Shown: positions 1 through 64,000 of the stretch, piece by piece
Layout of the letters: each line of letters starts with the position of its first letter
Position numbering within the stretch: the stretch's first letter is position 1
From: Escherichia coli
Lineage (GTDB): Bacteria > Pseudomonadota > Gammaproteobacteria > Enterobacterales > Enterobacteriaceae
Assembly: GCF_024298765.1 (NCBI RefSeq)
Contig: NZ_CP101210.1
Reading direction: 5' to 3' (one strand)
Length of the DNA stretch: 64,000 nt
Notes under the pieces: generated by a model
Seen by the model: only the letters and a program-made list of their open reading frames with translations
What the model was told of the DNA's origin: nothing
Databases searched by the model: none
Made by a program: the position numbers and the translations under genes

Positions 1-1
1 T

Positions 2-286
2 GCCCCTGAAGAGCTACTCAATCACACACAGCGTATCGAATTGCAGCAAGGTCGCGTCCGTAAAGCTGAACGCTGGGGACCGCGCACGCTGGATCTCGAC
101 ATCATGCTGTTTGGTAATGAAGTAATAAATACCGAACGTCTGACCGTTCCGCACTACGATATGAAAAATCGCGGCTTTATGCTGTGGCCACTGTTTGAAA
201 TTGCGCCGGAATTGCTATTTCCTGATGGCTTATCATTAGTTGAAGCTCTACAGGCAAAAGGCTTTAATGAATTAGATAAGTGGTAA
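2..286 (+). CDS. folK: 2-amino-4-hydroxy-6-hydroxymethyldihydropteridine pyrophosphokinase (HPPK), 3' portion only; 5' end lies outside the window
   Basis: ORF 41..286 translation matches the HPPK C-terminus; reading frame is open back to the window edge; position next to the yad fimbrial operon fits the known map. Confidence 0.85.
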   Translation, partial: APEELLNHTQRIELQQGRVRKAERWGPRTLDLDIMLFGNEVINTERLTVPHYDMKNRGFMLWPLFEIAPELLFPDGLSLVEALQAKGFNELDKW

Positions 287-647
287 TTATTATTCGTGTG
301 AATATAAATATATTCTGAAAACAACCTCAAGTTATTGCCAAAACAATATCATTAAGATAAATAAAATTTTAGAAAATATAATATACCTTCCCGTAATTCT
401 CACGCCATACACTATCCCTCTTAGCTTTCAAATTTAATTTTACTAACTTTTATTTTTAGTAAAATTAAATTGCATATGCTATCACATTATGCAAAATAGC
501 CATCCCGATGATGAATGAATGTAATAGTTGGTAAACAACAGACAAACATCATTAACACAGTAACGATTTTGTTACGCAGCATTGCAGCAGACTCTTATCG
601 TCATGCGGTGCGGTTATCTCTCTATGGAATATTATTCAAGGATTTTT

Positions 648-1238
648 ATGTCTAAAAAATTAGGTTTTGCGCTGTCTGGTATTATGTTGGCAATGGCTGC
701 TGGTACTGCATTTGCTGCTAACGATATGGACGGTGGTCAGTTAAATATTAGCGGCCTGGTCGTTGATAACACCTGTGAAGCTCGTGTTGATGGCGGTAAC
801 AAAGATGGTTTGATCCTGCTGCAAACCGCTACTGTTGCTGAAATCACCGATGGTGTACTGGATACCACCGTAGGTGCTAAAGCTAAGCCATTCAGCATTA
901 CTATTGACTGCAGCAAAGCTAACCCGGCTCCGGGTACTACTGCAAAAATGACTTTCGGTTCCGTGTTCTTTAGCAATAGCAAAGGTACTCTGAATAACGA
1001 TATGTCTATCAATAATCCATCTGATGGTGTGAATATTGCCCTGCATAATATTGAAGGTTCCACTATTAAGCAGGTTCAGGTTAATAATCCGGGTGATGTT
1101 TACAGCAAAACTCTGGATGCAACGTCTAAAACTGCAACCTACGATTTTAAAGCATCCTATGTTCGTGCTGATGCAAGCAAAGCAGCAACTGCCGGTTATG
1201 TAAAAACTAACTCAGCATATACCATTACTTACCAGTAA
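648..1238 (+). CDS. yadN: fimbrial major subunit of the Yad chaperone-usher fimbriae
   Basis: ORF 582..1238 trimmed to the ATG at 648 ([11 protein letters not shown]..., signal peptide ending AFA); fimbrial-subunit C-terminus; first gene of the fimbrial operon. Confidence 0.85.
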
Positions 1239-1346
1239 ATATCAGCCACCTAAATTGATTGGGTGAATATATATAGGGAATAACATCAAACATATTTATT
1301 TTTGAACGTTATTCCCTGTTTTAATTAACTCTGTGAGGAACGGTTT

Positions 1347-2087
1347 ATGTTTTTTAATACTAAACATACCGCAGCATTGTGCTTAGCGAGCTGTATGGCT
1401 TTTAGCTCATCAGCTATTGCAGACATCGTAATTTCAGGTACTCGCGTAGTTTATAAAAGCGAACAAAAAAGCGTCAATGTGCGTCTGGAAAATAAAGGCA
1501 ATAACCCATTGCTGGTTCAGAGTTGGTTAGATACTGGAGATGACAACGCTGAACCAGGCAGTATTACTGTCCCCTTTACCGCTACGCCACCAGTATCACG
1601 TATTGATGCTAAACGTGGCCAAACAATCAAACTGATGTACACCGCCAGTAGTGCTCTGCCAAAAGACAGAGAAAGTGTGTTCTGGTTTAACGTACTGGAA
1701 GTTCCACCAAAACCCGATGCAGCAAAAGCAGCAAATCAAAGCCTGCTACAACTGGCATTTCGTACACGTATAAAACTGTTCTATCGCCCGGAAGGATTGA
1801 GTGGAATTCCATCTGATGCGCCATTGGCTCTGAAGTGGTCCTGGGCAACATCTGAAGGCAAAGCGGCATTACGCGTTGATAACCCTACGCCCTACTATGT
1901 CTCTTTTAGCAGTGGTGATTTAGAAGCCAACGGCAAACGCTATCCCCTGGATGTGAAAATGATTGCGCCGTTCAGTAACGACGTCATCAAGGTAAATGGG
2001 ATGAGTGGCAGAACAAGCTCTGCAAAAGTGCATTTTTTCGCCATTAATGATTTTGGCGGCTCTATTGAAGGCAACGCCAACCTTTAA
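1347..2087 (+). CDS. ecpD: periplasmic fimbrial chaperone (PapD-like)
   Basis: 246-aa ORF with signal peptide and chaperone-like sequence; synonym yadV. Confidence 0.9.
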   Translation: MFFNTKHTAALCLASCMAFSSSAIADIVISGTRVVYKSEQKSVNVRLENKGNNPLLVQSWLDTGDDNAEPGSITVPFTATPPVSRIDAKRGQTIKLMYTASSALPKDRESVFWFNVLEVPPKPDAAKAANQSLLQLAFRTRIKLFYRPEGLSGIPSDAPLALKWSWATSEGKAALRVDNPTPYYVSFSSGDLEANGKRYPLDVKMIAPFSNDVIKVNGMSGRTSSAKVHFFAINDFGGSIEGNANL

Positions 2088-2121
2088 TCTGGCAAGGATA
2101 TACCACAGCAGGAAGCAGAAC

Positions 2122-4722
2122 GTGACTATTAAATCCACTAAAAAATATCATAATCACCTTACCCGCATCGCCACGTTTTGCGCGCTGCTGTATAGCAACA
2201 GTGCTTTATGCGCTGAACTCGTCGAATATGACCATACATTTCTGATGGGAAAGGATGCTTCAAATATCGACCTTAGTCGGTATACAGAAGGCAACCCGAC
2301 ACTACCAGGCATTTACGATGTCAGTGTGTATGTTAACGATCAACCTATCATGAGCCAAAGCATTGCTTTTACTGTTATTGAAGGTAAAAAGAACGCTCAG
2401 GCCTGCATTACGCAGAAAAATTTATTGCAATTTCATATCAGTTCACCAGACAAGAATAGCGAAAAAGCCATTTTGCTTAAGCGAGACGAAGATCTTGGTG
2501 ATTGCCTCAATCTGGCTGAAATGATCCCTCAATCATCCATTCGTTACGATGTTAACGATCAACGCCTGGATATCGACGTCCCCCAGGCATGGATTATGAA
2601 GAATTATCAAAACTATGTTGATCCCTCTTTGTGGGAAAATGGCATTAATGCAGCCATGCTTTCCTACAACCTCAATGGATATCACAGTGAAAGTCCAGGC
2701 AGAACAAATGACAGTATCTATGCGGCATTCAACGGTGGGATAAACTTAGGCGCGTGGCGGTTACGTGCCTCAGGTAACTACAACTGGATGACCAATGTCC
2801 ATAGTGATTATGATTTTCAGAATCGCTATTTACAACGCGATCTTGCGTCACTACGTTCACAACTGGTTATTGGTGAATCTTACACGACCGGCGAGACCTT
2901 CGATTCAGTCAGCATTCGCGGTATTCGCTTATACAGTGACAGTCGAATGCTGCCTCCGGTATTAGCCAGTTTTGCGCCAATCATTCATGGCGTAGCGAAT
3001 ACCAATGCCAAAGTAACCGTTATGCAAAATGGTTATAAAATCTATGAAACGACGGTGCCGCCAGGGGCCTTTGCCATTGATGATCTTAGCCCGTCAGGTT
3101 ATGGCAGTGATCTCATTGTGACTATCGAAGAAGCTGATGGCACAAAACGGACGTTCTCCCAGCCATTTTCATCTGTTGTGCAAATGCTGCGCCCTGGCGT
3201 TGGTCGCTGGGATATTAGCGCCGGTCAGGTTTTAAAAGACAGTATCCAGGATGAGCCTAATTTATTTCAAGCCAGCTACTACTATGGTTTGAATAACTAC
3301 CTGACAGGATATACCGGTATTCAGCTAACTGATAATAACTATACCGCCGGATTGCTGGGGCTTGGTATGAATACCCCCGTGGGGGCTTTTTCTGTCGATG
3401 TTACTCACTCAAATGTCAGCATTCCGGACGATAAAACCTATCAAGGACAAAGCTACCGTATTTCCTGGAACAAGTTATTTGAAAATACCAGTACATCATT
3501 AAATATCGCGGCCTATCGCTACTCCACCCAGCATTATCTGGGCCTCAATGATGCGCTGACGCTGATTGATGAAGTAGAACATCCTGAGCAAGATCTTGAG
3601 CCTAAATCCATGCGCAATTACTCGCGCATGAAAAATCAGGTCACGGTCAGTATCAACCAACCGCTGAAATTTGAGAAAAAGGATTACGGTTCATTTTATC
3701 TCTCGGGAAGCTGGTCAGATTACTGGGCCTCCGGACAAAACAGTACTAATTACTCTATTGGTTATAGCAATAGTGCGTCCTGGGGCAGTTACAGTATCAG
3801 TGCTCAACGTTCGTTGAATGAAGATGGTCAAACCGACGATAGCATTTATCTCAGCTTCACGATTCCAATAGAAAATTTACTGGGTACGGAACACCGCAGC
3901 TCCGGCTTCCAGAGTATTGATACACAATTAAACAGCGACTTTAAGGGTAATAACCAACTCAATATCAGCAGTAGTGGTTACAGCGATACCAATCGCATCA
4001 GCTACAGCGTAAACACGGGTTATATGATGAATAAATCCAGTGATGACCTGAGTTATATCGGCGGTTATGCCAGTTATGAATCGCCGTGGGGAACTCTGTC
4101 AGGTTCAGCCTCAGCAAGCAGTGATAATAGTCGCCAATTCTCACTCAATACTGATGGTGGATTTGTGTTACATAGCGGCGGGCTGACGTTCAGTAATGAC
4201 AGTTTTAGTGATTCCGACACTCTGGCTGTCATTCAGGCGCCAGGAGCAAAAGGCGCTCGTATTAACTACGGAAACAGCACCGTAGACCGCTGGGGTTATG
4301 GTGTGACCAGCGCCCTTTCGCCATACCATGAAAACCGTATCGCACTGGACATTAACGATCTGGAAAACGATGTTGAATTGAAAAGCACCAGTACTGTCGC
4401 CGTCCCGCTCCAGGGAGCCGTCGTCTTTGCTGATTTTGAAACAGTTCAGGGACAATCGGCAATTATGAATATCGTGCGAAGCGATGGTAAAAATATTCCA
4501 TTTGCAGCGGATATTTATGATGAACAAAACAATATCATCGGCAACGTAGGTCAGGGTGGTCAGGCCTTTGTTCGCGGTATCGGGCAGGAAGGAAATATAC
4601 GAATTACCTGGATTGAAGAGGGCAAACCAGTCAGTTGTTTTGCTCATTACCAACAAAACACGACATCAGAAAAAATAGCGCAATCTATTATTCTGAACGG
4701 ACTTCGTTGTCAGATACAGTAA
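2122..4722 (+). CDS. htrE: outer-membrane fimbrial usher
   Basis: ORF 2005..4722 trimmed to the GTG at 2122, which is preceded by AGGAAG; about 866 aa, typical usher size, with a Cys pair near the C-terminus. Confidence 0.9.
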   Translation: MTIKSTKKYHNHLTRIATFCALLYSNSALCAELVEYDHTFLMGKDASNIDLSRYTEGNPTLPGIYDVSVYVNDQPIMSQSIAFTVIEGKKNAQACITQKNLLQFHISSPDKNSEKAILLKRDEDLGDCLNLAEMIPQSSIRYDVNDQRLDIDVPQAWIMKNYQNYVDPSLWENGINAAMLSYNLNGYHSESPGRTNDSIYAAFNGGINLGAWRLRASGNYNWMTNVHSDYDFQNRYLQRDLASLRSQLVIGESYTTGETFDSVSIRGIRLYSDSRMLPPVLASFAPIIHGVANTNAKVTVMQNGYKIYETTVPPGAFAIDDLSPSGYGSDLIVTIEEADGTKRTFSQPFSSVVQMLRPGVGRWDISAGQVLKDSIQDEPNLFQASYYYGLNNYLTGYTGIQLTDNNYTAGLLGLGMNTPVGAFSVDVTHSNVSIPDDKTYQGQSYRISWNKLFENTSTSLNIAAYRYSTQHYLGLNDALTLIDEVEHPEQDLEPKSMRNYSRMKNQVTVSINQPLKFEKKDYGSFYLSGSWSDYWASGQNSTNYSIGYSNSASWGSYSISAQRSLNEDGQTDDSIYLSFTIPIENLLGTEHRSSGFQSIDTQLNSDFKGNNQLNISSSGYSDTNRISYSVNTGYMMNKSSDDLSYIGGYASYESPWGTLSGSASASSDNSRQFSLNTDGGFVLHSGGLTFSNDSFSDSDTLAVIQAPGAKGARINYGNSTVDRWGYGVTSALSPYHENRIALDINDLENDVELKSTSTVAVPLQGAVVFADFETVQGQSAIMNIVRSDGKNIPFAADIYDEQNNIIGNVGQGGQAFVRGIGQEGNIRITWIEEGKPVSCFAHYQQNTTSEKIAQSIILNGLRCQIQ

Positions 4723-4738
4723 CCACAAGGGACTTCCA

Positions 4739-5311
4739 ATGATAAAAACCACACCACATAAAATAGCAATACTCATGGGGCTATTATTATCGCCATCTGT
4801 ATTTGCAACGGATGTTAATGTCGATTTTACCGCTACCGTGAAAGCGACAACATGTAACATCACCCTGACATCGCTGAATGGTTCAAACGTCGTTGATAAT
4901 GGCAATGATAGTTATACCCTGATAATCCCCAAGATGGGACTGGATAAGATAGTCAATAAAGCGTCACAATCTGAGGCCAACTTCAAATTAGTCGCCAGTG
5001 GGTGTAGCAGTGGAATTAGCTGGATTGATACCACAATGACTGGAAATCAGTCTGGTAGTACATCGCTGATTATTCCACAATCTTCTGACTCCTCCTCAAC
5101 AACCAGTAATATTGGTATGGGATTTAAAAGATTAGAGACTTCGGGCGATACGTTTCTGAAACCCAATAGCGCGGAATACATCCGCTGGAAAACCACAGAA
5201 ATTAGCACCAGTGGTCTGGAAATGACTGTCGCACTGCGCGAAACAACCCCAGGACAGGGCATACCCGGGAAATTTCGCGCACAGGCAACGTTCAATTTCA
5301 TCTATCAATAA
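4739..5311 (+). CDS. yadM: fimbrial minor subunit
   Basis: 190-aa ORF with signal peptide; fimbrial subunit-like; operon context. Confidence 0.8.
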   Translation: MIKTTPHKIAILMGLLLSPSVFATDVNVDFTATVKATTCNITLTSLNGSNVVDNGNDSYTLIIPKMGLDKIVNKASQSEANFKLVASGCSSGISWIDTTMTGNQSGSTSLIIPQSSDSSSTTSNIGMGFKRLETSGDTFLKPNSAEYIRWKTTEISTSGLEMTVALRETTPGQGIPGKFRAQATFNFIYQ

Positions 5312-5325
5312 CAAGGATGACAATG

Positions 5326-5931
5326 ATGATATTAAAAAAATTATGTTATGGATTATCGGGTAGTCTATTTCTGGCTTCATCACTGTTAACCATTTCCTCA
5401 CATGCGGCCACTGATAGTATTGGCCTGACTGTTACTACAGACATAGAAATGGGTACCTGTACATCAACGTTGACTGATGACGGTACAGCTAAACTGTCCA
5501 CCATCAATTTCGGTGATGTATATATTTCTGAAATTAATGCCGAAACTAAAATTAAAACCTTCAAATTGCAGTTCAAAGACTGTGCGGGGATTCCCGGGAA
5601 AAAGGCCAAAATAAAGTTGACCCCACGAGCCTTATGCGAAGGTAATTCTAATAACGGCCCTGGATTTGCTAACGCATCAACGGCAACAGCAAAAGCAGCG
5701 GCAGTCGCCGTTGAGGTCTGGAGTACGTCCACACCAGGTAAAAACGGCGCAAAACAATTCAGTTGCGTCACCCCCGCAACAGAAGAAGTCAGTATTGCTG
5801 GTGCGACGGGAGGTGATGTTGTCGATTACCCGATGAGTGCTGTTTTGGTGGTCGCGAAAGATAAAACCGTTACAGATGTCACCGCGGGTGATTTCACCGC
5901 TCCGGCAACATTTACTGTGACTTATAACTAA
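5326..5931 (+). CDS. yadL: fimbrial minor subunit
   Basis: ORF 5317..5931; AAGGA at 5313-5317 favours the ATG at 5323 or 5326; signal peptide; fimbrial-like. Confidence 0.8.
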   Translation: MILKKLCYGLSGSLFLASSLLTISSHAATDSIGLTVTTDIEMGTCTSTLTDDGTAKLSTINFGDVYISEINAETKIKTFKLQFKDCAGIPGKKAKIKLTPRALCEGNSNNGPGFANASTATAKAAAVAVEVWSTSTPGKNGAKQFSCVTPATEEVSIAGATGGDVVDYPMSAVLVVAKDKTVTDVTAGDFTAPATFTVTYN

Positions 5932-5957
5932 CAGGCAGACCGATTCAGGAACTAAAT

Positions 5958-6554
5958 ATGCGCCCCACTCAACGTAATCTGATGAAAAAATCAATTCTGC
6001 TTCTGTCTTTGCTATTCAGCACCACTTTCCCTGTGGTTGCAGGACAGGATGTTGACATTGTTGCAAATATAAAAAATAACACCTGCCAAAGTGGAATCAG
6101 CAACAACGGAAATATTGATTTAGGTGTCGTTGGCGTGGGCGATTTTACCGGAAACATTTCAGCCGAAAATTATCACCCCGGTGGAAAAGAGTTCACTATT
6201 ACAGTACAGGACTGCACACTTCAGGGCACAGGGAATGTGTTAAATCAGTTACATATTGATTTTCGCGCACTCAGTGGCGTAATGGCGACAGGTTCCAGTC
6301 AAATATTCGCCAATGAAGACAACACCGGGGCTAAAAATGTTGGGGTAGTTATATTCTCTATTCAGGACCCGGCAAATACCTTCAACGTTCTTGGCGTAAC
6401 TGGTAGCTCACGTTCCGTTTATCCGGTCATGTCATCAGCACTAAACAATTCATCCTGGAAATTTAGCACTCGAATGCAAAAAATCGATCCAGCGCTGAAT
6501 GTCACCTCTGGCCAACTTATAAGCCATGTGTTAGTGGATATTTACTACGAATAA
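5958..6554 (+). CDS. yadK: fimbrial minor subunit
   Basis: 198-aa ORF with signal peptide; fimbrial-like. Confidence 0.8.
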
Positions 6555-6603
6555 CAGACAAAGTGCTGCAAGCATTATCTTGCAGCATGACAATGGAGTA
6601 AAA

Positions 6604-7869
6604 ATGAAGATATTCTTCAGATACTTTCTTTTTTTAGCACTATGCTCTTGTTGTTATACAGCAAGTGCCGGCACCGATGATAACGTCAGCTATCTTGTTG
6701 GGAATGATTACGGAGTGGGTCCGGGAGACCAAAAGTGGAGAGAAACAGGCCCCAGTGCAGACATTACTGTCAAATTCAGGTATTCAACAAGCACAAATAA
6801 CTTAGTTTTTTATAAACCAACCCAACTCGGACCAACAGGTGTGTCATTATACTGGTCTCAGTTAAATAGCGCTTCAGGTGGAGGTTACCTTTACTGCAAC
6901 AGAAGTAACACTGCAAGCGGTGAGCCTATGGCAATTGAAAATCAAATGGTTGATTCGGGTAAACGTTATGGCGGGCATAAACTATTTGAAACATCTGTCC
7001 CAGGCCTGTATTATACATTAAAGATATCAAACATTTGGTCATCATACACCACAACCAATATCAGTTCATCAGGTATGTATATCGGCGATTCTCCAACTCA
7101 ATATTTTCGGTGGATCCCCGAAAGTGAAGCCACTCTATATTGGTCTTGTAACAATGCAAACTCATCTAATAAATACTGGGCCGTAGGTGGAGTTTGGCAG
7201 TCGCTCACGGTGGAATTTTATACCGATACCAACTTTGACCCCACAAAGACAAACAAGGTAACATTATCTAAGCCGGGTGGTTATCTCTACTCATTCAAAG
7301 GATATGGTCTTGGTGGCGGTATCAACGATCACAGCTATTTCCTTAAAATAGATTTTGACCTGGATAATATGACGTTATCCAACCCAACGTGTTTTACTGC
7401 TGCACTTACTGGCCCATCTGTAAGCGGTTCAACAGTTAAAATGGGAGATTATACCCCAGCGCAAATAAAAAATGGCGCAACAGCGGTTCCTTTTGATATC
7501 ACGCTACAGAACTGTATTCGTGTTCGCAATATAGAAACAAAACTTATGTCAAACAAGGTGGGCAGTGTAAGCAAAGAACTTCTGGCTAACACACTCACAG
7601 GAAATAATGCAGCAAAAGGCGTTGGTGTACTGATTGAAGGTTTAAAAAACACTAAAAGTGCACAAATGGTACTGAAACCAAATGATTCAACGTCTGTTTA
7701 TAAAGATTACGAAACAGAAGATGACACTACCGGAGGAATTTACCCGGATAAAGGAAACGGTACCTCACAACCTCTTCATTTCCAGGCTACATTAAAACAA
7801 GACGGTAATATTGCTATAGAACCGGGGGATTTTAAAGCCACCAGCACTTTTCAGGTTACCTACCCCTGA
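6604..7869 (+). CDS. yadC: fimbrial tip adhesin (two-domain; N-terminal putative lectin domain, C-terminal pilin domain)
   Basis: ORF 6580..7869 trimmed to the ATG at 6604, preceded by GGAG; about 420 aa, large for a pilin; last gene of the operon. Confidence 0.8.
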
Positions 7870-7980
7870 TAACACTATCGCACCGCCAGACAACGGCGGT
7901 GCGATACGGATAAATCATTGCCCCCACCAATGTGACTGATAAAATGCGAGACAGCACAACATCATTTATCAGGATACGCT

Positions 7981-8775
7981 ATGAAACCAACCACGATTGC
8001 TTCATTGCAGAAATGCAAGCAGGACAAAAAACGTTTCGCAACCATCACCGCTTACGACTATAGCTTCGCAAAATTGTTTGCCGAAGAAGGACTTAACGTC
8101 ATGCTGGTAGGCGATTCACTGGGCATGACGGTTCAGGGGCATGACTCCACGCTACCGGTTACCGTTGCCGATATCGCCTATCACACCGCCGCTGTGCGTC
8201 GCGGCGCGCCAAACTGCCTTCTGCTGGCTGACCTGCCATTTATGGCGTATGCCACGCCGGAACAAGCTTTTGAAAACGCCGCAACGGTAATGCGTGCCGG
8301 AGCCAACATGGTCAAAATTGAAGGCGGTGAGTGGCTGGTGGAAACCGTACAAATGCTGACCGAACGTGCCGTTCCAGTTTGTGGTCATTTAGGCCTAACC
8401 CCACAGTCAGTGAATATTTTCGGTGGCTACAAAGTCCAGGGGCGCGGCGATGAAGCGGGCGATCAACTGCTCAGCGATGCATTGGCATTAGAAGCTGCTG
8501 GGGCACAGCTGCTGGTGCTGGAATGCGTGCCGATTGAACTGGCAAAACGTATTACCGAAGCACTGGCGATCCCGGTTATTGGCATTGGCGCAGGCAACGT
8601 CACTGACGGGCAGATCCTCGTGATGCACGACGCGTTCGGCATTACCGGCGGCCACATTCCTAAATTCGCTAAAAATTTCCTCGCCGAAACGGGCGACATC
8701 CGCGCGGCTGTGCGGCAGTATATGGCTGAAGTGGAGTCCGGCGTTTACCCGGGCGAAGAACACAGTTTCCATTAA
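7981..8775 (+). CDS. panB: 3-methyl-2-oxobutanoate hydroxymethyltransferase
   Basis: 264-aa ORF recognised as PanB. Confidence 0.95.
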
Positions 8776-8786
8776 GGAGTGACGTT

Positions 8787-9638
8787 GTGTTAATTATCGA
8801 AACCCTGCCGCTGCTGCGTCAGCAAATTCGCCGCCTGCGTATGGAAGGTAAGCGCGTGGCGCTGGTGCCCACCATGGGTAACCTGCACGATGGCCATATG
8901 AAGCTGGTCGACGAAGCCAAAGCCCGCGCCGATGTGGTAGTGGTCAGTATTTTCGTTAACCCGATGCAGTTTGACCGCCCGGAAGATCTGGCACGTTATC
9001 CACGGACCTTGCAAGAGGACTGCGAAAAGCTGAACAAACGTAAAGTGGATCTAGTTTTCGCGCCTTCGGTAAAAGAGATCTACCCGAACGGTACAGAAAC
9101 CCACACCTATGTTGATGTTCCCGGTCTTTCCACCATGCTGGAAGGTGCCAGCCGTCCGGGACATTTTCGCGGCGTTTCGACTATTGTCAGCAAGCTGTTC
9201 AATCTGGTCCAGCCGGACATCGCCTGCTTCGGTGAAAAAGATTTTCAGCAACTGGCGCTGATCCGCAAAATGGTTGCTGATATGGGCTTTGATATTGAGA
9301 TTATCGGTGTGCCAATTATGCGCGCCAAAGACGGTCTGGCGCTGAGTTCCCGTAACGGTTATCTGACGGCGGAACAACGCAAAATTGCGCCCGGTCTGTA
9401 CAAAGTTTTAAGTTCAATTGCCGACAAATTGCAGGCTGGGGAACGGGATCTCGATGAAATTATTGCTATTGCCGGGCAAGAACTGAATGAAAAAGGCTTC
9501 CGCGCCGATGATATTCAGATTCGTGATGCCGACACGTTGCAGGAAGTCTCTGAAAACAGCAAACGGGCAGTGATTCTGGTAGCCGCCTGGCTTGGCGATG
9601 CTCGCCTGATCGACAACAAAATCGTCGAACTGGCGTAA
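8787..9638 (+). CDS. panC: pantoate--beta-alanine ligase
   Basis: 283-aa ORF ([18 protein letters not shown]...) with GTG start at 8787; 11-bp gap after panB. Confidence 0.95.
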
Positions 9639-9645
9639 TCCTTAT

Positions 9646-9680
9646 CTGGCGCTACGGCTGATGGCGCCAGTTATTAATTT
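9646..9680 (+). terminator. stem-loop (ctggcgc...gcgccag) followed by T-rich tract; likely panC terminator
   Basis: inverted repeat read directly from the sequence immediately after the panC stop. Confidence 0.5.
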
Positions 9681-9733
9681 ACCCCACGTCATGGCGATGA
9701 CGTCTGTAAGCGATTATTCATAACGCAGACAAC

Positions 9734-9937
9734 TTAGTTAGAGTTAATTAGCTTATCAACCTCTGTAAGAGATAAAGTTGCCATCTCTGCAACGTCTTCC
9801 CGAGACATTCCTTTACTCAGAAGACGCTGGGCCAGCCTTACCTTCCGGAGTCCCTCTTTATATCCCTTCTGAAATCCCTTCTCTTCAAACCACTGCGCCA
9901 ACGTCTGCCTGGTTTCTCTCCGTGTCTTTATTTCCAT
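9734..9937 (-). CDS. free-standing small ORF (67 aa) homologous to the C-terminal domain of RpnC/YadD; candidate RpnS-like small protein
   Basis: translation MEIKTRRETRQTLAQWFEE...LSKGMSREDVAEMATLSLTEVDKLINSN parallels the yadD C-terminus (TLAQWFEE...LSKGMSREDVAEMANLPLAEVDKLIS); AAGGGAA sits 3 nt upstream of the ATG; DNA is near-identical to the yadD 3' end at both flanks. Confidence 0.4.
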   Translation of the reverse strand: MEIKTRRETRQTLAQWFEEKGFQKGYKEGLRKVRLAQRLLSKGMSREDVAEMATLSLTEVDKLINSN

Positions 9938-10005
9938 ATGTTCCCTTAATTATCTGGTCAGTTAACAATAACAATTATCTGGCTATAACTGATAATGCAG
10001 ATAAC

Positions 10006-10206
10006 TTAGCTAATCAGCTTATCAACCTCAGCAAGAGGTAAATTTGCCATCTCTGCAACGTCTTCCCGAGACATCCCTTTACTCAGAAAACGCAGGGCGA
10101 ATTCCTGTCTTACTTCCTGTCTAACCTCTTGTATTACCTCCTGTCTTACCTCCTGCCTTTCCTCCTGTCTTCCCCTCTCTTCAAACCACTGCGCCAGCGT
10201 CATCAT
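10006..10206 (-). CDS. internal in-frame small ORF within the rpnC 3' end (66 aa, begins MMTLAQWFEE); candidate intragenic RpnS-type antitoxin
   Basis: ATGATG at 10206..10201 on the - strand, preceded by GGGAGGG with 6-nt spacing; matches the published concept of intragenic small proteins in rpn genes. Confidence 0.4.
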   Translation of the reverse strand: MMTLAQWFEERGRQEERQEVRQEVIQEVRQEVRQEFALRFLSKGMSREDVAEMANLPLAEVDKLIS

Positions 10207-21423: not shown

Positions 21424-22290
21424 ATGGCCGAAAAAAAACAGTGGCATGAAACGCTACACGACCAGTTTGGGCAGTACTTTGCGGTAGATAACGTTCTGTA
21501 TCATGAAAAGACCGATCACCAGGATCTGATCATTTTTGAGAACGCCGCATTTGGTCGCGTAATGGCGCTGGATGGCGTAGTACAAACCACCGAGCGCGAC
21601 GAGTTTATCTATCATGAGATGATGACCCATGTTCCGCTACTGGCCCACGGTCACGCGAAACATGTGCTGATTATCGGCGGCGGCGACGGTGCCATGCTGC
21701 GTGAAGTAACCCGACATAAAAACGTTGAGTCAATCACGATGGTGGAAATCGATGCGGGTGTCGTGTCGTTCTGCCGTCAGTATCTTCCCAACCATAACGC
21801 CGGTAGTTACGACGATCCACGCTTTAAACTGGTGATCGACGATGGTGTCAATTTCGTTAATCAAACCAGCCAGACCTTTGATGTCATTATCTCCGACTGC
21901 ACCGATCCTATCGGTCCCGGCGAAAGTCTGTTTACTTCTGCATTTTATGAAGGCTGCAAACGTTGCCTGAATCCTGGCGGTATCTTCGTCGCACAAAACG
22001 GCGTCTGCTTTTTACAGCAGGAAGAGGCCATCGACAGTCATCGCAAACTCAGCCATTACTTCAGCGATGTTGGCTTTTATCAGGCGGCGATCCCGACCTA
22101 TTACGGCGGCATCATGACCTTTGCATGGGCGACAGATAACGACGCCTTACGCCATCTCTCAACCGAAATTATTCAGGCGCGTTTTCTCGCTTCTGGCCTG
22201 AAATGCCGTTATTACAATCCGGCAGTCCATACGGCAGCTTTTGCCTTACCCCAGTATCTGCAAGATGCACTGGCTTCACAGCCGTCCTAA
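21424..22290 (+). CDS. speE: spermidine synthase
   Basis: 288-aa ORF recognised as SpeE. Confidence 0.95.
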
Positions 22291-22305
22291 GGAGAAGATA
22301 AGAAA

Positions 22306-23100
22306 TTGAAAAAACTGAAACTGCATGGCTTTAATAATCTGACCAAAAGTCTGAGTTTTTGTATTTACGATATCTGCTACGCCAAAACTACCGAAGAGCG
22401 CGACGGTTATATTGCTTATATCGATGAACTCTATAATGCCAACCGTCTGACCGAAATCCTGTCAGAAACCTGTTCCATTATCGGGGCCAATATTCTTAAC
22501 ATCGCCCGCCAGGATTACGAACCACAGGGTGCCAGCGTCACTATTCTGGTGAGTGAAGAACCGGTTGACCCGAAACTCATCGACAAAACAGAACACCCCG
22601 GCCCACTGCCAGAAACGGTCGTTGCCCATCTCGATAAAAGTCATATTTGCGTACATACCTACCCGGAAAGTCATCCTGAAGGCGGTTTATGTACCTTCCG
22701 CGCCGATATTGAAGTCTCTACCTGCGGCGTGATTTCTCCGCTGAAGGCGCTGAATTACCTGATCCACCAGCTTGAGTCCGATATTGTGACTATTGATTAT
22801 CGCGTGCGCGGTTTTACCCGCGACATTAACGGTATGAAGCACTTTATCGACCATGAGATTAATTCGATTCAGAACTTTATGTCCGAAGATATGAAGGCGC
22901 TGTATGACATGGTGGATGTAAACGTCTATCAGGAAAATATCTTCCATACCAAGATGTTGCTTAAAGAGTTCGACCTTAAGCACTACATGTTCCACACCAA
23001 ACCGGAAGATTTAACCGACAGCGAGCGCCAGGAAATTACCGCTGCGCTGTGGAAAGAAATGCGCGAGATTTATTACGGGCGCAATATGCCCGCTGTTTAA
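22306..23100 (+). CDS. speD: S-adenosylmethionine decarboxylase proenzyme
   Basis: 264-aa ORF recognised as SpeD; TTG start; immediately downstream of speE. Confidence 0.95.
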
Positions 23101-23104
23101 CGTC

Positions 23105-23132
23105 TCAGGCGGAGCACGGAGGCTCCGCCTGA
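23105..23132. terminator. bidirectional stem-loop between the convergent speD and yacL genes (caggcggagc...gctccgcctg)
   Basis: inverted repeat read directly from the sequence. Confidence 0.6.
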
Positions 23133-23137
23133 TTTAC

Positions 23138-23500
23138 TTACTTCTGCTGCACGAAATTACGGTAAGCCGCCACCACCTGAAGAAAATCCTCAACGCCGCA
23201 CAGCGACAAGCTCTCTTCATCGTAGTAGTTCATCCCCTCTTCCATTTCATCGCCAGCGAATTCCAGTTGATTGGCGCGAACCATCACCTCTTCACCGTCC
23301 ATCCACAGAGTGTATTCATGCCCTGCCCACTGCCAGGATCGTTCGCTACCTTTCAATGCGTGCGCCGCTTGTTCCACTTCATCAAGCAAGGCCAGGTTTT
23401 CTTTCACCTCTTCATTAAACCAGTGCCCGACCACTTCATGCCCCATGGACATACGCACCTTTACCACTCCGGTAATATCGCGCAGAAATTCGTAATCCAT
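23138..23500 (-). CDS. yacL: conserved protein of unknown function
   Basis: ORF 23138..23548 trimmed to [11 protein letters not shown] (120 aa). Confidence 0.85.
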
Positions 23501-23604
23501 AGTGTGTTCCTCTGCTCCCGGCAATGCGCCGAAATCGCATTGCGCCATTGATGTAATTATCGCAGCCTTACCGGAGAAAAACAGCGGAACGGCGATGGTT
23601 TAGA

Positions 23605-23640
23605 AATAAAAAATGCCCGGGAATCTCATTCACCGGGCAT
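23605..23640 (-). terminator. rho-independent terminator downstream of acnB (gcccggtgaatgagattcccgggc + TTTTTTATTT on the - strand)
   Basis: hairpin plus U-tract read directly from the sequence. Confidence 0.7.
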
Positions 23641-23674
23641 TGTGTCGTTTATGCGCAGCGCGTGCGCTGACTTT

Positions 23675-26272
23675 TTAAACCGCAGTCTGGAAAATCACCC
23701 CATCGGCTTTTTCGGTGTACTGAGAAAGCTGGTTGAAGTTCAGATAACGGTAAGTATCAACGGCAGTTTTATCTACTTGCGCCACGTAGGTCTGGTACTC
23801 TTCCGGCGTCGGCAGTTTGCCAATCAGCGCCGCAACAGCAGCCAGTTCCGCAGAAGCCAGGAAGACATTCGCGCCCGTCCCCAAACGGTTCGGGAAGTTA
23901 CGGGTAGAGGTGGAAACCACCGTCGCACCGTCTGCTACACGCGCCTGGTTACCCATACACAGGGAACAGCCAGGGATCTCGATACGAGCACCACTCTTAC
24001 CGAAGACGCTGTAGTAGCCTTCTTCGGTCAGCTGTGCAGCGTCCATACGCGTTGGCGGTGCCACCCACAGGCGGGTCGGCAACTGACCTTTGTGCGCATC
24101 CAGCAGTTTACCCGCAGCACGGAAGTGACCGATGTTAGTCATGCAAGAACCGATAAACACTTCGTCGATCTTCTCGCCCTGTACCGCAGACAGCGGACGA
24201 GCGTCGTCCGGGTCGTTCGGTGCACAGAGGATTGGCTCTTTAATATCCGCCAGATCGATGTCGATCACTGCCGCGTATTCCGCATCTGCATCGGCTTCCA
24301 GCAGCTCAGGATTCGCCAGCCATTTTTCCATGCCCTGAATACGACGTTCCAGGGTACGACGATCGCCGTAACCTTCCGCGATCATCCACTTCAGCAGGAC
24401 GATGTTAGAGTTCAGGTATTCGATGATCGGTTCTTTGTTCAGCTTGATGGTACAACCGGCAGCAGAACGCTCGGCAGACGCATCGGTCAGCTCAAATGCC
24501 TGCTCAACTTTCAGATCCGGCAGACCTTCAATTTCCAGAATGCGACCAGAGAAGATGTTTTTCTTGCCTTTCTTCTCAACGGTCAGCAGACCTTGTTTGA
24601 TTGCATACAGCGGAATGGCGTGAACCAGGTCGCGCAGGGTGATGCCCGGCTGCATTTTGCCTTTGAAGCGCACCAGAACGGATTCCGGCATATCCAGCGG
24701 CATTACGCCTGTTGCGGCTGCAAATGCCACCAGACCAGAACCCGCCGGGAAAGAGATACCGATCGGGAAACGGGTATGGGAGTCACCACCGGTACCGACA
24801 GTATCCGGCAGCAGCATACGGTTCAGCCAGGAGTGGATTACGCCGTCACCCGGACGCAGCGACACACCGCCACGGTTCATAATGAAGTCCGGCAGCGTGT
24901 GGTGCGTGTTAACGTCAACTGGTTTCGGATACGCCGCGGTGTGGCAGAAAGACTGCATCACCAGGTCAGCCGAGAAGCCCAGGCACGCCAGGTCTTTCAG
25001 TTCATCACGAGTCATCGGGCCGGTGGTGTCCTGGGAACCTACAGAAGTCATTTTCGGTTCACAGTACGCGCCCGGACGAATGCCTTTCACGCCACAGGCA
25101 CGGCCTACCATTTTCTGCGCCAGCGAGAAGCCGCGATCGCTCTCAGCGACATCTTTCGCCTGACGGAACACATCGCTGTGCGGCAGGCCAAGTGCTTCAC
25201 GCGCTTTGGTGGTCAGGCCACGCCCAATAATCAGCGGAATACGGCCGCCAGCACGCACTTCATCAATCAGCACGTCGGTTTTCAGTTCGAAGGTCGCCAG
25301 CAGTTCGCCGGTTTCGTGGTTACGCACTTCACCTTTGTACGGGTAAACGTCAATTACGTCGCCCATGTTCAGGTTAGAGACGTCGACTTCGATTGGCAGC
25401 GCACCCGCGTCTTCCATCGTGTTAAAGAAGATGGGTGCAATTTTACCGCCGAGGCACAAACCACCGCCGCGTTTGTTCGGCACATGTGGAATATCATCGC
25501 CCATAAACCACAGAACGGAGTTAGTGGCGGATTTACGCGATGACCCCGTACCCACAACGTCACCGACGTACGCCAGTGGGAAACCTTTCTGTTGCAGAGC
25601 TTCGATTTGCTTAATCGGACCAACAACGCCTGGCTGATCTGGCTCAATACCTTCACGGGCGTTTTTCAGCATCGCCAGCGCGTGCAGTGGGATATCCGGG
25701 CGTGACCACGCATCCGGTGCCGGAGAGAGGTCATCGGTGTTGGTTTCGCCTGTGACTTTGAAGACGGTAACGGTCAGTTTTTCAGCCAGCGCCGGGCGAT
25801 TCAGGAACCATTCGGCATCTGCCCAGGACTGCATTACCTGCTTCGCATATTCGTTGCCTGCTTTCGCTTTCTCTTCTACGTCATAGAAGTTATCGAACAT
25901 CAGCAGCGTGTGAGAAAGTGCTTTGGCAGCGATCGGTGCCAGTTTGGCATCATCCAGCGCGTCGATCAGCGGATGAATGTTGTAACCACCCTGCATGGTG
26001 CCCAGCAGTTCGATGGCTTTTTCCGGAGTCAGCAGAGGGGATTTGGCTTCGCCTTTAGCGATAGCAGCCAGGAAGCCTGCTTTTACATAGGCGGCTTCAT
26101 CGACGCCTGGGGGAACACGGTTGGTTAACAGATCTAACAGGAATTCTTCTTCGCCCGCGGGCGGGTTTTTCAGCAGCTCTACAAGCGCGGCCATTTGGTT
26201 TGCATCCAGGGGTTTGGGCGCAATCCCCTCAGCGGCACGCTCAGCTACGTGCTTACGGTATTCTTCTAGCAC
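23675..26272 (-). CDS. acnB: aconitate hydratase B (2-methylisocitrate dehydratase)
   Basis: ORF 23675..26425 trimmed to the GTG at 26272 giving [22 protein letters not shown] (865 aa). Confidence 0.95.
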
Positions 26273-26626
26273 GACGGTTCTCCTCGCTCTCATTGTCATA
26301 GTGCGGCAGGCGATTCTCTTCACGCTCCTGTGAGACAGCAGTTTGTAGGGTAAATGCCCAGTACCGCAACGGGCAGAATAGCAGGATTTTGACGATGTGT
26401 TAATCTGTTTACAAAAAAGCAACATAAAAAAGTGGCTGAATCGTTAAGGATGGTCTAGAGATTGTTTCCCTCCGTAAAAACTTCGTTAATTCGCATGGTG
26501 ATAATCACCTTTCTCAACGAATCCCAAGATTAGTCAAAATTTAAACTACCGCCTCTTTATACTCGGATTCACAGCACCTGCGGGTGGCAGTTCGCCGACC
26601 ATTGCGATTTCCTTGAGATCCGAATT

Positions 26627-28384
26627 ATGAAAATGACTTTGCCGTTTAAACCCCATGTGCTGGCGCTAATTTGCAGTGCCGGGCTTTGTGCCGCCTCTAC
26701 CGGGCTATATATAAAAAGCCGCACAGTGGAAGCGCCTGTGGAACCGCAATCGACACAACTGGCTGCGCCTGACATCTCCGCAGTTACGCTTCCTGCAACG
26801 GTTTCCGTGCCTCCTGTAACACCTGCCGTCGTCAAATCCGCATTCAGCACTGCGCAAATAGATCAATGGGTTGCACCTGTCGCGCTATACCCCGACTCTC
26901 TGCTTTCACAAGTGTTAATGGCATCAACCTATCCGGCAAACGTTGCTCAAGCAGTGCAATGGTCGCACGATAATCCACTTAAACAAGGCGATGCTGCTAT
27001 TCAGGCGGTATCTGACCAGCCCTGGGACGCCAGCGTCAAATCACTGGTGGCCTTTCCACAGTTGATGGCATTGATGGGCGAAAACCCGCAATGGGTGCAA
27101 AACCTGGGCGATGCTTTTCTGGCGCAGCCGCAGGAGGTGATGGACTCGGTACAGCGATTGCGGCAACTGGCGCAACAAACCGGCTCGCTGAAGTCATCAA
27201 CTGAACAGAAAGTTATTACCACAACGAAGAAAGCTGTACCGGTAAAACAGACAGTCACGGCTCCCGTCATACCATCCAATACCGTTTCAACTGCCAACCC
27301 TGTCATTACAGAGCCTGCAACAACCGTCATTTCCATTGAACCCACCAATCCTGATGTGGTCTATATTCCCAACTACAAGCCAACCGTGGTTTACGGGAAC
27401 TGGGCCAATACTGCGTATCCGCCGGTTTATCTGCCGCCGCCAGCCGGAGAACCGTTTGTTGACAGCTTTGTGCGCGGATTCGGCTATAGCATGGGCGTTG
27501 CTACCACGTACGCGCTATTCAGCAGCATCGACTGGGATGACGACGATCATGACCATCATCATCATGACGATGATGATTATCACCATCACGATGGCGGTCA
27601 TCGTGATGGTAATGGCTGGCAACACAATGGCGACAACATCAATATCGACGTCAACAATTTCAACCGTATCACCGGTGAGCATCTTACTGATAAGAATATG
27701 GCATGGCGGCACAATCCAAACTACCGTAATGGTGTGCCCTATCATGATCAGGATATGGCAAAGCGGTTTCATCAAACCGATGTCAACGGCGGAATGAGCG
27801 CCACGCAGCTACCTGCTCCAACACGCGACAGCCAGCGTCAGGCGGCAGCAAGTCAGTTTCAGCAACGAACACACGCCACACCCGTCATTACGCGAGATAC
27901 CCAACGTCAGGCAGCGGCACAGCGGTTTAATGAAGCTGAAAACTATGGGAGCTATGACGACTTCCGCGACTTCAGCCGTCGCCAACCACTGACCCAGCAA
28001 CAAAAGGACGCCGCTCGTCAGCGTTATCAGTCGGCCTCTCCTGAGCAGCGCCAGGCAGTCCGCGAGAAAATGCAGACTAACCCGCAGATCCAGCAGCGAA
28101 GAGAGGCAGCGCGTGAGCGCATTCAGTCTGCAACTCCCGAACAGCGCCAGGTGTTTAAGGAAAAAGTACAGCAGCGCCCACTGAATCAACAGCAACGTGA
28201 TAACGCCCGCCAGCGTGTTCAATCAGCATCACCTGAGCAACGTCAGGTTTTTCGGGAGAAAGTTCAGGAGAGCCGCCCGCAACGTCTAAACGACAGTAAC
28301 CGTACTGCCAGGCTGAATAACGAGCAACGGTCAGCAGTACGCGAACGGCTGTCTGAACGTGGAGCAAGACGGCTGGAAAGGTAA
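26627..28384 (+). CDS. yacH: DUF3300-family secreted protein of unknown function, with low-complexity His/Asp tract and Q/R-rich repeats
   Basis: 585-aa ORF with signal peptide; start uncertain. Confidence 0.8.
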   Translation: MKMTLPFKPHVLALICSAGLCAASTGLYIKSRTVEAPVEPQSTQLAAPDISAVTLPATVSVPPVTPAVVKSAFSTAQIDQWVAPVALYPDSLLSQVLMASTYPANVAQAVQWSHDNPLKQGDAAIQAVSDQPWDASVKSLVAFPQLMALMGENPQWVQNLGDAFLAQPQEVMDSVQRLRQLAQQTGSLKSSTEQKVITTTKKAVPVKQTVTAPVIPSNTVSTANPVITEPATTVISIEPTNPDVVYIPNYKPTVVYGNWANTAYPPVYLPPPAGEPFVDSFVRGFGYSMGVATTYALFSSIDWDDDDHDHHHHDDDDYHHHDGGHRDGNGWQHNGDNINIDVNNFNRITGEHLTDKNMAWRHNPNYRNGVPYHDQDMAKRFHQTDVNGGMSATQLPAPTRDSQRQAAASQFQQRTHATPVITRDTQRQAAAQRFNEAENYGSYDDFRDFSRRQPLTQQQKDAARQRYQSASPEQRQAVREKMQTNPQIQQRREAARERIQSATPEQRQVFKEKVQQRPLNQQQRDNARQRVQSASPEQRQVFREKVQESRPQRLNDSNRTARLNNEQRSAVRERLSERGARRLER

Positions 28385-28396
28385 ATTACAGGCGTA

Positions 28397-28426
28397 AAAA
28401 AAGCGGCGTGGTTAGCCGCTTTTTTA
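28397..28426. terminator. bidirectional terminator between the convergent yacH and lpd genes (aaaaaaagcggc...gccgctttttt)
   Basis: hairpin flanked by A-tract and T-tract, read directly from the sequence. Confidence 0.75.
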
Positions 28427-28454
28427 ATTGCCAGATGTCCCGGCAAACGAAAAA

Positions 28455-29879
28455 TTACTTCTTCTTCGCTTTCGGGTTCGGCAGGTCGGTAATGCTACCT
28501 TCGAACACTTCTGCCGCCAGGCCCACAGACTCGTGCAGCGTCGGGTGCGCATGGATGGTCAGTGCGATGTCTTCAGCGTCACAACCCATTTCGATTGCCA
28601 GGCCGATTTCACCCAGCAGCTCGCCGCCGTTAGTACCGACAATCGCACCACCGATCACACGGTGAGATTCTTTGTCGAAAATCAGCTTGGTCATACCGTC
28701 TGCGCAGTCGGAAGCGATAGCACGACCAGAAGCAGCCCACGGGAAGGTGGCGGTTTCATAGCTGATGCCTTTCTCTTTCGCTTCTTTCTCGGTCAGACCA
28801 ACCCATGCAACTTCTGGTTCGGTATAGGCGATGGACGGGATAACTTTCGGATCGAAGTAATGTTTTTTACCGGCGATAACTTCAGCGGCAACGTGACCTT
28901 CGTGAACACCTTTGTGTGCCAGCATCGGCTGACCGACGATATCGCCGATAGCAAAGATGTGCGGTACGTTGGTACGCAGCTGTTTGTCAACGCGGATGAA
29001 ACCACGGTCGTCAACTTCCACGCCAGCTTTGCCTGCGTCGAGGTTTTTACCGTTCGGCACACGACCAATCGCTACCAGCACGGCGTCGTAACGCTGCGGT
29101 TCAGCGGGTGCTTTTTTGCCTTCCATCGTCACATAAATGCCGTCTTCTTTCGCTTCAACGGCGGTAACTTTGGTTTCCAGCATCAGGTTGAATTTCTTGC
29201 TGATACGCTTGGTGAAGACTTTAACGATGTCTTTGTCAGCTGCCGGGATAACCTGGTCGAACATTTCAACCACATCAATCTGTGAACCCAGCGCGTGGTA
29301 TACGGTCCCCATTTCCAGACCGATGATACCGCCACCCATTACCAGCAGGCGTTCTGGTACTTCTTTCAGTTCCAGCGCGTCAGTGGAGTCCCAGATACGC
29401 GGATCTTCATGCGGAATAAACGGCAGTTGGATCGGGCGAGAACCCGCTGCAATGATCGCGTTGTCGAAGTTGATCACGGTTTTGCCGTTCTCACCTTCAA
29501 CTTCCAGGGTGTTAGCCCCGGTGAATTTACCCAGACCGTTGACCACTTTGACTTTGCGGCCTTTTGCCATACCAGCCAGACCACCGGTCAGCTGATTGAT
29601 CACTTTCTCTTTCCAGGTACGAATCTTGTCGATATCGGTTTTCGGTTCGCCGAAGACGATACCGTGTTCAGCCAGCGCTTTGGCTTCTTCGATAACTTTT
29701 GCTACGTGCAGCAGTGCTTTAGAAGGGATACAGCCGACGTTCAGGCAAACACCGCCAAGGGTGGCGTAACGTTCTACGATTACGGTTTCCAGACCTAAAT
29801 CAGCGCAACGGAAGGCAGCGGAGTAACCTGCGGGGCCTGCCCCAAGTACCACGACCTGAGTTTTGATTTCAGTACTCAT
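28455..29879 (-). CDS. lpdA: dihydrolipoyl dehydrogenase (E3)
   Basis: ORF 28455..29912 trimmed to MSTEIKTQVVVLGAGPAGY (474 aa); FAD/NAD Rossmann motifs; redox-active CLNVGCIPSK. Confidence 0.95.
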   Translation of the reverse strand: MSTEIKTQVVVLGAGPAGYSAAFRCADLGLETVIVERYATLGGVCLNVGCIPSKALLHVAKVIEEAKALAEHGIVFGEPKTDIDKIRTWKEKVINQLTGGLAGMAKGRKVKVVNGLGKFTGANTLEVEGENGKTVINFDNAIIAAGSRPIQLPFIPHEDPRIWDSTDALELKEVPERLLVMGGGIIGLEMGTVYHALGSQIDVVEMFDQVIPAADKDIVKVFTKRISKKFNLMLETKVTAVEAKEDGIYVTMEGKKAPAEPQRYDAVLVAIGRVPNGKNLDAGKAGVEVDDRGFIRVDKQLRTNVPHIFAIGDIVGQPMLAHKGVHEGHVAAEVIAGKKHYFDPKVIPSIAYTEPEVAWVGLTEKEAKEKGISYETATFPWAASGRAIASDCADGMTKLIFDKESHRVIGGAIVGTNGGELLGEIGLAIEMGCDAEDIALTIHAHPTLHESVGLAAEVFEGSITDLPNPKAKKK

Positions 29880-30171
29880 CATGACCTCTATATATTTATC
29901 TCCGGCGGTCATACCCGTCGTCTTTCAGGCCGCAGCGGCGTTAGCTTCACGCCCTCACCCCAGTCACTTACTTATGTAAGCTCCTGGGGATTCCGGCGCT
30001 TGCTACCTTGCTGCACCCAGAAATCCATAGGGTATGTGAAGTAATACCCTAACCACCACCGGGTCGTTCTATCCGTCGGTATTTTACAAAATTGTTAACA
30101 ATTTTTAAACAACAAACGGCAACCGATTTGTCTATTCGCTAATAACCTCAATACATTCATGAGATTACCAG

Positions 30172-30201
30172 AAAAAAGCCGGCCGTTGGGCCGGCTCTTT
30201 T
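30172..30201 (-). terminator. stem-loop with U-tract immediately downstream of aceF (gccggcccaacggccggc + TTTTTT on the - strand)
   Basis: read directly from the sequence. Confidence 0.6.
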
Positions 30202-30203
30202 AC

Positions 30204-32096
30204 TTACATCACCAGACGGCGAATGTCAGACAGCGTGTTGTTAATGATGGTAATGAAACGGGCACCATCAGCACCGTCGATCACGCGGTGGTCGAAGGAG
30301 AGAGAAATCGGCAGCATCAGACGCGGCACGAACTCTTTACCATTCCACACCGGCTCCATCGCGGACTTGGAAACGCCGAGGATAGCCACTTCCGGCGCGT
30401 TCACAATCGGCGCGAAGTGGGTAGTCCCCAGGCCGCCGATGCTGGAGATGGTGAAGCAACCGCCCTGCATTTCGCCCGCAGTCAGCTTACCGTCACGCGC
30501 TTTCTTAGAAATAGTCATCAGCTCGCGAGACAGCTCGATGATGCCTTTCTTGTTGACGTCTTTGAATACCGGAACAACCAGACCGTTCGGGGTATCCACC
30601 GCCACACCGATGTTGATGTATTTCTTCAGGGTCAGACGCTGACCGTCTTCCGACAACGAACTGTTGAAGCGAGGCATCTGCTCAAGAGCTGCAGCAACGG
30701 CTTTCATGATGAAGACAACTGGGGTTATCTTCACATCCAGCTTACGTTTCGCCGCTTCTTCGTTCTGCTGTTTACGGAACGCTTCCAGCTCGGTGATATC
30801 GGTTTTGTCGAAGTGGGTAACATGCGGGATCATCACCCAGTTACGGCTCAGGTTCGCACCAGAGATTTTCTGGATGCGGCCCAGTTCCACTTCTTCGATT
30901 TCACCAAACTTGCTGAAGTCTACCTTCGGCCACGGCAACATGCCCGGGATACCGCCGCCAGTCGCCGCCGGAGCCGCTTCTGCACGTTTGATAGCTTCTT
31001 TCACGTAAGCCTGAACGTCTTCGCGCAGGATACGACCTTTACGGCCAGTGCCCTTCACTTTCGCCAGGTTAACGCCAAATTCGCGTGCCAGACGGCGGAT
31101 CAGCGGAGTCGCGTGAACGTAAGCGTCGTTTTCAGCAAATTCAGATTTGCCTTCGGCTTTCGCAGCCGGAGCTGCTGCTGGAGCTTCAGCTTTTGCTGCC
31201 GGAGCCGGCGCTGCCGCTTCCTGTTTCACAGGAGCTGCCGCAGGCGCTGCGCCTTCAACTTCGAAGATCATAATCAGCGAGCCAGTTTTCACTTTATCGC
31301 CAACGTTGACTTTCAGTTCCTTCACGACGCCTGCAAACGGAGCCGGAACTTCCATAGACGCTTTATCGCCTTCTACGGTGATCAGTGACTGTTCAGCGGC
31401 AACTTTGTCGCCCACTTTCACCATCACTTCGGTCACTTCAACTTCGTCACCGCCGATATCCGGAACGTTAACTTCTTTCACGCCAGCCGCTGGTGCAGGG
31501 GCCGCTGCCGGAGCCGCTTCCTGTTTAGCCGCCGGAGCTGCCGCGCCTGCTTCACCCGCGACTTCGAAGACCATAATCAGCGAGCCGGTAGACACTTTGT
31601 CACCCACGTTCACTTTGATCTCTTTCACGGTGCCAGCAAACGGAGCCGGAACTTCCATAGAAGCCTTGTCGCCTTCTACGGTGATCAGCGACTGTTCAGC
31701 TTCAACTTTATCGCCAACTTTCACCAGGATTTCGGTCACTTCAACTTCGTCGCTGCCGATATCCGGAACATTAACGTCTTTTGCCGCGGCAGCCGCTGGT
31801 GCTGCTGCCGGAGCGGCTTCTTTCTTCTCTTCTGCCTGAGCAGGTGCAGCGTCTGCTGCACCGTCGGCGGAATCGAAAATCATAATCAGTGCGCCGGTCT
31901 GGGTTTTATCGCCAACAGAGACTTTGATCTCTTTAACGATACCCGCCTGCGGAGACGGAACTTCCATAGAGGCTTTGTCGCCTTCTACGGTGATCAGCGA
32001 CTGTTCGGCTTCAACTTTGTCGCCCACTTTGACCAGGATCTCGGTGATTTCAACTTCATCAGCCCCGATGTCCGGTACTTTGATTTCGATAGCCAT
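30204..32096 (-). CDS. aceF: pyruvate dehydrogenase E2, dihydrolipoamide acetyltransferase (three lipoyl domains)
   Basis: 630-aa ORF; three repeated lipoyl domains with Ala/Pro linkers; catalytic DHRVIDG. Confidence 0.95.
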
Positions 32097-32110
32097 TATT
32101 CTTTTACCTC

Positions 32111-34774
32111 TTACGCCAGACGCGGGTTAACTTTATCTGCATCGATGTTGAATTTGGCGATTGCGTCAGCAACCACTTTCTTATCGATTTCGCCACGTTT
32201 AGCCAGTTCGCCCAGCGCCGCAACCACGACATAAGAAGCATCAACTTCAAAGTGGTGACGCAGGTTCTCACGGCTGTCGGAACGACCGAAGCCATCAGTA
32301 CCCAGTACGCGGTAGTCGTCAGCCGGTACGTAAGTACGGACCTGCTCAGCGAACAGTTTCATATAGTCGGTAGATGCCACTGCCGGAGCGTCGTTCATCA
32401 CCTGAGCGATATACGGAACGCGCGGAGTTTCCAGCGGGTGCAGCATGTTCCAGCGTTCACAATCCTGACCATCACGCGCCAGTTCGGTGAAGGAAGTCAC
32501 GCTATAAACGTCAGAACCTACGCCGTAATCTTTCGCCAGGATCTCTGCTGCTTCACGGACGTGACGCAGGATAGAACCGGAGCCCAGCAGCTGAACTTTA
32601 CCTTTGCTACCTTCAATGGTTTCGAGTTTGTAGATACCTTTACGGATACCTTCCTCAGCACCTTCCGGCATTGCTGGCATGTGGTAGTTTTCGTTCAGCG
32701 TAGTGATGTAGTAGTAAACGTTCTCTTGTTTCTCACCGTACATACGCTCCAGACCGTCATGCATAATGACAGCAACTTCGTAAGCGTAAGCCGGGTCGTA
32801 AGAGATACAGTTCGGGATAGTCAGCGACTGAATGTGGCTGTGACCATCTTCGTGCTGCAGACCTTCGCCGTTCAGGGTGGTACGACCGGAAGTACCGCCG
32901 ATCAGGAAGCCACGCGCTTGCTGGTCACCAGCCGCCCAGCACAGATCGCCGATACGCTGGAAGCCGAACATCGAGTAATAGATGTAGAACGGAATCATCG
33001 GCAGATTGTTGGTGCTGTAAGAGGTCGCCGCTGCCAGCCAGGAACACCCAGCGCCCAGCTCGTTGATCCCTTCCTGCAGAATCTGACCTTTCTCGTCTTC
33101 TTTATAGTAAGCAACCTGCTCGCGGTCCTGCGGGGTGTACTGCTGACCGTTCGGGCTGTAAATACCAATCTGACGGAACAGACCTTCCATACCGAAAGTA
33201 CGCGCTTCGTCGGCGATGATCGGTACCAGACGATCTTTGATCGACTTGTTCTTCAGCATTACGTTCAGGGCACGAACGAAAGCGATAGTGGTAGAGATCT
33301 CTTTGCTCTGCTCTTCCAGCAGCGCGCCGAAGTCTTGCAGGCTCGGCAGCTCAAGCTTCTCGGTGAAGTTCGGCTGACGGCTTGGCAGATAACCGTGCAG
33401 TTTCTGACGCTGAGCGTGCAGATAGGTATGCTCTTCAGAACCTTCCGGGAAGGTGATGTACGGCAATTTTTCGATATCGGCATCAGACACCGGCACATTG
33501 AAACGGTCGCGGATGTGACGCACGCCGTCCATGTTCATTTTCTTAACCTGGTGCGCGATGTTTTTACCTTCAGCCGCGTCGCCCATGCCGTAACCTTTAA
33601 TGGTATGAGCAAGGATTACCGTCGCTTTGCCTTTGGTTTCCTGCGCTTTCTTAAATGCAGCGTAGATTTTCTTCGGATCGTGACCACCACGGTTCAGTGC
33701 CCAGATCTGTTCGTCAGTCCAGTCTGCAACCAGTGCTGCGGTTTCAGGATATTTACCGAAGAAGTGTTCACGAACGTACGCACCATCTTTCGATTTGAAG
33801 GTCTGGTAGTCGCCGTCAACGGTTTCGTTCATCAGCTGGATCAGTTTACCGCTGGTATCTTTACGCAGCAGTTCATCCCAACGGCTACCCCACATCACTT
33901 TGATCACGTTCCAGCCAGCACCTTCGAAGATGCCTTCCAGTTCGTTGATGATCTTGCCGTTACCGGTGACCGGGCCGTCAAGACGCTGCAGGTTACAGTT
34001 GATAACGAAAACCAGGTTATCCAGTTTTTCACGGGTAGCGATGGTGATCGCACCTTTGGATTCCGGTTCGTCCATTTCACCGTCGCCGAGGAACGCGTAA
34101 ACGGTTTGTTTAGAGGTATCTTTCAGGCCACGGTGTTCCAGATATTTCAGGAATTTAGCCTGGTAAATAGCACCAATCGGCCCCAGACCCATAGATACGG
34201 TCGGGAACTGCCAGAATTCCGGCATCAGTTTCGGGTGCGGATAGGAAGAGAGGCCATTGCCGTGAACTTCCTGACGGAAGTTATCCAGCTGCTCCTGAGT
34301 CAGACGACCTTCCAGGAAAGCACGAGCGTAAACACCCGGGGAGATGTGGCCCTGGAAGTAAACCAGGTCGCCGCCATCCTGCTCGTTGCGTGCACGGAAG
34401 AAGTGGTTAAAGCACACATCATAAATGGTTGCGGAAGACTGGAAGGACGCCATGTGGCCGCCCAGTTCGAGGTCTTTTTTCGACGCACGCAGCACCGTCA
34501 TGATGGCGTTCCAGCGGATAGCTGAACGAATACGGCGTTCCAGTTCCAGATTACCCGGATACTCCGGTTGTTCTTCAACGGGGATGGTGTTGATGTAGTT
34601 GCTGATACCGGTGCCTGCGGCTACGTTGACACCGCCTTTGCGGGCTTCAGCAAGCAGTTGGTCGATCAGATACTGAGCACGCTCAACACCTTCTTCACGG
34701 ATGACCGATTCGATCGCCTGGAGCCAGTCGCGAGTTTCGATCGGATCCACGTCATTTGGGAAACGTTCTGACAT
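32111..34774 (-). CDS. aceE: pyruvate dehydrogenase E1 component
   Basis: 887-aa ORF recognised as AceE; 14-bp gap before aceF. Confidence 0.95.
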
Positions 34775-34934
34775 GGGTTATTCCTTATCTATCTAATAAC
34801 GTTGAGTTTTCTGGAACCTGTCCCATTGAACTCTCGCCGGAAAGCTCAATAAGACAGGTTCTACGTTTAGTTGCCGCGCTTTTATATGCGCTTGATTTAC
34901 AACATCTTCTGGATAATTTTTACCAGAAAAATCA

Positions 34935-35699
34935 CTAATTCTTTCGTTGCTCCAGACGACGTAGAGAACGCTCACGGCGGCTCTCTTCACGGCTTCTGTC
35001 GAGCAAAATTTCTTCGATAAAGGCCAGATGGCGATGCGATGCTTCGCGCGCTTCTTCCGGCTTACCGGCCATAATCGCTTCAAATATGCGGGTGCGGTGA
35101 CTACTCACCAGCGGCAGCATCTCGCGACGCGAATAGAGCAATTCGAAGTTCTGGCGGACATTCTGGGCCAACATCGGCTCCATACACCTTAGCAGATGAA
35201 GCAGAACCACATTGTGGGCCGCTTCGGTGACGGCAATCTGATACTGGAGTACGGCATTTGATTCCGCGTCCAGATCGCCAGACTGCTGCGCCAGCTCTAT
35301 GGCGTGGTGGAGTTCACGGATGCGTTCCTTGTCTTCATCGGTACTACGCAGCGCGGCGTAATAAGCGGCGATACCTTCCAGGGCGTGTCGTGTTTCGAGC
35401 AAGTCATACTGTGATTCAGGATGGTCGGAGAGCAGCTCCACCAGCGGATCGCTGAAGCTTTGCCATAGGCTGCTCTGGACAAAAGTGCCGCCACCCTGGC
35501 GACGAAGCAACAAGCCCTTCGCTTCGAGACGTTGAATCGCCTCACGCAATGAGGGACGGGAGACGTCAAACTGTTTTGCCAGTTCGCGTTCCGGTGGGAG
35601 TTTTTCGCCCGGGCGGAGAGTGCCTTCGAGGATCAAAAACTCCAGTTGCTGCTCAATCACATCGGAGAGTTTTGGTTGGCGGATTTTGCTGTAGGCCAT
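34935..35699 (-). CDS. pdhR: GntR-family pyruvate-responsive transcriptional repressor
   Basis: ORF 34935..35732 trimmed to [17 protein letters not shown] (254 aa). Confidence 0.9.
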
Positions 35700-35730
35700 G
35701 AGTTCCTGTCTTAAGCCACTTGCCGAAGTC

Positions 35731-35747
35731 AATTGGTCTTACCAATT
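35731..35747. promoter_or_regulatory. PdhR operator palindrome AATTGGTcttACCAATT in the pdhR promoter/leader
   Basis: perfect palindrome read from the sequence, about 32 bp upstream of the pdhR start; matches the known PdhR box. Confidence 0.75.
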
Positions 35748-36151
35748 TCATGTCTGTGACGCTAAAGTAACAAAGTATTCACCTTATGTCCATACAGGTT
35801 TTGATTGAAATCATGAAACTGTGCACATTTTAACAACTTGACATATATAACGTTTCAAAGTTGTAACTATGCACAAATGTAGACTTTACGTAAGAAAGGG
35901 ATTTTTTAACGATTATTAAACTATAAAAATCCGAATTGAACCGATTCACTTACCAATTTATCGATTTTTAATTCAAAAATAATGAATTTATATTCATTTT
36001 GTATGTTGAGGGGATTTGAGGCTGACCTTTACAAACGGTTCCTTTTTAAGCAACTCATCTTCAACCATGCATAAAGCGGGTGCATTCGCTGCCGTATACC
36101 ATTATTCTTTATCTGACGGAAGTCCTTTTGTAACAATTCAAACGTCTTTGA

Positions 36152-36169
36152 TGTAAACAAATTAATACA
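36152..36169. promoter_or_regulatory. putative TyrR box (TGTAAA-N6-AATACA) in the aroP upstream region
   Basis: resembles the TGTAAA-N6-TTTACA consensus; aroP is a known TyrR target; exact site not verified. Confidence 0.35.
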
Positions 36170-36242
36170 AAAAACGGAATTGCAAACTTACACACGCATC
36201 ACTGCGTAGATCAAAAAAACAATCACCGCACGAGGTTTCATA

Positions 36243-37613
36243 ATGGAAGGTCAACAGCACGGCGAGCAGCTAAAGCGCGGCCTTAAAAACCGCCATATTC
36301 AGCTTATCGCGCTGGGTGGCGCGATAGGGACAGGGCTATTCCTGGGTAGCGCCTCCGTAATACAGTCCGCAGGGCCAGGGATTATCCTGGGTTACGCCAT
36401 TGCTGGTTTTATCGCCTTTCTGATCATGCGTCAGCTAGGTGAAATGGTGGTCGAAGAACCTGTCGCAGGCTCCTTTAGCCACTTTGCTTATAAATACTGG
36501 GGCAGTTTTGCCGGTTTCGCCTCTGGCTGGAACTACTGGGTACTGTACGTTTTAGTTGCCATGGCAGAGCTGACTGCCGTGGGTAAATACATTCAGTTCT
36601 GGTATCCGGAAATCCCAACCTGGGTTTCTGCCGCCGTGTTCTTTGTGGTGATCAACGCCATCAACCTGACAAACGTAAAAGTGTTTGGCGAGATGGAGTT
36701 CTGGTTTGCCATTATCAAAGTTATCGCGGTGGTAGCGATGATCATCTTCGGTGCCTGGCTGCTATTCAGCGGCAACGGCGGCCCGCAGGCGAGCGTTAGC
36801 AACCTGTGGGATCAGGGTGGTTTCCTGCCACACGGCTTCACCGGTCTGGTGATGATGATGGCGATTATCATGTTCTCTTTCGGTGGTCTGGAACTGGTGG
36901 GGATCACCGCAGCAGAAGCTGATAACCCGGAGCAAAGTATCCCGAAAGCAACTAACCAGGTTATCTACCGCATCCTGATTTTCTATATTGGTTCGTTAGC
37001 CGTTCTGCTCTCACTAATGCCGTGGACCCGCGTTACCGCCGATACCAGTCCGTTTGTGCTGATCTTCCACGAGTTAGGCGATACCTTTGTAGCGAATGCG
37101 CTGAATATCGTGGTACTGACTGCTGCGCTCTCCGTGTACAACAGCTGCGTATATTGCAACAGCCGTATGCTGTTCGGTCTGGCACAACAAGGGAACGCGC
37201 CAAAAGCGCTGGCGTCTGTCGATAAACGCGGCGTACCGGTTAACACTATTCTGGTGTCTGCGCTGGTTACGGCATTGTGCGTACTGATTAACTACCTTGC
37301 CCCAGAGTCCGCTTTCGGACTGTTAATGGCGCTGGTGGTATCTGCACTGGTCATCAACTGGGCGATGATCAGTCTGGCGCATATGAAATTCCGTCGTGCC
37401 AAGCAGGAACAAGGCGTGGTAACTCGCTTCCCTGCTCTGCTTTATCCGCTGGGTAACTGGATCTGCCTGCTGTTTATGGCGGCGGTACTGGTGATTATGC
37501 TGATGACCCCAGGAATGGCGATTTCGGTATACCTGATCCCGGTATGGCTGATCGTGTTAGGTATCGGCTATCTGTTTAAAGAGAAAACCGCCAAAGCCGT
37601 AAAAGCGCATTAA
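36243..37613 (+). CDS. aroP: aromatic amino acid:H+ symporter (APC family)
   Basis: 456-aa hydrophobic ORF recognised as AroP. Confidence 0.9.
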   Translation: MEGQQHGEQLKRGLKNRHIQLIALGGAIGTGLFLGSASVIQSAGPGIILGYAIAGFIAFLIMRQLGEMVVEEPVAGSFSHFAYKYWGSFAGFASGWNYWVLYVLVAMAELTAVGKYIQFWYPEIPTWVSAAVFFVVINAINLTNVKVFGEMEFWFAIIKVIAVVAMIIFGAWLLFSGNGGPQASVSNLWDQGGFLPHGFTGLVMMMAIIMFSFGGLELVGITAAEADNPEQSIPKATNQVIYRILIFYIGSLAVLLSLMPWTRVTADTSPFVLIFHELGDTFVANALNIVVLTAALSVYNSCVYCNSRMLFGLAQQGNAPKALASVDKRGVPVNTILVSALVTALCVLINYLAPESAFGLLMALVVSALVINWAMISLAHMKFRRAKQEQGVVTRFPALLYPLGNWICLLFMAAVLVIMLMTPGMAISVYLIPVWLIVLGIGYLFKEKTAKAVKAH

Positions 37614-37637
37614 TCTCTCTACGCCCTCACCCGTGCA
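37613..37637. terminator. bidirectional stem-loop between the convergent aroP and ampE genes (gccctcaccc...gggtgagggc)
   Basis: perfect 10-bp inverted repeat read directly from the sequence. Confidence 0.65.
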
Positions 37638-37655
37638 GGGTGAGGGCAATAATCT

Positions 37656-38510
37656 TTACACCAACGCCCCGTAAATCGTCAGTAGCGCAATTACCACCAC
37701 GACCACGAACGAGGTTTTCTTCGCCATTGAAACCGCTGCCTTTGGCGTCTCCACCTTATCGACATGCGGTTCACGCGCCAGAGAGAACTGTGCCAGACGC
37801 GTTAATACCTGATATTGCGAAGTATGGAAATCACCCAGCGAAGCAAACCAGGCCGGTAACGCTTTCTCACCATGACCGATCAAGGCATATACCACACCCG
37901 CAAGACGAACCGGCACCCAATCCAGTACATGAAGCACGGCATCAATGCCGGACTGTAAACGATGATGCGGCGTCTGGTATCGCGCCAGCCAGTATTGCCA
38001 TGCACGCAAAAACGCATACCCCATCAGCGTAACGGGTCCCCAGGTTCCCCCCACAATCAGCCAGAACAGCGGAGCAAGATAAAAACGAAAGTTAATCCAC
38101 AGCAATGCATTTTGCAGCTCACGCAAATACTCACGTTCATCGCAGCCTGCCGGGACGCCGTGAATCATGGTGAGTTCGCCAGCCATCGTGGCACGGGCAT
38201 GGCTATCATTACGTGAAGCAGCTGTCAGATAAGCATGATAATGAAGACGAACTTTACCTGCGCCAATACACAGCAAACCAATCAGCAGCCACACCAGCAG
38301 CGTGGGAACGTTGAACAATACTCCCTGCAATGCGCGTAACAGTAAAAAAGTCACGCCCATCGCAATAATGGTCATGCCTAATGTGCGCCCGAGAGAAAAA
38401 TGTTTCACCCGCCGAAAGAACGCTTCAAGACGATGATCAATCTGCCAGTGCTCGCCCAACTTAAACAGGCGCTCGAAAATTAACACCAGTAAGGTTGTAA
38501 ATAGCGTCAT
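37656..38510 (-). CDS. ampE: inner-membrane protein AmpE
   Basis: ORF 37656..38549 trimmed to [16 protein letters not shown] (284 aa); 4-nt overlap with the ampD stop. Confidence 0.9.
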
Positions 38511-39058
38511 GTTGTCTCCTTGCTGACCAGTGCACGAAACCGTGCCCAATCAAATGCAGGACCGGGATCGGTTTTCCGATCCGGCGCAATATCACAATGG
38601 CCCGTCATGTTATTAGCGATATCTGGATAGCGATCAATCAGTGCCCGCGTAACCGCCACAAGCTGTTGATACTGCGCATCGGTATACGCCAGCGTATCGG
38701 TGCCTTCCAGCTCAATCCCAATAGAAAAATCATTGCAGCGTTCGCGCCCCTGATACTGAGAGACTCCGGCATGCCAGGCACGTTTATCGAAAGGAACATA
38801 CTGGACTATTTCACCATCGCGGCGAATCAAACAGTGAGCGGAGACGCGCAAATGGGCGATCTCAGCAAAGAAAGGATGCGCCTGCGGATCAATAGTTCCA
38901 GTGAATAATGCGTCGATCCACGGACCGCCAAACTCGCCTGGCGGCAGGCTAATATTGTGCACCACCAGCAGGGTGGGTGTTTCGTCATCCGGGCGGCAAT
39001 CGTAATGTGGTGAGGGAACGCGGCGCGCGCCAACCAGCCACCCCTGTTCTAACAACAT
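38507..39058 (-). CDS. ampD: 1,6-anhydro-N-acetylmuramyl-L-alanine amidase
   Basis: 183-aa ORF recognised as AmpD. Confidence 0.95.
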
Positions 39059-39085
39059 GCAGGATCTCCTTATATGTGGTGCTAA

Positions 39086-40039
<954 letters not shown>

Positions 40040-40241
40040 TTGCTGACAGATTTATCCGCTCCATCGCGGGCGGATAATCTCCCCTTTCCCAACTTTCTTC
40101 GTAACGCCTCGCAAATTTCTTGTCTTTCGCTGCAACGTAATAAAAAACTCCGGAAGCTGCTTTCCCGTTTCGTTTTTTGCCCCTCGCTTGTGCTGATGGC
40201 GTTTGCCAAAGTAGCGCCAACCAAATCAAGGAGCGAAACAA

Positions 40242-40682
40242 ATGGACAAGCAACGCGGTTTTACACTTATCGAACTGATGGTGGTTATTGGCATCATTGC
40301 CATTTTAAGCGCCATTGGTATTCCCGCTTATCAAAACTACCTGCGCAAAGCCGCACTCACCGACATGCTACAAACCTTTGTGCCTTACCGTACCGCCGTA
40401 GAGTTGTGCGCGCTGGAACATGGTGGATTAGATACCTGCGACGGTGGCAGCAATGGCATTCCCTCGCCTACCACCACCCGCTATGTTTCAGCCATGAGTG
40501 TGGCAAAGGGCGTGGTGTCGCTGACCGGGCAAGAAAGTCTCAATGGGCTAAGCGTCGTCATGACACCGGGTTGGGATAACGCAAACGGCGTCACCGGCTG
40601 GACGCGCAACTGCAATATTCAAAGTGACAGCGCATTGCAGCAAGCCTGCGAAGATGTCTTTCGCTTTGATGACGCCAACTAA
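40242..40682 (+). CDS. ppdD: type IV prepilin (major pilin)
   Basis: 146-aa ORF with the classic prepilin leader MDKQRGFTLIELMVV. Confidence 0.9.
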   Translation: MDKQRGFTLIELMVVIGIIAILSAIGIPAYQNYLRKAALTDMLQTFVPYRTAVELCALEHGGLDTCDGGSNGIPSPTTTRYVSAMSVAKGVVSLTGQESLNGLSVVMTPGWDNANGVTGWTRNCNIQSDSALQQACEDVFRFDDAN

Positions 40683-40691
40683 GGAGCGGCA

Positions 40692-42077
40692 ATGAATATT
40701 CCACAGCTCACCGCCCTGTGTCTGCGTTATCAGGGAGTCTTGCTGGATGCCAGCGAAGAGGTGGTTCATGTTGCGGTGGTCGATGCCCCTTCGCATGAGC
40801 TACTGGACGCATTGCATTTCGCTACCACCAAACGTATTGAGATCACCTGCTGGACGCGCCAACAAATGGAAGGTCACGCCAGTCGCACCCAACAGACATT
40901 GCCCGTAGCTATTCATGAGAAGCATCAGCCCAAAGCAGAGTTGCTGACTCGAACGTTACAATCTGCGCTGGAACAACGCGCGTCTGATATTCATATCGAA
41001 CCAGCGGACAATGCCTACCGCATCCGCTTGCGTATCGACGGTGTATTGCATCCTTTACCGGATGTTTTACCGGATGCCGGAGTCGCATTAACCGCCAGAT
41101 TAAAAGTGCTGGGCAACCTGGATATTGCGGAACATCGCCTGCCGCAGGACGGGCAATTCACTGTCGAACTGGCAGGAAACGCCGTCTCATTTCGTATTGC
41201 GACCTTACCATGCCGGGGTGGTGAAAAGGTGGTATTAAGGTTGTTACAGCAGGTGAGCCAGGCACTGGATGTCAACACGCTGGGGATGCAGCCGTTACAA
41301 CTGGCGGACTTTGCTCATGCCTTGCAACAACCACAGGGACTGGTGCTGGTAACTGGCCCTACAGGCAGCGGCAAAACGGTCACGCTTTATAGTGCCCTGC
41401 AAACGCTGAATACCGCTGACATTAATATTTGTAGCGTCGAAGATCCGGTTGAGATCCCCATAGCCGGACTAAACCAGACGCAAATCCATCCGCGTGCCGG
41501 TCTTACCTTTCAGGGCGTTTTGCGTGCGTTATTGCGCCAGGACCCTGACGTCATCATGATCGGAGAGATCCGCGATGGCGAAACAGCAGAGATCGCTATT
41601 AAAGCGGCGCAAACCGGTCACCTGGTGTTGTCTACCCTACACACCAATTCCACCACTGAAACACTGGTACGTTTACAGCAAATGGGAGTCGCCCGCTGGA
41701 TGCTCTCATCGGCGCTTACGCTGGTAATAGCCCAGCGTCTGGTACGCAAACTTTGCCCACATTGCCGCCTGCAGCAAGGGGAGCCCATCCATATTCCAGA
41801 CAATGTATGGCCGTCGCCGCTGCCCCGCTGGCAAGCACCCGGTTGTGTACATTGCTACCACGGTTTTTATGGTCGCACGGCCTTATTTGAAGTTCTGCCC
41901 ATAACACCGTTCATACGTCAGCTTATTTCCGCTAATACCGACGTTGAATCGCTGGAAACGCACGCCCGACAGGCGGGTATGCGAACGCTTTTTGAAAACG
42001 GCTGCCTGGCCGTGGAGCAAGGCTTAACCACCTTTGAAGAGTTAATCCGCGTATTGGGAATGCCGCATGGCGAGTAA
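40692..42077 (+). CDS. hofB: type IV pilus assembly ATPase (GspE/PilB family)
   Basis: 461-aa ORF; Walker A GPTGSGKT; tetracysteine motif (CPHC...C..C). Confidence 0.9.
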   Translation: MNIPQLTALCLRYQGVLLDASEEVVHVAVVDAPSHELLDALHFATTKRIEITCWTRQQMEGHASRTQQTLPVAIHEKHQPKAELLTRTLQSALEQRASDIHIEPADNAYRIRLRIDGVLHPLPDVLPDAGVALTARLKVLGNLDIAEHRLPQDGQFTVELAGNAVSFRIATLPCRGGEKVVLRLLQQVSQALDVNTLGMQPLQLADFAHALQQPQGLVLVTGPTGSGKTVTLYSALQTLNTADINICSVEDPVEIPIAGLNQTQIHPRAGLTFQGVLRALLRQDPDVIMIGEIRDGETAEIAIKAAQTGHLVLSTLHTNSTTETLVRLQQMGVARWMLSSALTLVIAQRLVRKLCPHCRLQQGEPIHIPDNVWPSPLPRWQAPGCVHCYHGFYGRTALFEVLPITPFIRQLISANTDVESLETHARQAGMRTLFENGCLAVEQGLTTFEELIRVLGMPHGE

Positions 42078-43269
42078 GCAACTCTGGCGCTGGCGTGGCA
42101 TAACCGGCGGCGGCAATGCGCAAGATGGGATGCTATGGGCAGAGAGCCGTGCTTTGCTGCTCATAGCACTACAGCAACAGATGGTTACCCCACTTAGCCT
42201 GAAGCGAATCGCCATCAATTCTGCGCAGTGGCGAGGAGATAAAAGCGCGGAAGTCATTCATCAACTGGCGACGCTACTCAAAGCCGGGTTAACGCTTTCT
42301 GAAGGGCTGGCACTGCTGGCGGAACAGCATCCCAGTAAGCAATGGCAAGCGTTGCTGCAATCGCTGGCGCACGATCTCGAACAGGGCATTGCTTTTTCCA
42401 ATGCCTTATTACCCTGGTCAGAGGTATTTCCGCCGCTCTATCAGGCAATGATCCGCACGGGGGAATTGACTGGTAAGTTAGATGAATGTTGCTTTGAACT
42501 TGCTCGACAGCAAAAAGCCCAACGTCAGTTAGCCGATAAAGTGAAATCAGCGTTGCGTTATCCCATCATCATTTTAGCGATGGCAATCATGGTGGTTGTG
42601 GCAATGCTGCATTTTGTGCTGCCGGAGTTTGCTGCTATTTATAAGACCTTCAACACCCCACTACCGGTACTAACGCAGGGGATCATGACGCTGGCAGACT
42701 TTAGTGGCGAATGGGGCTGGCTGCTGGTGTTGTTCGGCTTTCTGCTGGCGATAGCCAATAAGTTGCTGATGCGCCGCCCGACCTGGCTCATCGTGAGGCA
42801 AAAATTACTGTTACGCATCCCAATTATGGGTTCACTGATGCGAGGACAAAAACTCACGCAGATCTTTACGATTCTGGCGCTGACACAAAGTGCAGGCATT
42901 ACTTTTTTACAGGGCGTAGAGAGCGTCAGAGCAACAATGCGCTGTCCGTATTGGGAGCAACTTCTGACACAAATCCAGCACGATATCAGTAACGGTCATC
43001 CCATCTGGCTGGCGCTAAAAAATGCCGGTGAGTTTAGCCCGCTCTGTTTGCAATTAGTGAGAACAGGAGAGGCATCCGGTTCGCTGGATCTCATGTTAGA
43101 CAACCTCGCCCGTCATCATCGGGATAACACCATGGCGCTGGCGGATAACCTTGCAGCCTTGCTCGAACCGGTGTTGCTGGTCATAACGGGAGGAATTATC
43201 GGTACGCTAGTGGTGGCAATGTATTTGCCAATTTTCCATTTAGGCGATGCGATGAGTGGGATGGGATAA
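42067..43269 (+). CDS. hofC: type IV pilus assembly inner-membrane platform protein (GspF/PilC family)
   Basis: 400-aa ORF; overlaps the hofB 3' end by 11 nt. Confidence 0.9.
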   Translation: MASKQLWRWRGITGGGNAQDGMLWAESRALLLIALQQQMVTPLSLKRIAINSAQWRGDKSAEVIHQLATLLKAGLTLSEGLALLAEQHPSKQWQALLQSLAHDLEQGIAFSNALLPWSEVFPPLYQAMIRTGELTGKLDECCFELARQQKAQRQLADKVKSALRYPIIILAMAIMVVVAMLHFVLPEFAAIYKTFNTPLPVLTQGIMTLADFSGEWGWLLVLFGFLLAIANKLLMRRPTWLIVRQKLLLRIPIMGSLMRGQKLTQIFTILALTQSAGITFLQGVESVRATMRCPYWEQLLTQIQHDISNGHPIWLALKNAGEFSPLCLQLVRTGEASGSLDLMLDNLARHHRDNTMALADNLAALLEPVLLVITGGIIGTLVVAMYLPIFHLGDAMSGMG

Positions 43270-43295
43270 CGCTGGCGTGTTACTCCACGCCAGCA
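43270..43295. terminator. bidirectional stem-loop between the convergent hofC and guaC genes (gctggcgtg...cacgccagc)
   Basis: inverted repeat read directly from the sequence. Confidence 0.6.
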
Positions 43296-43303
43296 TTGGG
43301 AGA

Positions 43304-44347
43304 TTACAGATTGTTGAAGATGCGGTTTTCTTGTTCCTGTACACGGATAAACGTAGTGCGCTTGGTCAGCTCTTTCAGGCGTGAAGCCCCAACGTATGTA
43401 CAAGCTGAACGCAGGCCGCCCAAAATATCACGCGCGGTATTTTCAACCGGGCCTCGCAGCGGCAGCTTAACGGTTTTACCTTCTGCTGCGCGATATTCCG
43501 CAACGCCGCCAACGTGACGTTTCATCGCAGACTCGGAGCTCATGCCGTAGAACAGCATAAATTTCTCGCCGTTCTCCTCAACGATGCGACCGCCGCTCTC
43601 TTCGTGGCCCGCCAGCATGCCGCCAAGCATGACGAAATCGGCACCGCCGCCAAAGGCTTTCGCGACATCGCCCGGCGTGGTGCAGCCACCGTCGCTGACG
43701 ATCATTCCGCCCAGACCATGCGCAGCATCGGCACATTCGATCACCGCAGAAAGTTGCGGATAACCGACGCCTGTTTTGACGCGAGTTGTACAAACAGAAC
43801 CTGGGCCAATGCCAACTTTAACGATATCAGCACCGGAGAGGATAAGCTCCTCACACATTTCACCAGTCACTACGTTGCCAGCACAAATGGTTTTGGTCGG
43901 CCACGCTTCACGCGCTTTCGCAACGAACTGCACGAAGTGTTCAGAATAACCATTCGCCACGTCAATACAAACGAAGTTTAATGCCGGGTTCAGGTCGAGA
44001 ATCTGTTTAGTTTTTTCGAAATCCGCATCAGACGTACCGGTAGAAACCATCACATGTTTCAGCACATCAGCGGAAGAATTGTTGATAAACGCTTGCCACT
44101 CTTCGACAGAATAGTGTTTATGCACAGCAGTCAGAATATCAAAAGAAGCCAGCGCAGAGGCCATAGAAAATGTGCCTACGGTGTCCATATTTGCGGCAAT
44201 AATCGGCACGCCGGACCAGCTCTGACCTGAATGTTTAAAGGTGAATTGACGTTCCAGTTCAACATCGGAACGGCTTTTAAGAGTGGAGCGTTTAGGGCGG
44301 ATGAGAACGTCTTTAAAACCTAACTTCAGATCTTCTTCAATACGCAT
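43304..44347 (-). CDS. guaC: GMP reductase
   Basis: 347-aa ORF recognised as GuaC (IMPDH/GMPR fold, active-site Cys region). Confidence 0.95.
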
Positions 44348-44571
44348 GTGCGGATTCCTGGGGTTAATGGCTATAAGGGTAAGAGCGCAACTCCAGTGAC
44401 GCTATCATACGCACTAATCAATGCGGCGCAAGACTGCGAAATTGTCTTTTTTTACGCTACAATCCCATAAATTTACCTGGTAAATAGTGAGCGAACGTTT
44501 CATCAATTTCGCTTTCGTGCGCTCATTTTTAACGTTTTGATAATCATGATGAATTCCCGGGAATATAAATT

Positions 44572-45192
44572 ATGAGGTATATAGTTGCCTTAACGGGAGG
44601 CATTGGCAGTGGCAAGAGTACCGTTGCCAATGCGTTTGCTGATCTCGGAATTAACGTCATTGATGCCGATATTATTGCGCGTCAGGTGGTTGAACCAGGT
44701 GCACCTGCGCTACATGCCATTGCTGATCACTTTGGCGCTAACATGATTGCTGCTGATGGAACATTGCAGCGCCGGGCCTTGCGCGAGCGGATTTTCGCCA
44801 ACCCGGAAGAGAAAAACTGGCTTAACGCCCTGCTGCATCCGCTGATTCAGCAAGAGACGCAACACCAGATCCAGCAAGCATCTTCCCCCTATGTACTTTG
44901 GGTTGTGCCATTGCTGGTAGAAAACTCATTGTATAAAAAAGCGAATCGAGTGCTGGTGGTGGATGTCAGCCCAGAAACGCAACTTAAACGCACCATGCAG
45001 CGCGATGATGTCACTCGCGAGCATGTTGAACAAATTCTTGCTGCTCAGGCAACGCGCGAAGCCCGCCTTGCCGTGGCAGATGACGTCATTGATAATAACG
45101 GCGCACCGGATGCTATCGCATCGGATGTTGCCCGCCTGCACGCACACTATTTGCAGCTTGCGTCGCAGTTTGTCTCACAGGAAAAACCGTAA
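44572..45192 (+). CDS. coaE: dephospho-CoA kinase
   Basis: 206-aa ORF; P-loop GGIGSGKST. Confidence 0.95.
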
Positions 45193-45935
45193 TGCAGACC
45201 CAGGTCCTTTTTGAACATCCACTAAATGAAAAAATGCGTACATGGCTGCGCATTGAGTTTTTAATTCAACAACTCACCGTAAATTTGCCCGTCGTTGACT
45301 ACGCTGGCGCTCTGCATTTCTTCCGCAATGTCAGTGAATTGCTGGATGTTTTCGAGCGCGGCGAAGTCCGCACTGAGTTGTTGAAAGAACTTGACCGGCA
45401 GCAACGTAAACTCCAGACCTGGATTGGCGTGCCTGGCGTGGACCAGAGCCGTATTGAAGCATTAATTCAGCAGTTAAAAGCGGCGGGGAGCGTATTAATT
45501 TCCGCGCCCCGTATCGGGCAATTTCTGCGTGAAGATCGTTTGATTGCCCTGGTGCGTCAGCGACTGAGCATCCCCGGCGGCTGTTGTAGCTTTGATTTAC
45601 CTACATTGCACATTTGGCTGCATCTACCCCAGGCGCAGCGCGACAGCCAGGTAGAAACCTGGATTGCCAGCCTGAACCCGCTCACCCAGGCACTTACCAT
45701 GGTGCTGGATTTAATTCGCCAGTCGGCCCCCTTCCGTAAACAAACCAGCCTGAATGGTTTTTATCAGGATAACGGTGGCGATGCCGACTTGCTGCGCCTG
45801 AATCTGTCACTCGATTCACAGCTTTATCCGCAAATTTCCGGTCATAAGAGCCGTTTTGCCATTCGTTTTATGCCGCTGGACAGTGAAAACGGACAGGTAC
45901 CGGAACGTCTGGATTTCGAACTGGCCTGTTGCTAA
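45192..45935 (+). CDS. zapD: cell division protein ZapD (Z-ring associated)
   Basis: 247-aa ORF recognised as ZapD/YacF; start overlaps the coaE stop. Confidence 0.9.
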
Positions 45936-45944
45936 GGAGTAAAA

Positions 45945-46142
45945 ATGTCAGAAACTATTACGGTGAATTGCCCAACCTGCGGGAAAACGGTGGTGTGGGG
46001 TGAAATCAGCCCGTTTCGGCCATTTTGCTCCAAACGTTGTCAGCTGATCGACCTCGGAGAATGGGCTGCTGAAGAAAAACGAATCCCCAGCAGTGGCGAT
46101 CTTTCCGAAAGCGATGACTGGAGCGAAGAGCCAAAGCAGTGA
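45945..46142 (+). CDS. yacG: DNA gyrase inhibitor YacG (zinc finger)
   Basis: 65-aa ORF with CPTC...C..C zinc-binding pattern. Confidence 0.9.
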
Positions 46143-46149
46143 CATTTTA

Positions 46150-46356
46150 TCTGATGCGACGCTGGCCTGATAAGACGCGGGCAGCGTCGCATCAGGCATC
46201 GTGTGCAAATGTCGGATGCGGCGGGAACGCCTTATCCGACCTACAAGACCTTACATATCAACATGTTAAAATTGTAGATACTGATAAGACGCGCCAGCGT
46301 CGCATCGGGCATCTTGTGCAAATGTTGGATGCGGCATAAACGCCTATCCGACATAC
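46150..46356. repeat. cluster of about four REP units (BIME) between yacG and mutT; the last unit overlaps the mutT stop
   Basis: repeated gatgcgacgctg...cagcgtcgcatc and g(t)cggatgcggcg..aacgcctatccgacctac units read from the sequence. Confidence 0.8.
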
Positions 46357-46742
46357 ACACGCTTAAGCTTCGCAAGTACCGGTTCATTGGCTGGCGGAAA
46401 ATCATCGGCATTCAGACCGACCAGCGACATCCACTCACCGGGTTGCCCTTCTTTACCCCACGGCTCCCCTTCCCAGCTTTCGACCAGCCAGAACCACAGT
46501 GTTATATGCCTGTCCGGGAATTCATATTCCAGTATTTCAAATAGCGAAAAATGTTGTGGGGTAATCCCGACTTCTTCCTGAAGTTCACGCACCACCGCCT
46601 GTTCCGGCGTTTCACCCATTTCAATTTTACCGCCGGGAAACTCCAGTTTATTCGCCATGTGCGCATCTGCGGCGCGACGCGTTATAAAGATTTTATTGTT
46701 CTCGTTGCGAATAATACCTACCGCAATTTGCAGCTTTTTCAT
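46344..46742 (-). CDS. mutT: 8-oxo-dGTP diphosphatase (Nudix)
   Basis: 132-aa ORF with Nudix box GGKIEMGETPEQAVVRELQEEVGI; last codons and stop lie inside a REP unit. Confidence 0.9.
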   Translation of the reverse strand: MKKLQIAVGIIRNENNKIFITRRAADAHMANKLEFPGGKIEMGETPEQAVVRELQEEVGITPQHFSLFEILEYEFPDRHITLWFWLVESWEGEPWGKEGQPGEWMSLVGLNADDFPPANEPVLAKLKRVYVG

Positions 46743-46756
46743 TGTCTTAAACCTAT

Positions 46757-46786
46757 AAAAAAGGCGCAGAATCCTGCGCCTTTTAC
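46757..46786 (-). terminator. stem-loop with U-tract downstream of secA (aaaaggcgcaggattctgcgcctttttt on the - strand)
   Basis: read directly from the sequence. Confidence 0.65.
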
Positions 46787-46801
46787 TTCAATTGTTAGCT
46801 T

Positions 46802-49507
46802 TTATTGCAGGCGACCATGGCACTGCTTGTATTTTTTACCAGAACCGCACGGGCAAGGATCATTACGTCCAACTTTGCGTTCACCGGTTTGTGCCGCCAG
46901 TGCAGCTGCGGCTGCAGAGTCGTCATCCTGATGGCTAAGCTGCTGCATTTGCGCTAAACGCTCGGCTTCCATACGACGCTGTTGTTCCAGCTCTTCAACC
47001 TCTTCAGGCATACGTACCTGGACTTTGCTCAGCGTGCTGATGACTTCATATTTCAGCGACTCCAGCATCGCTGCAAACATGGAGAACGATTCACGTTTGT
47101 ATTCCTGCTTCGGATCTTTCTGTGCATAGCCACGCAGGTGGATACCTTGACGCAGATAATCCATCGCCGCCAGGTGCTCTTTCCACAGGGAGTCAAGCGT
47201 TTGCAGCATGACGCCTTTCTCGAAGTGACGCATCATCTCAGCGCCAACCACTTCTTCTTTACGCTGATACACTTCGATGGACTGCGCCAGAATACGCTCA
47301 CGCAGCGTCTCTTCATGCAGTTCTGGCTCTTTGTCCAGCCACTCGGCAATCGGCAAATCGAGGTCGAAATCGTTCTTCAGACGTTCCTGCAGCCCCGGAA
47401 TATCCCACATTTCTTCCAGCGACTGTGGCGGAATGTAGGCATCAATGGTCGCTTTGAACACATCTTCACGAATGCTGTTGATGGTTTCACTCACATCGCT
47501 GACATCCAGCAGTTCGTTACGCTGGGAGTAAATGGCGCGACGCTGATCGTTAGCCACGTCATCATATTCCAGCAGTTGCTTACGAATGTCGAAGTTACGG
47601 CTTTCAACTTTACGCTGGGCGTTGGCAATCGCTTTGGTCACCCACGGGTGCTCGATGGCTTCGCCTGGTTTCATACCCAGTTTACGCATCATGCCGGAAA
47701 CACGGTCAGAAGCAAAAATACGCATCAGCGCATCTTCCATCGACAGGTAGAAACGTGAAGAACCGGCATCCCCCTGGCGCCCAGAACGACCGCGTAGCTG
47801 GTTATCGATACGACGAGATTCGTGACGTTCTGTACCGATGATATGCAGACCACCTGCAGCCAGTACCGCATCGTGACGCACCTGCCAGTCGGCTTTGATT
47901 TTTTCAATTTGCTCTGCGGTCGGATTTTCCAGCGCGGCAACTTCTGCCTGCCAGCTACCACCGAGCACAATATCTGTACCACGACCCGCCATGTTAGTCG
48001 CGATAGTCACCGCCGCCGGATAACCCGCTTGTGCAACAATCGCTGCTTCGTTAGCGTGGAATTTGGCGTTCAGAACGTTGTGTTTGATACCGGCTTTGGT
48101 CAGCTCGTTTGACACCAATTCCGATTTTTCGATGGAGATAGTACCCACCAGCACTGGCTGGCCCTTCGCAGTACGCTCTTTGATATCTTCGATGATCGCC
48201 TGGATTTTTTCTGCTTCAGTCATATAGACCAGATCTGGCAGATCTTTACGAATCATCGGACGGTTGGTTGGAACAACAACGGTATCCAGTTTGTAGATTG
48301 AGCTAAATTCGAAAGCTTCGGTATCAGCAGTACCGGTCATGCCCGCCAGTTTTTCATACAAACGGAAGTAGTTCTGGAAGGTGATCGACGCCAGCGTCTG
48401 GTTTTCGTTCTGGATCTGTACTCCTTCTTTCGCTTCCACTGCCTGATGCAGGCCATCGGACCAACGACGTCCCTGCATGGTACGACCGGTGTGTTCGTCA
48501 ACGATGATAACTTCACCATCTTTAACGATGTAGTCGACGTCTCGGGTAAACAGCGCATGAGCGCGCAGCGCCGCCGTTACGTGGTGCATCAGCATGATGT
48601 TGGCCGGAGAGTACAGAGACTCCCCTTCATCCATGATGCCTTCTTTCACCAGCAGTTCTTCAATCAGCACCAGACCACGTTCGGTCAGGTTCACCTGGCG
48701 AGATTTTTCGTCCACCGAGAAGTGGCCTTCGCCCTGGAAGGTTTCGGAGTCTTCTTTTTCCTGACGGATCAGGTGCGGAATAATTTTATTCACGCGTTTA
48801 TACATTTCCGAGCTGTCTTCTGCCGGGCCGGAAATGATCAGCGGTGTACGCGCTTCATCGATCAGGATGGAGTCCACTTCGTCCACCAGCGCATAGTGCA
48901 GTTTACGCTGTACACGTTCTTCAGGGCTGAACGCCATGTTATCGCGCAGGTAGTCAAAGCCGTATTCGTTGTTCGTACCGTAAGTGATGTCAGCTGCGTA
49001 AGCTTCGCGCTTTGCCGGTGCTGGCATGCCCGGCAGGTTGATGCCGACTGTCAGGCCGAGGAATTCAAACAACGGACGGTTGTTTTCGGCGTCACGTTGC
49101 GCCAGGTAATCGTTGACGGTAACAACGTGTACCCCCTTACCGGTTAATGCGTTCAGGTAAGCAGGCAGCGTTGCGGTCAGGGTTTTACCTTCACCGGTAC
49201 GCATTTCCGCGATGCAGCGTTCGTTAAGAACCATACCGCCGAGTAACTGAACGTCGAAGTGACGCATACCAAAGACGCGCTTACTTGCCTCACGCACCAC
49301 AGCGAAAGCTTCTGGGATCAGATTTTCCAGCACTTCGCCTTTTTCCAGACGTGCACGAAACTCTGCGGTTTTCCCTTTCAGTTCTTCGTCGGAGAGTTTT
49401 TCCATCTCCGGTTCCATGGCATTGATGATGTTGACGACTTTGCGCATCCGGCGCAGGGTGCGATCGTTACGACTACCGAAAACTTTAGTTAATAATTTGA
49501 TTAGCAT
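46802..49507 (-). CDS. secA: preprotein translocase ATPase SecA
   Basis: 901-aa ORF recognised as SecA, including the C-terminal zinc-binding [14 protein letters not shown]. Confidence 0.97.
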
Positions 49508-49568
49508 AATAAAATCTCAAACGCCCCGCGTTGCGGAGTCAATAAAATGAAGTAAAGGTTTATTGTTG

Positions 49569-50249
<681 letters not shown>

Positions 50250-50311
50250 TCATCTGGCCGGAGAGAGTGCCAGATTTGCCAGTCGAATTTTATACGACAG
50301 TATAAATGTCG

Positions 50312-51250
<939 letters not shown>

Positions 51251-51329
51251 CTATCCAACCGAAGTGTACTATACATTCGGCGGGCCAGTTTAGCACAAAG
51301 AGCCTCGAAACCCAAATTCCAGTCAATTC

Positions 51330-52481
51330 TTAATCAGCTTGCTTACGCAGGAATGCTGGGATATCCAGATAATCCGGCTCTTTCGCAGTTTGCGGTGCGT
51401 TGTCATTCACGACTTTAGCAACCGGTTTCTGCTCCTGAGTCAGCGGTGCCATCCCGTGCTGCTGGTAGCGATCCATCACTGGCTGCTGAACCTGCTTATT
51501 GGTCACCAGGGTGATTTCAGGACGTTTGTCCATACCGATACCTGTCGCAACAACGGTTACGCGCAGCTCGTCATTCATATCCGGGTCAAGAGAAGTACCG
51601 ATAACGACAGTTGCGTTGTCGGATGCAAATGCACGGATGGTGTTACCTACCGTTTCGAACTCATCCAGACGCAGGTCGAAGCCCGCCGTGATGTTAACCA
51701 GCACGCCGCGCGCGCCAGACAGATCGATATCTTCCAGCAGCGGAGAGGAGATAGCCATTTCAGCAGCTTCTTCCGCACGGTCTTCGCCGCTCGCCACACC
51801 AGAACCCATCATTGCGTAGCCCATTTCAGACATTACGGTACGTACGTCTGCAAAGTCCACGTTCATCAGGCCTGGACGAGTAATCAGTTCAGCGATACCT
51901 TGCACAGCACCTTTCAGTACATCGTTCGCTGCGCCAAATGCATCCAGCAGGGAGATACCGCGGCCCAAGACTTTCAGCAGTTTGTCGTTAGGGATAGTGA
52001 TCAGAGAGTCCACATGCTTGGACAGTTCAGTGATCCCCTGCTCAGCGAATGCCATACGCTTCTTGCCTTCAAAGTTGAAAGGCTTAGTCACGACAGCAAC
52101 GGTCAGGATCCCCAAATCTTTTGCCACTTCAGCGACAACTGGTGCTGCACCAGTACCGGTACCACCACCCATACCCGCAGCAATAAAGACCATGTCTGCA
52201 CCTTCCAGCGCCGCACGCAGTGCATCGCGATCCTCATCAGCCGCATTACGGCCAACTTCTGGATTTGCGCCAGCTCCCAGTCCTTTGGTGATACCGCTAC
52301 CGATTTGAATCGTCTGTCCAACCGCTGTTTTACGCAGCGCTTGTGCATCGGTATTTACCGCGAAGAATTCAACACCTTCAATGCGCTCGCGCACCATGTG
52401 TTCAACAGCATTACCGCCGCCGCCGCCGACGCCGATGACTTTAATCACCGCGTCATTGGTAAGTTCCATTGGTTCAAACAT
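51330..52481 (-). CDS. ftsZ: cell division GTPase FtsZ
   Basis: 383-aa ORF; tubulin signature GGGTGTG. Confidence 0.97.
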
Positions 52482-52541
52482 AGTTTCTCTCCGATTTGTG
52501 CCTGTCGCCTGAGGCCGTAATCATCGTCGGCCTCATAAAAA

Positions 52542-53804
52542 TTAAAACTCTTTTCGCAGCCAACTATTGAGTCGCTTGATCCACGAGCCAACTGATGCTG
52601 TAACACGTTTTTCTACTTCAGCTTCACCGTTAAGATGTGACTCTTTCCCATAGTGAAGCAATCCCACCGCCGTCGAATAATACGGCTCCTGAGCATAATC
52701 CGTTAAACCGGTAATGTTCAGCGGCGCGCCGATACGCACTTGCGTATGAAACACGCGCTGAGCACAGGCTGCAAGACCTTCGATCTGCGCTGCGCCACCA
52801 GTTAAAACAATGCCTGCCGCCAGGTGATGTTTAACCCCTTGTTGGCGAAGCTTTTCCTGCAACTGCAATATCTCTTCGTTGACCAGGTTGAGCAGCTCGG
52901 TATAGCGCGGCTCGATCACCTCTGCCAGGGTCTGACGTTGCAGACTCCGCGGTGGACGACCGCCTACGCTCGGCACTTCCACGCTCTCATCTTTTCCAAC
53001 GATGGAACCCAGCGCACAACCGTGGCGAACTTTAATCGCTTCGGCGTCGCTTGGCGGCGTGCCAAAGGCGTAAGCGATATCACTGGTCACGACATTGCCA
53101 GCATAAGGAATTACCTTAGTGTGGCGCAATGCCCCACCGGTATAAACGGCGATATCCATTGTACCACCACCGATATCGACGACGCAGACACCCAGTTCAC
53201 GTTCATCTTCCGTCAATACCGAATAACTTGATGCCAGTCCGGCAAATATCAGTTGGTCAACTTTCAACCCACAACGTTCAACCGCTTTGACGATGTTTTT
53301 CGCCATATCGTTGTGACATGTGATCAGGTGCACTTTTGCCTGCATCCGCACGCCCGAAAGTCCTACCGGATTCTTGATCCCTTCCTGATAGTCAATCGCA
53401 TACTCTTGCGGGATCACATGCAGCACACGATGCTCATCGCGCACACGCACCGATTTCGCGGTATGGACGACGTTTTCCACATCTTCTTGCGTCACTTCTT
53501 CTTCAGAAATAGGCACCATACCAATTTCATTCTGGCAGCTGATGTGCTTACCAGAAAGCGCCAGATATACCGAAGAGATCTGACAATCTGCCATCAATTC
53601 TGCCTGGTCAATGGCGCGTTGTACGCACTTGACCACGGATTCGAGGTCGTTCACCCCGCCTTTATCCATACCACGCGACGGGCAGCTGCCCACGCCAATG
53701 ATATTGACCATACCGTCGGGCAGAACTTCCCCTACTAAAGCGGCAACCTTCGCGGTACCAATCTCCAGTCCTACTACCAGTTTTCTGTCCGTCGCCTTGA
53801 TCAT
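52542..53804 (-). CDS. ftsA: cell division protein FtsA (actin-like ATPase)
   Basis: 420-aa ORF recognised as FtsA. Confidence 0.97.
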
Positions 53805-54631
53805 TGTTGTTCTGCCTGTGCCTGATTTTGTTGCTGAGTAGATTCCTCTGGCGGCAAGGGCGCCCAGCCTACTGCCGCTCCAGAGTCATAACGCAAATCA
53901 ACGTAGCTAATCCGTTTGCCATCGGTTTGCGCCTGCTGCTGTAAAACCGGATAAAGTTCTACAAAGCGAGCCAAACGTTTCATCGTATCGCCCCGGCCAA
54001 GATTGAGCTTAATATCGTTATTCAGCGTCAACTGCCAGGAACGCCGCGCGGTCATCGCCGCTTCCTTCAGAGTAAATCTGTCCTTTGCCAGCATCTGCCC
54101 CATTTCGCGATAGCCCTGCAACACTTCATTGGCGCTGCCTTCCGGGCCATACAGCATTGGAAGCACCTGCTTGCTGGTGCGATCTGGCGGCACGCTGAAA
54201 GTGTTTCCTTCCGCGTCTACCATATGTTGATCATTCCACCGCGCAATCGGCACATATTCAACCAGATGAATCTTCAATTCATCAGGCCACTGCTTTCTGA
54301 CGCTCACCTGCTTAATCCACGGCAGGCGTTGTTCTATTTGCGTCTGGATGATGTTGACATCCTGGGTCATAAAGGTACCTGGCTCACCCAATGCCAGGAT
54401 CGACTGCCGGATATCGTCATTACGCGTGTAATGGCGTTCACCGGTCAACACCAGCTTTGAGAGCGGCAGGCGTTGCGCATCTTCCATCCAGCCCAACACG
54501 ACCCAGCCGCTCACCAACACTGTCGTTAAAACGGTCAGCAGGAAAAGGATCCCCGCCAGACGCGTTCCATTATTGCGGCGAGAAGAAACCTCTTCTTCGC
54601 TGTTTCGCGTGTTCAGAGCAGCCTGCGACAT
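53801..54631 (-). CDS. ftsQ: cell division protein FtsQ
   Basis: 276-aa ORF; 4-nt overlap with the ftsA start. Confidence 0.95.
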
Positions 54632-54632
54632 A

Positions 54633-57021
<2,389 letters not shown>

Positions 57022-57074
57022 TCTTTACGCCATTAACTTCTTAAATTCATACGATGCAAAAGGCATCGCTACAA

Positions 57075-58142
57075 TTACGCCCGGGCAGCCCGGCTCACTT
57101 CATTTGCCACTCGCTCGGTGGCATCCGGAATGGATGCGGCGCGGGCGCGTTCTGCCATGGTTAATAAGGTTTCTCGCGACCACCCGGCCAGGGTGTTGGC
57201 GACAGCATCCACGCTAAGCTGTGGCTGCTCGATAATTTTGGCTGCGCCCGCTTTTTCCAGCGGTAGCGCATTCCAGTATTGCTGGCGGTCTTTATGTTGA
57301 AACGGCACAAACAACGCCGGTAGTCCTGCCGCGGCGATTTCACTCACCGTTAACGCACCGGAGCGGCAAACGACGACATCCGCCCACGCATACGCCGCCG
57401 CCATATCATCAATAAATTCCGTCACTTTATGCTGCGGTTGCCCCGCTTCGGCATACGCCTGTTCAACGGATTGTTGCGAACCTTTACCGCTCTGATGCCA
57501 GATAGTGACTGAATCACCCAGTTTCGCAGCAACCTGCGGCATTGTCTGGTTAAGAATGCGTGCGCCCTGGGAACCACCCACTACCAACACACGAACCGGA
57601 CCTTCACGTCCAGCCAAACGTTGCTGCGGCAACGGCAGCGCCAGCACATCGGTACGCACCGGGTTACCCACCACTTCCGCATTAGGGAAAGCGCCTGGAA
57701 ACGCCTGCATCACTTTGGTGGCAATCTTCGCCAGCCATTTATTGGTTAATCCCGCAATACCGTTTTGTTCATGAAGCACAACCGGAATACCTAACGACCA
57801 CGCGGCCAGACCACCTGGACCTGATACGTAGCCGCCCATACCGAGCACCACGTCAGGTTTGTACGCTTTCATAATCGCCCGCGCCTGACGCCAGGCGTTG
57901 AAGATACGCAGCGGGGCAGCTATCAGTGCTTTTATACCTTTTCCACGCAGACCAGAGATACGAATGAAATCAATTTCGATGCCATGTTTTGGCACTAAGT
58001 CCGCTTCCATACGGTCGGCAGTCCCCAGCCAGCGAACTTGCCAACCCTGAGCCATTAGATGGTGCGCAACCGCCAGTCCCGGGAATACATGTCCACCGGT
58101 TCCGCCTGCCATCACCATTAATCGCTTTCCTTGACCACTCAT
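57075..58142 (-). CDS. murG: UDP-GlcNAc:undecaprenyl-PP-MurNAc-pentapeptide GlcNAc transferase
   Basis: 355-aa ORF recognised as MurG. Confidence 0.95.
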
Positions 58143-59383
58143 CGTGAACCTCGTACAAACGCCTGCGCTTTCTCCAGACGCGTTTCATAATCAATACGCA
58201 ACAGCATCATGATGGCTGTCGACATAATCAATAAGCTCGAACCACCGTAACTGATCAGCGGCAATGTCAGACCTTTGGTCGGTAACATCCCCGCCGCCGC
58301 GCCTACGTTAACCAGCGCCTGGAAACTAAACCAGATACCAATAGAACAGGCGAGAAAACCGGAAAAACGGTGGTCAATTTCTAATGCTTTGCGGCCAATC
58401 GACATCGCGCGAAAAGCGACGAAGAATACCATTAAAAGTGCCAGCACCACACCGACATACCCCAGTTCTTCGCCGATAATGGCGAAAATAAAGTCAGTGT
58501 GCGCTTCCGGCAGATACTCCAGTTTTTGTACCGAGTTACCTAAACCTTGTCCCCACAGTTCACCGCGACCAAACGCCATCAACGATTGCGTTAACTGATA
58601 GCCGCTGCCAAAGGGATCTTCCCACGGATTCCAGAATGCGGTAACACGGCGGATACGGTACGGTTCGGCGAGGATCAGCAACACAACCGCTGAAATGCCC
58701 ATACCGATAATGGCAATGAACTGCCACAATTTCGCTCCCGCCAGGAACAACATCGCCAGCGTAGTCACAAACAACACCACCACCGTACCAAGGTCTGGCT
58801 GTGCCAGCAGTAACACTGCCAACACCAGAATTACGCCCATCGGTTTCAGAAAGCCGCGCAGGTTATTACGTACTTCGTCGCCTTTACGCACCAGATAGTT
58901 GGCGATATAGCAAAACAGCGACAGTTTTGTCAGCTCCGCAGGCTGAATACGCAGCAAACCGAGATCGATCCAACGCGATGCCCCTTTAACCGAGCTACCC
59001 ACTACCAGAACGATCATCAGCAGGATGATAGATCCGAGCAGCATCGTGGCACTGTAGCGTTGCCAGAACTCCATCGGCAGACGCAGCGTAATGATCGCCA
59101 GAATGAATGCCAGGATCAGATAGACGCCATCACGCTTCGCGAAGAAGAACGGATCGTTGGTTAAGCGTTGCCCTATGGGCATTGACGCCGAGGTCACCAT
59201 GATAAAGCCAATCGCCGCGAGGCCGAAGGTCAGCCACAGTAAGGTGCGATCGTACATGATCAGGCTGTCGGTATCTTTTTCCCGCGAGCCCATCACCCAG
59301 CCCTTTAGCGCCGTGGAGATCCAGACCAGAATACTGAATCCTGGCAGGCGCGGCATTTTCAGGCGAGGGAGAGATAAACGCAT
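58139..59383 (-). CDS. ftsW: peptidoglycan glycosyltransferase FtsW (SEDS family)
   Basis: ORF 58139..59386 trimmed to the ATG at 59383 ([16 protein letters not shown], 414 aa); 4-nt overlap with the murG start. Confidence 0.95.
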
Positions 59384-60699
59384 CAACCTAACTCCTTCGC
59401 CAGACGGGCAAACTCATTGCCTCGTTGTTCAAAGTTCTTGAACTGATCAAGGCTGGCACAGGCCGGGGAGAGCAGAACCATATCGCCCGGCTGAACACGC
59501 GGAGCCAGCAAGCGCATCGCCTGTTCCATGGTTTCGGTTTGTTCTGCCACTTCCGGGCGTAGCGCCGCCAGCTGCGCGCCGTCCCGACCGAAACAATACA
59601 GACGTACGTTATCGCCATTCAGGTAACGCGCCAGTGGGCTAAAATCTGCCGATTTACCATCGCCGCCCAGCAACAAATGCAGCGTGCCGTCTACGTGCAG
59701 GCCATTCAGTGCCGCTTCCGTACTGCCGACGTTGGTCGCTTTTGAATCGTTAATCCAGCGCACACCGTTATGCTCCAGCACAACTTCAAAGCGATGCGGC
59801 AGACCAGTGAATGTGGTTAATGCTTTCAGGCTGCTGGCTCGCGGCAAACCAGCGGCATCTGCCAGTGCCAGAGCTGCCAGTGCATTGGTGTAGTTATGCT
59901 GCCCGGAAAGTTTCATTTCTTTCACGTTCAGCACTTTCTCGCCTTTCACCCGCAGCCAGGTTTCACCCTGCTGATGATTCAGGTGATAGTCACCCATGTT
60001 GACGCCAAAGCTGACGCAGCGTTCATCCGCACCGCGAATCGGCATTGTTAAGGCATCATCAGCATTAACCACGCAAATTTTTGCGTTTTCGTAAATGCGC
60101 AGTTTTGCTGCACGATACTGTTGTAAACCAAACGGATAGCGATCCATATGATCTTCAGTCACGTTCAGAATGGTCGCTGCTACCGCCTGTAAACTGGAGG
60201 TGGTTTCAAGCTGGAAGCTCGACAGCTCCAGCACGTACAGTTCGCACTCATCATCCAGCAGCATCAACGCAGGCAGGCCAATATTGCCACCCACACCAAC
60301 GTTAACCCCCGCCGCTTTCGCCATTTCACCCACTAGCGTGGTGACCGTGCTTTTGCCGTTAGAACCGGTGATCGCCACAATCGGTGCTTGTGCTTCACGA
60401 CAGAACAGCTCGATATCGCCAACGATTTCGATTCCGGCATCAGCGGCAGCGCTTAAGGATGGATGCGCCAGTGCAATACCGGGACTGGCGACAATCAGAT
60501 CGGCCGCCATCAGCCATTCATCATTCAGACCGCCCGTGTGGCGTTCTACAGCTTCGGGTAATTTATCCAGGCCAGGCGGTGTCATACGCGTATCCATAAC
60601 GCGCGGCGTCACACCGCGAGCGAGGAAAAAGTCCACGCAAGAAAGCCCGGTGAGGCCCAGGCCGATAATGACGACATTTTTACCCTGGTAATCAGCCAT
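59383..60699 (-). CDS. murD: UDP-N-acetylmuramoylalanine--D-glutamate ligase
   Basis: 438-aa ORF recognised as MurD; its stop shares 1 nt with the ftsW start. Confidence 0.95.
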
Positions 60700-60701
60700 G
60701 A

Positions 60702-61784
60702 TTAACGTACCTTCAGCGTTGCCAGACCAATCAGGACCAGCATCAGCGAAATAATCCAGAAACGTACAATGACGCGCGGTTCCGGCCAGCCTTTCAGTTC
60801 ATAGTGGTGATGAATCGGTGCCATGCGGAAAATACGTTGTCCGCGCAGTTTAAAGGAGCCGACCTGCAGGATGACAGAAAGCGTTTCTACCACGAACACG
60901 CCCCCCATAATCACCAGCAGGAATTCCTGACGTAGCAGTACGGCGATAATGCCTAACGCACCACCTAACGCCAGCGAACCGACATCGCCCATAAAGACCT
61001 GCGCCGGATAGGTGTTAAACCACAGGAAGCCCAGTCCTGCCCCGACTATCGCGGTACAGACAATAACCAGTTCCCCGGCGTGTCGCAGATACGGTATGTG
61101 TAAATAGCTGGCAAAGTTCATGTTGCCGGTCGCCCACGCCACCAGCGCAAAACCACCGGCGACAAATACGGTCGGCATAATTGCCAGACCGTCAAGACCA
61201 TCGGTCAGGTTTACCGCGTTGCCAGTACCCACAATGACGAAGTAAGCCAGCAGAATGTAGAACAGCCCCAGTTGCGGCATCACATCTTTAAAAAATGGGA
61301 CCACCAGCTGCGTTGCGGGCGTGTCTTTGCCAACAAGGTACAGCGCGAAGGCGACACCCAGCGCAATGACCGACATCCAGAAATACTTCCAACGAGCGAT
61401 CAACCCTTTGGTGTCTTTACGCACTACTTTGCGATAATCATCAACAAAGCCAATAACACCGTAACCTACCAGCACTACCAACACGCACCAGACGTACGGA
61501 TTGGACGGGTAAGCCCACAGCAGTACGGAGATCACAATCGCTGTCAGGATCATAATCCCGCCCATGGTCGGCGTACCGCGCTTGCTGAAGTGTGATTCAG
61601 GACCGTCGTTACGCACCACCTGACCAAAGGAAAGTTTTTGCAAATGAGCAATCATGCGCGGGCCCATCCACAATGAGATGAACAGCGCAGTCAGCAGGCT
61701 GACGATGGCGCGAAACGTCAGATAGGAAAAGACGTTAAAGCCGGAATAATATTTGACCAAATGTTCGGCCAGCCAAACTAACAT
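60702..61784 (-). CDS. mraY: phospho-N-acetylmuramoyl-pentapeptide transferase
   Basis: 360-aa multi-TM ORF recognised as MraY. Confidence 0.95.
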
Positions 61785-63136
61785 GTCCCATTCTCCTGTA
61801 AAGCGCGTACTACCTCTTCCATGGCAGCACTACGTGAACCCTTAACTAAAATCGTAATTACCTGTTGCTCAGCAATCAGTGATTTAAGACGCGCGATAAG
61901 CGCAGTTTTATCGGAAAAATGTTCGCCAACACCGCTGGCAGTGCTGATAGCATGGCTTTGTTTGCCCACGCTTAACACGCGGTCAATACCAGCTGCTTTT
62001 GCCGCTTCGCCCACCTGTATATGGCAGGCTTCGCTTTCAGCGCCCAGTTCCGCCATATCGCCCACCACCAGCACGCGGTAGCCCGGCATTTCAGCCAGTA
62101 CCTGGACTGCTGCGGTCATTGAACCGACATTGGCGTTGTAGGAGTCGTCGAGCAGCAACTGGTTTTCCGCCAGTTGGATGGGGAACAGACGGCCTGGAAC
62201 AGCTTTCAGATTTGCCAGCCCCGCTTTGATAGCATCAAGCGTTGCGCCCACGGACATGGAGAGCGCAGCGGCTGCCAGCGCATTCGCAATATTGTGACGC
62301 CCCGGCAACGGCAGCAGAACATCCACGCTACCGGTTGGGGTTTGCAGGGTAAATTCCGTACCGTGCGAAGTCACATGGATGTTGGTGGCGGTGAAATCGC
62401 TGTTGGCGGCATTAGGTGAGAAACGCCACACTTTGCGTGAGCCAATTACGCTTTGCCAGTTCAGCCAGTCGTTGTTGTCGGCGTTCATAATGGCGATACC
62501 GTTTTCCGGCAGGCCGCTAAAGATTTCACCTTTCGCTTTCGCGACACCCGCAAGCGAGCCAAAACCTTCCAGATGCGCTGCCGCCAGGTTATTGACCAGC
62601 GCCGCTTCCGGGCGAGTCAGACTCACAGTCCAGGCAATTTCGCCCTGATGGTTCGCGCCAAGTTCAATTACTGCGTAATCGTACTCTGGCGTTAAGCGCA
62701 ACAGCGTCATCGGTACACCGATGTCGTTGTTGAGATTGCCTGCCGTATAAAGCGTGTTGCCACACTGGCTTAAAATCGCTGCCGTCATCTCTTTAACGGA
62801 GGTTTTGCCGGAGGAACCCGTCAGAGCAACCACGCGCGCCGGAACTTGCTGGCGAACCCATGCAGCCAGTTCACCAAACGCCAGACGAGTATCCTTGACG
62901 ATTACCTGCGGCAGATCGATATCCAGCGGACGGTTAACCAGTAGTGCACCCGCACCGCCAGCTTTCGCCTGGTCAGCAAAATCATGGGCATCGAAACGTT
63001 CGCCTTTCAGGGCAACAAACAGGCAACCCGGCGTCAGTTTTCGTGTGTCTGTGGTTACAGCATCAAGGGTGATATCTGCCCCTTTTAGTTCACCGTTGAG
63101 AATATCGGTAAGTTGGCTAAGGGTTACGCTAATCAT
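61778..63136 (-). CDS. murF: UDP-N-acetylmuramoyl-tripeptide--D-alanyl-D-alanine ligase
   Basis: 452-aa ORF; Mur ligase P-loop [10 protein letters not shown]; 7-nt overlap with mraY. Confidence 0.95.
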
Positions 63137-64000
63137 GCAATCACCCCCAGCAGACGCGCCACCGTGACGCGATCGGAGTAGTCCAGACGCTGATTGCCAA
63201 CAATCTGGTAATCCTCATGACCTTTGCCCGCGACCAGTACCACATCATTCTCTTTAGCCTGCATAACGGCGCAAGTCACCGCTTCAGCACGGCCTTCCAT
63301 CACTTTGGCATGTCCGGCATCTAACATTCCCGCCAGAATATCGTTGATGATGGCACGCGGTTCTTCGGTACGCGGGTTATCGTCCGTCACCACCGCCACG
63401 TCAGCAAACTCTTCAGCAATTGCGCCCATCAGTGGACGTTTGCCTTTATCACGATCGCCACCACAGCCAAAGACGCACCACAGCTTGCCCGCACAGTGCA
63501 AACGCGCCGCCTGTAAGGCTTTTTCCAGTGCATCTGGCGTATGCGCGTAATCCACCACTACCGTCGGTTTGCCTGGCGCAGTGAACACTTCCATACGTCC
63601 ACAAACCGGTTGCAGACGCGCGGCGGTTTTTAACAGATCAGCCAGCGGGTAGCCCAGCGCCAGCAGCGTCGCCAGCGCCAGCAGCAAGTTGCTGACGTTA
63701 AAAGCGCCCATCAGATGGCTTTCAATTTCGCCATCGCCCCAGCTTGAGCTAAAGCGAATCGTCGCACCGCTGTCGTGATAGTTCACTTCTGTCGCTTTCA
63801 ACCAGCGTCCGTGACAGTTCGGATTGATATGATCTTCCATTGATACCGCAACCGCGTCCGGCAGTTTTGCCAGCCAGCGGCGGCCCACTTCATCGTCGGC
63901 GTTAATAATCGCCTGACCGCAATGATGCTCAGAATAAAGCAGCCATTTCGCGGCTTCGTAGTGTTCCATATCACCATGATAATCAAGGTGATCGCGGCTT
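63133..64000 (-). CDS. murE: UDP-N-acetylmuramoyl-L-alanyl-D-glutamate--2,6-diaminopimelate ligase, 3' portion only; 5' end lies beyond the window
   Basis: ORF 63133..63969 translation matches the MurE C-terminal domain; frame stays open to the window edge; 4-nt overlap with murF. Confidence 0.9.

Follow-up and report, generated by a model that had tools for sequence, protein, structure and literature searches.

The closest described relatives of the locus analysed here are the Yad fimbriae of Escherichia coli K-12, of the uropathogenic strain CFT073 and of Nissle 1917, the Sta fimbriae of Salmonella, and type 1 fimbriae. Repression of yad by H-NS has been reported in K-12, CFT073 and EC958 (PMC13245861, PMC3661553); the folK/yadN intergenic region of K-12 appears among the H-NS-associated 'promoter islands' (PMC3661553), and deletion of hns in CFT073 raises Pyad activity more than 100-fold (PMC13245861). 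In K-12, ArcA and low temperature are linked to higher yad expression (PMC13245861, which also relays the work of Larsonneur et al., 2016, on the yad promoter, ArcA and xylose), and over-production of SlyA increases yadN 2.4-fold (PMC5797941). The receptor described for CFT073 YadC is annexin A2, and binding is inhibited by xylose (PMC6921372). The two-domain organization of YadC, with a lectin half that varies more than the pilin half, was published in 2026 (PLoS Pathog; PMC13245861). Salmonella Sta (staABCDEFG) is an orthologous fimbrial type reported to occupy the same chromosomal position as Yad (PMC3559732). Type 1 fimbriae (fimAICDFGH) share the assembly pathway and the two-domain adhesin plan, but Yad has neither a fimB/fimE recombinase nor an invertible fimS switch, and different ligands have been reported for the two.

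The window is a 64-kb (64,000-nucleotide) stretch of the E. coli chromosome, and we are highly confident that its positions 287-7869 constitute the chromosomal Yad chaperone-usher fimbrial operon at the ancestral folK/panB site, in the allelic form of CFT073 and Nissle 1917. Seven intact, co-directional genes lie on the + strand in the order yadN-yadV/ecpD-htrE-yadM-yadL-yadK-yadC, each of full length relative to its annotated homologues. The C-terminus of FolK occupies 1..286, with the end of the stop codon at 286, and panB (7981..8775) forms the downstream flank; both flanks are common to K-12, CFT073, Nissle and four other strains. The genes are as follows.

648..1238, + strand: yadN, major fimbrial subunit, 196 aa (Pfam PF00419 Fimbrial, E 1e-10)
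1347..2087, + strand: yadV (ecpD), PapD-like periplasmic chaperone, 246 aa (NF007398, 460 bits, cut-off 285)
2122..4722, + strand: htrE, outer-membrane usher, 866 aa, GTG start (NF007337, 1691 bits, cut-off 830)
4739..5311, + strand: yadM, minor pilin, 190 aa (PF00419, 7.6e-18)
5317..5931, + strand: yadL, minor pilin, 204 aa (PF00419; YadL equivalog NF011797, 417 bits, cut-off 206)
5958..6554, + strand: yadK, minor pilin, 198 aa (NF011794, 304 bits, cut-off 132)
6604..7869, + strand: yadC, two-domain tip adhesin, 421 aa (NF007267 'fimbrial-like adhesin', 851 bits, cut-off 391), comprising signal peptide 1-22, lectin domain ~23-250 (6670..7353) and pilin domain ~251-421 (7354..7866)

Pfam, NCBIfam and the structure model together assign one major pilin, a PapD-like chaperone, an usher, three minor pilins and a two-domain adhesin. 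The components that characterize a chaperone-usher operon are all encoded: a chaperone with two domains (PapD_N PF00345, 2e-44; PapD_C PF02753, 3e-18), an usher with three (PapC_N PF13954; Usher PF00577, 5.7e-160; PapC_C PF13953), and pilins of the Fimbrial fold. The HtrE equivalog usher and the folK/panB position, corresponding to usher phylogeny and locus, place the operon in the Yad type. For YadK the Pfam search gave no match, and its assignment as a pilin comes from NCBIfam NF011794 only; its C-terminus carries the pilin motif ...DIYYE, and a penultimate tyrosine recurs in the pilin C-termini (...TYQ, ...IYQ, ...TYN, ...YYE, ...TYP). The nearest NCBIfam model for YadN, labelled yadN/fimbrial protein in RefSeq, is StaA; StaA, StaD and StaE come next in rank for YadN, YadM and YadL, with all scores under the equivalog cut-offs. 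The longest open reading frames of yadN, htrE and yadC begin upstream of the real starts, at 582, 2005 and 6580 (TTG). The yadC start at ATG 6604 has a GGAG Shine-Dalgarno sequence at 6595-6598 and a canonical signal peptide; RefSeq lengths for this gene conflict, at 429 aa in CFT073 and 20Ec-P-124 and 421 aa in Nissle. Family models, folK-panB synteny and RefSeq annotation thus agree with the gene roles that a sequence-only reading of this DNA had given to a Yad operon, and all of its elements are present where that reading had placed them.

By homology to type 1 and P pili, Yad subunits would be exported by Sec, captured by the PapD-like chaperone YadV and polymerised by the HtrE usher via donor-strand exchange. 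YadC would be incorporated first and be located at the tip, with YadK, YadL and YadM as adaptor or minor subunits and YadN as the shaft. The N-terminal lectin domain of YadC, ~230 residues, would then bind the receptor, for which the published ligands of this allele type are annexin A2 and xylose-containing glycans.

The two-domain tip adhesin proposed earlier for YadC is borne out by domain and structure comparisons. The Pfam Fimbrial domain is confined to residues 259-420, so that the pilin family covers only the C-terminal 160 residues, whereas the AlphaFold (AF2) model (pLDDT 85.2) aligns over its full length in Foldseek to FimH (6.6e-8 over 404 columns), and also to FocH and PapG. The C-terminal domain by itself matches FimA/FimG/FimF with TM 0.7-0.76. 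YadC therefore has the architecture of the FimH/PapG type: it lacks an N-terminal donor strand, and its N-terminal receptor-binding domain precedes a pilin domain at the C-terminus. Among the structural matches to the model FimH ranks first, but sequence identity between the two is ~12%, and the lectin domain of YadC is larger, ~228 residues, than that of FimH, ~158 residues. A PDB sequence search with YadC gave no match, and hence no solved structure of a YadC relative; the Salmonella adhesin is ~43% identical to the YadC of the window.

The N-terminal half of YadC had been singled out as the part most likely to differ between strains, and cross-strain comparison upholds this: YadC is not invariant, and against three allele types the lectin domain is 48-55% identical and the pilin domain 72-76%. 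Mean column identity over 35 alleles is 0.47 for the lectin and 0.66 for the pilin domain. Across 5426 genomes, identity in the lectin-coding DNA is 99% or more or else less than 80%, while that of the pilin-coding DNA is graded. The emphasis on YadC was nevertheless too narrow, as every gene, the leader and the folK tail are also highly polymorphic.

Comparison with the described alleles places this copy close to CFT073 and Nissle, which have the same seven genes at the same locus and identical protein accessions from YadN through YadK, with one yadC gene annotated with two starts. Identity to Nissle is 98% for YadN (also to CFT073), 98.8% for YadV, 99% for HtrE (also to CFT073), 96.5% for YadK and 98.8% for YadC; the last value holds for CFT073 too, and the lectin domain matches at 227/228 aligned positions. 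YadL is 93.6% identical to CFT073/Nissle, and yadM is only 81% (aa) or 79% (nt) identical, in contrast to 97-99% nucleotide identity in htrE and yadK-yadC on either side. Over window positions 201-600, the leader shares 80-90% identity with that of CFT073. Since yadM and the leader depart from the CFT073 sequence, this copy is a mosaic of the CFT073 type; on the identity profile it is evidently a CFT073-type recombinant with another yadM/leader donor, and yadM is the segment in which it is recombinant with respect to CFT073. Regulation of this copy and the make-up of its fibres could consequently differ from those of CFT073. The K-12 operon has the gene order, locus, domains, AT-rich H-NS-bound leader, leader blocks and translation-initiation region in common with this copy, but differs in YadC (61% identical; lectin 51%, pilin 74%), YadL (67%), YadM (76%), YadN (86%), HtrE (87%), the leader (~55%) and the last 18 FolK residues. 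Over its entire length, from the last 18 folK codons into the 5' part of panB, the cassette is ~80% identical to K-12 at the nucleotide level, and its upstream edge lies within a coding sequence.

232..286, + strand: hypervariable folK 3' tail, last 18 codons and stop, upstream edge of the polymorphic yad cassette

Along window positions 1-300, sliding nucleotide identity to K-12 falls from 94% to 59%. The last 29 FolK residues match non-CFT073-type alleles at only 16-17 positions, while the preceding 65 are identical in 7/7 strains. The gene whose coding tail holds this edge, folK, is essential.

Sharp divergence boundaries of this kind, a G+C content of 43.5% against 52.2% in the flanks, and a dS to K-12 of ~1 or more where that of panC is 0.18 could indicate a recently acquired foreign island, not an ancestral locus with old alleles. 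We consider this unlikely. Every allele family sits at the one folK/panB site, the position also reported for Salmonella Sta (PMC3559732), and integrase, tRNA and IS are all absent from this copy. A peptide-pattern scan for HtrE, which detects exact 7-residue peptides only, found conserved peptides in the E. coli representative and two contaminant/MAG fragments alone, and no donor, in a set of 100,044 species with one genome each. YadC relatives of at least 79% identity are all from E. coli, and homologues from E. fergusonii and the cryptic clades are 56-61% identical. Homologous-recombination replacement among E. coli lineages fits these patterns better than island insertion.

Between this copy and K-12 the yad genes have dS values of 0.79-1.57 and dN/dS of 0.04-0.22, and low dN/dS at saturating dS indicates long-term purifying selection. 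These values bear on whether the cluster is instead a decaying, non-functional remnant and so strictly 'cryptic'. Expression of the operon in laboratory K-12 is poor (PMC3559732, PMC5797941), and strains elsewhere carry IS insertions, an internal stop in yadC or a deletion of the whole operon; in this copy, however, all seven reading frames are intact and of full length, dN/dS is 0.03-0.22 in every gene despite the saturating dS, and serum and infected tissue both induce operons of this allele type, which is required for full colonisation (PMC13245861, PMC6921372). Decay is therefore very improbable, and 'cryptic', the word used in the sequence-only reading, suits laboratory K-12 but not the CFT073-type operon. 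The locus is best described as an old multi-allelic recombination cassette, in which all genes are under purifying selection and synonymous sites are saturated between allele families. Divergence is greatest in surface-exposed parts, the YadC lectin domain and then YadL and YadM, with segments shuffled between families.

Upstream of yadN, the leader combines extreme base composition with a small number of conserved elements.

287..647, + strand: AT-rich yad leader/promoter region, 361 bp, 29.6% G+C, inferred H-NS silencing target
299..322, + strand: conserved block GTGAATATAAATATATTCTGAAAA, just 3' of the folK stop, with TATAAAT and a GAATAT/ATATTC quasi-palindrome
431..471, no strand: 41-bp palindrome AATTTAATTTTACTAA-N9-TTAGTAAAATTAAATT, with perfect 16-nt arms
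490..499, + strand: TGCA(A/C)AATAG motif conserved in leader alignments, ~40 nt downstream of the palindrome centre
626..647, + strand: yadN translation-initiation region with AAGGA Shine-Dalgarno, invariant in 26 leaders

At 29.6% G+C, compared with 43.5% in the operon and 52.2% in the rest of the 64-kb window, the leader falls within the lowest 0.13% of all 361-bp windows in the sequence, and its AT-richness is thus far beyond chance. The composition computed here agrees with the earlier description of an H-NS-type leader, for which H-NS control itself comes from the literature (PMC3661553, PMC13245861). Transcription would begin within these 361 bp, with silencing by H-NS relieved via host cues such as serum. 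A sigma-70 consensus scan found no + strand leader site with at least 9 of 12 matches, and overall counts equalled the shuffled expectation.

Among 13 representative leaders, mean pairwise identity is 0.58 over the whole leader, 0.93 in the top-conserved block at 626..647, 0.91 at 299..322, and 0.73 in the 486-504 block; the 490..499 motif in this last block may be a -10 region, judging by its conservation. The palindrome (fold z-score -4.8) is of the same type in CFT073/Nissle (ACTAA/TTAGT), and its core is equivalent to the ACTTAA-N7-TTAAGT of other alleles. This core recurs in each of the three leader families, which are otherwise 45-57% identical, and the post-folK block persists across them as well. 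Both elements would be as old as the allele families themselves (dS >1). We found no description of the palindrome or of the post-folK block in the accessible literature.

A perfect 16-nt inverted repeat might suggest a phase-variation switch, of the invertible (fim) or methylation (pap) type. Its arms are only 9 nt apart, so that no promoter can sit between them, and it is the sole strong inverted repeat in the leader; no recombinase gene adjoins the operon, and 26 leader variants show a single orientation. The pairing that defines a fimS-type segment, an inverted-repeat-bounded promoter with an adjacent recombinase, is absent from the yad locus, and Yad is regarded in the literature as not subject to phase variation (PMC13245861). 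A phase switch is accordingly the least credible of the alternatives that we considered.

The palindrome might also be a functionless accident of AT-rich sequence, or of template-switch 'palindrome correction', which we regard as a serious possibility falling somewhat short of an even chance. Covariation is weak, with one symmetric double change among 13 distinct leaders and 17/500 shuffles reaching the observed pairing; conservation of 0.74-0.77 is common to the neighbouring 486-560 region, and the core has no second copy beyond chance in the 64-kb window. On the other hand, the ACTTAA-N7-TTAAGT core is present in three otherwise dissimilar families, the symmetry is register-specific (77.8%, compared with 32-60% when slid), and the perfect 16-17-nt arms in two families out-fold 200/200 shuffles. 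The weak covariation favors a conserved DNA site over an RNA hairpin, which we do not claim, and the palindrome is a candidate operator for a dimeric regulator. By-eye comparison gave no convincing fit to the SlyA site (TTA-N6-TAA, PMC5797941), nor to ArcA, CRP, NarL, RcsB, OmpR or CpxR operators. A broader proposal, which we put forward only tentatively and think doubtful as a whole, is that the palindrome and the 299-322 block may be sites of a dimeric anti-H-NS regulator responding to host cues, and that folK-panB may be an ancient balanced polymorphism cutting into the folK coding tail.

Two further structured elements lie within and after the operon.

1273..1319, + strand: stem-loop in the yadN-yadV spacer, 12-bp outer stem, then UGUUUUAAUU (MFE -27 kcal/mol, z -2.3)
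7876..7906, + strand: G+C-rich 12-bp stem-loop 3' of yadC, with no U-tract (region MFE -38.5 kcal/mol, z -6.4)

The first is likely a partial terminator or mRNA-stability element that would set the excess of the major subunit, and the second is probably the 3' end or a stabiliser of the operon transcript. A terminator scan found nothing on the + strand, and an Rfam scan of positions 1-10,000 returned no known RNA family. Between the post-yadC stem-loop and panB there is a promoter-like site at 7918-7945.

The original observation is correct but ordinary, and had itself been offered as known biology: gene order, the H-NS-silenced AT-rich leader and the variable adhesin tip are all published. 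With the operon, its control by H-NS, the two domains of YadC and the variability of the lectin domain in print by 2026, there is nothing new in the observation as reported. Its practical value lies in allele typing, which identifies a CFT073-type lectin domain, an allele found in 240/5426 complete genomes (~4%). As the annexin A2/xylose and bloodstream-infection data come from the CFT073 type, this strain is expected to share that adhesive specificity. The leader palindrome, the post-folK block, the mosaic yadM and the folK/panB cassette edges could help in the search for the anti-H-NS factor that turns Yad on in serum, and are also relevant to the population genetics of fimbrial loci.

The window opens within folK, where positions 1..286 encode the C-terminal 94 residues of HPPK, the same as in K-12 FolK except at the tail. 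The seven genes of the yad fimbrial operon follow, all on the + strand with short spacers between them, and the same seven genes lie between folK and panB in the RefSeq annotation of other genomes. Pfam and NCBIfam searches support the gene roles assigned by the sequence-only reading, at these coordinates:

Features of the yad locus
287..647, leader, 361 bp, non-coding, directly after folK
648..1238, +, yadN, Pfam Fimbrial family match
1347..2087, +, chaperone gene (yadV), both PapD chaperone domains
2122..4722, +, htrE, PapC_N, Usher (E 5.7e-160) and PapC_C
4739..5311, +, yadM, Pfam Fimbrial family match
5317..5931, +, yadL, Pfam Fimbrial family match
5958..6554, +, yadK, no Pfam match, passes NCBIfam NF011794
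6604..7869, +, yadC, pilin family at residues 259-420 only, NF007267
7981..8775, panB, next gene after yad
8787..9638, panC, after panB

YadC scores 851 bits against NF007267, the 'fimbrial-like adhesin' equivalog, for which the cut-off is 391. The operon is real, rightly placed and rightly interpreted, and as first noted it is biology already known. The longest open reading frames begin upstream of the true starts, which lie at 648 for yadN, at a GTG at 2122 for htrE and at an ATG at 6604 for yadC, the last preceded by GGAG at 6595-6598; RefSeq annotations differ in placing the yadC start at 6580 or 6604. A 9-bp palindromic stem, TGCTGCAAG-N6-CTTGCAGCA, at 6563-6587 lies between the yadK stop and the yadC Shine-Dalgarno sequence, overlapping the TTG at 6580 that some RefSeq annotations take as an alternative yadC start. 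A stem-loop with a U-rich tail is located 3' of yadN (1273-1319), a strong G+C-rich stem-loop is located 3' of yadC (7876-7906), and a promoter-like site is present upstream of panB. We infer that these stem-loops and the promoter-like site fit the usual logic of a chaperone-usher system, in which the major subunit is in excess and the operon has a defined end. A 67-aa ORF at 9734-9937 (-) lies between panC and the recombination-promoting nuclease gene rpnC/yadD (10006-10926, -); it is labelled as a hypothetical or RpnC/YadD-family protein in other strains and is absent from the K-12 layout, in which rpnC directly follows panC.

The description of the leader as AT-rich holds: its G+C content of 29.6% (operon 43.5%, remaining 56 kb 52.2%) places it in the lowest 0.13% among all 361-bp windows of the 64 kb. 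The accompanying proposal of H-NS silencing is covered by published data for K-12, CFT073 and EC958; in K-12 the spacer between folK and yadN counts among the H-NS-associated promoter islands (PMC3661553), and loss of hns increases Pyad activity more than 100-fold in CFT073 and releases all seven yad genes from repression in both CFT073 and EC958 (PMC13245861). The operon is also induced by serum and infected tissue (PMC13245861); the label 'cryptic' is best taken to mean silenced by H-NS and conditionally induced. SlyA over-production raises yadN 2.4-fold (PMC5797941), and PMC13245861 reports that ArcA and low temperature act on yad in K-12. The promoter scan of the leader's + strand yielded no consensus sigma-70 site; TGCAAAATAG is a possible -10 candidate there. 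The anatomy of an invertible switch was not found in an inverted-repeat scan of the leader. No known RNA family was found in an Rfam scan of the leader region, and a tRNA scan found no tRNA. Elsewhere in the window, Rfam matched PssrA, 'plasmid-encoded Shigella sRNA A', at 52473-52562 (-) with 105 bits (gathering score 69); the match is chromosomal, at the point where minus-strand ORFs of 383 and 420 aa meet, which in size and order look like ftsZ and ftsA. Further Rfam matches are tp2 (34777-34890), STnc40 (46757-46826) and naRNA4 (46164-46241). G+C falls below 33% at just one other place in the window, 35644-36228, between divergent ORFs at 34935-35732 (-) and 36243-37613 (+), which are probably pdhR and aroP. 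PMC3661553 lists the K-12 aroP/pdhR spacer, too, as a promoter island.

Comparison of 26 distinct leaders (7 genomes, 38 metagenome contigs) resolved three families whose identity to the leader of the window is 45-57%. Conservation is concentrated in a few segments:

Mean pairwise identity along the yad leader
626-647, yadN translation-initiation region, 0.93
299-322, block right after the folK stop, 0.91
429-469, two palindrome arms, 0.74-0.77
486-560, stretch with TGCA(A/C)AATAG, 0.72-0.74
287-647, whole leader, 0.58

The near-invariant block at 299-322, GTGAATATAAATATATTCTGAAAA, carries TATAAAT and a GAATAT/ATATTC quasi-palindrome, and could be a distal promoter or binding site. The 41-bp palindrome at 431-471 has perfect arms of 16 nt in the window and 17 nt in strain PSS-16, and its core, ACTTAA-N7-TTAAGT, is retained in all three leader families; in the family of the window, one palindrome pair has changed symmetrically from T-A to A-T. 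The symmetry is register-specific and the covariation is statistically weak. We propose, with only moderate probability, that the palindrome is a conserved site for protein binding and not an RNA hairpin; no known operator matching it was found.

A megablast search of 5426 complete E. coli genomes with window positions 1..8000 placed 73 records at an identity of at least 99%, 199 at 95-99%, 1057 at 90-95%, 273 at 80-90% and 3509 at 60-80%. The sole 100% match among the matches listed was the pig isolate 20Ec-P-124, which differs from the window by an ISApl1 insertion at 356/357 and one substitution in 9.3 kb. This ISApl1 copy in the yad leader (positions 3358-4429 of the retrieved sequence L001) has a 2-bp duplication; ISApl1 is the insertion sequence associated with mcr-1 mobilisation. 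Other strains carry IS5, ISKpn26 or IS1 within yad, YY76-1 has lost the operon and has an adjoining IS1, and an internal stop interrupts yadC in O111. Nissle 1917 has 95.3% identity overall in the megablast comparison, and its YadN-through-YadK protein accessions are common to CFT073. Relative to these strains, identity is high for YadN (98%), YadV (98.8%), HtrE (99%), YadK (96.5%) and YadC (98.8%), whereas YadM is only 81% and YadL 93.6% identical; sliding identity is 98-100% over yadV-htrE and yadK-yadC, but 75-86% across yadM (4700-5300) and 80-90% across the leader (201-600). Since yadM and the leader have diverged while the flanking genes are near-identical to those of CFT073, the window carries a CFT073-type operon with recombined yadM and leader, and low-identity segments beside 98-100% flanks point to recombination within the operon.

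The N-terminal half of YadC had been expected to vary most between strains, and our comparisons agree. An AlphaFold2 model based on 35 alleles of YadC (mean pLDDT 85.2) matched the two-domain adhesins FimH (E 6.6e-8, 404 columns), FocH and PapG in a full-length Foldseek search of the PDB, while the C-terminal domain alone matched the pilins FimA, FimG and FimF (TM 0.7-0.76); a PDB sequence search with YadC found no solved structure of a relative. With the protein divided at residue 250, the lectin and pilin halves are respectively 51% and 74% identical to the window in K-12, 55% and 72% in 1162C, 48% and 76% in PSS-16, and 73% and 73% in HCM-27C-1. Averaged over pairs of the 35 alleles, column identity in the lectin half is 0.47, against 0.66 in the pilin half; PMC13245861 reports just such greater variability of the lectin half. 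For the DNA that encodes the lectin half, 240 genomes reach an identity of at least 99%, 3 lie at 90-95% and 3795 fall below 80% (only 2192/4038 matches cover at least 80% of the query); for the DNA that encodes the pilin half, identity is graded, with 73, 184, 303, 81 and 3655 genomes over the same five identity bands, highest first (4016/4296 matches with this coverage). In several hundred genomes, therefore, the pilin half is similar but the lectin half is not, a pattern that indicates exchange at the YadC domain boundary.

Polymorphism extends well beyond YadC. Amino-acid identity to K-12 is 86% for YadN, 87% for YadV and HtrE, 76% for YadM, 67% for YadL, 77% for YadK and 61% for YadC, with nucleotide identities of 67-84%. 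By the Nei-Gojobori method, dS to K-12 lies at 0.79-1.57 in the yad genes, compared with 0.29 in panB and 0.18 in panC, and dN/dS is 0.04-0.22; the allele families are therefore very old, and purifying selection acts throughout, most weakly on YadC. FolK, an essential enzyme, is invariant up to ...FPDG in seven strains and its last 18 residues (232-286) are hypervariable and mostly differ; only 16-17 of the last 29 residues are conserved between strains and the preceding 65 are invariant, so the polymorphic cassette starts inside folK. In the metagenome leader L025 the folK stop appears to be lost, leaving FolK ~14 codons longer. At the other end, divergence from K-12 extends into panB and fades within the first third of the gene (5' part, 7981-8400). 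Identity climbs from 87% to 98% across panB; this gradient, with the dS values, is as expected for hitch-hiking beside an old polymorphism.

A recently acquired island would be another source of such divergence, but a scan of one genome per species for exact HtrE peptides found no foreign yad donor, and YadC relatives of at least 79% identity are all from E. coli. Wurpel et al. (PMC3559732) consider Yad core-associated and ancestral, and place Salmonella Sta at the same locus position. Given the old families, the ancestral locus and the failure to find a donor, we do not favour a recent island and infer that the folK-panB locus is an old cassette with many alleles, which homologous recombination has reshuffled. 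Two short contigs from non-E. coli assemblies, L008 (MAG 'Proteobacteria bacterium' JAEWKH010000045) and L010 (Pseudomonas yangonensis, 243 bp), encode an HtrE that is 100% and 88% identical, respectively, to the E. coli protein, most likely through contamination or mis-binning. To the known biology of yad, this analysis adds two conserved leader elements, the allele assignment, the mosaic structure of the operon and the extent of the polymorphic cassette.

What the first reader, a model, noticed from the sequence alone, without database searches (positions are those of the whole stretch)
9724..10206. Second, free-standing copy of the RpnC C-terminal module downstream of rpnC/yadD
Sequence shows two copies of the rpnC 3' module about 270 bp apart. 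Both have near-identical flanks (ttatcaacctc...ttgccatctctgcaacgtcttcccgagacat(t/c)cctttactcaga at the stop-proximal end, tctcttcaaaccactgcgcca at the other) but different central linkers: the in-gene copy carries the 12-bp tandem repeats, the downstream copy a unique linker. The downstream copy is its own 67-aa ORF (9734..9937, -) with an AAGGGAA ribosome-binding site. Established knowledge: Rpn (YhgA-like) proteins are PD-(D/E)XK nucleases recently described as toxic antiphage factors whose C-terminal domain is also made as an intragenic small protein that counteracts the toxin. Inference: the extra copy could be an additional antitoxin or decoy, or a silent cassette that swaps the rpnC C-terminus by homologous recombination between the conserved flanks. 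From memory K-12 MG1655 has only a short spacer between yadD and panC, so this may be strain-specific, but I cannot verify that here.
Basis: partly seen in the sequence, partly recalled or inferred. Interest (0 to 1): 0.6.

Follow-up and report, generated by a model that had tools for sequence, protein, structure and literature searches.

The report
Known free-standing rpnC antitoxin-domain copy (rpnCSs)
The extra module is real, but it is rpnCSs, a small gene copied from the tail of the rpnC nuclease gene that was published in 2023 and sits in about 29% of complete E. coli genomes, so it is a known feature whose function is still untested.

Summary
Window 9720-9905 is a diverged direct copy (88% identity) of the rpnC 3' end at 9992-10201. 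It holds an intact 67-aa ORF (9734-9937, minus strand) with its own AAGGGAA Shine-Dalgarno and ATG, 68 nt downstream of the rpnC stop. Only the in-gene copy carries the 12-nt tandem array.

It is not new. [quoted passage not shown] They also note that it can be lost by deletion or by fusion with the rpnC N-terminal region.

What I added:
- The module is in 1555 of 5426 complete E. coli genomes. K-12, BL21 and O157/O55:H7 lack it.
- The ORF was intact in every locus sampled, and pN/pS is about 0.4.
- The small gene has its own four-residue repeat variation (57-77 aa).
- Its linker does not co-vary with the in-gene linker: lengths were equal in 1 of 19 haplotypes.
- Mosaic alleles and one fusion allele show that the two copies recombine.

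Its function is untested. It is most likely a co-expressed RpnS-type paralogue with its own pairing specificity, and also a recombination partner for the rpnC tail.

The parts
9734..9937 (-). rpnCSs: free-standing 67-aa paralogue of the RpnC C-terminal (RpnS) domain, MEIKTRRETRQTLAQWFEEKGFQKGYKEGLRKVRLAQRLLSKGMSREDVAEMATLSLTEVDKLINSN
   Evidence: ORF list. BLASTP to RpnC 243-306 gives 58% identity, E = 2e-18. TIGR01784 positions 213-273 of 273, 35 bits. Annotated as a CDS in the 100%-identical strain 104. The AF2 model shows a long helix 7-41 plus two short helices. Published as rpnCSs.
9941..9947 (-). Shine-Dalgarno-like AAGGGAA, 3 nt upstream of the rpnCSs ATG (9937-9935)
   Evidence: Read from the sequence. 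Invariant in nine distinct alleles, including E. marmotae.
9938..10005 (-). 68-nt spacer between the rpnC stop and the rpnCSs start. It has no counterpart in rpnC and contains two exact CCAGATAATT direct repeats (9948-9957 and 9973-9982). No terminator-like site lies on the minus strand within it.
   Evidence: The spacer length was 68 nt in the two-copy loci where it could be measured, except 65 nt in L037. The query 9900-10005, which covers the spacer and the first 38 nt of the ORF, is found in 1555 of 5426 genomes and essentially only at this locus: 1558 places.
9720..9905 (-). Downstream copy of the duplicated unit (coding from TLAQWFEE to the stop, plus about 14 nt of 3' flank)
   Evidence: Local alignment; the repeat finder D2 and D3.
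9992..10201 (-). In-gene copy of the duplicated unit (rpnC 3' end plus about 14 nt of 3' flank)
   Evidence: Local alignment; the repeat finder D2 and D3.
10006..10926 (-). rpnC (yadD), 306 aa, a YhgA-like PD-(D/E)XK Rpn nuclease (RpnCL)
   Evidence: PF04754 over residues 7-207, E = 2.9e-85. TIGR01784, 271 bits. 90% identical to K-12 RpnC, with the differences concentrated in the linker.
10006..10206 (-). Predicted in-gene RpnCS ORF (66 aa, MMTLAQWFEE...) with GGGAGGG at 10213-10219 and ATGATG at 10206-10201
   Evidence: Read from the sequence. The internal start is inferred by analogy with K-12 rpnC ribosome profiling and SPA tagging (PMC10400941). It was not tested in this strain.
10103..10171 (-). 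12-nt tandem array encoding the four-residue (R/I)QEV repeats of the RpnC linker helix; absent from the downstream copy
   Evidence: TRF: period 12, 5.8 copies. The repeat finder D1: 10091-10186.
9646..9670 (+). panC terminator-like hairpin, which bounds the module on the panC side

Best explanation
The feature is rpnCSs, a free-standing small gene that arose by partial duplication of the 3' end of rpnC. It encodes a second copy of the RpnC C-terminal 'RpnS' antitoxin domain.

Shown here:
- It is a diverged paralogue of the rpnC tail, with a new 11-residue N-terminus and its own SD and ATG.
- It is an intact, conserved ORF.
- It is present in about 29% of complete E. coli genomes and in E. marmotae.
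- It has its own four-residue repeat polymorphism.
- It recombines with the in-gene tail, giving mosaic alleles and a deletion-fusion allele.

Inferred:
- No terminator separates it from rpnC, so it is probably co-transcribed with rpnC and with the abundant internal rpnCS transcript, and then translated.
- The protein is predicted as a long repeat-bearing helix followed by a small HTH-like unit, as described for RpnS. It would pair through that helix.
- Pairing specificity in this family depends on repeat number, and the rpnCSs linker does not track the resident rpnC linker. RpnCSs is therefore more likely a specificity-shifted RpnS paralogue than a simple extra dose of cognate antitoxin.
- The locus also acts as a homologous partner that can replace or remodel the rpnC tail.

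My confidence in the identity is about 0.95. My confidence in the mechanistic part is about 0.4.
For: - Published description of rpnCSs downstream of rpnC in some strains, and of its loss by deletion or fusion: PMC10400941, section 7 and Fig. 2I.
- Homology and duplication extents.
- Family assignment: TIGR01784 C-terminal positions; precomputed weak PF27070 HTH_Rpn_C hits on close variants.
- Distribution: 1555 of 5426 genomes. Variants occur in E. coli, E. marmotae and unnamed Escherichia species.
- Coding signal: the ORF is intact even where PGAP calls it a pseudogene or annotates nothing; SD, ATG and N-terminus are conserved; pN/pS is 0.40 over 34 non-linker codons, against 0.29 for the in-gene copies; length variants of 57-77 aa are all in frame.
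- No co-variation: linker lengths were equal in 1 of 19 two-copy haplotypes, and the same downstream allele is paired with several in-gene repeat numbers. The window's rpnCSs allele is at 99% identity or more in 36 genomes, its in-gene tail in 63, and the combined region in only 17.
- Recombination: fusion allele L032; swapped linker flavours in L020, L028 and L033 compared with the window.
- No terminator and no Rfam match in the spacer.
- Repeat-number specificity of RpnCS towards RpnCL: PMC10400941, Fig. 4D.
- The analogous K-12 pair rpnE/ypaA also differs by one four-residue unit, and YpaA protein was detected.
Against: - No expression data exist for rpnCSs in any strain. The paper tagged only RpnESs/YpaA.
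- No sigma-70 consensus promoter was found on the minus strand.
- The local Pfam-A scan gave no DUF4351 or HTH_Rpn_C hit for this 67-aa allele.
- Foldseek and PDB sequence searches did not recover RpnA-S, 7TH0.
- The equal-repeat rule was shown for a single +1 repeat construct in K-12 RpnC and may not hold for a differently composed linker.
- pN/pS rests on 34 codons.
- The haplotype sample comes from a tool that shows diverse neighbourhoods preferentially, so it does not give frequencies.
Confidence: 0.7

Rival explanations
1. RpnCSs is a redundant second cognate antitoxin. It binds the resident RpnCL whatever the linker length and simply raises antitoxin dosage or buffers RpnCL.
For: - It keeps the conserved TLAQWFEE segment and the C-terminal LSKGMSREDVAE...DKLI unit shared with RpnCS.
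- Its position allows co-transcription with rpnC.
- The paper calls it a second copy of rpnCS.
Against: - Linker lengths match in only 1 of 19 haplotypes. In the window the linkers differ by 10 residues, which is not a multiple of four.
- One extra four-residue repeat abolished RpnCS inhibition of RpnCL (PMC10400941, Fig. 4D).
- The downstream allele stays constant while the in-gene repeat number changes.
Confidence: 0.25
2. The module is a silent recombination cassette. The DNA matters only as a donor or partner for swapping the rpnC C-terminus, and the ORF is not expressed.
For: - Fusion allele L032.
- Mosaic C-termini and swapped linker flavours.
- No consensus promoter was found.
Against: - The start codon, SD and the unique N-terminal 11 codons are conserved between E. 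coli and E. marmotae.
- The ORF was intact in every sampled locus.
- pN/pS is below 1.
- The analogous YpaA/RpnESs protein is made.
Confidence: 0.1
3. The module is a neutral remnant of a partial tandem duplication with no function. It persists by hitch-hiking in some lineages and is being lost in others.
For: - Patchy distribution at 29%.
- Loss by deletion or fusion is documented.
- Spacer divergence between E. coli and E. marmotae, about 10% read from the alignment, is not unusually low by my recollection of genome-wide divergence between the two species; that comparison was not tested here.
Against: The same points as for the silent-cassette reading. In addition, repeat-number polymorphism within rpnCSs itself is always in frame.
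Confidence: 0.12

Closest known systems
rpnCSs (RpnCSs) of Zhong et al., PNAS 2023 (PMC10400941)
   Same: Same locus and arrangement: a small gene homologous to rpnCS, immediately downstream of rpnC, present in only some E. coli strains and derived from rpnC itself. Loss by fusion, as described in the paper, is seen here in L032.
   Different: Nothing categorical; this is one allele of that gene. The main text of the paper does not report its frequency, its own repeat polymorphism, or the lack of linker co-variation with rpnC. The supplement was not available to me.
rpnE-ypaA (RpnESs) of E. coli K-12
   Same: A free-standing copy of the Rpn C-terminal small protein sits directly downstream of its parent rpn gene. 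Its linker also differs from the in-gene copy, by one extra KLEG unit. The protein was detected by SPA tagging.
   Different: - ypaA is an exact tandem duplicate that keeps the parental SD and iTIS and starts 12 nt after the rpnE stop.
- rpnCSs has a 68-nt unrelated spacer, a new SD and a new 11-residue N-terminus.
- The origins are independent, according to the paper's phylogeny.
Intragenic RpnS antitoxins (RpnAS to RpnES, RpnP2S)
   Same: Same domain: a long helix with variable four-residue repeats followed by a small helical, HTH-like unit. They act as antitoxins of PD-(D/E)XK RpnL nucleases.
   Different: Intragenic RpnS shares its DNA with RpnL, so the two must co-evolve. rpnCSs is physically uncoupled, and its linker drifts independently of RpnCL.
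Stand-alone DUF4351 (PF14261) / HTH_Rpn_C (PF27070) small genes
   Same: RpnS-like proteins encoded as separate genes on chromosomes and plasmids.
   Different: This allele gave no significant hit in the local Pfam-A scan. Only weak precomputed PF27070 hits exist, and on close variants.

Membership tests
RpnS / rpnCSs (small Rpn C-terminal-domain protein) | Sequence homology to the C-terminal domain of an Rpn (YhgA-like) protein | tested here: met
   58% identity to RpnC 243-306, E = 2e-18. TIGR01784 model positions 213-273 of 273, E = 9.8e-9.
RpnS / rpnCSs (small Rpn C-terminal-domain protein) | Separate gene immediately downstream of rpnC, between rpnC and panC, present in only some strains | tested here: met
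   Present in 1555 of 5426 genomes. Absent from the K-12-type genome. Matches Fig. 2I and section 7 of PMC10400941.
RpnS / rpnCSs (small Rpn C-terminal-domain protein) | Long alpha-helix carrying a variable number of four-residue repeats, followed by a small helical (HTH-like) unit | tested here: met
   AF2 model: helices 7-20 and 22-41, then 46-52 and 57-65; pLDDT 74 overall and 87-90 in the C-terminal half. Allelic series of 57-77 aa differing by KGFQ, KGYKEGLQ and QEVR units. This is a prediction, not a solved structure.
RpnS / rpnCSs (small Rpn C-terminal-domain protein) | Structural match to the solved RpnA-S structure (PDB 7TH0) | tested here: inconclusive
   Top Foldseek PDB hits are generic HTH proteins (TrpR, DeoR, resolvase) at E of about 1, and 7TH0 is not in the top 50. 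phmmer and hmmsearch against PDB sequences do not recover it.
RpnS / rpnCSs (small Rpn C-terminal-domain protein) | Pfam DUF4351 (PF14261) or HTH_Rpn_C (PF27070) match | tested here: inconclusive
   No such hit in the Pfam-A scan of the 67-aa protein. Precomputed weak PF27070 hits exist on variants that are 83-90% identical.
RpnS / rpnCSs (small Rpn C-terminal-domain protein) | Translated as a separate small protein | not testable with these tools
   Only indirect evidence: conserved SD and ATG, an intact ORF everywhere sampled, and pN/pS of 0.40.
RpnS / rpnCSs (small Rpn C-terminal-domain protein) | Binds RpnL and blocks its toxicity and SOS induction | not testable with these tools
   Linker-length mismatch with the resident RpnC in 18 of 19 haplotypes argues against simple cognate pairing, if the Fig. 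4D rule generalises.
Rpn / YhgA-like PD-(D/E)XK nuclease (the neighbour rpnC) | Transposase_31 (PF04754) N-terminal nuclease domain | tested here: met
   PF04754 over residues 7-207, E = 2.9e-85. TIGR01784, 271 bits against a cutoff of 52. 90% identical to K-12 RpnC.
Transposase / insertion sequence (the label PGAP gives the small ORF in many genomes) | A catalytic transposase domain | tested here: not met
   The 67-aa protein covers only the last 61 positions of TIGR01784 and has no PF04754 domain. The repeat scan of 9600-10300 found only the rpnC-tail duplication, the 12-nt array, a short 15-nt repeat and two short inverted repeats, one of which is the panC terminator stem. The paper argues that rpn genes are not transposases.
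PADLOC-catalogued defence system | Match to a PADLOC-DB v2 model | tested here: not met
   No hit for either protein. Rpn was probably not in that 2023 release (my assumption, not checked), so this says little.

The most novel reading that the evidence does not exclude
RpnCSs, and by analogy YpaA/RpnESs, is not a spare cognate antitoxin. It is a deliberately off-register RpnS paralogue. Because it is uncoupled from the toxin gene, it keeps a different pairing specificity. It could then serve two roles: as a reservoir allele that homologous recombination moves into rpnC to re-key the toxin-antitoxin pair under phage pressure, and/or as a neutraliser or regulator of non-resident RpnC variants.
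Probability: 0.3. Interest if true: 0.5.

Novelty: already known. Interest (0 to 1): 0.25.

Why it matters
Rpn systems are toxin-antitoxin antiphage modules in which the antitoxin is encoded inside the toxin gene, so the two must co-evolve. A second, physically uncoupled copy breaks that coupling. This makes it the natural place to ask how pairing specificity set by repeat number is diversified or policed.

The gene's existence is published, so this window adds no new kind of element. The practical value is limited to three points:
- The first-stage call is confirmed.
- PGAP labels the gene inconsistently: transposase, hypothetical protein, RpnC/YadD family protein, or a pseudogene "missing N-terminus".
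- The linker-mismatch and mosaic pattern gives a testable hypothesis for the still-unknown function of RpnCSs.

Tried and rejected
- Rfam scans of the region at E up to 1 and of the whole window at gathering score found no RNA family at the locus.
- The promoter and terminator scan found no sigma-70 consensus on the minus strand and no terminator in the spacer. A weak plus-strand promoter-like site at 9968-9996 was not pursued.
- RNA folding of 9640-10010 (-) was no better than shuffles, z = -0.13.
- PADLOC gave no hits.
- PDB sequence searches with the protein, with RpnC and with the family profile and Foldseek against the PDB did not recover RpnA-S (7TH0). Only generic HTH matches appeared.
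- An exact-match scan of the GTDB species-representative genomes for a 22-nt spacer word gave one hit, a probably misbinned E. coli contig. It says nothing about other species.
- The tblastn search of plasmids hit only very large records, apparently chromosomes, or rpnC itself, so rpnCSs is a chromosomal, locus-specific gene.
- The CCAGATAATT spacer repeat was searched across the window. It occurs exactly only at the two spacer sites, so there is no evidence for an operator elsewhere.
- I considered a fused-chain AlphaFold run to test RpnCS-RpnCSs pairing and rejected it.
- The paper's supplement was not available.

Full report
**1. What is in the window**

The region lies between panC (8787-9638, +) and panD (11200-11580, +). 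It contains rpnC/yadD (10006-10926, -, 306 aa) and a 67-aa ORF (9734-9937, -), both listed.
- RpnC has the YhgA-like Transposase_31 domain (PF04754, residues 7-207, E = 2.9e-85).
- It matches TIGR01784 at 271 bits.
- It is 90% identical to K-12 RpnC, with almost all differences in the C-terminal linker.

**2. Checking the observation**

The repeat finder reports two direct-repeat blocks: 9742-9832 versus 10008-10098 (91 nt, 90%) and 9838-9905 versus 10134-10201 (68 nt, 74%). A gapped local alignment sets the duplicated unit at 9720-9905 versus 9992-10201, with 156 of 177 ungapped columns identical. It runs from the codons for TLAQWFEE, through the stop, and about 14-17 nt beyond (TAAGTTrTCTGCrTTAT).

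At protein level the small ORF aligns to RpnC 243-306 at 58% identity, E = 2e-18. The two gaps lie in the linker.

The 12-nt tandem array (period 12, 5.8 copies, 10103-10171) exists only in the in-gene copy.

The small ORF has AAGGGAA at 9941-9947 (-), three bases before its ATG. That includes the recollection that K-12 has only a short spacer: a K-12-type genome has 73 nt between the panC and rpnC stops and no second copy.

**3. It is already described**

[quoted passage not shown] Section 7 and Fig. 2I state the following:
- It groups phylogenetically with RpnCS, so it originated from rpnC.

Only the analogous RpnESs (YpaA) was shown to be made. RpnCSs was not tested for expression or function. 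The same paper shows that adding a single four-residue repeat to either K-12 RpnCS or RpnCLS abolishes inhibition, which returns when both carry the extra repeat (Fig. 4D). I found no later paper on rpnCSs.

**4. Distribution**

The query 9900-10005 covers the 68-nt spacer and the first 38 nt of the small ORF. It occurs in 1555 of 5426 complete E. coli genomes at 94-100% identity, essentially once per genome.
- Carriers include ST131, ST69, O145:H28 and APEC strains.
- K-12-like, BL21 and O157/O55:H7 genomes lack it.
- Protein-database variants also come from E. marmotae and unnamed Escherichia species.
- Apparent plasmid hits are very large records, seemingly chromosomes, or rpnC itself.

PGAP labels the gene inconsistently: "transposase", "hypothetical protein", "RpnC/YadD family protein", or a pseudogene "missing N-terminus". 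In some genomes nothing is annotated over the queried stretch. In every such case I examined, the ORF is intact.

**5. Is it a gene or only DNA?**
- Across nine distinct alleles, including E. marmotae, the SD, the ATG and the unique N-terminal codons (MEIKTRRETRQ, or MDIK...) are nearly invariant.
- The spacer was 68 nt in the two-copy loci where it could be measured, except one with 65 nt.
- Protein variants range from 57 to 77 aa and differ by in-frame units: KGFQ, KGYKEGLQ and (R/S)QEV.
- Over 34 non-linker codons, pN/pS is 0.40 for the downstream copies and 0.29 for the in-gene copies. The sample is small but consistent with purifying selection.
- An AF2 model built on a 27-sequence alignment gives a long helix (7-41) and two short helices (46-52, 57-65). 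pLDDT is 74 overall and about 88 in the C-terminal half. This fits the helix-plus-HTH description of RpnS.
- Direct matching to the solved RpnA-S structure (7TH0) failed, both by Foldseek and by sequence. I count that test as inconclusive.
- No terminator, Rfam family or unusual RNA structure lies between rpnC and the small ORF. Co-transcription with rpnC and with the internal rpnCS transcript is therefore a reasonable inference, but it is not shown.

**6. Relation between the two copies**

I collected 39 related loci and extracted both tails. Among 19 distinct two-copy haplotypes, the linker between WFE and LSKG had equal length in the two copies only once. In the window the linkers are 31 and 21 residues.

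The same downstream allele is found next to different in-gene repeat numbers:

| Downstream linker (aa) | In-gene linkers found with it (aa) |
|---|---|
| 21 | 31, 39 |
| 25 | 31, 35, 39 |
| 23 (E. marmotae allele) | 39, 55 |
| 19 | 23, 31, 43 |

At population scale, the window's rpnCSs allele is at 99% identity or more in 36 genomes and its in-gene tail in 63. The combined 661-nt region reaches that level in only 17. So the in-gene array changes on a fairly stable rpnCSs background, and the two are re-assorted.

The sampling tool favours diverse neighbourhoods, so these numbers are not frequencies.

The K-12 rpnE-ypaA pair shows the same kind of offset: YpaA has one extra KLEG unit relative to RpnES.

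**7. Recombination between the copies**

Linker "flavours" swap positions between strains:
- The window has (R/I)QEV repeats in-gene and KGFQ/KGYK units downstream.
- L020, L028 and L033 have KGIE repeats in-gene and an RQAVRQEVSQEF linker downstream.

C-terminal types also move. Some downstream copies carry the in-gene-type ...MANLPLAEIDK(L/M)IN end.

L032 (CP092820.1) is a single-copy allele. In it, the rpnC N-terminal coding region continues into a tail and 3' flank that are identical to the window's downstream copy, with the spacer deleted. This is the fusion outcome described in the paper. That assembly contains ambiguous bases, so independent confirmation would be welcome.

The K-12 tail looks mosaic relative to the two window copies, but that could equally be the ancestral state. 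I draw no conclusion from it.

**8. Interpretation**

Identity is secure: this is an allele of rpnCSs. For function I favour a translated RpnS-type paralogue whose pairing specificity is set by its own linker, and which is usually not matched to the resident RpnCL. It also serves as a homologous partner that can remodel or replace the rpnC tail.

That reading depends on extending the Fig. 4D rule to differently composed linkers, and on expression that nobody has measured. The rivals cannot be excluded here, and I weight them lower for the reasons given in their entries. They are a redundant cognate antitoxin, a silent cassette, and a neutral remnant.

**9. Verdict**

The feature is real, correctly described and strain-variable, but already known. 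Interest is low to moderate. The open question is what RpnCSs does, and the linker-mismatch pattern makes that directly testable.

Noticed in passing
L040:12380-12930 (K-12-type rpnE-ypaA): ypaA is an exact tandem duplicate of the rpnE tail, including its AAGGAGAGATTA-ATG start region, and begins 12 nt after the rpnE stop. YpaA differs from in-gene RpnES by one extra four-residue unit (KLEG). The expressed K-12 analogue is therefore also off-register relative to its parent.
   Followed up: partly
window 9948-9957 and 9973-9982 (-): Two exact CCAGATAATT direct repeats, 25 nt apart, lie in the rpnC-rpnCSs spacer and flank GTTAAC. They were conserved in the nine distinct alleles aligned, including E. 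marmotae. No other exact copy exists in the 64-kb window. They could be a protein-binding site or promoter element; their function is unknown.
   Followed up: partly
window 9968-9996 (+): A promoter-like site on the plus strand (ATAACA-17-GATAAT, 9 of 12 matches) points into the 3' end of rpnC in antisense orientation. It is a consensus match only.
   Followed up: no
window 9689-9706; compare L003, L008 and others: The window, O145:H28 and PSJ-32-1 carry a 14-nt indel that creates a perfect 7-bp hairpin, ACGTCAT-cgcc-ATGACGT, between rpnCSs and the panC terminator. O55:H7 has a near-identical version with one stem mismatch. Many other carriers lack it.
   Followed up: no
L030:1300-1520 (E. coli O55:H7 DEC5E; the same match pattern in O157:H7): An insertion of about 220 nt lies between the panC stop and the terminator hairpin. 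From memory it resembles an ERIC/IRU element, but I did not test that. rpnC in this record is annotated as a pseudogene with an internal stop.
   Followed up: no
L031:745-1442 (strain JMF1): An IS1B element is inserted between panC and rpnC in a single-copy strain.
   Followed up: no
L004 (GCA_974490245.1), rpnC tail: rpnC is truncated to 253 aa by a stop at the start of the repeat linker (…TLAQWFEERGR*), while the downstream rpnCSs is intact. This strain would therefore lack both the RpnCL C-terminal domain and RpnCS but keep RpnCSs.
   Followed up: no
L034 (CALXDF010000219.1, a MAG labelled uncultured Oscillospiraceae): This 4.3-kb contig carries an E. coli-type rpnC tail plus rpnCSs, with both tail proteins identical to those of E. 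coli strain REF2 (L035). It is almost certainly a misbinned Escherichia contig.
   Followed up: partly
E. coli genomes annotation of the small ORF: PGAP annotation of rpnCSs is inconsistent. It appears as transposase, hypothetical protein, RpnC/YadD family protein, a pseudogene 'missing N-terminus', or with nothing annotated over the queried stretch. The ORF is intact in all cases I inspected.
   Followed up: yes
window 52473-52562, 34777-34890, 46757-46826, 46164-46241: Rfam gathering-score hits elsewhere in the window: PssrA, tp2, STnc40 and naRNA4. None is related to the finding.
   Followed up: no

Follow-up and report, generated by a model that had tools for sequence, protein, structure and literature searches.

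Within the Escherichia coli gene rpnC, a GGGAGGG motif stands just upstream of an in-frame ATG, and an array of 12-bp repeats follows downstream. We therefore asked whether this locus encodes a second, smaller protein nested in the first, and what the repeats would contribute to either product. The stretch of DNA that was analysed, referred to here as the window, comprises 64,000 nucleotides of an E. coli genome (NCBI RefSeq assembly GCF_024298765.1, contig NZ_CP101210.1); its relevant features are collected in Table 1. We consider it very probable that rpnC carries a gene-within-gene toxin-antitoxin system of the RpnL/RpnS type, a candidate antiphage system in which repeats in a helix set the pairing between the short (S) and the long (L) product. 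This system is already known. It was described experimentally in 2023 for the rpnC gene of K-12 by Zhong et al. (PNAS 120:e2307382120, PMC10400941), the source paper on RpnL/RpnS, and the present analysis is an independent rediscovery. It illustrates that a reading of raw sequence can by itself recover both a gene-within-gene toxin-antitoxin and its specificity repeat, two elements that standard annotation misses.

Table 1. Features of the rpnC locus, in window coordinates.
Feature	Position	Strand	Source
rpnC (yadD), full-length RpnC-L, 306 aa, predicted toxic nuclease of the pair	10926..10006	-	ORF list
YhgA-like PD-(D/E)XK nuclease domain, aa 7-207 of RpnC	10306..10908	-	Pfam profile match (predicted)
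Internal Shine-Dalgarno sequence GGGAGGG, coding for part of Thr-Gly-Gly in RpnC-L	10213..10219	-	sequence
In-frame internal start ATGATG (Met-Met) of RpnC-S	10201..10206	-	sequence; use predicted by K-12 orthology
Nested rpnC-S, 66 aa, identical to the RpnC C-terminus, presumed antitoxin	10006..10206	-	translation
Six 12-bp units, RGRQ EERQ EVRQ EVIQ EVRQ EVRQ, residues 11-34 of RpnC-S	10105..10176	-	codon register
rpnC-Ss, 67 aa, free-standing RpnC-S paralogue	9734..9937	-	ORF list; PMC10400941 (rpnCSs)
rpnC-Ss ribosome-binding site AAGGGA	9942..9947	-	sequence
rpnC-Ss repeat region, KGFQ KGYK EGLR KV	9839..9880	-	sequence

The identity of the gene is clear from profile matches and from its position. 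In a Pfam scan, PF04754 matched RpnC at residues 7-207 (model positions 1-201 of 203, E 2.9e-85), and the NCBIfam model TIGR01784 for the Rpn family scored 271 bits against a cutoff of 52.1. An identical protein in RefSeq, WP_000339897.1, is named Rpn family recombination-promoting nuclease and lies between panD and panC. E. coli strain 104 was 100% identical to the window across a 1301-base query, and the gene order yadE-panD-rpnC-panC-panB is common to strain 104 and K-12 BW25113. The window gene is orthologous to K-12 rpnC, with which it shares the panD-panC position. This position was occupied by rpnC in all 20 of the E. coli loci that were fetched, and a match to the locus was found in 5,424 of 5,426 E. 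coli genomes, at a median of one place per genome. No model of PADLOC v2.0.0 matched RpnC; its matches to the 66-aa protein, RmrA and Cas11a, were weak (E 0.007 and 0.02) and were disregarded. In some species, free-standing RpnS-like proteins go by the name DUF4351 (PF14261); scanning all 306 aa of RpnC against Pfam gave no match to this profile at an independent E of up to 10. Pfam matches of RpnC to DUF2802 and SOTI (E 0.08 and 0.31) were treated as noise.

Some RefSeq records carry the names 'putative transposase' and 'ISNCY family transposase', and these names point to another reading, in which rpnC is a transposase gene and its C-terminal domain a DNA-binding helix-turn-helix whose repeats tune recognition. 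Against these names stand the scores of the two corresponding NCBIfam equivalog models, which reached 328 bits (NF007418, 'ISNCY family transposase') and 308 bits where the cutoff is 583. In addition, 0 inverted-repeat pairs were found in the region 9600..11250, and Zhong et al. find no terminal repeats, target duplications or evidence of transposition. Because flanking inverted repeats are missing, the panD-panC site is fixed in the fetched loci and carriage is near-universal, the transposase label is unsupported, and we regard this reading as extremely unlikely.

The original prediction had placed GGGAGGG 6 nt before an in-frame ATGATG at 10206..10201 and had derived from it a 66-aa product equal to the C-terminal domain of RpnC. 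The sequence confirms both points: the spacer reads CAGTCT, the start lies in the rpnC frame, and translation from 10206 gives MMTLAQWFEERGRQEERQEVRQEVIQEVRQEVRQEFALRFLSKGMSREDVAEMANLPLAEVDKLIS (66 aa), ending at the rpnC stop codon (10008..10006). Its length fits the RpnL/RpnS systems, in which the internal ribosome-binding site and start precede the final 50-75 codons. This product matched the C-terminal end of TIGR01784 (positions 218-273, the last 56 of the model) with an E-value of 1.3e-9. Conservation of the initiation motif was tested in 10 of the 20 fetched loci, K-12 among them, and GGGAGGG-N-AGTCT-ATGATG was present in frame and at the same position of the gene in 10/10. The first base of the spacer alone varies among these loci (G, C or A), with the result that the codon before Ser-Met-Met specifies Q, E or K. 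The site of the window differs from that of K-12 by one spacer base.

We then considered whether such a motif might simply be expected by chance. The general pattern GGAGG-N4-9-ATG is not enriched in the 64-kb window, with 6 occurrences against 9.1 expected from shuffles. Of the six, the rpnC site alone is found far inside a long open reading frame, preceded by 266 open codons; three others stand at the starts of ORFs of 146-306 aa and two head ORFs of 28 and 29 aa. On the opposite strand, both of these short ORFs (start at 39712, minus strand, 28 aa; start at 56481, plus strand, 29 aa) are overlapped by longer ones, and we took them to be chance occurrences. For the rpnC site, conservation across strains together with the published initiation data does place the internal start above chance.

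These initiation data come from K-12, where Zhong et al. used ribosome profiling with Onc112 and retapamulin and found an internal initiation site in all five rpn genes (for rpnC, their Fig. 2D). The initiation mapping proposed with the original prediction was therefore already available for K-12 rpnC. The same authors detected K-12 RpnC-S by immunoblot as a chromosomally SPA-tagged protein. They also cite differential RNA-seq data that place internal transcription starts in every rpn gene of K-12, the short transcript being the more abundant one. In the window, a motif scan based on a crude consensus test found no sigma-70 consensus on the minus strand inside rpnC, so an internal transcript of the window allele has no support from sequence alone. 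Promoter candidates picked out by eye inside rpnC were all below threshold.

The missing consensus promoter and the unremarkable number of GGAGG-N4-9-ATG matches would both suit an allele that makes no small protein at all. In such an allele ATGATG would be a plain Met-Met, GGGAGGG would be Gly-Gly codons, and the repeat would be no more than a charged helix of low complexity in the only product. Several observations argue otherwise: the K-12 site one spacer base away gives both an initiation signal and a tagged protein (PMC10400941), the motif is kept in 10/10 tested loci while the adjacent codon shifts between Q, E and K, and a free-standing copy of the domain with its own ribosome-binding site, rpnC-Ss, shows that it can be encoded alone. 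We therefore judge it very unlikely that the window allele makes no small protein, and consider that RpnC-S is probably translated from it by analogy with K-12. RefSeq annotates no RpnC-S feature at this locus.

The comparison with K-12 RpnC-L/RpnC-S also defines what is constant and what is variable in this gene. Locus, nuclease domain, internal Shine-Dalgarno sequence and ATGATG are shared, as are the flanks of RpnC-S (MMTLAQWFEE... on one side and ...LSKGMSREDVAEMANLPLAE on the other), and the repeat starts at residue 11 in both. K-12 differs in having four KGIE-type units where the window has six of the RQEV type, in the length of RpnC (300 aa, compared with 306 aa in the window), and in its C-terminal end (DKVINLI, compared with DKLIS).

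A six-unit, 12-bp repeat of the RQEV type within RpnC-S had likewise been predicted, and both Tandem Repeats Finder and the table of units agreed with it, with the qualification that the units are imperfect. Tandem Repeats Finder called an indel-free array of period 12 at 10103..10171, in 5.8 copies with 82% matches and a score of 96, and a separate repeat search returned six copies at a spacing of 12 nt. Read in codon register, the six units begin at 10176, 10164, 10152, 10140, 10128 and 10116, and they agree with the consensus GAGGTAAGACAG at 9, 10, 12, 10, 11 and 11 of 12 positions, respectively; agreement is poorest in the first of them, RGRQ. The array is thus real but imperfect, and exact repeated stretches in it reach only ∼10 nt. 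A plus-strand ORF of 58 aa with a TTG start (10129..10305) runs antisense to the repeat and is without support.

The number of units varies widely among E. coli. In the 20 fetched loci, RpnC had a length of 290, 294, 298, 300, 306, 310 or 314 aa, and its variable segment held 2, 3, 4, 6, 7 or 8 four-residue units. These units come in two flavours, the RQEV type of the window and the KGIE type of K-12 (KGIE KGIQ QGRQ EVSQ). For 60 genomes, drawn as a spread sample from the 5,424 with a match, we also determined how long the counterpart of 10006..10320 is. Relative to the window, differences of -48, -36, -24, 0, +12 and +24 bp were found, all of them exact multiples of 12 bp. The claim that unit number is polymorphic, that the frame is kept and that both proteins are affected is therefore well founded (2-8 units, in multiples of 12 bp). 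The copy-number comparison across E. coli that had been suggested as a check returned polymorphism, and not the uniform array named as the contrary outcome.

Slipped-strand change, which the original prediction had put forward as the source of this variation, fared less well: it is plausible and stands unproven. The rpnC gene was identical in 19 of 19 checkable genomes among the 60 best matches, and its repeat variation, as far as these sequences indicate, lies between lineages. Slippage is doubted because of the imperfect units and the stability of the rpnC array among the closest relatives checked. A stronger version of the idea, which is compatible with the toxin-antitoxin explanation, would have rpnC behave as a contingency locus, with slippage altering the units at high frequency within a culture as a fast switch. 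The length classes do step by exact 12-bp units, as such a locus would predict. Units with 82% matches and exact stretches of ∼10 nt are, however, a poor substrate for slippage, and the 17 genomes at 99.9-100% identity among the 60 best matches kept a span equal to that of the window, while two fetched loci of the group with a span 12 bp longer encoded an identical RpnC (WP_000339897.1). Moreover, Zhong et al. state that the mechanism of repeat expansion is open, and our search of the literature after 2023 for an answer turned up a commentary and a review only. We hold a rapid switch of this kind to be unlikely.

Simple-sequence contingency loci resemble rpnC in having a coding tandem repeat with a strain-variable number of units. 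They differ in that the 12-bp unit of rpnC always keeps the frame, so that on/off switching does not arise, and in that the rpnC units are imperfect and the array showed no change among the closest genomes checked.

We next turned to the place of the repeat in the protein. Zhong et al. reported that the four-residue repeats of Rpn proteins start 8-20 residues past the initiating Met, in the first helix, that their number is variable between strains, and that RpnC is the richest in repeats among those of E. coli. In their crystal structure of RpnA-S (7TH0), two three-helix bundles form a dimer via the long first helix. An AlphaFold2 model of the window RpnC-S, built from a 15-sequence alignment and with a mean pLDDT of 69, had helices at residues 4-12, 21-42, 47-53 and 58-65 and a low-confidence break at 13-20 (residues 15-19 below 50). 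In this model the helix 21-42 begins within repeat unit 3 and takes in units 4-6. The original prediction had described the repeat as a linker of variable length. This description was not upheld: the published work puts the repeat in the dimer-interface helix, and units 4-6 are helical in the model. Judged from both, the repeat is better described as part of a long dimerisation and specificity helix than as a flexible linker.

When the RpnC-S model was compared with the PDB using Foldseek, no significant matches were found. Among the 50 matches listed, 7TH0 had the highest target-normalised TM-score (0.84), and it superposed on the model with an rmsd of 1.8 Å over 45 columns (20% identity, Foldseek E 2.7). 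The remaining matches were mostly helix-turn-helix proteins (DeoR, KorB, ParB, TrpR). These could be taken to favour a DNA-binding domain of a transposase, but all of the helix-turn-helix matches had E-values of at least 0.5. When the RpnC-S sequence was used to search the PDB, 7TH0 was missed; a designed repeat protein came first (E 0.0026), and the rest had E-values above 0.7. As modelled, RpnC-S would have in common with RpnA-S a small helical domain with one long first helix and two short helices; the two differ in sequence (∼20% identity). The likeness in fold is consistent with membership of the same family and is no proof of it.

How repeat number could matter for function follows from the genetics reported for K-12. 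According to Zhong et al., RpnS small proteins are antitoxins that block both the toxicity of RpnL and SOS induction. As measured with an SOS reporter in K-12, RpnC-S blocked RpnC-L only at equal repeat number. An extra KGIE unit in RpnC-S, or in RpnC-L and RpnC-S together, led to a loss of neutralisation unless both partners carried the unit. Complex formation and a block of DNA cleavage in vitro were shown on RpnA, not on RpnC, and protection against certain phages was shown for the plasmid paralogue RpnP2 only (PMC10400941).

Applied to the window, these results suggest the following mechanism. RpnC-L would consist of an N-terminal PD-(D/E)XK DNA endonuclease, predicted to be toxic, and a small helical domain at the C-terminus. 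The internal GGGAGGG and in-frame ATG would yield RpnC-S, which in K-12 is served by an internal transcript of its own. RpnC-S would then bind the identical domain of RpnC-L via the long helix 1, and the nuclease would be held inactive. The 12-bp repeats would act as 4-aa units that lengthen helix 1, and their number would decide which S is the partner of a given L. As both proteins are read from shared DNA, a change in the repeats alters toxin and antitoxin alike. A gain or loss of units would accordingly keep the pair cognate and at the same time make it incompatible with alleles of other lengths. By analogy with K-12, RpnC-S of the window probably neutralises its RpnC-L, and a role of RpnC in phage defence may be inferred from the paralogue. 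The locus would in that case hold a candidate antiphage nuclease in which shared DNA forces the co-evolution of toxin and antitoxin, a principle that has already been published.

A comparison drawn by Zhong et al. is that with EcoR124I and EcoR124II, where the in-frame number of a 4-aa helix repeat (TAEL) changes specificity as well. In these enzymes the repeats set the spacing of DNA recognition, while those of Rpn proteins set toxin-antitoxin pairing, and the proteins are unrelated.

The window contains a second copy of the small domain, rpnC-Ss, which starts 68 bp downstream of rpnC and is not found in K-12. It matched TIGR01784 at positions 213-273 with an E-value of 9.8e-9. Direct repeats tie it to rpnC-S, one of 91 nt at 90% identity with a start-to-start distance of 266 and one of 68 nt at 74%. 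The two are related through duplication. The repeat region of rpnC-Ss has itself changed in length. Compared with strain 2014C-3338, the sole difference in 1301 bases of the window is a 12-bp gap (AGAAGGGATTTC, one KGFQ) at ∼9883, and 43 of the 60 best-matching genomes share the 1313-bp span of 2014C-3338. The rpnC-Ss array is therefore one 12-bp unit shorter in the window than in its closest relatives.

This indel speaks in favour of the contingency reading. A change of one rpnC-Ss unit as the only difference in 1.3 kb between the window and 2014C-3338, taken together with the longer span in 43 of 60 best matches, indicates that unit turnover can be recent. The pattern of sequence similarity between the two small genes points to recombination as well. 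Their 3' blocks are mosaic, with S-to-Ss identities of up to 98.9% across strains versus 83-94% within a strain, which suggests that recombination contributes to the change in unit number.

We subsequently compared the length of the variable segment in the two small genes, and found it unequal between S and Ss in 17 of 17 loci that bear rpnC-Ss, in 10 distinct length combinations. In the window, the segment measures 15 residues in Ss versus 25 in RpnC-S, and the junction in the common type of Ss also falls 2 residues outside the four-residue register. Given this length mismatch and the rule of equal repeat number, Ss is expected not to inhibit its own neighbour. A possible consequence, which we put forward with doubt, is that rpnC-Ss is no spare cognate antitoxin but a donor cassette that would reprogram the helix of L and S, or else an orphan antitoxin directed against another Rpn allele or a phage-borne factor. 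The mosaic 3' blocks described above lend the idea of a donor cassette some support. If Ss is indeed non-cognate, the single 12-bp indel would mark ongoing turnover of the rpnC-Ss array.

The arrangement has a counterpart in YpaA/RpnE-Ss, which is also a separate copy of the S domain directly downstream of an rpn gene (PMC10400941). According to the phylogeny of Zhong et al., YpaA/RpnE-Ss arose independently; tagging showed it to be expressed, while rpnC-Ss is known from sequence. The names that RefSeq gives to rpnC-Ss differ from genome to genome, and include 'transposase', 'hypothetical protein' and 'RpnC/YadD family protein'.

Downstream of rpnC, which encodes the full-length nuclease RpnC-L and the nested 66-aa product RpnC-S, lies a separate small paralogue, rpnC-Ss, that corresponds to rpnCSs in Zhong et al. 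2023 (PMC10400941). No copy of rpnC-Ss is present in K-12, and the RefSeq product names assigned to this gene vary by genome ('transposase', 'hypothetical protein' or 'RpnC/YadD family protein'). When the window was compared with strain 2014C-3338, the sole difference over 1301 bases was one 12-bp unit (AGAAGGGATTTC, encoding KGFQ), which is carried by that strain and missing from the rpnC-Ss array of the window. The longer span of 2014C-3338 recurs in 43 of the 60 genomes that match best, and the unit was therefore gained or lost recently, at a site in the rpnC-Ss array and not in rpnC itself.

Features of the window, with positions in the whole stretch
Feature	Position	Strand	Description
rpnC-Ss	9734..9937	-	67 aa, MEIKTRRETRQTLAQWFEEKGFQKGYKEGLRKVRLAQRLLSKGMSREDVAEMATLSLTEVDKLINSN; free-standing RpnC C-terminal domain paralogue, own ribosome-binding site
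rpnC-Ss repeat region	9839..9880		missing unit at about 9883
PssrA	52473..52562	-	Rfam, 105 bits
tp2	34777..34890	+	Rfam, 103 bits
STnc40	46757..46826	-	Rfam, 83 bits
naRNA4	46164..46241	-	Rfam, 74 bits
Short ORF	39626..39712	-	28 aa; perfect GGAGG Shine-Dalgarno motif ahead
Short ORF	56481..56570	+	29 aa; perfect GGAGG Shine-Dalgarno motif ahead

We compared RpnC-S with RpnC-Ss in the 17 fetched E. coli loci that bear both (L001, L003-L007 and L010-L020), and the two variable segments were unequal in length in each of these genomes. In the window the segments span 25 and 15 residues, respectively (10105..10176 versus 9839..9880), and examples from other loci include 33/19, 29/15, 9/17 and 33/25. 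The common Ss type is also two residues off the 4-residue register, with the junction KVRLAQ in place of EVRQEFAQ. Given these length differences, the published 'same repeat number' rule would make RpnC-Ss non-cognate to its neighbour.

The conserved 3' blocks of the two copies were mosaic (9742..9832 for Ss and 10008..10098 for S in the window, plus the corresponding blocks in L003-L011). An S and an Ss from different strains were up to 98.9% identical, whereas S and Ss inside one strain shared 83-94% identity, a pattern which suggests that sequence has been exchanged between the copies. In the region of about 9700..10000, the window contains a 266-bp tandem duplication unit with the S domain, where K-12 (L002) has one copy. 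The K-12 rpnC 3' end (…DKVINLI, then TAAGTTACCTGTGTTATGA) is equally like the sequence after the window Ss and that after the window rpnC, which is compatible with collapse or fusion of the two copies. Nested RpnC-S (10006..10206, minus strand) was annotated in none of the RefSeq records inspected, so standard annotation does not show a small protein for which there is experimental support.

Elsewhere in the window, four Rfam matches scored over the gathering score. The PssrA match bridges the junction between the long minus-strand ORFs 51330..52481 and 52542..53804, and that to STnc40 overlaps the 3' end of another, 46802..49507. The two short ORFs in the table each overlap a longer opposite-strand ORF and are therefore probably due to chance.

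Follow-up and report, generated by a model that had tools for sequence, protein, structure and literature searches.

Gene Setting and Domain Organization of YacH

The DNA analyzed here, a stretch of 64,000 nucleotides from Escherichia coli (the window), carries yacH between its neighbors acnB and lpdA (Table 1). The protein matches the Pfam DUF3300 profile (PF11737) over residues 75–333 with 261.4 bits (cut-off 25) and an E value of 8.2e-78, spanning profile positions 2–227 of 227 and exceeding the gathering score, while a 100% identical allele in E. coli strain 104 bears the RefSeq name yacH; the identity proposed by a previous sequence-only reading of this DNA is borne out by both. Matches to at least 80% of the gene length were obtained in 5415 of 5426 genomes, and synteny with acnB and lpdA was kept across the loci compared, with identities between genera of 47–57% for YacH versus 91–96% for AcnB and 96–98% for LpdA. 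A 70-bp spacer separates yacH from the convergent lpdA, and the hairpin that it contains, as judged from direct reading, is likely a bidirectional terminator for both genes; a simple terminator scan did not list it, and promoter/terminator scanning was uninformative.

Inspection by eye of the YacH N-terminus reveals a basic n-region, a 13-residue hydrophobic core and small residues ahead of S24. The hydrophobic signal-like segment comprises residues 11–23, AF2 models a helix at residues 10–21, and an N-terminal hydrophobic segment is present in 83 of 88 homologues. These observations support the earlier description of YacH as a signal-peptide protein, from which we infer an exported topology with a putative cleavage site before S24.

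The mature protein is organized around conserved elements shared by YacH and thousands of DUF3300 homologues, namely the helical core, the Pro/aromatic beta region, a W-x-H-x-P-x-x-R motif and a basic polar tail. In the helical core, residues A83, A86, L87, P89, D90, T101, W133, G161, Q176 and R179 are invariant or near-invariant, and dN/dS ranges from 0.02 to 0.15. The region at residues 232–303 is modelled by AF2 as strands (pLDDT 72–94) and ends in the near-invariant W303. Past the end of the Pfam match, the post-tract core combines an NINIDV strand with a W360-x-H362-x-P-x-x-R367-x-G-V-x-Y372 motif (dN/dS 0–0.23), H362 being the sole well-conserved His of the family outside the His/Asp tract. 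Searches with DUF3300 and DUF2950 found neither a solved structural relative nor a function.

Table 1. Features of yacH and of its downstream spacer, in window coordinates.
Feature	Position	Strand	Basis
yacH CDS, DUF3300 family, 585 aa + stop	26627..28384	+	ORF list, Pfam
Probable Sec signal peptide, aa 1–23 (MKMTLPFKPHVLALICSAGLCAA)	26627..26695	+	Read from sequence
Alpha-helical DUF3300 core, aa 71–190	26837..27196	+	AF2 pLDDT 95–98, conservation
Pro/aromatic-rich beta region and Gly-rich hydrophobic segment, aa 232–303	27320..27535	+	88-sequence alignment, AF2
His/Asp tract, aa 304–327 (DDDDHDHHHHDDDDYHHHDGGHRD), imperfect GAY/CAY codon repeats	27536..27607	+	Translation, composition, TRF
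Post-tract core, aa 328–385	27608..27781	+	Conservation 0.65–0.90, pLDDT 84–94
Pair of 23-aa motifs, P-x-x-T-R-D-[ST]-Q-R-Q-A-A-A-x-[QR]-F, aa 396–441	27812..27949	+	Offset-23 diagonal, AF2
32-aa unit 1 (RQPLTQQQKDAARQRYQSASPEQRQAVREKMQ)	27980..28075	+	Diagonal score; AF2 helices 457–468, 472–483
32-aa unit 2 (TNPQIQQRREAARERIQSATPEQRQVFKEKVQ)	28076..28171	+	Diagonal score; AF2 helices 486–500, 504–515
32-aa unit 3 (QRPLNQQQRDNARQRVQSASPEQRQVFREKVQ)	28172..28267	+	Diagonal score; AF2 confidence low
Basic C-terminal tail, aa 548–585, net +5	28268..28381	+	Composition, alignment
A-run, hairpin GCGGC-gtggtta-GCCGC, T-run in yacH/lpdA spacer	28396..28425	.	Direct sequence reading

The His/Asp Tract

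Residues 302–328 of YacH (DWDDDDHDHHHHDDDDYHHHDGGHRDG), encoded at 27531..27610, contain the His/Asp tract signaled by the earlier reading, which is confirmed at this position. Its 24 residues include 9 His and 11 Asp and carry a net charge of −10; His and Asp together make up 6.1% of YacH outside the tract, and the window-corrected probability of finding at least 20 of them in 24 residues is ~2e-18. Tandem Repeats Finder, run on the window, detected periods of 15 and 24 bp within the tract (75–82% matches). Structure prediction gives pLDDT values below 50 over residues 310–334, with flanks at 84–94, and the tract is therefore predicted to be a disordered acidic His-rich loop.

Across the family, exactly 4 residues separate W303 from the following (I/V)x(I/V)D(I/V) strand in 75 of 88 homologues, and 4 or fewer do so in about 78–82 of them. 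Besides the window protein, a long His/Asp tract (23–26 aa) occurs in 3 of the 88 representatives, all of them close YacH relatives and two traced to Scandinavium and Rahnella, while six further homologues have 6–16 loop residues that are not His/Asp-rich. All 22 non-Escherichia Enterobacteriaceae loci carry an 18–35 aa insertion at this loop. By these comparisons, the tract is a lineage-specific expansion of a 4-residue loop in Enterobacteriaceae and in Rahnella (Yersiniaceae). Enterobacteriaceae insertions always begin with WDDD(D), but their His content varies widely, E. albertii having 11 and Buttiauxella agrestis a single one; those of Yokenella and Enterobacter ENT03 have 3 His and retain the acidic start.

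Within E. coli the tract exhibits indels of −13, +2 and +8 aa as well as many variants of 1–3 aa, with about 17 distinct tract sequences among 120 protein clusters. Natural alleles without 13 of the 24 residues, such as that of strain Survcare253, retain only DDDDHDHH. The 39-bp deletion, the 6-bp duplication and the 24-bp duplication all lie inside GAY/CAY codon repeats. Slippage from one short direct repeat to another could account for them, and the tract would gain and lose in-frame segments in this manner. The E. coli length variants examined are in frame. In S. Typhimurium 14028s, UK-1, SL1344 and D23580, yacH has been inactivated as a pseudogene by an 8-bp deletion (PMC3391293, PMC10048834), and checking its position mapped it to D-D-H-H codons of the tract. 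Regarding phase variation, what was found is an imperfect repeat, in-frame E. coli variants and this one fixed frameshift (PMC3391293). A break within the tract was also considered for the frameshifted UC4316 allele and rejected, its frameshift lying elsewhere.

The unit of the STTR5 locus in the MLVA literature is a perfect 6-bp repeat, while the codon repeats of the yacH tract are imperfect. STTR5, which lies in yohM/rcnA and is used in Salmonella MLVA, is likewise an in-frame, length-variable His-rich segment between conserved parts of an envelope protein (PMC5183578), but it is reported to be highly polymorphic, 8–14 units being common, whereas the yacH tract shows far fewer and mostly lineage-bound variants. 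RcnA is also an experimentally established Ni/Co efflux protein, while a metal role for the yacH tract is putative.

Almost any such His-rich peptide binds Ni or Zn in vitro, and metal binding by the tract is plausible from its composition, otherwise being unsupported. A dedicated periplasmic role, with chelation of Zn, Ni, Cu or Co by the tract serving metal buffering, delivery or sensing in the manner of the His-rich loops of RcnA and ZnuA, is rather unlikely. The 9–11 His interleaved with Asp among 24 residues (9 in the window allele) form a dense cluster, and Enterobacteriaceae and Rahnella both retain an H/D-rich insertion at this one loop, suggesting that its composition is selected; this composition kept into Rahnella could equally reflect selection for metal binding, and the rcnA segment offers a precedent for a length-variable His-rich loop (PMC5183578). 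Nonetheless, the His residues are not conserved among orthologues, falling to 1 or 3 where the acidic start is kept and to the few of DDDDHDHH in natural E. coli alleles, and this variable count weakens the reading of selection for metal binding; outside the tract, H362 is the only well-conserved His of the family. No metal-related gene, regulator or operon partner is linked to yacH among its neighbors, and the available portions of the literature naming yacH with E. coli, including with metal terms, yielded no metal link or metal-linked regulation; what they report by way of regulators and phenotypes concerns Cpx, Rob and cationic peptides (PMC9600279, PMC7537768, PMC6737244). The metal-binding suggestion of the sequence-only reading, based on composition, is thus not supported, given His counts of 1–11 and the existence of alleles lacking 13 aa. 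Its argument from proximity to cueO carries no weight, because cueO (19255..20844, minus strand) lies 5.8 kb away in a separate unit, with speE, speD, a UPF0231 gene and acnB in between.

The disposition of the tract relative to the membrane was also considered. If the Gly-rich segment at residues 281–301 were a transmembrane helix, YacH would be bitopic, and the tract and the basic repeats would be cytoplasmic instead of periplasmic. The best 19-residue Kyte–Doolittle window of this segment reaches at least 1.6 in 39 of 88 homologues (median 1.53), a GxxxGxxxA pattern precedes a conserved terminal Trp, and 86 of 88 homologues have a tail with a net positive charge, as the positive-inside rule predicts. 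However, in E. coli this segment reaches no more than 0.78, with Arg, Ser, Thr and Tyr among its residues, AF2 places strands inside the domain there (pLDDT 72–84) and no helix, the 15 residues past the segment are not enriched in K/R over D/E (1.48 versus 1.61), and in Enterobacteriaceae a tract of net charge −10 follows directly, which is ill-suited to a cytoplasmic flank. Such a topology is improbable.

The Repeat Array, the C-Terminal Motif and the DUF2950 Partner

Three Q/R-rich tandem repeats are indeed present at 27980..28267, as the sequence-only reading had described, but their period is 32 aa (96 bp) and not approximately 28. This period was set in the window by a protein diagonal score, which reaches 213 at offset 32; when the C-terminal region was shuffled 200 times with its composition preserved, the score was 48 ± 8 and never exceeded 75. 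Tandem Repeats Finder found the 96-bp period in the K-12-type allele and missed it in the window, because the window units are too diverged in DNA (64–68% identity, 56–72% in protein), central K-12 units being 84–92% identical in DNA. Upstream of the array, the pair of 23-aa motifs scores 57 on the offset-23 diagonal and is modelled with helices at residues 400–414 and 423–434.

Copy numbers of 2 (strain 158274-3), 3 (the window allele), 4 (K-12) and 5 (P0001) were observed in E. coli, so that the prediction of a strain-variable repeat number held, tract length varying as well. Allele frequencies were taken from samples of 30 and 60 rows; the spread sample of 60 genomes included 33 four-copy alleles (~55%), 25 three-copy alleles (~42%), one two-copy allele and one highly divergent allele. 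The position of unit 2 is the site of the additional unit in 4- and 5-copy alleles, and window unit 3 is 98% identical in nucleotides to K-12 unit 4. With in-frame, head-to-tail 96-bp units whose number differs between strains, the array fits the description of a coding variable-number tandem repeat, its copy number mostly tracking allele lineage. A search of the literature on yacH and tandem repeats retrieved nothing relevant. The array has been retained since the split of E. coli and E. albertii, and the period of 32 is found in Escherichia only, other genera having periods of 18–19, 26–28 or 34–35 aa.

The array carries a net charge of +11. Its helices in units 1 and 2 are modelled with pLDDT 70–82, while the third repeat remains below 50; for the tail, AF2 was in effect predicting from one sequence, as the homologues in the alignment have unrelated tails. 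The S-P-E-Q-R-Q helix starts resemble the LTXXQ motifs of the CpxP/Spy/ZraP proteins, with modelled helical hairpins, and yacH is reported to be CpxR-regulated (PMC9600279). Pfam searches of the C-terminal half at E values up to 10 returned no LTXXQ or Spy match, only DUF3106, RskA_N and DUF1104, all sub-threshold, and NCBIfam returned nothing. The DUF3106 profile (PF11304, with PEQR-type repeats) shows a weak likeness over two repeat units (E 0.013), but membership was rejected, its 16.4 bits falling below the curated cut-off of 24.3 bits.

Downstream of the array, the YacH tail retains a LNNEQRSAVRER element and lacks the family motif A[FL]SGNDSRSPSW..Q.QRG.QSR. In every other genus sampled, the conserved C-terminal motif (AFSGNDSRSPSW...) is present and a DUF2950 gene directly follows yacH. 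Each of the 22 Enterobacteriaceae proteins from outside Escherichia has the motif, as A[FL]SGNDSRSPSW..Q.QRG.QS[RQL]; it also appears in the family consensus, its family-wide form being AF.G...R..RG..SR, and it is absent from all Escherichia alleles compared. DUF3300 and DUF2950 (PF11453) proteins both have signal peptides, and the two families were reported to be invariably co-localized in rhizobia (PMC4653623). A tblastn search with Raoultella DUF2950 matched 26 loci (25 besides that of the query), that is, every non-Escherichia locus compared, and gave no match in Escherichia loci or in the window; similarly, a "distant" blastn search of 5426 E. coli genomes with the DUF2950 gene returned none. 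In other genera, DUF2950 and a small ORF are found at the position of the yacH/lpdA spacer. By this evidence from presence and absence, Escherichia has lost both the DUF2950 partner gene and the conserved C-terminal motif. Thus, relative to the rest of its family, Escherichia yacH differs in having no downstream DUF2950 gene and no A[FL]SGNDSRSPSW motif, in a 24-aa H/D insertion in a loop usually of 4 residues, and in a 32-aa array of its own.

The lineage-specific character of the loop insertion, the restriction of the repeats to Escherichia and the loss of the DUF2950 operon partner had not appeared in the sequence-only reading.

Selection and Possible Roles of the Variable Modules

Values of dN/dS for yacH are 0.12–0.18 within E. 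coli and 0.11 relative to E. albertii, with 0.06–0.16 for the repeats plus tail; at 0.1–0.18 overall, the gene is still under purifying selection, repeats included. Nucleotide identities of 90–95% suggested at first that yacH is hypervariable. This was rejected, as the window and K-12 alleles diverge by ~3.8%, with flanks at 1–2%, the apparent hypervariability arising in part because BLAST pieces overlapped in the repeats. This divergence is mosaic and not uniform.

On balance, the evidence favors considering YacH as a Sec-exported envelope protein of the DUF3300 family, in which two young low-complexity modules, an acidic loop and an Escherichia-specific basic array, have been added to a conserved core. 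The conserved property of the tract is its acidic WDDD(D) start and its H/D/Y/G-rich composition, with no fixed set of His residues. Most likely it would be a flexible loop of high negative charge that titrates with pH, binding divalent cations unselectively, and perhaps other cationic ligands too, instead of forming a dedicated metal site. Each 32-aa unit may form two short helices, as modelled, the second beginning at an S-P-E-Q capping box, and unequal recombination between 96-bp units would shift the copy number between 2 and 5. Tails throughout the family are polar, basic and repetitive (median net charge +14 among the homologues), and the array is the version found locally; in Escherichia it occupies the place of the C-terminal motif lost together with the DUF2950 gene. 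The tail is probably an extended basic tether or spacer touching an anionic envelope component. These ligands of loop and tail we infer from charge and composition.

Electrostatic interplay might give the two modules a more specific function, the polyanionic loop binding or concentrating polycations such as protamine in the envelope, possibly with the basic tail as a counterweight, and the level of YacH tuning susceptibility under Cpx or Rob. In published work, a yacH deletion outlives the wild type in protamine, protamine dose lowers yacH mRNA in a partly CpxR-dependent manner and cecropin A lowers it too (PMC9600279), the cathelicidin-derived peptide B22 alters yacH expression in UTI89 (PMC6737244), and loss of rob strongly lowers yacH expression (PMC7537768). 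The opposite net charges of tract (−10) and repeats (+11) would suit such interplay. However, there is a single phenotype from a single laboratory, mapped to neither tract nor repeats, and the transcript changes differ in direction between peptides. A scan for CpxR boxes (GTAAA-N5-GTAAA) gave 61 matches where 51 ± 8 were expected, and the one upstream of yacH had 2 mismatches, no better than chance, and the role of homologues with 4-residue loops elsewhere in the family would stay unexplained. This function is unlikely.

Neutral decay, by which yacH would have become functionless once Escherichia lost DUF2950, its tract and repeats drifting as slippage products without a role, is rejected because of the dN/dS values, and it is very improbable even considering that the partner gene and the C-terminal motif are gone, that several S. 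Typhimurium strains have yacH only as a pseudogene (PMC3391293), that some E. coli carry IS insertions or frameshifts in the gene, that YacH is far less conserved between genera than AcnB or LpdA, and that cells deleted for yacH are viable and in some assays outperform the wild type (PMC9600279, PMC7376861). Besides these values, including those of repeats plus tail, the in-frame character of all length variants among the intact alleles examined, the near-complete gene in almost all genomes searched and the array kept since the E. coli/E. albertii split also argue against decay.

An even bolder proposal, for which the chances seem very slim, would be that Escherichia rewired a widespread DUF3300–DUF2950 envelope system by deleting the partner and substituting an expandable basic helical array for the partner-facing motif, with acidic loop and array acting as a pH- or cation-responsive electrostatic switch for cationic-peptide susceptibility under Cpx and Rob and strain-specific copy number tuning the response.

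Returning to the favored description of an exported core with two added modules, the yacH features are ordinary coding repeat polymorphism in an uncharacterized protein, and a low-complexity loop with such polymorphism is of modest interest by itself. The tempting link between yacH and copper homeostasis is corrected here as unsupported. Natural alleles already offer a set of variants, with 2–5 repeats and tract lengths differing by −13 to +8 aa, in which to probe the reported protamine phenotype. In addition, yacH is an entry point to DUF3300/DUF2950, an exported pair with more than 9000 sequence clusters, for which Escherichia represents a natural experiment: the partner and one motif are missing, and the remaining gene is still under purifying selection.

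The yacH gene and its His/Asp-rich loop

The product of yacH matches DUF3300 (PF11737) over aa 75-333 (Pfam, E 8e-78); E. coli strain 104 carries an identical allele under the annotation yacH, and of 5426 complete E. coli genomes 5425 have a match. The nearness of cueO, taken in the sequence-only reading as a hint to the role of YacH, is irrelevant: 5.8 kb separate the two genes, a stretch that holds acnB, a UPF0231 gene, speD and speE.

Features of the yacH region, with positions in the window
Feature	Position	Strand	Remarks
gcd (PQQ glucose dehydrogenase)	16651..19059		adjoins cueO on the side away from yacH
cueO	19255..20844	-	three multicopper-oxidase Pfam domains
acnB	23675..26272	-	divergent from yacH
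yacH ORF	26627..28384	+	585 aa (ORF list); contains His/Asp tract and repeats
High-dS part 1	27197..27319		aa 191-231 linker
Gly-rich hydrophobic segment	27467..27535		aa 281-303; GxxxGxxxA-like, ends in conserved Trp
Core His/Asp tract	27536..27607	+	aa 304-327; 9 His + 11 Asp per 24 residues
Pair of 23-aa motifs			aa 396-441; upstream of the 32-aa repeats
High-dS part 2	27980..28384		
Repeat unit 1	27980..28075	+	32 aa, 96 bp
Repeat unit 2	28076..28171	+	32 aa, 96 bp
Repeat unit 3	28172..28267	+	32 aa, 96 bp
lpdA	28455..29879	-	convergent with yacH

Residues 302-328 of YacH are DWDDDDHDHHHHDDDDYHHHDGGHRDG, in agreement with the His/Asp string read earlier from the sequence. The core tract has a net charge of -10, and His plus Asp make up 6.1% of the rest of the protein (window-corrected P for the tract ~2e-18). 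A search among 1.84 billion cluster representatives gave 9426 relatives at E <= 0.001, and 87 full-length representatives were aligned with the window protein (n = 88). Here W303 is near-invariant and is followed by a conserved (I/V)x(I/V)D(I/V) strand, the gap between them being exactly 4 residues in 75/88 sequences and at most 4 in 78/88. Besides the window protein, only three of the 88, all close YacH relatives, one from Scandinavium and one from Rahnella among them, bear a long His/Asp tract (23-26 aa), while six other homologues hold 6-16 residues at the loop, devoid of His/Asp enrichment. A one-genome-per-species scan yielded 29 loci; all non-Escherichia Enterobacteriaceae proteins (22/22) display at the loop an 18-35 aa insertion with WDDD(D) at its start and an abundance of H, D, Y and G. 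In this insertion the number of His goes from 11 in E. albertii down to 1 in Buttiauxella agrestis, and the Bordetella loop has 4 residues. After the tract the conserved core resumes (W360, H362, P364, R367, Y372), past the end of the Pfam model.

Variation in length between strains extends to the tract. An alignment of six alleles exhibits indels of -13 aa (Survcare253), +2 aa (LS4, whose 1764 bp allele is as long as that of one sampled ST131 strain) and +8 aa (NCTC9022), which in DNA correspond to the loss of 39 bp and to duplications of 6 and 24 bp, respectively, all within GAY/CAY codon repeats; Tandem Repeats Finder assigns this stretch periods of 15 and 24 bp. About 17 distinct tract sequences occur among 120 E. 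coli protein clusters, and 9 of 60 alleles, from a sample drawn evenly down the ranking of the 5425 genomes, have a non-reference tract length as inferred from total gene length. The tract can also be a breaking point of the gene: yacH is reported to be a pseudogene in S. Typhimurium 14028s, UK-1, SL1344 and D23580 through a shared loss of 8 bp at codons D-D-H-H (Asp284) (PMC3391293, PMC10048834), a position that fits the S. arizonae tract, which begins at W280.

Two other ORFs overlap the tract, 27515..27775 (-) and 27336..27797 (+, other frame), of 86 and 153 aa. Their translations are low-complexity I/V/M/T runs, as the GAY/CAY codon repeats would lead one to expect, and are no evidence of genes.

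C-terminal repeats and allele divergence

Three Q/R-rich tandem repeats do exist in YacH, although their period is 32 aa (96 bp) and not the ~28 aa first proposed, the period-32 diagonal scoring 213 versus 48 +/- 8 in shuffles. Identity between the units is 56-72% at the protein level and 64-68% at the DNA level; Gln makes up 26% of the repeats, which carry a net charge of +11, and the C-terminal 38 residues of YacH have a net +5. The expectation that repeat number differs between strains is borne out, with 3, 4 and 5 copies among the 120 protein clusters, 2 copies in strain 158274-3, and an array indel of 32 aa in the six-allele alignment. Four copies, of the K-12 and O157 types, appear in 33 of the 60 sampled alleles, three in 25 and two in 1, the remaining one being highly divergent. 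The extra K-12 unit shows 84-92% DNA identity to its neighbour, which fits unequal recombination between units, and B2 alleles are made up of three units in a different combination, so that more than one event has taken place. Since copy number mostly tracks allele lineage, it resembles a stable polymorphism and not a rapid switch.

Polar, basic, repetitive sequence makes up the tail that follows the core throughout the family (net charge positive in 86/88, median +14). The repeats proper are lineage-specific: Escherichia alone (E. coli, E. albertii, E. whittamii, Escherichia sp.) has period 32, and other genera display periods of 18-19, 26-28 or 34-35 aa.

YacH evolves fast between genera (47-57% identity, with AcnB at 91-96% and LpdA at 96-98%). 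Between the window and B2 alleles, dS is 0.01-0.02 in the helical domain, 0.3-0.6 in the repeats and 0.83 in the aa 191-231 linker, as high there as versus E. albertii. This mosaic divergence inside E. coli yacH suggests that old classes of alleles have recombined within the gene. A very divergent allele of 619 aa occupies the same acnB-lpdA slot in E. coli AST85 (L009:3001-4860, L handles denoting yacH/DUF3300 loci of the genomes compared), with an H/D tract of its own, DDDHHDHHHHDDDDHHNHNDD, and three 35-aa repeats that are nearly identical; its megablast match to the window gene covers 98 nt only, and another species may be its source.

Function, topology and selection

In published work yacH is described as CpxR-regulated, its deletion mutant as surviving protamine better than the wild type, and its transcript as lowered by protamine or cecropin A (PMC9600279). 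Expression drops strongly in a rob mutant (PMC7537768) and is altered in UTI89 by a cathelicidin-derived peptide (PMC6737244), and the deletion modestly increases recombinant protein yield (PMC7376861). These data, on Cpx, Rob, peptides and protein yield, do not touch on metals, and the literature searched yielded no yacH-metal link. Dedicated metal binding by the tract, as initially proposed, is considered unlikely. An electrostatic interplay of YacH with cationic peptides is considered quite unlikely.

An AlphaFold2 model from the 88-sequence alignment (mean pLDDT 72, pTM 0.61) displays a helical domain (aa 71-190, pLDDT 95-98), a beta region (aa 194-201 and 232-250, ~94), a disordered tract region (aa 310-334, < 50) and a post-tract unit (aa 338-385, 78-94). 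The model gives each 32-aa unit two helices (aa 457-468 with 472-483, and 486-500 with 504-515; pLDDT 70-82), the third repeat having no confident model, and S-P-E-Q, a standard helix N-capping box, starts the second helix of each unit. A bitopic topology, with tract and repeats both cytoplasmic, would agree with the Gly-rich segment reaching transmembrane-like hydrophobicity (KD at least 1.6) in 39/88 homologues, about half; however, the E. coli segment attains only KD 0.78, is given strands by AlphaFold2 and is flanked by the net -10 tract, so that this topology seems distinctly improbable.

Neutral decay is highly improbable, since dN/dS (Nei-Gojobori) is 0.12-0.18 between E. coli alleles, 0.11 versus E. 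albertii and 0.06-0.16 in repeats plus tail, and every length variant of intact alleles is in frame; yacH is not decaying. Disrupted E. coli copies are rare but present: an IS1A element after about codon 26 in SW071611 (L010), a ~770 bp insertion at nt 1105-1112 with flanks overlapping by 8 bp in E69 (L019), and a frameshifted copy in a laboratory mutant.

Overall reading and the DUF2950 partner

The best reading on anatomy and evolution, a slippage-prone disordered loop and an Escherichia-specific repeat array, is reasonably probable; its functional side, cation binding by the loop, is graded lower. The tract would be a disordered loop, polyanionic and prone to slippage, which would titrate in charge with pH and bind cations non-specifically, and the repeats would form an Escherichia-specific, recombination-prone, basic helical array, a local version of the family's basic tail. 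As a whole, the sequence-only interpretation is partly supported: it keeps its strain variation, its possible metal role has weak support, and it loses its appeal to cueO.

In Rahnella and Bordetella, as in two distant metagenomic loci, DUF3300 has a DUF2950 gene within ~20 bp after it, and at the syntenic acnB-yacH-lpdA slot DUF2950 begins 10-13 bp after yacH in every non-Escherichia Enterobacteriaceae genus sampled; overall, these genes encode 264-285 aa and start 10-20 bp past yacH/DUF3300 (L020-L041, L013, L042). In many non-Escherichia genera lpdA is also preceded by a small ORF of 94-98 aa whose N-terminus is hydrophobic. The Escherichia yacH-lpdA gap is a 70-bp spacer alone (28385..28454 in the window), and DUF2950 is absent from every Escherichia locus compared and from the window; E. 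albertii keeps the small ORF and lacks DUF2950. At the DNA level only, a Rahnella DUF2950 query gave no blastn match in 5426 E. coli genomes. The C-terminal motif A[FL]SGNDSRSPSW..Q.QRG.QS[RQL], echoed in the family consensus, is present in 22/22 non-Escherichia Enterobacteriaceae proteins and absent from every Escherichia allele compared, and its loss together with DUF2950 suggests that it perhaps serves this partner.

The finding is an ordinary case of a known kind, coding low-complexity and tandem-repeat polymorphism in a predicted exported, uncharacterised protein, with the comparative twist that the DUF2950 partner and a conserved motif have both been lost in Escherichia.

What the first reader, a model, noticed from the sequence alone, without database searches (positions are those of the whole stretch)
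30204..32096. Three tandem lipoyl-domain repeats in aceF create about 300-bp direct repeats and a spurious antisense ORF
The protein contains three near-identical lipoyl domains ([42 protein letters not shown]) separated by Ala/Pro linkers, so the DNA at about 31150..32090 is a triple direct repeat. The opposite strand reads as a long Ala/Gly/Ser-rich ORF (31147..31839 +) that is an artefact. Repeats of this size can recombine to change lipoyl-domain number.
Basis: partly seen in the sequence, partly recalled or inferred. Interest (0 to 1): 0.15.

Follow-up and report, generated by a model that had tools for sequence, protein, structure and literature searches.

The report
Three lipoyl-domain repeats in E. 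coli aceF
This is the ordinary, textbook aceF gene of E. coli, whose three repeated lipoyl domains make a ~300-bp triple DNA repeat and a meaningless open frame on the opposite strand; database comparison shows these repeats do occasionally recombine in nature to give two- or four-domain versions.

Summary
Window 30204..32096 (-) is E. coli aceF (630 aa), the E2 core of pyruvate dehydrogenase, in the pdhR-aceE-aceF-lpd operon.

**Repeat.** Three lipoyl domains plus Ala/Pro linkers form a triple direct repeat (31185..32096; periods 303/309 nt; 11-14 SD above all other self-diagonals). "Near-identical" is too strong: cores are 74-86% identical in protein and 76-84% in DNA, and the longest exact shared runs are 20-32 nt.

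**Antisense ORF.** The 230-codon ORF (31147..31839 +) exists and is best read as a by-product:
- every synonymous reshuffle of aceF leaves an equal or longer open run;
- no Pfam hit, promoter or Shine-Dalgarno, and RefSeq does not annotate it;
- the translation is absent from 15 billion proteins;
- 35 of 77 related species carry stops inside it.

**Recombination.** About 99.8% of 5,423 complete E. coli genomes keep three domains. Six carry clean one-unit deletions whose crossovers map to the 26- and 32-nt identical runs. One of them is identical to this window (0 SNPs in ~3.8 kb) apart from the missing 303 bp. Four-domain tandem duplications occur in draft assemblies. Lip2 and lip3 show gene conversion in other Enterobacterales.

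Already known biology; low interest.

The parts
30204..32096 (-). aceF CDS (630 aa plus stop at 30204-30206): dihydrolipoyllysine-residue acetyltransferase, the E2p core of the pyruvate dehydrogenase complex
   Evidence: ORF; NCBIfam PRK11854 equivalog 1100.6 bits against cut-off 722; Pfam domains; 100% identical to annotated aceF of E. coli strain 104; PDB 7b9k full-length match at 1321.6 bits
31866..32093 (-). Lipoyl domain 1 core (aa 2-77); lipoyl-lysine K41 codon at 31974-31976 in the motif EGDKASM
   Evidence: Pfam PF00364, 3 stretches; motif positions; orthologous to lip1 in 75 of 75 other Enterobacterales
31785..31865 (-). Ala/Pro/charged linker 1 (aa 78-104)
   Evidence: Translation; length-polymorphic among strains, +3 Ala in strain 2017.11.01CC
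31557..31784 (-). Lipoyl domain 2 core (aa 105-180); lipoyl-lysine K144 codon at 31665-31667
   Evidence: Pfam PF00364 best stretch 107-176
31482..31556 (-). Ala/Pro linker 2 (aa 181-205)
   Evidence: Translation
31254..31481 (-). Lipoyl domain 3 core (aa 206-281); lipoyl-lysine K245 codon at 31362-31364
   Evidence: Pfam; PDB 1qjo and 2k7v match aa 206-284/293
31119..31253 (-). Ala/Pro/Lys linker 3 (aa 282-326), containing a 33-nt internal tandem repeat
   Evidence: TRF period 33 at 31151-31220; strain indels of -4 aa and +2 aa here
31011..31118 (-). Peripheral-subunit (E1/E3) binding domain, aa 327-362
   Evidence: Pfam PF02817, 60.4 bits; PDB 8oqj and 4qoy
30207..30902 (-). Catalytic acetyltransferase core domain (aa 399-630), with DHRVIDG at aa 602-608 (His603 codon 30288-30290)
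   Evidence: Pfam PF00198, 269.7 bits; PDB 4n72; motif position
31975..32006 (-). 32-nt run exactly shared by lip1 and lip2 (the partner copy is 31666-31697). The 309-bp deletion and duplication alleles cross over here.
   Evidence: (gene nt 91-122 / 400-431); crossover maps
31636..31661 (-). 26-nt run exactly shared by lip2 and lip3 (the partner copy is 31333-31358). The 303-bp deletion and duplication alleles cross over in or next to this run.
   Evidence: gene nt 436-461 / 739-764; crossover map; duplications start at gene nt 409
31147..31839 (+). 230-codon antisense ORF (TTG start), judged spurious. Its third codon positions face aceF third positions, and it carries the lipoyl repeat in mirror form.

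Best explanation
The region is the E. coli aceF gene. Its product is the E2 core of the pyruvate dehydrogenase complex.

How it works. Three N-terminal lipoyl domains of about 76 aa each carry a lipoyl-lysine (K41, K144, K245). They are tethered by flexible Ala/Pro linkers to an E1/E3-binding domain and a C-terminal catalytic domain that assembles into the core. The lipoyl domains act as swinging arms that carry acetyl groups between the E1, E2 and E3 active sites (established knowledge; the domain architecture is shown here).

The repeat. The ~300-bp triple direct repeat is simply the DNA image of that triplicated domain-plus-linker unit. The triplication is old. Lip1 is a separate orthologous lineage across Enterobacterales. 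Lip2 and lip3 are more alike and have been homogenised by gene conversion in some lineages. In E. coli the copies have diverged to 76-84% DNA identity, leaving only 20-32-nt perfectly shared runs.

Recombination. Those runs are just long enough for rare homologous unequal exchange (inferred mechanism). This gives in-register loss or gain of one unit.

The antisense ORF. It is a passive by-product. This stretch of AceF has no Tyr or His and few Gln codons preceded by NNT. Those are the only sense contexts that create a stop in that antisense frame.
For: Identity and architecture. The operon neighbours are aceE (TIGR00759, 1645.8 bits), lpd (TIGR01350) and pdhR (PRK09464).

Repeat.

Age and evolution. 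All 77 full-length Enterobacterales aceF genes analysed have three DKA lysine motifs. Lip1 of the 75 non-E. coli species is closest to E. coli lip1 in 75 of 75. Within-species lip2-lip3 third-codon-position identity averages 0.66 and reaches 0.88, against a between-species baseline of 0.56 +/- 0.07, with perfect tracts over 100 nt in some species. E. coli stands at 0.68 (z = 1.8).

Recombination products. A calibrated hybrid-junction search found 6 of 5,426 complete genomes. VTB97379v, C2 and Rb-50 were fetched and have a 1590-bp aceF (529 aa). Strain 01_3327 was fetched and has an intact 1584-bp ORF (527 aa). C4 and 03_3013 are inferred from identical match geometry. Crossovers map to the 26-nt and 32-nt identical runs. 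VTB97379v has 0 SNPs against this window over about 3.8 kb apart from the 303-bp gap, while C2 and Rb-50 differ by 54 SNPs, so the events are independent. The exact 527-aa sequence is on 454 contigs and the 529-aa sequences on 182 and 17 contigs. Four-domain proteins of 723-738 aa occur in E. coli and Salmonella, and the E. coli contigs fetched show perfect 303/309-nt tandem duplications.

Antisense ORF. It has no Pfam hit. 500 of 500 synonymous shuffles of aceF keep an equal or longer open run in that frame. RefSeq annotates nothing opposite aceF in the identical genome. There is no promoter-like site on the + strand and no Shine-Dalgarno before the TTG. The translation is absent from a 15-billion-protein collection. 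35 of 77 species have at least one stop inside the homologous span, and the ORF boundaries are not conserved.

Literature: E. coli E2p has three lipoyl domains that are 73% identical and act redundantly (PMC8421416). One domain suffices in vitro (Guest et al. 1985, cited in PMC5013485). Lowering domain content reduces growth rate and yield (Dave et al. 1995, cited in PMC10579247).
Against: Nothing contradicts the gene identity.

Limits:
- Lipoylation and catalysis are inferred from homology, not measured.
- The recombination mechanism (RecA-dependent exchange as opposed to replication slippage) is inferred only from where the junctions lie.
- In-register deletion and duplication products are also exactly what mis-traversal of a de Bruijn-graph loop would produce if k is at most 26-32. 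Counts from short-read and Logan-type assemblies (454 and 182 contigs; all four-domain cases) may therefore be inflated.
- No four-domain allele was found in complete genomes.
- The antisense frame has its third positions opposite aceF third positions, so substitution patterns cannot discriminate, and low-level antisense transcription cannot be excluded from sequence alone.
- The 80 cross-species loci were the best-scoring hits, which biases them towards three-domain genes.
Confidence: 0.96

Rival explanations
1. The 230-codon ORF at 31147..31839 (+) is a real gene overlapping aceF on the opposite strand and encoding a repetitive Ala/Ser/Thr-rich protein.
For: It is long (230 codons) and open. 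The same antisense frame is largely open across Enterobacterales, with 0-3 stops in the lipoyl region in 76 of 77 species.
Against: The openness is fully predicted by the AceF sequence and codon usage: 500 of 500 synonymous shuffles give an equal or longer open run. There is no Pfam hit, no promoter-like site and no Shine-Dalgarno. It is not annotated in RefSeq and is absent from 15 billion predicted proteins. Stops interrupt the homologous span in 35 of 77 species, and the start and stop positions are not conserved. Longer antisense ORFs (409 aa across aceF, 757 aa across aceE) arise the same way in this operon.
Confidence: 0.02
2. The repeat is a fast-changing copy-number ('contingency-like') locus in which lipoyl-domain number switches frequently within E. 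coli populations.
For: Two-domain and four-domain alleles exist and arose several times independently. Small linker indels of -4, +2 and +3 aa are also seen.
Against: About 5,413 of 5,423 complete genomes (99.8%) keep the canonical arrangement. The repeats are only 76-84% identical, with exact runs of at most 32 nt. Lip1 has stayed orthologous across an order of bacteria. All 77 full-length species genes have three domains.
Confidence: 0.04
3. The two- and four-domain aceF variants in databases are assembly artefacts (collapse or double traversal of the repeat), so the repeats do not really recombine in nature.
For: In-register products are exactly what de Bruijn-graph loop errors give when k is no longer than the shared run. 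Several ENA four-domain proteins are clearly inter-species chimeras (P0018, P0026, P0031, P0043). One metagenomic 'duplication' has non-identical copies (L093). No four-domain allele occurs in complete genomes.
Against: Two-domain alleles occur in six complete genomes from four independent sources, four of them fetched and checked. The same 529-aa protein sits in backgrounds that differ by 54 SNPs over 3.8 kb. The 26-nt lip2/lip3 run is shorter than the k values normally used in final assembly graphs (own knowledge). The out-of-register 192-bp deletion is shared by four separately assembled isolates. Isolate drafts carry perfect 309-nt duplications in two backgrounds that differ by 27 SNPs.
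Confidence: 0.1

Closest known systems
E. coli K-12 AceF (E2p of the pyruvate dehydrogenase complex; PDB 7b9k, 4n72, 1qjo; NCBIfam PRK11854 / TIGR01348 'PDHac_trf_long')
   Same: Same length (630 aa) and same architecture: three lipoyl domains, a PSBD and a catalytic domain. The lipoyl-lysines sit at K41, K144 and K245, the DHRVIDG motif is present, and the pdhR-aceE-aceF-lpd operon is the same. DNA identity to K-12 is 98.2%, and 100% to strain 104.
   Different: Only allelic differences, for example V290 where most strains have A. Nothing structural.
E2 chains with other lipoyl-domain numbers (1-3 depending on species; engineered E. coli E2p with 1-9 domains; Serratia symbiotica AceF reduced to 1-2 domains)
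   Same: Same modular design, in which domain number can change without destroying function (PMC6270654; PMC5013485 citing Guest et al. 1985).
   Different: Those are between-species differences or laboratory constructs. The variants found here (527/529-aa and 723-738-aa AceF) are within-species alleles made by crossovers at the 26-32-nt identical runs of this very repeat.
Long spurious antisense ORFs opposite highly expressed, codon-biased bacterial genes
   Same: The open frame is produced by the sense strand avoiding the codon contexts whose complement is a stop. aceF has 0 TTA, 0 CTA and 1 TCA codon among 630.
   Different: The 230-aa ORF lies in the frame whose third positions face aceF third positions. 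Its openness comes from the amino-acid make-up of the lipoyl and linker region (no Tyr or His, few Gln), not from rare-codon avoidance. The 409-aa and 757-aa ORFs lie in the codon-on-codon frame.

Membership tests
PDH-complex E2 acetyltransferase, long Gram-negative type (AceF; NCBIfam PRK11854 / TIGR01348) | Whole-protein score above the curated equivalog cut-off | tested here: met
   PRK11854 scores 1100.6 bits against 722, and TIGR01348 scores 1039.8 against 552.1. The SucB models fall below their cut-offs (349 against 449; 323 against 379).
PDH-complex E2 acetyltransferase, long Gram-negative type (AceF; NCBIfam PRK11854 / TIGR01348) | One or more N-terminal lipoyl domains with the lipoylatable Lys in a D-K-A hairpin motif | tested here: met
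   Pfam PF00364 finds 3 stretches at 223.7 bits. EGDKASM occurs three times, placing the lysines at K41, K144 and K245.
PDH-complex E2 acetyltransferase, long Gram-negative type (AceF; NCBIfam PRK11854 / TIGR01348) | Peripheral-subunit-binding domain between the lipoyl domains and the core | tested here: met
   PF02817 at aa 327-362, 60.4 bits; PDB 8oqj and 4qoy match.
PDH-complex E2 acetyltransferase, long Gram-negative type (AceF; NCBIfam PRK11854 / TIGR01348) | C-terminal 2-oxoacid dehydrogenase acyltransferase domain with the catalytic His in DHRxxDG | tested here: met
   PF00198 at aa 399-629, 269.7 bits; DHRVIDG at aa 602-608; PDB 4n72 matches at 544.5 bits.
PDH-complex E2 acetyltransferase, long Gram-negative type (AceF; NCBIfam PRK11854 / TIGR01348) | Operon context with the E1p (aceE) and E3 (lpd) genes | tested here: met
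   aceE lies at 32111-34774 (-), lpd within 28455-29912 (-) and pdhR within 34935-35732 (-). The same layout is annotated in strain 104.
PDH-complex E2 acetyltransferase, long Gram-negative type (AceF; NCBIfam PRK11854 / TIGR01348) | Actual lipoylation and acetyl-transfer activity | not testable with these tools
   Inferred from near-identity to the experimentally studied K-12 protein (PDB 7b9k; PMC8421416).
Protein-coding gene (claim considered for the antisense ORF 31147..31839 +) | Homologues, expression signals, conservation of ORF boundaries, or an ORF longer than the sense gene's composition alone would produce | tested here: not met
   No Pfam hit; no promoter or Shine-Dalgarno; not annotated; not in the protein collection; interrupted in 35 of 77 species; not longer than synonymous shuffles give.

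The most novel reading that the evidence does not exclude
The aceF lipoyl-domain array is a naturally copy-number-polymorphic locus within E. coli. Two-domain alleles, made by in-register crossovers at the 26- and 32-nt identical runs, have arisen several times independently. They persist in lineages: six complete genomes, and exact sequences on 17-454 public contigs. Four-domain alleles also occur. This would mean that three domains are favoured but not required in the wild, even though laboratory work shows a growth cost for fewer domains. I found no description of this within-species polymorphism in the searchable literature.
Probability: 0.55. Interest if true: 0.3.

Novelty: already known. 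Interest (0 to 1): 0.15.

Why it matters
For the window itself it matters little. This is a textbook gene whose repeat structure has been known since the gene was first sequenced in the 1980s (own knowledge), and the antisense ORF should simply be ignored by annotators.

Two practical points follow:
- Repeat-containing essential genes like aceF generate long spurious antisense ORFs. They can also trip homology-based annotation: PGAP labels an intact 527-aa two-domain allele a pseudogene.
- The rare natural two- and four-domain alleles are ready-made material for testing why E. coli keeps three apparently redundant lipoyl domains. That question has so far been addressed only with engineered constructs.

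Tried and rejected
- **Listing deviant genomes from ordinary searches.** The 'spread' row option of search_dna_similar could not enumerate the few low-identity or low-coverage genomes. It gave counts plus only the weakest record. I replaced it with junction-specific queries.
- **Concatenating six hybrid-junction queries head to tail.** The concatenate behaves like a tandem array, and normal genes scored up to 791-981 bits. An exhaustive permutation test timed out. Alternating the strand of successive hybrids solved it: normal alleles scored at most 460 bits and true hybrids 480-569. This design misses crossovers near the domain ends.
- **Short matches L009 (E. albertii) and L085 (Dickeya).** They looked like two-domain genes but are loci cut mid-gene. 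Rejected.
- **Strain AB_24_S34.** Its two-piece, 87%-identity match suggested an insertion or intragenic gene conversion. The gene has normal length, and the variant bases mostly do not match the paralogous repeat. It is an imported patch closest to Citrobacter/Kluyvera-like sequence.
- **dN/dS-type discrimination of the antisense ORF.** Considered and dropped, because its third positions face aceF third positions.
- **Literature searches for natural lipoyl-domain-number polymorphism or repeat-mediated aceF deletions.** Nothing relevant was returned.
- **Protein search for two-domain variants.** The search ranks by summed score, so it surfaces four-domain variants but cannot surface two-domain ones.
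- **File-path error.** One script failed for this reason.
- **Structure prediction of the 566-aa chimeric variant.** Considered but not run, as it lies outside the window's own sequence.
Full report
**What is there.** The window is Escherichia coli. The 1,893-bp stretch is 100% identical to aceF of strain 104 and 97.6-99.2% identical to the other full-length matches sampled among 5,424 complete genomes. RefSeq annotates it as aceF between aceE and lpdA, with pdhR upstream and yacH and acnB downstream. The ORF at 30204..32096 (-) encodes 630 aa. It scores 1100.6 bits against the NCBIfam equivalog PRK11854 (cut-off 722) and stays below the cut-offs of the succinyltransferase models. Pfam finds three Biotin_lipoyl stretches, one E3_binding domain (aa 327-362) and one 2-oxoacid_dh catalytic domain (aa 399-629). 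The protein matches PDB 7b9k over its full length, 4n72 over the catalytic domain, 1qjo and 2k7v over the third lipoyl domain, and 8oqj and 4qoy over the binding domain. The lipoyl-lysines sit in three EGDKASM motifs at K41, K144 and K245. The catalytic DHRVIDG motif is at aa 602-608.

**Checking the observation.** The repeat finder returns a three-copy, 300-nt family at 31198-31497, 31501-31800 and 31810-32109. Tandem Repeats Finder gives period 303, 2.7 copies, 79% matches and score 896. In a self dot-plot the offsets 303, 309 and 612 reach 0.78, 0.70 and 0.69 identity over the best 300-nt window. All other offsets average 0.295 +/- 0.036, so z = 11-14, and codon-shuffled genes never exceed 0.42. 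The repeat is real and far beyond chance. In-register units (domain plus linker) are 31791-32096, 31488-31790 and 31185-31487.

'Near-identical' is an overstatement. The 76-aa cores are 79% (lip1-lip2), 74% (lip1-lip3) and 86% (lip2-lip3) identical in protein and 77%, 76% and 84% in DNA. The longest perfectly shared DNA runs are 32 nt (lip1/lip2), 26 nt (lip2/lip3) and 20 nt (lip1/lip3). This agrees with the published figure of 73% identity among the three domains (PMC8421416).

**The antisense ORF.** The 230-codon TTG-start ORF at 31147..31839 (+) exists. It is Ala/Ser/Thr-rich (23.5%, 18.7% and 14.3%), not Ala/Gly/Ser-rich. Its third codon positions face aceF third positions. In that frame a stop arises only where a sense codon ending in T (or C) is followed by a Tyr, His or Gln codon. 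The lipoyl and linker region has no Tyr or His and few Gln, so the frame is open by necessity. All 500 synonymous reshufflings of aceF leave an equal or longer open run.

The ORF has no Pfam hit, no promoter-like site on the + strand and no Shine-Dalgarno sequence before the TTG. It has no RefSeq annotation in the identical genome, and its translation is absent from a collection of about 15 billion predicted proteins. Across 77 Enterobacterales the same frame carries 0-3 stops in 76 species (7 in the remaining one). The stop positions vary, and 35 species have at least one stop inside the span homologous to the E. coli ORF.

The operon contains even longer antisense ORFs: 409 aa at 30159..31388 and 757 aa across aceE. 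These lie in the codon-on-codon frame and are explained by aceF using 0 TTA, 0 CTA and 1 TCA codon. All of this supports 'artefact'. Sequence alone cannot exclude weak antisense transcription.

**Evolution of the repeat.** One scan of species-representative genomes returned 80 Enterobacterales loci. Two are cut mid-gene and one more yielded no full-length gene with my extraction. Together with the window, that left 77 full-length genes, and all 77 have three lysine motifs. Keeping the best-scoring 80 biases the sample towards full-length genes. In the 75 non-E. coli species, lip1 is closest to E. coli lip1 in 75 of 75, so the triplication predates the order's radiation.

Lip2 and lip3 are less distinct. 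Lip3 is closest to E. coli lip2 in 26 of 75 species at DNA level, and 22 of 231 domains have their nearest neighbour in the same genome. At third codon positions, within-species lip2-lip3 identity averages 0.66 and reaches 0.88, against a between-species lip2-versus-lip3 baseline of 0.56 +/- 0.07. Perfect tracts over 100 nt occur in some species. That is a gene-conversion signature which protein-level selection cannot explain. In E. coli the value is 0.68 (z = 1.8), so recent conversion there is at most marginal.

**Does domain number change? Deletions.** In complete E. coli genomes the canonical arrangement dominates. All 5,423 genomes that match the lipoyl region cover at least 80% of it, and only a handful deviate in sub-segment searches. 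I built six hybrid-junction probes (lipXN + lipYC) and calibrated them locally: normal alleles score at most 460 bits, and recombinants with central crossovers score 480-569 bits. Searching with E <= 1e-129 matched six genomes.

- Strains VTB97379v, C2 and Rb-50 were fetched and have a 1,590-bp aceF of 529 aa with a lip2N/lip3C hybrid. C4 is inferred from identical match geometry.
- Strain 01_3327 was fetched and has an intact 1,584-bp ORF of 527 aa with a lip1N/lip2C hybrid. PGAP flags it as a pseudogene 'missing N-terminus'. Strain 03_3013 is inferred from identical match geometry.

The crossover intervals fall in or next to the 26-nt and 32-nt identical runs. That is where homologous exchange would be expected, given a minimal processing segment of roughly 20-30 bp in E. 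coli (own knowledge).

VTB97379v is identical to this window over about 3.8 kb (0 SNPs) apart from the 303-bp gap. C2 and Rb-50 differ from each other by 54 SNPs, of which 15 lie inside aceF, so several independent events are likely. The exact 527-aa sequence is recorded on 454 contigs, the two 529-aa sequences on 182 and 17 contigs, and the 529-aa cluster holds 305 distinct sequences.

**Does domain number change? Duplications.** A protein search ranks AceF proteins of 723-738 aa from E. coli, Salmonella and Citrobacter above the normal protein. Their sequences are lip1-[lip2N/lip1C]-lip2-lip3 or lip1-lip2-[lip3N/lip2C]-lip3, with strain-specific substitutions present in both copies. At DNA level four of the five E. 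coli contigs examined show perfect tandem duplications of 303 or 309 nt. These start at gene nt 409, 91 or 67 and sit in backgrounds that differ by 20-30 SNPs.

**Caveats on the variant alleles.**
- Several ENA entries are inter-species assembly chimeras, and one metagenomic contig has non-identical copies.
- No four-domain allele is present in complete genomes at this probe's sensitivity.
- In-register products are also what de Bruijn-graph loop errors would generate when k does not exceed the shared run. The short-read counts are therefore upper bounds.
- The two-domain alleles in complete genomes are the firm evidence.

**Other length variants.** Four isolates from Taiwan (strains 439, 446, 447 and 463) share a 192-bp in-frame deletion (window 31416..31607) that is out of register with the 303-bp repeat. 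It joins the two copies of the intradomain V-x-V-G-D-K-V motif (GTGAAnGTGGGnGACAAAGT) in the C-half of lip2 and the N-half of lip3. The result is a 566-aa protein with a 1.5-domain chimera. Linkers vary by +3, -4 and +2 aa among strains. In total about 10 of 5,423 complete genomes (0.18%) lack the canonical three intact domains.

**Comparison with what is known, and verdict.** Everything about the window's own sequence is textbook: the three lipoyl domains, the Ala/Pro linkers and the ~300-bp DNA repeats. The literature held here treats lipoyl-domain number as a species property of 1-3 (PMC6270654). It reports domain loss in the reduced genomes of Serratia symbiotica (PMC5013485). It cites engineered E. 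coli constructs showing that one domain suffices in vitro (Guest et al. 1985) but that fewer domains lower growth rate and yield (Dave et al. 1995).

I found no description of within-species copy-number alleles in E. coli. That by-product of this check is mildly new, but it is not a property of this window. Novelty: already known. Interest: low.

Noticed in passing
window 31416..31607 (aceF aa 164-227); L002 and L007: Four separately assembled clinical genomes from Taiwan (strains 439, 446, 447, 463) share a 192-bp in-frame deletion that is out of register with the 303-bp repeat. It joins the two V-x-V-G-D-K-V motifs, one in the C-half of lip2 and one in the N-half of lip3. The result is a 566-aa AceF with a 1.5-domain chimera carrying two lipoyl-lysine hairpins (WP_418509931.1, seen on 6 contigs).
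   Followed up: partly
L006 (strain AB_24_S34), aceF gene nt ~138-410, equivalent to window ~31687-31959: A ~270-bp mosaic patch is ~15% divergent from E. coli, against ~1.5% elsewhere in the gene, and gives 9 aa changes. 31 complete genomes show 80-90% identity in this segment. The patch is closest (88-90%) to Citrobacter, Kluyvera and Trabulsiella sequences, so it looks like an inter-species import rather than intragenic conversion.
   Followed up: partly
window 30159..31388 (+) and 32252..34525 (+): Even longer antisense ORFs (409 aa across the aceF 3' half, 757 aa across aceE) lie in the codon-on-codon frame. aceF contains 0 TTA, 0 CTA and 1 TCA codon, which explains the near-absence of stops. 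The aceE ORF shares that frame but its codon usage was not counted.
   Followed up: partly
window 34777..34890 (+): An Rfam hit to the sRNA family tp2 (RF02030, 103.4 bits against a gathering score of 50) lies in the pdhR-aceE intergenic region, on the strand opposite to the operon.
   Followed up: no
L091 520-2103 (strain 01_3327): PGAP labels the intact 527-aa two-domain aceF a pseudogene ('incomplete; missing N-terminus'). This is an annotation artefact of homology-based length checks on a repeat-deleted allele.
   Followed up: yes
aceF linkers: window ~31785-31865 and ~31119-31253; L003, L004, L005: Small in-frame linker-length polymorphisms occur among strains: +3 Ala in linker 1, and -4 aa (AAPA; ETEC H10407) and +2 aa (AP) in linker 3. 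Linker 3 also contains a 33-nt tandem repeat (31151-31220).
   Followed up: partly
proteins P0053 and P0050: Two other E. coli AceF length variants: 668 aa, with a 38-aa tandem duplication inside lip2, and 680 aa, with a 50-aa tandem duplication of the peripheral-subunit-binding domain. Whether they are real was not checked.
   Followed up: no
protein collection, cluster 1: The 90%-identity cluster that holds the 630-aa and 527-aa AceF sequences has an 887-aa representative and is mostly AceE proteins (16,813 members). This looks like a clustering artefact, probably bridged by a fused or partial aceE-aceF call.
   Followed up: no
window 26627..28384 (+), yacH (DUF3300): The C-terminal third of YacH contains three copies of a ~35-aa repeat (…ARQRYQSASPEQRQAVREKMQ…, …ARERIQSATPEQRQVFKEKVQ…, …ARQRVQSASPEQRQVFREKVQ…). 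A His/Asp-rich tract (DDDDHDHHHHDDDDYHHHD) precedes them.
   Followed up: no
window 30081..30196: The aceF-lpd intergenic region holds a G+C-rich palindromic hairpin (30177-30196, just after the aceF stop) and a promoter-like site on the - strand (30109-30081) upstream of lpd. This fits lpd having its own promoter.
   Followed up: no

What the first reader, a model, noticed from the sequence alone, without database searches (positions are those of the whole stretch)
35700..36242. pdhR-aroP divergent control region with PdhR palindrome and candidate TyrR box
AATTGGTcttACCAATT (35731..35747) is a perfect palindrome just upstream of the pdhR start, consistent with autoregulation of the pdhR-aceEF-lpd operon. 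TGTAAA-N6-AATACA (36152..36169) upstream of aroP resembles a TyrR box. Both are expected features; their exact roles are inferred from position only.
Basis: partly seen in the sequence, partly recalled or inferred. Interest (0 to 1): 0.2.

Follow-up and report, generated by a model that had tools for sequence, protein, structure and literature searches.

The report
Known pdhR–aroP control region

Summary
The window is an E. coli chromosome. Positions 35700-36242 are the 543-bp spacer between pdhR (minus strand) and aroP (plus strand).

**PdhR site.** AATTGGTcttACCAATT (35731-35747) is the only exact PdhR-box match in the 64 kb. It is identical to the K-12 operator, the strongest PdhR site found by genomic SELEX. 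It lies at +11 to +27 of the mapped pdhR transcript start (35757). Its two arms are invariant in 79 distinct Enterobacteriaceae spacers, while its 3-bp spacer varies.

**TyrR site.** TGTAAAcaaattAATACA (36152-36169) is identical to K-12. It meets the published strong-box definition: 10 of 12 consensus bases, with G and C 14 bp apart. It is not above chance on its own, since 2.5 such matches are expected per window.

**Also missed.** It also missed the FNR site at -50.5 of pdhR.

Already known; low interest.

The parts
34935..35699 (-). pdhR coding sequence (254 aa plus stop). The true start is the ATG at 35699.
   Evidence: ORF list. Pfam GntR 9.8e-26 plus FCD 4.9e-17. RefSeq pdhR in identical E. 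coli records has the same 765-nt extent. The ORF lister's extension to a TTG at 35732 is mechanical and runs into the operator.
35731..35747 (.). PdhR operator AATTGGTcttACCAATT, at +11 to +27 of the pdhR transcript
   Evidence: Identical to K-12. Listed as the K-12 PdhR box, 14/14, top SELEX peak (PMC7660256). Exactly one perfect box in each of 80 loci, 30-48 bp before the pdhR ATG. Arms are 100% invariant; the spacer has 5 variants.
35757..35757 (-). pdhR transcription start (an A, 58 nt before the ATG)
   Evidence: The published promoter string GTATGGACATAAGGTGAATACTTTGTTACTTTAGCGTCA and the '58 nucleotides from the ATG' statement (PMC2759082) match the minus strand of 35795..35757 exactly.
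35764..35792 (-). pdhR core promoter: -35 TGGACA (35792..35787), 17-bp spacer, -10 TACTTT (35769..35764)
   Evidence: Placed from the mapped start and found by my hexamer scan. Both hexamers are essentially invariant in 79 spacers. It falls below the consensus scanner's threshold, which explains the empty result.
35801..35814 (.). FNR site TTGATtgaaATCAT, centred at -50.5 of the pdhR start
   Evidence: Sequence. Its centre at 35807.5 is 50.5 bp from 35757, matching the FNR ChIP-seq site at -50.5 for pdhR-aceEF-lpdA, which is directly repressed (PMC3688515). Mean conservation 0.94.
35890..36069 (.). AT-rich, poorly conserved central part of the spacer. The usp island (PAIusp) occupies this segment in other E. 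coli; it is empty here.
   Evidence: GC 0.29 and conservation 0.54. In CFT073 this segment is replaced by IS3, three immunity genes and usp. PMC7142922.
36096..36126 (-). Divergent promoter P3: -10 TGGTAT (36101..36096) and assigned -35 AGGACT (36126..36121), with a 19-bp spacer
   Evidence: The -10 TGGTAT and the UPEC -35 AGTACT are given in PMC7142922. They were located in the window through the CFT073 alignment. K-12 has AAGACT at the -35 position. The -10 is largely conserved.
36103..36108 (+). Invariant TATTCT hexamer next to the P3 -10; candidate aroP P1 -10 (inference only)
   Evidence: T, A, T, T and T are 100% conserved and C is above 90% in 79 spacers. The literature says only that P1 overlaps P3 on the other strand. 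The P1 and P2 starts were not mapped here.
36152..36169 (.). TyrR strong box TGTAAAcaaattAATACA (10/12, G-N14-C)
   Evidence: Identical to K-12. Definition from PMC4374768. GTAAA and AC are invariant; arms 0.91, spacer 0.62. A box of 8-11/12 sits at this aligned place in all 79 spacers.
36175..36192 (.). TyrR weak box CGGAATtgcaaaCTTACA (8/12, G-N14-C), 23 bp from the strong box on the aroP side
   Evidence: Identical to K-12. Arms 0.86, spacer 0.55. Paired with the strong box at a 22-23 bp offset in 69 of 79 spacers and at 24, 27 or 29 bp in three more; 72 of the 79 were checked and show a pair. Its side and adjacency agree with the deletion series of PMC7142922, which runs 403, 315 and 274 bp, so 41 bp carries the strong box.
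36232..37613 (+). aroP ribosome-binding GAGG (36232-36235) and coding sequence (36243-37613, 456 aa)
   Evidence: Pfam AA_permease 1.5e-144. RefSeq aroP in the 100% identical record.

Best explanation
This is the ordinary E. coli pdhR-aroP divergent control region. It consists of two independent, already characterised regulatory modules separated by about 180 bp of AT-rich, poorly conserved DNA.

Module 1, next to pdhR. Transcription of pdhR-aceEF-lpd starts at 35757 from a weak promoter (TGGACA-17-TACTTT). When pyruvate is low, the GntR/FCD repressor PdhR, encoded by the first gene of the operon, binds the perfect palindrome at +11 to +27 and shuts off its own operon. Pyruvate releases it. 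FNR bound at -50.5 adds anaerobic repression.

Module 2, next to aroP. TyrR, loaded with an aromatic amino acid, binds the strong box (36152-36169) and cooperatively the adjacent weak box (36175-36192). Both lie downstream of the main aroP promoter P1. From there TyrR recruits RNA polymerase to the divergent promoter P3 (-10 at 36101..36096), which overlaps P1 on the other strand. P1 is thereby blocked and less AroP transporter is made when its substrates are plentiful.

What was shown here: sequence identity with K-12 at every named site, agreement with the mapped pdhR start and the FNR position, and the conservation footprints.

What is taken from the literature on the identical K-12 sequence: protein binding, release by pyruvate and the P3 mechanism.
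For: Identity of the locus: 5423 of 5426 complete E. coli genomes match the spacer. Strain 104 is 100% identical and K-12 is 95% identical. Annotation gives aceE, pdhR, aroP and ampE.

K-12 and the window are identical from 35690 to 35892 and across both TyrR boxes.

PdhR:
- A unique exact box in the window; 0 of 20,000 spacer shuffles produce one.
- The K-12 site is the top SELEX peak (PMC7660256) and shows 11.6-fold ChIP enrichment (PMC3265435).
- The published start-site string matches exactly, which places the box at +11 to +27 (PMC2759082).
- One perfect box in each of 80 species loci (488 kb in all), always 30-48 bp before the pdhR ATG.
- The arms are invariant while the spacer takes 5 forms.
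- The regulator has GntR and FCD domains.

FNR: the motif centre at -50.5 equals the ChIP-seq site (PMC3688515).

TyrR:
- The strong-box definition is met (PMC4374768).
- A strong+weak pair at 23 bp occurs 0.007 times per window shuffle.
- Arms are conserved (0.91 and 0.86) against box spacers (0.62 and 0.55) and flanks (0.40-0.51).
- The pair is found in 72 of the 79 spacers checked, and a box at the strong-box position in all 79.
- aroP-pdhR divergent synteny holds in 79 of the 80 loci; the remaining one (L033) has too little upstream DNA to tell.
- The mechanism and the two-box arrangement downstream of the P1 start are stated in PMC4374768 and PMC7142922.
- The P3 -10 TGGTAT is present at the expected place.
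Against: No binding or expression was measured for this strain; all functional statements are carried over from K-12.

The primary papers (Quail and Guest 1995; Wang, Yang and Pittard 1997-98; Yang 1999) are not in the held library. The exact P1, P2 and P3 start sites and the footprint limits could therefore not be checked against the window.

The strong TyrR box alone is no better than chance in this window.

The consensus promoter scan found nothing in the region, and my hexamer scoring could not place P1 or P2.

The window differs from K-12 at one base of the assigned P3 -35 (AGGACT against AAGACT) and at one base between the two boxes. The effect of these differences is unknown.
Confidence: 0.93

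Rival explanations
1. The TGTAAA-N6-AATACA match is a chance product of AT-rich spacer DNA and has no regulatory role.
For: One match at up to 2 mismatches against 2.5 expected per window; 93 of 100 shuffles give at least one. There are 75 looser boxes (at least 8/12 with G-N14-C) in the window. A meaningless 8/12 + 8/12 pair also turns up next to pdhR.
Against: It is identical to the K-12 box in a spacer where TyrR binding is reported. An adjacent second box makes the pair rare (0.007 per window shuffle). The arms are conserved while the box spacer and flanks drift across 79 species. The pair is present in 72 of the 79 spacers checked.
Confidence: 0.02
2. TyrR represses aroP mainly as a plain roadblock or occluding operator sitting downstream of the promoters, and P3 plays no real part.
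For: Both boxes lie between the promoters and the aroP start codon. The boxes sit close to where P2 should be, because the P2 -10 is said to overlap the P3 UP element just left of the strong box. A separate paper is devoted to direct TyrR repression of P2 (Yang 1999, cited). Mutating the P3 -35 had no significant effect in the usp study.
Against: [quoted passage not shown] The P3 -10 is conserved across genera. P3 is TyrR- and phenylalanine-activated in reporter fusions.
Confidence: 0.1
3. The PdhR palindrome is a shared operator that also controls aroP.
For: The genomic SELEX study lists the site as type A, lying between two divergent genes, aroP and pdhR.
Against: The box is 495 bp from the aroP ATG and about 350 bp from the P1/P3 core. 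It keeps a fixed distance to pdhR (30-48 bp) while the spacer length varies from 527 to 656 bp. In about a fifth of E. coli genomes several kb of island DNA separate it from aroP. No paper read here reports an effect of PdhR on aroP.
Confidence: 0.03

Closest known systems
E. coli K-12 pdhR operator (Ppdh; Quail and Guest 1995; PdhR box AATTGGTnnnACCAATT)
   Same: Identical sequence from the pdhR ATG to 193 bp upstream. This stretch includes the 17-bp palindrome, the mapped start, the -10, the -35 and the FNR site.
   Different: Nothing within the module. The published table writes the box on the pdhR strand (aag spacer), which is the reverse complement of the window's ctt.
[quoted passage not shown]
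   Same: Both 18-bp boxes are identical. The 23-bp offset and the P3 -10 are the same.
   Different: One base differs between the boxes (A36171 here, C in K-12). One base differs in the assigned P3 -35 (AGGACT against AAGACT). T replaces G at 36110. The first of K-12's two ATG codons is ATA here, so AroP is 456 aa rather than 457 aa.
aroP-usp region of uropathogenic E. coli and Salmonella bongori (PAIusp; PMC7142922)
   Same: The same TyrR boxes and P3 -10 next to aroP; the same pdhR promoter and PdhR box on the other side.
   Different: The window has no island. Its 35890-36069 segment is intact, whereas CFT073 carries usp, three immunity genes and an IS3 there. The CFT073 aroP-proximal 173 bp are only 76% identical to the window. 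In the window P3 therefore drives no known gene.

Membership tests
PdhR operator (PdhR box) | 17-bp palindrome AATTGGTnnnACCAATT (core GGTnnnACC) | tested here: met
   14 of 14 specified bases at 35731-35747. Consensus from PMC7660256.
PdhR operator (PdhR box) | Lies in the promoter region of a PdhR-regulated operon, here at +11 to +27 of the pdhR start | tested here: met
   The published start-site string and the 58-nt leader match the window exactly, giving +1 = 35757 (PMC2759082). The +11 to +27 figure follows from those coordinates.
PdhR operator (PdhR box) | The cognate GntR/FCD regulator is encoded next to it (autoregulation) | tested here: met
   GntR 9.8e-26 and FCD 4.9e-17. RefSeq product name PdhR.
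PdhR operator (PdhR box) | Conserved as a site across relatives | tested here: met
   One perfect box per locus in 80 species loci; arms invariant, spacer variable.
PdhR operator (PdhR box) | Bound by PdhR and released by pyruvate | not testable with these tools
   Reported for the identical K-12 sequence: SELEX and gel shift (PMC7660256), ChIP (PMC3265435).
TyrR box (strong) | At least 10 of 12 matches to TGTAAA-N6-TTTACA | tested here: met
   10/12 at 36152-36169. Definition in PMC4374768.
TyrR box (strong) | Invariant G and C placed 14 bp apart | tested here: met
   G36153 and C36168. Both are 100% conserved in 79 spacers.
TyrR box (strong) | More frequent than chance as a single motif | tested here: not met
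   One hit against 2.5 expected; 1.9 expected when G-N14-C is required. The motif alone is uninformative; the support comes from context.
TyrR box (weak, dependent on a neighbouring strong box) | Fewer than 10 matches, G-N14-C kept, directly next to a strong box | tested here: met
   CGGAATtgcaaaCTTACA, 8/12, at 36175-36192, 23 bp from the strong box. Conserved at a 22-23 bp offset in 69 of 79 spacers, with three more at 24-29 bp.
TyrR regulon member aroP (P1/P3 arrangement) | A divergent promoter P3 with -10 TGGTAT overlaps P1, with the boxes upstream of P3 | tested here: met
   TGGTAT on the minus strand at 36101..36096. The boxes lie 51-91 bp to the right, which is upstream for P3. Sequence from PMC7142922. 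The P1, P2 and P3 start sites themselves could not be checked because the primary papers are not held.
TyrR regulon member aroP (P1/P3 arrangement) | TyrR binding, and aromatic-amino-acid-dependent repression of aroP | not testable with these tools
   Reported for K-12 (Wang et al. 1997, cited). tyrR is not in the window.

The most novel reading that the evidence does not exclude
Without the usp island, TyrR-activated P3 points straight at pdhR, about 330 bp away on the same strand. No terminator-like site lies between them. P3 transcripts could therefore run into the pdhR promoter and couple aromatic amino acid supply to expression of the pyruvate dehydrogenase operon, by read-through or by interference. 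The window's own P3 -35 allele (AGGACT, between K-12 AAGACT and UPEC AGTACT) might change how strong that effect is. Nothing here tests this. The literature calls P3 in K-12 very weak and non-productive.
Probability: 0.05. Interest if true: 0.4.

Novelty: already known. Interest (0 to 1): 0.08.

Why it matters
It matters little as a discovery. Both sites are textbook operators of E. coli K-12, and this strain carries them unchanged.

Three points have modest value:
- The check gives a clean annotation of the spacer: transcript start, promoter, PdhR box, FNR site, P3 and both TyrR boxes, all in window coordinates.
- It shows how strictly both sites are kept across some 80 enterobacterial species.
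- It shows that a lone TyrR-box match carries no statistical weight, which is a useful caution for the scan.

The strain also lacks the usp genotoxin island that occupies this spacer in about a fifth of complete E. coli genomes.

Tried and rejected
- **Consensus promoter and terminator scan of 35600-36350.** It found nothing. The real pdhR promoter has a 3/6 -10 (TACTTT) and falls below the tool's threshold, so the empty result says nothing.
- **Rfam at E up to 1 on 35500-36500.** No RNA family matched.
- **Primary papers on aroP promoters and PdhR** (PMC179240, PMC179241, PMC107600, PMC103777, PMC1951801). None is held, so P1 and P2 could not be placed from the source.
- **My own relaxed hexamer scoring.** It recovered the pdhR promoter but gave no convincing P1 or P2. 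I report TATTCT (36103-36108) only as a conserved candidate.
- **Small ORFs in the spacer**. All lie in poorly conserved sequence or overlap known sites. I rejected them as genes without further test.
- **A loose, alignment-free search for TyrR box pairs** (at least 7/12). It also flagged 35727 plus 35755 next to pdhR in 64 spacers. These are two 8/12 matches with no strong box, carried along by conservation of the pdhR promoter, so I rejected them as TyrR sites.
- **A CRP-like TGTGCacatttTAACA at 35820-35835.** Its left arm TGT is not conserved outside Escherichia, so I did not assign it, although CRP regulation of pdhR is reported.

Full report
**What is in the sequence**

Reading 35400-36600 shows AATTGGTCTTACCAATT at exactly 35731-35747. 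It has two 7-bp arms that are perfect reverse complements and a 3-bp spacer. TGTAAACAAATTAATACA sits at exactly 36152-36169.

The flanking ORFs are a 254-aa protein on the minus strand ending at the ATG at 35699, and a 456-aa protein on the plus strand starting at 36243. Pfam gives GntR plus FCD for the first and AA_permease for the second.

The 543-bp spacer matches 5423 of 5426 complete E. coli genomes. E. coli strain 104 is 100% identical and K-12 MG1655 is 95% identical. RefSeq annotation of those records names aceE, pdhR, aroP and ampE in the same order.

**Is it more than chance?**

The PdhR pattern ATTGGTNNNACCAAT has a single exact hit in the 64 kb. The other five hits, at 1-2 mismatches, are at background level (6 found, 2.9 expected). 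The full 14-base box never arose in 20,000 shuffles of the spacer.

The TyrR-like box is different. It is the only hit at up to 2 mismatches, but 2.5 are expected and 93 of 100 shuffles produce at least one. By motif alone it is uninformative.

Two things lift it:
It scores 8/12 and keeps the G and C 14 bp apart. It starts 23 bp after the first box. Such a strong-plus-weak pair occurred 0.007 times per window shuffle and 0.0002 times per spacer shuffle. I fixed the 23-bp offset after seeing it, so the honest figure for any offset of 18-30 bp is about ten times higher.
- The cross-species conservation described below.

**Comparison with K-12 and with the literature**

The window and K-12 are identical from the pdhR ATG to 35892, and again across both TyrR boxes. 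Their differences cluster at 35959-36026.

The PdhR box. The genomic SELEX study of PdhR lists the site between aroP and pdhR as AATTGGTaagACCAATT, 14/14, and as the strongest peak in the genome (PMC7660256). That is the window's sequence read on the pdhR strand. PdhR ChIP enriched this site 11.6-fold (PMC3265435).

The pdhR start. The transcript start was mapped by 5' RACE to an A 58 nt before the ATG, with the promoter string GTATGGACATAAGGTGAATACTTTGTTACTTTAGCGTCA (PMC2759082). This string is the exact minus strand of 35795..35757, so +1 is 35757. It follows that:
- the palindrome occupies +11 to +27;
- the -10 is TACTTT (35769..35764);
- the -35 is TGGACA (35792..35787).

The weak -10 explains why the consensus scanner returned nothing.

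The FNR site. TTGATtgaaATCAT (35801-35814) is centred 50.5 bp upstream of that start. This is the position of the FNR ChIP-seq site through which FNR directly represses pdhR-aceEF-lpdA (PMC3688515).

Other regulators. ArcA (two binding regions), CRP and Cra are also reported to bind this region. I did not map them.

**The aroP side**

A strong TyrR box is defined as at least 10 of 12 matches to TGTAAA-N6-TTTACA with an invariant G and C 14 bp apart. Weak boxes have fewer matches and need a neighbouring strong box (PMC4374768). The window's first box meets the strong definition and the second meets the weak one.

The same paper summarises the mechanism. [quoted passage not shown] PMC7142922 adds several details:
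- P2 lies 21 bp downstream of P1.
- The P3 -10 is TGGTAT.
- The weak box is on the aroP side of the strong box. Its deletion series of 403, 315 and 274 bp puts the strong box within 41 bp, the exact span of 36152-36192.
- P3 is activated by TyrR with phenylalanine.

TGGTAT is present on the minus strand at 36101..36096. Aligning CFT073 to the window places the assigned P3 -35 at 36126..36121. It reads AGGACT here, AAGACT in K-12 and AGTACT in UPEC.

I could not place the P1 and P2 starts. The primary papers are not held, and my hexamer scoring was inconclusive. An invariant TATTCT at 36103-36108, directly next to the P3 -10, is my candidate for the P1 -10. This is inference only.

**Conservation across species**

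One scan of species-representative genomes with the PdhR protein returned 80 loci, from Escherichia, Salmonella, Citrobacter, Klebsiella, Raoultella, Kosakonia, Kluyvera, Enterobacter, Lelliottia, Serratia and others. aroP lies divergently upstream of pdhR in 79 of them; the remaining locus (L033) has too little upstream DNA to tell. The spacers are 527-656 bp long.

Every locus has exactly one perfect AATTGGTnnnACCAATT in about 6 kb, always 30-48 bp before the pdhR ATG. In an alignment of 79 distinct spacers, both arms are 100% invariant while the 3-bp spacer takes five forms. This is the pattern expected for a dimer that reads the arms only.

| Feature | Mean identity to the window base |
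|---|---|
| pdhR core promoter | 0.95 |
| FNR site | 0.94 |
| TyrR strong box, arms | 0.91 |
| TyrR strong box, 6-bp spacer | 0.62 |
| TyrR weak box, arms | 0.86 |
| TyrR weak box, spacer | 0.55 |
| Flanks of the TyrR boxes | 0.40-0.51 |

In the strong box, GTAAA and the AC of the right arm are invariant.

An alignment-free search finds the box pair in 68 spacers within 160 bp of the aroP ATG: at a 22-23 bp offset in 65 of them and at 24, 27 or 29 bp in the other three. Of the 11 spacers it missed, I looked at six. The four from Klebsiella and Raoultella (L034, L066, L070, L072) have the pair, again at a 22 bp offset, about 100 bp further from aroP. The other two (L040, L042) have a single 11/12 box. 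The remaining five, also from Klebsiella and Raoultella, were not inspected.

The central 35890-36069 segment is AT-rich (GC 0.29) and poorly conserved (0.54).

**Conclusion**

Both elements are the known K-12 operators, unchanged in this strain.

- Both sites lie downstream of their transcript starts.
- TyrR uses two boxes.
- The published route of P1 repression goes through the divergent promoter P3.
- The pdhR promoter also carries a mapped FNR site.

Nothing here is new. The one speculative idea that the data do not exclude is that P3, which points at pdhR with no terminator-like site in between, reads into the pdhR promoter in strains without the usp island. I give this about 5%.

**Limits**

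No binding or expression data exist for this strain. All functional statements are transferred from K-12 on the basis of sequence identity, through secondary citations for the Pittard and Guest laboratory papers.

Noticed in passing
window 35801-35814: An FNR site, TTGATtgaaATCAT, is centred at -50.5 of the pdhR start. It matches the published FNR ChIP-seq site and is 94% conserved across 79 spacers.
   Followed up: yes
window 35890-36069; L084 (CFT073) 262-5697: About 1060 of 5423 E. coli genomes match less than 80% of the spacer in one piece. In CFT073, the one such genome inspected, the central spacer is replaced by the usp genotoxin island (usp is annotated there as TssD, 593 aa, with three immunity genes) plus an IS3 element. 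The window lacks the island. The CFT073 aroP-proximal 173 bp are only 76% identical to the window, yet both TyrR boxes and the P3 -10 are kept.
   Followed up: partly
L058 1020-3000 (Superficieibacter sp. 1612_C1): The aroP-pdhR spacer is 1981 bp long. It holds two ORFs matching usp residues 1-182 (79% identity) and 224-386 (77%). No ORF of at least 60 aa in the spacer matched the rest of usp (its C-terminal third), and the other ORFs were not compared with the immunity genes. This looks like a decayed usp island at the same site in another genus.
   Followed up: partly
window 36240-36245: K-12 aroP begins ATGATG (457 aa), but the window has ATAATG. The first ATG is lost and AroP is 456 aa. 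This is the same protein (WP_000399017.1) as in strain 104 and CFT073.
   Followed up: partly
window 35959-36026: Almost all differences from K-12 in the spacer fall in this 68-bp stretch, while the two ends are near-identical. This is a local patch of divergence inside the poorly conserved centre.
   Followed up: no
window 35824-35838, 35860-35876, 36070-36088: Three blocks conserved across genera have no factor assigned here: CACATTTTAACAAC, GTTGTAACTATGCACAA and CATAAAGCgGGTGCATTC. The first two may belong to the reported ArcA, CRP or Cra binding upstream of pdhR. The third lies just upstream of the P1/P3 core.
   Followed up: no
window 36121-36126 and 36171: The assigned P3 -35 is AGGACT here, AAGACT in K-12 and AGTACT in UPEC. 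One base between the two TyrR boxes also differs from K-12 (A here, C in K-12). Any effect on P3 strength is unknown.
   Followed up: no
window 36186-36203: A C/A-rich stretch (AACTTACACACGCATCAC) in the aroP leader overlaps the right arm of the weak TyrR box. aroP is a verified target of the small RNA GcvB, whose R1 seed pairs with C/A-rich sequences (PMC11878033). The pairing site was not determined here, and this stretch is poorly conserved beyond the box.
   Followed up: no
L066, L070-L076, L034 (Klebsiella, Raoultella): These spacers are about 100 bp longer (643-656 bp). The extra DNA lies between the TyrR boxes and the aroP start codon, so the boxes sit about 170-200 bp from the ATG rather than about 50-90 bp.
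   Followed up: partly
L042: A contig titled 'Chryseobacterium sp. 18061' carries an enterobacterial pdhR (93% identical) and aroP. This is probably a mislabelled or contaminated assembly.
   Followed up: no
window 34935-35732: The mechanical ORF list extends pdhR to a TTG at 35732, inside the PdhR box. The annotated and conserved start is the ATG at 35699.
   Followed up: yes

Follow-up and report, generated by a model that had tools for sequence, protein, structure and literature searches.

The ppdD-hofB-hofC genes of an avian and clinical Escherichia coli lineage: a probable operon for the inner-membrane core of a type IVa pilus

The window, a 64,000-nucleotide stretch of Escherichia coli DNA (contig NZ_CP101210.1), carries ppdD, hofB and hofC next to each other (Table 1). 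We read them, with a probability of about 0.9, as a three-gene operon for the inner-membrane core of the type IVa pilus (T4aP) of enterobacteria, also known as the haemorrhagic coli pilus (HCP). To build this pilus, at least three dispersed loci are needed, of which the trio is one. The locus, its proteins, one structure and the Sxy/CRP control have all been published, and the trio of the window is intact and ordinary, adding nothing new to what is already known.

Table 1. Positions of the genes and signals in and around the trio
Feature	Positions	Strand	Remarks
Hairpin past nadC	40048-40080	+	Core TTATCCGC...GCGGATAA; just past the nadC stop; -16 kcal/mol, z -2.68, 0 of 200 shuffles as stable
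CRP-S site	40098-40113	+	TTCGTAACGCCTCGCA; non-palindromic, E. coli type; TGCGAGGCGTTACGAA on the - strand
Conserved blocks	40130-40159	+	CTGCAACG, TAATAAAAAA, CCGGAAGCTG; islands in the 16-sequence footprint; candidate core promoter
ppdD Shine-Dalgarno	40228-40233	+	AAGGAG, read off the sequence; GGAG core invariant in 16 aligned sequences
ppdD	40242-40682	+	146 aa; type IVa major prepilin; starts MDKQRGFTLIELMVV (ORF listing)
hofB Shine-Dalgarno	40681-40686	+	AAGGAG; overlaps the ppdD stop codon
hofB	40692-42077	+	461 aa; PilB/GspE-family hexameric assembly ATPase (ORF listing, profiles)
hofC	42067-43269	+	400 aa; PilC/GspF-family inner-membrane platform protein (ORF listing, profiles)
GC-rich hairpin	43271-43294		9 bp; in the 34-nt spacer of convergent hofC and guaC; -18.1 kcal/mol, z -2.84

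The identity of the trio is settled by equivalog HMMs and by matches to PDB structures. Against the NCBIfam equivalogs, PpdD scores 269 bits with NF007862 (cut-off 138), HofB 817 bits with NF007755 for the HofB-type ATPase (cut-off 617) and HofC 658 bits with NF007861 for HofC (cut-off 401), all far beyond chance. The Pfam domains are N_methyl and Pilin in PpdD, T2SSE in HofB and two T2SSF domains in HofC. PpdD is one substitution away from the pilus subunits solved in PDB 6gv9 and 6gms. The preliminary description was right to name the trio and to call it tightly linked, and the 11-nt overlap that it gave for hofB and hofC is exact to the base (42067-42077). ppdD and hofB are 9 nt apart. In RefSeq, the 100% identical genome of strain 104 is annotated with the same boundaries for all three CDS.

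The operon reading is supported by these two short junctions, by the Shine-Dalgarno sequences, by the unstructured ppdD-hofB junction and by an Sxy induction that was measured in hofB. First, folding of the ppdD-hofB junction gives no significant RNA structure (z -0.58), and an intercistronic structure or terminator between these genes was rejected on this value. No strong Shine-Dalgarno precedes hofC, which together with the overlap with the end of hofB suggests translational coupling of hofC. The published 'ppdD' qPCR amplicon maps within hofB (41013-41121); the primers behind the 90-fold induction by Sxy that was reported for 'ppdD' (PMC1635313) therefore lie in hofB. Finally, the hairpin in the hofC/guaC spacer, which lacks a U-tract on both strands, probably marks the end of the operon.

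The protein features agree with a type IVa pilus in each of the three components. The PpdD leader, MDKQRG (40242-40259), is followed by FTLIELMVV..., with the GFTLIE motif at residue 6, so the leader was correctly recognized as that of a canonical prepilin (MDKQRG|FTLIE). A basic leader of under 10 aa that ends in Gly, Phe at +1, Glu at +5 and a hydrophobic alpha-1 N-terminus are what define a major T4aP pilin. A single hydrophobic segment spans residues 9-27, and the N_methyl and TIGR02532 profiles match. The mature protein has 140 aa, within the usual range of about 140-160 aa, with His54 and the pairs Cys50-Cys60 and Cys118-Cys130 (Cys56/66 and Cys124/136 in the precursor), the latter bounding the C-terminal disulphide loop of T4aP pilins; all four Cys are kept in 24 of 24 orthologues. 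HofB holds all five PilB-type motifs of T4aP extension ATPases, including the tetracysteine: Walker A at 222, the Asp box at 250, Walker B at 283, the His box at 308, and CPHC at 355 with CVHC at 385. It matches PilB structures with an E-value of 6e-105, and PilF and GspE structures also match; against the PilB equivalog TIGR02538 it stays below the cut-off (483 vs 676). HofC has the make-up of a T4aP platform, with three hydrophobic segments and two T2SSF stretches, and matches PilC in 3jc8 with an E-value of 8e-45.

The ATPase, platform and pilin-like subunit of type II secretion (GspE, GspF and GspG) belong to the same superfamily, and HofB and HofC could be read as parts of a type II protein-secretion system (T2SS) with PpdD as its pseudopilin. 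PGAP names hofB gspE, the RefSeq product is 'type II secretion system protein GspE', HofB aligns to GspE structures nearly as well as to PilB, and, according to literature as cited in PMC2649431, a heterologous T2SS can assemble PpdD. However, all three proteins miss the T2SS equivalog cut-offs: HofB that of GspE (TIGR02533, 454 vs 630), HofC that of GspF (TIGR02120, 264 vs 424) and PpdD that of GspG (TIGR01710, 29 vs 89). Moreover, PpdD is a 140-residue pilin with a C-terminal disulphide and its solved structure is that of a type IV pilus, none of gspC, D or G-M adjoins the trio, and the partner loci are of the pilMNOPQ type. We regard the secretion reading as very improbable, and the RefSeq label 'GspE' for HofB as misleading.

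We compared the locus with known type IVa pilus systems. The closest are ppdD-hofB-hofC of K-12 (b0108-b0106) and hcpABC of EHEC, found at the same locus between nadC (upstream) and guaC (downstream), with identical CDS lengths and junctions. EHEC PpdD (PDB 6gv9) is one residue from PpdD of the window, and K-12 PpdD is identical to it. The K-12 trio nevertheless represents the allele of another lineage, with 10 amino-acid changes in HofB, 15 in HofC and 10 substitutions in the 202-nt spacer upstream of ppdD. Haemophilus influenzae pilABCD shares the order pilin-ATPase-platform, and its ATPase is short, with a length similar to that of HofB. It also shares CRP and Sxy control and the link to DNA uptake (PMC1635313). 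In contrast to pilABCD, the window has no pilD after hofC, where guaC converges 34 nt downstream, and E. coli shows no detectable natural transformation (PMC3330819). With pilA and pilBCD of Pseudomonas aeruginosa and Myxococcus xanthus the trio shares the pilin class (short leader, G-1/F+1/E+5), the PilB motifs and the PilC topology. Compared with PilB, HofB lacks about 100 N-terminal residues, and the alignments start near PilB residue 176-200. PpdD also differs by a second disulphide, the trio has no linked pilT, pilU or pilD, and the pilin is the most conserved component here, not the most variable.

The secretin, alignment proteins, minor pilins and prepilin peptidase of the machine are encoded outside the window, and nadC and guaC flank the trio directly. 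The cluster holds neither a secretin gene nor PilMNOP alignment genes, no minor pilin genes adjoin it, and neither a prepilin peptidase (PilD) nor a retraction ATPase (PilT) gene lies next to it. K-12 hofMNOPQ is found in 5425 of the 5426 complete E. coli genomes surveyed, so we take it to be present elsewhere in the genome of the window's lineage and the system to be split rather than incomplete. The minor pilin genes ppdAB-ygdB-ppdC occupy another locus in the same number of genomes (5425/5426). Pili have been assembled from hofBC, hofMNOPQ, ppdAB-ygdB-ppdC, gspO and a pilin gene (bioRxiv 10.1101/856302).

The spacer between nadC and ppdD carries the signals that bear on expression. The hairpin just past nadC is probably its terminator and would shield ppdD from read-through; other genera have a different hairpin at the matching position. 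Next comes the only CRP-S-like 16-mer of the spacer, which has the make-up of the CRP-S regulon: a 16-bp site with one TGCGA half-site with C at position 6 and a degenerate other half. Its promoter-proximal half is a perfect TGCGA on the complementary strand (TCGCA, 40109-40113) and its distal half is degenerate. The consensus occurs 29 times in the whole window against 43.7 expected, with no enrichment; since the pattern is not enriched by itself, the site call rests on position, on the footprint and on similarity to Psxy. As for position, the site sits mid-way in the K-12 fragment that was band-shifted by CRP (the primers of PMC1635313 map to about 40029-40158). In the footprint, an alignment of the upstream region of 16 Enterobacteriaceae sequences, the core CG...N6...TCGCA is kept in most sequences, across genera; the core is the same in K-12, with none of the spacer substitutions falling within it. 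Lastly, 13 nt of the site (GCCTCGCAAATTT) are the same as in the experimentally dissected Psxy site of PMC6728893.

A sigma-70 consensus scan of 39900-43500 returned 0 sites where 2.9 were expected, and no -10/-35 pair could be placed convincingly. The absence of a sigma-70 consensus together with the CRP-S site fits the published dependence on cAMP-CRP and Sxy; in K-12, whose site is identical to that of the window, induction needs Sxy, CRP and cAMP (PMC1635313). The conserved blocks downstream of the CRP-S site are a candidate core promoter. The same ordered blocks lie upstream of K-12 ppdA, with a score of 28 vs 17.9 +/- 2.6 in shuffles (3 of 500 shuffles reach it). The CTGCAACG and CCGGAAG blocks are absent from the K-12 promoters of hofM, ybaV, sxy, smf, yhgH and yifB; as they are confined to ppdD and ppdA among the promoters tested, a general Sxy-box was rejected. 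The ppdD and ppdA promoters share about 70 nt of ordered blocks beyond CRP-S, which might, with low probability, be an unrecognised pilus-specific regulatory module. Two other candidates were set aside. A possible attenuator at 40151-40178 in the presumed leader, whose terminator-like hairpin has a T-run, folds weakly (-5.6 kcal/mol) and gives no RNAalifold consensus structure in 16 genera, and the GGAA...TTCC block misfits a sigma-54 or sigma-E element in spacing and bases (by-eye comparison). TAAAnn hexamers occur 28-33 nt past the CRP-S 16-mer in ppdD, ppdA and sxy; CRP would then be centred at about -47.5, which is neither class I nor class II.

These elements can be joined into a mechanism for the pilus. 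The PpdD prepilin, with its 6-residue leader, would be cut after Gly-1 and N-methylated at Phe1 by a prepilin peptidase encoded elsewhere. A HofB hexamer would hydrolyse ATP and work via the polytopic platform HofC, and the two would raise pilins from the membrane and add them at the filament base. The filament would exit via the secretin HofQ, together with the alignment proteins HofMNOP and the minor pilins PpdA/PpdB/YgdB/PpdC. Silence may come from the missing consensus sigma-70 promoter and from hairpin insulation from nadC, and expression would rely on cAMP-CRP bound to a CRP-S site that is weak and non-palindromic, and on Sxy (TfoX) as co-activator, a protein scarce under laboratory conditions. 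The PilB/PilC-type roles in this scheme combine family knowledge with published reconstitution. Filament assembly has been demonstrated for the EHEC and K-12 proteins (PDB 6gv9; bioRxiv 10.1101/856302). By analogy, Sxy/CRP dependence, pilus assembly and low-level DNA uptake would carry over from K-12 and EHEC to the avian and clinical lineage.

The preliminary description also called the system known, poorly expressed and linked to DNA uptake, which the literature bears out: induction depends on Sxy and CRP (PMC1635313), Sxy-induced DNA uptake requires hofQ, and PpdD was undetected in cultures of K-12 and 72 ECOR strains (PMC3330819). Its wording 'in laboratory E. coli' does not fit the window, which is not from a laboratory strain: some 70-80 avian, porcine and clinical genomes match it at 100%, and most others, K-12 among them, at only about 96.6%.

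The silence in culture raises the question of whether the trio is decaying, a truly cryptic remnant kept by chance only. The undetected PpdD would fit this, as would the lack of a consensus promoter and the amino-acid changes in HofB and HofC, which accumulate 2-4 times faster than in PpdD and the neighbouring genes. The trio is, however, found in 5424 of the 5426 complete E. coli genomes, and in no fewer than 5418 its DNA reaches 80% coverage. The reading frames are intact in every genome examined (7/7 compared E. coli alleles), and the order nadC-ppdD-hofB-hofC-guaC is kept in 24 Enterobacterales loci. The catalytic motifs, the four Cys and the Shine-Dalgarno sequences persist across Enterobacterales families, and the genes are functional once expressed (bioRxiv 10.1101/856302). 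Finally, comparison with E. albertii, Citrobacter, Pseudocitrobacter and Enterobacter gives dN/dS values of 0.03-0.12, far under 1, and the genes are therefore silent without being in decay. The reading as a remnant kept by chance is largely refuted and very improbable.

Variation within the trio is uneven. With the window as reference and the 5424 genomes that hold the trio as the sample, ppdD is at least 99% identical in 3536 (65%) and hofC in only 67. Nucleotide divergence from K-12 is 3.3% in hofB and 4.7% in hofC, and hofC diverges by up to 6% within E. coli. Across Enterobacteriaceae, identity is 78-95% for PpdD as a whole and 67-93% for its globular domain. The 'variable region' of ppdD that had been proposed for strain comparison does not exist: ppdD is the most conserved gene of the trio and hofC the most polymorphic. 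A strain comparison of ppdD is thus not worthwhile, and the variable genes are hofC and hofB. It is doubtful that the usual pilus pattern is truly reversed here, with the surface-exposed pilin evolving slowest and the ATPase and platform faster. If it is, a further constraint may act on PpdD, for instance a ligand that does not change or its use by several assembly machines; another possibility is that lineage-specific co-evolution or recombination acts on HofB and HofC.

The same conservation bears on the natural role of the pilus. Adhesion or virulence as HCP might be its main job, with DNA uptake as a minor by-product, possibly through the same molecular mechanism. PpdD (HcpA) pili form in EHEC on minimal casein medium and UPEC hofQ mutants are poor at kidney colonisation (PMC2649431, PMC2920817), the lineage of the window includes avian pathogenic O78:H4 strains, and the unusual conservation of the pilin, which extends to its globular domain, would be in keeping with a fixed receptor or interaction surface. 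In contrast, the sole promoter signal found is the competence regulon's CRP-S site, the partner loci have gene names and knock-out phenotypes that relate to DNA use, and pili of UPEC were never seen by electron microscopy (PMC2649431). We consider a mainly adhesive role possible, though rather unlikely. DNA uptake itself is barely detectable in E. coli even when Sxy is overexpressed (PMC3330819), and the natural role of the type IVa pilus may therefore be DNA uptake, the use of DNA as a nutrient, or adhesion. In summary, the genes for the inner-membrane core of this pilus have stayed intact in an avian and clinical, non-laboratory lineage of E. coli, where purifying selection acts on them.

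The trio ppdD-hofB-hofC encodes a prepilin, a PilB/GspE-type ATPase and a PilC/GspF-type platform protein. The open reading frames, all on one strand, reproduce exactly the positions of the preliminary description, including the 11-nt overlap that it claimed between hofB and hofC; ppdD and hofB are separated by 9 nt. The RefSeq CDS limits are identical in one genome of 100% identity. The trio region is E. coli map 2.5 minutes, reversed, with the gene series aroP, ampE, ampD, nadC, trio, guaC, coaE, zapD, yacG, mutT, secA, and the trio shows no difference from the adjoining genes in G+C content or GC3.

Coordinates of the trio and of other features of the window; the four Rfam matches are at the gathering score
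Feature	Position	Strand	Description	Source
ppdD	40242-40682	+	146 aa, N-terminus MDKQRGFTLIELMVV	six-frame ORF list
hofB	40692-42077	+	461 aa	six-frame ORF list
hofC	42067-43269	+	400 aa	six-frame ORF list
hofB/hofC overlap	42067-42077		11 nt	ORF coordinates
Hairpin	40048-40080		3' of nadC stop codon, significant	
CRP-S-like site	40098-40113		TTCGTAACGCCTCGCA	
TAAAnn hexamer	40141-40146		ppdD promoter	
Conserved block	40203-40218		(T/C)TGnCAnAGT..., just 5' of ppdD Shine-Dalgarno	
Hairpin	43271-43294		9 bp, GC-rich, -18.1 kcal/mol, z -2.8	
mutT	46344-46742	-	132 aa	
secA	46802-49507	-		
pdhR-aroP spacer	35733-36242			
tp2	34777-34890	+	aceE-pdhR spacer	Rfam
naRNA4 (REP-derived)	46164-46241	-	yacG/mutT interval	Rfam
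STnc40	46757-46826	-	mutT/secA interval	Rfam
PssrA	52473-52562	-	ftsA/ftsZ junction	Rfam

The gene identities held up, since all three proteins pass their NCBIfam equivalog cut-offs with wide margins (PpdD, NF007862, 269 bits against 138; HofB, NF007755, 817 against 617; HofC, NF007861, 658 against 401) and the expected motifs are present. PpdD has N_methyl and Pilin Pfam domains, and motif inspection places the cleavage site at Gly6|Phe7, with Glu at mature position 5, and finds His54 and four cysteines, matching the essential residue and the disulphides C50-C60 and C118-C130 published for this pilin (bioRxiv 10.1101/2021.04.14.439816). One residue differs from PpdD in the EHEC pilus structure 6gv9. 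HofB, with T2SSE and a weak MshEN N-domain, carries Walker A (GPTGSGKT), Asp box, Walker B, His box and the tetracysteine motif CPHC...CVHC, and can be aligned with PilB, PilF and GspE structures from about residue 76 on. HofC has two T2SSF domains and three hydrophobic segments and is alignable with the Myxococcus PilC structure. The GspE, PilB and GspF equivalog cut-offs are not reached by HofB or HofC. In thousands of genomes RefSeq/PGAP calls the hofB product 'gspE: type II secretion system protein GspE'; because HofB falls below the GspE cut-off, this name is an artefact and no evidence for a secretion system, and hofB is a member of a type IV pilus operon notwithstanding. The trio is an already known feature, and its preliminary interpretation is right with minor corrections only.

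The trio occurs in 5424 of 5426 complete E. coli genomes (coverage at least 80% in 5423). A scan with one genome per species gave 24 trio loci in Enterobacterales, which range from Escherichia albertii to Yersinia, Edwardsiella and Pantoea and nearly always keep the order nadC-ppdD-hofB-hofC-guaC-coaE. The Nei-Gojobori dN/dS values between the window and four genera are 0.03-0.05 for ppdD, about 0.09 for hofB (counting only comparisons with unsaturated dS) and 0.06-0.12 for hofC, and 0.01-0.15 for the flanking housekeeping genes; each of the seven E. coli alleles examined is intact. Near-universal presence, low dN/dS and intact alleles exclude a decaying remnant, and the trio is therefore cryptic, not decaying.

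A 'ppdD variable region' had been suggested as the target for strain comparison, but none exists, and ppdD is the most conserved gene of the trio. In 3536 genomes its identity to the window is 99% or more; hofC reaches this level in only 67 and lies at 90-95% in 1746 of 5424 (lowest identity, 93.8%). Identity is at least 95% for ppdD, with the exception of two genomes, and for the unlinked hofMNOPQ locus, and at least 97% among the matches listed. Nucleotide diversity in a seven-genome sample is 0.009 for ppdD, 0.025 for hofB and 0.035 for hofC; hofC is unusually polymorphic among E. coli core genes. Protein identity between genera follows the same ranking, PpdD > HofB > HofC (92/77/68% in Citrobacter and 92/66/57% in Pseudocitrobacter), which is unchanged for the PpdD globular domain alone (67-93% in Enterobacteriaceae). 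This would set PpdD apart from the pilins of Pseudomonas and Neisseria, which are variable. The four cysteines are retained in all 24 PpdD orthologues, and high conservation of PpdD has already been published (Luna Rico et al. 2019, as cited in bioRxiv 10.1101/2021.04.14.439816).

Several dozen isolates from birds, pigs and humans, APEC O78:H4 among them, match the 3.26-kb trio region at 100%; identity is at least 99% in only 80 of 5424 genomes, most lying at about 96.6%; a 25-kb stretch shows the same pattern across genomes. Compared with K-12 MG1655, ppdD differs by 1 nt and no amino acid, hofB by 3.25% of nucleotides and 10 amino acids, and hofC by 4.66% and 15 amino acids; the flanking genes, secA excepted, differ by 0.5-2.3%. 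This identity spread and K-12 divergence show that the window strain is not a laboratory strain, which corrects the earlier framing in terms of 'laboratory E. coli'. HofB and HofC change faster than PpdD, yet still under purifying selection, with piN/piS at about 0.12 in the seven-genome sample. Their faster change may partly be a regional mosaic effect, because secA is likewise divergent from K-12 (3.8% of nucleotides, 1 amino acid), almost wholly at synonymous positions, a patch that suggests a mosaic or recombined region.

A promoter scan of 39900-43500 found no sigma-70 consensus promoter. The 202-nt nadC-ppdD spacer holds a single 16-mer resembling CRP-S, the non-palindromic CRP site type that needs the co-activator Sxy. 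The pattern by itself lacks significance window-wide; three independent lines support the site despite these weak statistics. In the window, the primers of a CRP-band-shifted K-12 fragment (PMC1635313) fall at about 40029-40158, and K-12 has the same bases in the core. The core CG-N6-TCGCA is conserved across 16 Enterobacteriaceae spacers whose remaining sequence can hardly be aligned. [quoted passage not shown] E. coli CRP-S sites consist of one TGCGA half and one degenerate half (PMC6728893), and the window site fits this description. In K-12, 'ppdD' is raised 90-fold by Sxy, strictly dependent on CRP and cAMP (PMC1635313); the qPCR primers map inside hofB (41013-41121), so this result is also evidence for ppdD-hofB co-transcription. 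No structure was found at the ppdD-hofB junction, and a terminator-like hairpin in the ppdD leader was weak, not conserved and dropped. The block before the ppdD Shine-Dalgarno sequence is retained by every one of the 16 aligned spacers. In the 34-nt gap between the convergent hofC and guaC, the hairpin lacks a U-tract on both strands, which excludes a canonical intrinsic terminator.

About 70 nt of ordered blocks are common to the ppdD (40094-40160) and K-12 ppdA promoters (upstream sequence L089:4179-4361, - strand), namely CRP-S-like TTCTTCG..ACGCC, CTGCAACG, TAAAnA and TCCGGAAGnTGC. Their local alignment scores 28, compared with 17.9 +/- 2.6 for shuffles, 3 of 500 of which reach 28. The conserved blocks CTGCAACG and CCGGAAG, also carried by the ppdA promoter, were not found in the K-12 hofM, ybaV, sxy, smf, yhgH and yifB promoters. 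In ppdD and in the K-12 sequences upstream of sxy (L091) and ppdA, the CRP-S 16-mer is followed 28-33 nt later by a TAAAnn hexamer; if this hexamer serves as the -10 element, the CRP centre would be at about -47.5, a spacing of neither class I nor class II.

Elsewhere in the window, the mutT product is longer than in K-12 (129 aa) and ends in ...AKLKRVYVG, compared with ...PVIAKLKRL. Strains differ in the length of the yacG-mutT spacer, which contains IS elements in strain DLL7555. In two other E. coli genomes, FDAARGOS_1251 and DLL7555, the type VI secretion gene tssD adjoins aroP in place of pdhR; the pdhR-aroP spacer of the window lacks this insertion.

On the basis of family knowledge and the literature, PpdD would enter the inner membrane, be processed by prepilin peptidase and be polymerised through the platform HofC, powered by HofB hexamers; the filament would exit via HofQ, together with HofMNOP and the minor pilins PpdA, PpdB, YgdB and PpdC. 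All these partner genes lie outside the window, and the K-12 versions of the partner loci hofMNOPQ and ppdAB-ygdB-ppdC are each found in 5425 of 5426 genomes. Heterologous hofBC, hofMNOPQ, ppdAB-ygdB-ppdC, gspO and a pilin gene yield pili (bioRxiv 10.1101/856302). The proposed link to DNA uptake agrees with the low-level, hofQ-dependent uptake reported upon Sxy expression (PMC3330819), and adhesion and kidney persistence have been tied to the pilus system in EHEC and UPEC (PMC2649431, PMC2920817). From these uptake and adhesion data, the natural role of the system may be DNA uptake/nutrition or adhesion.
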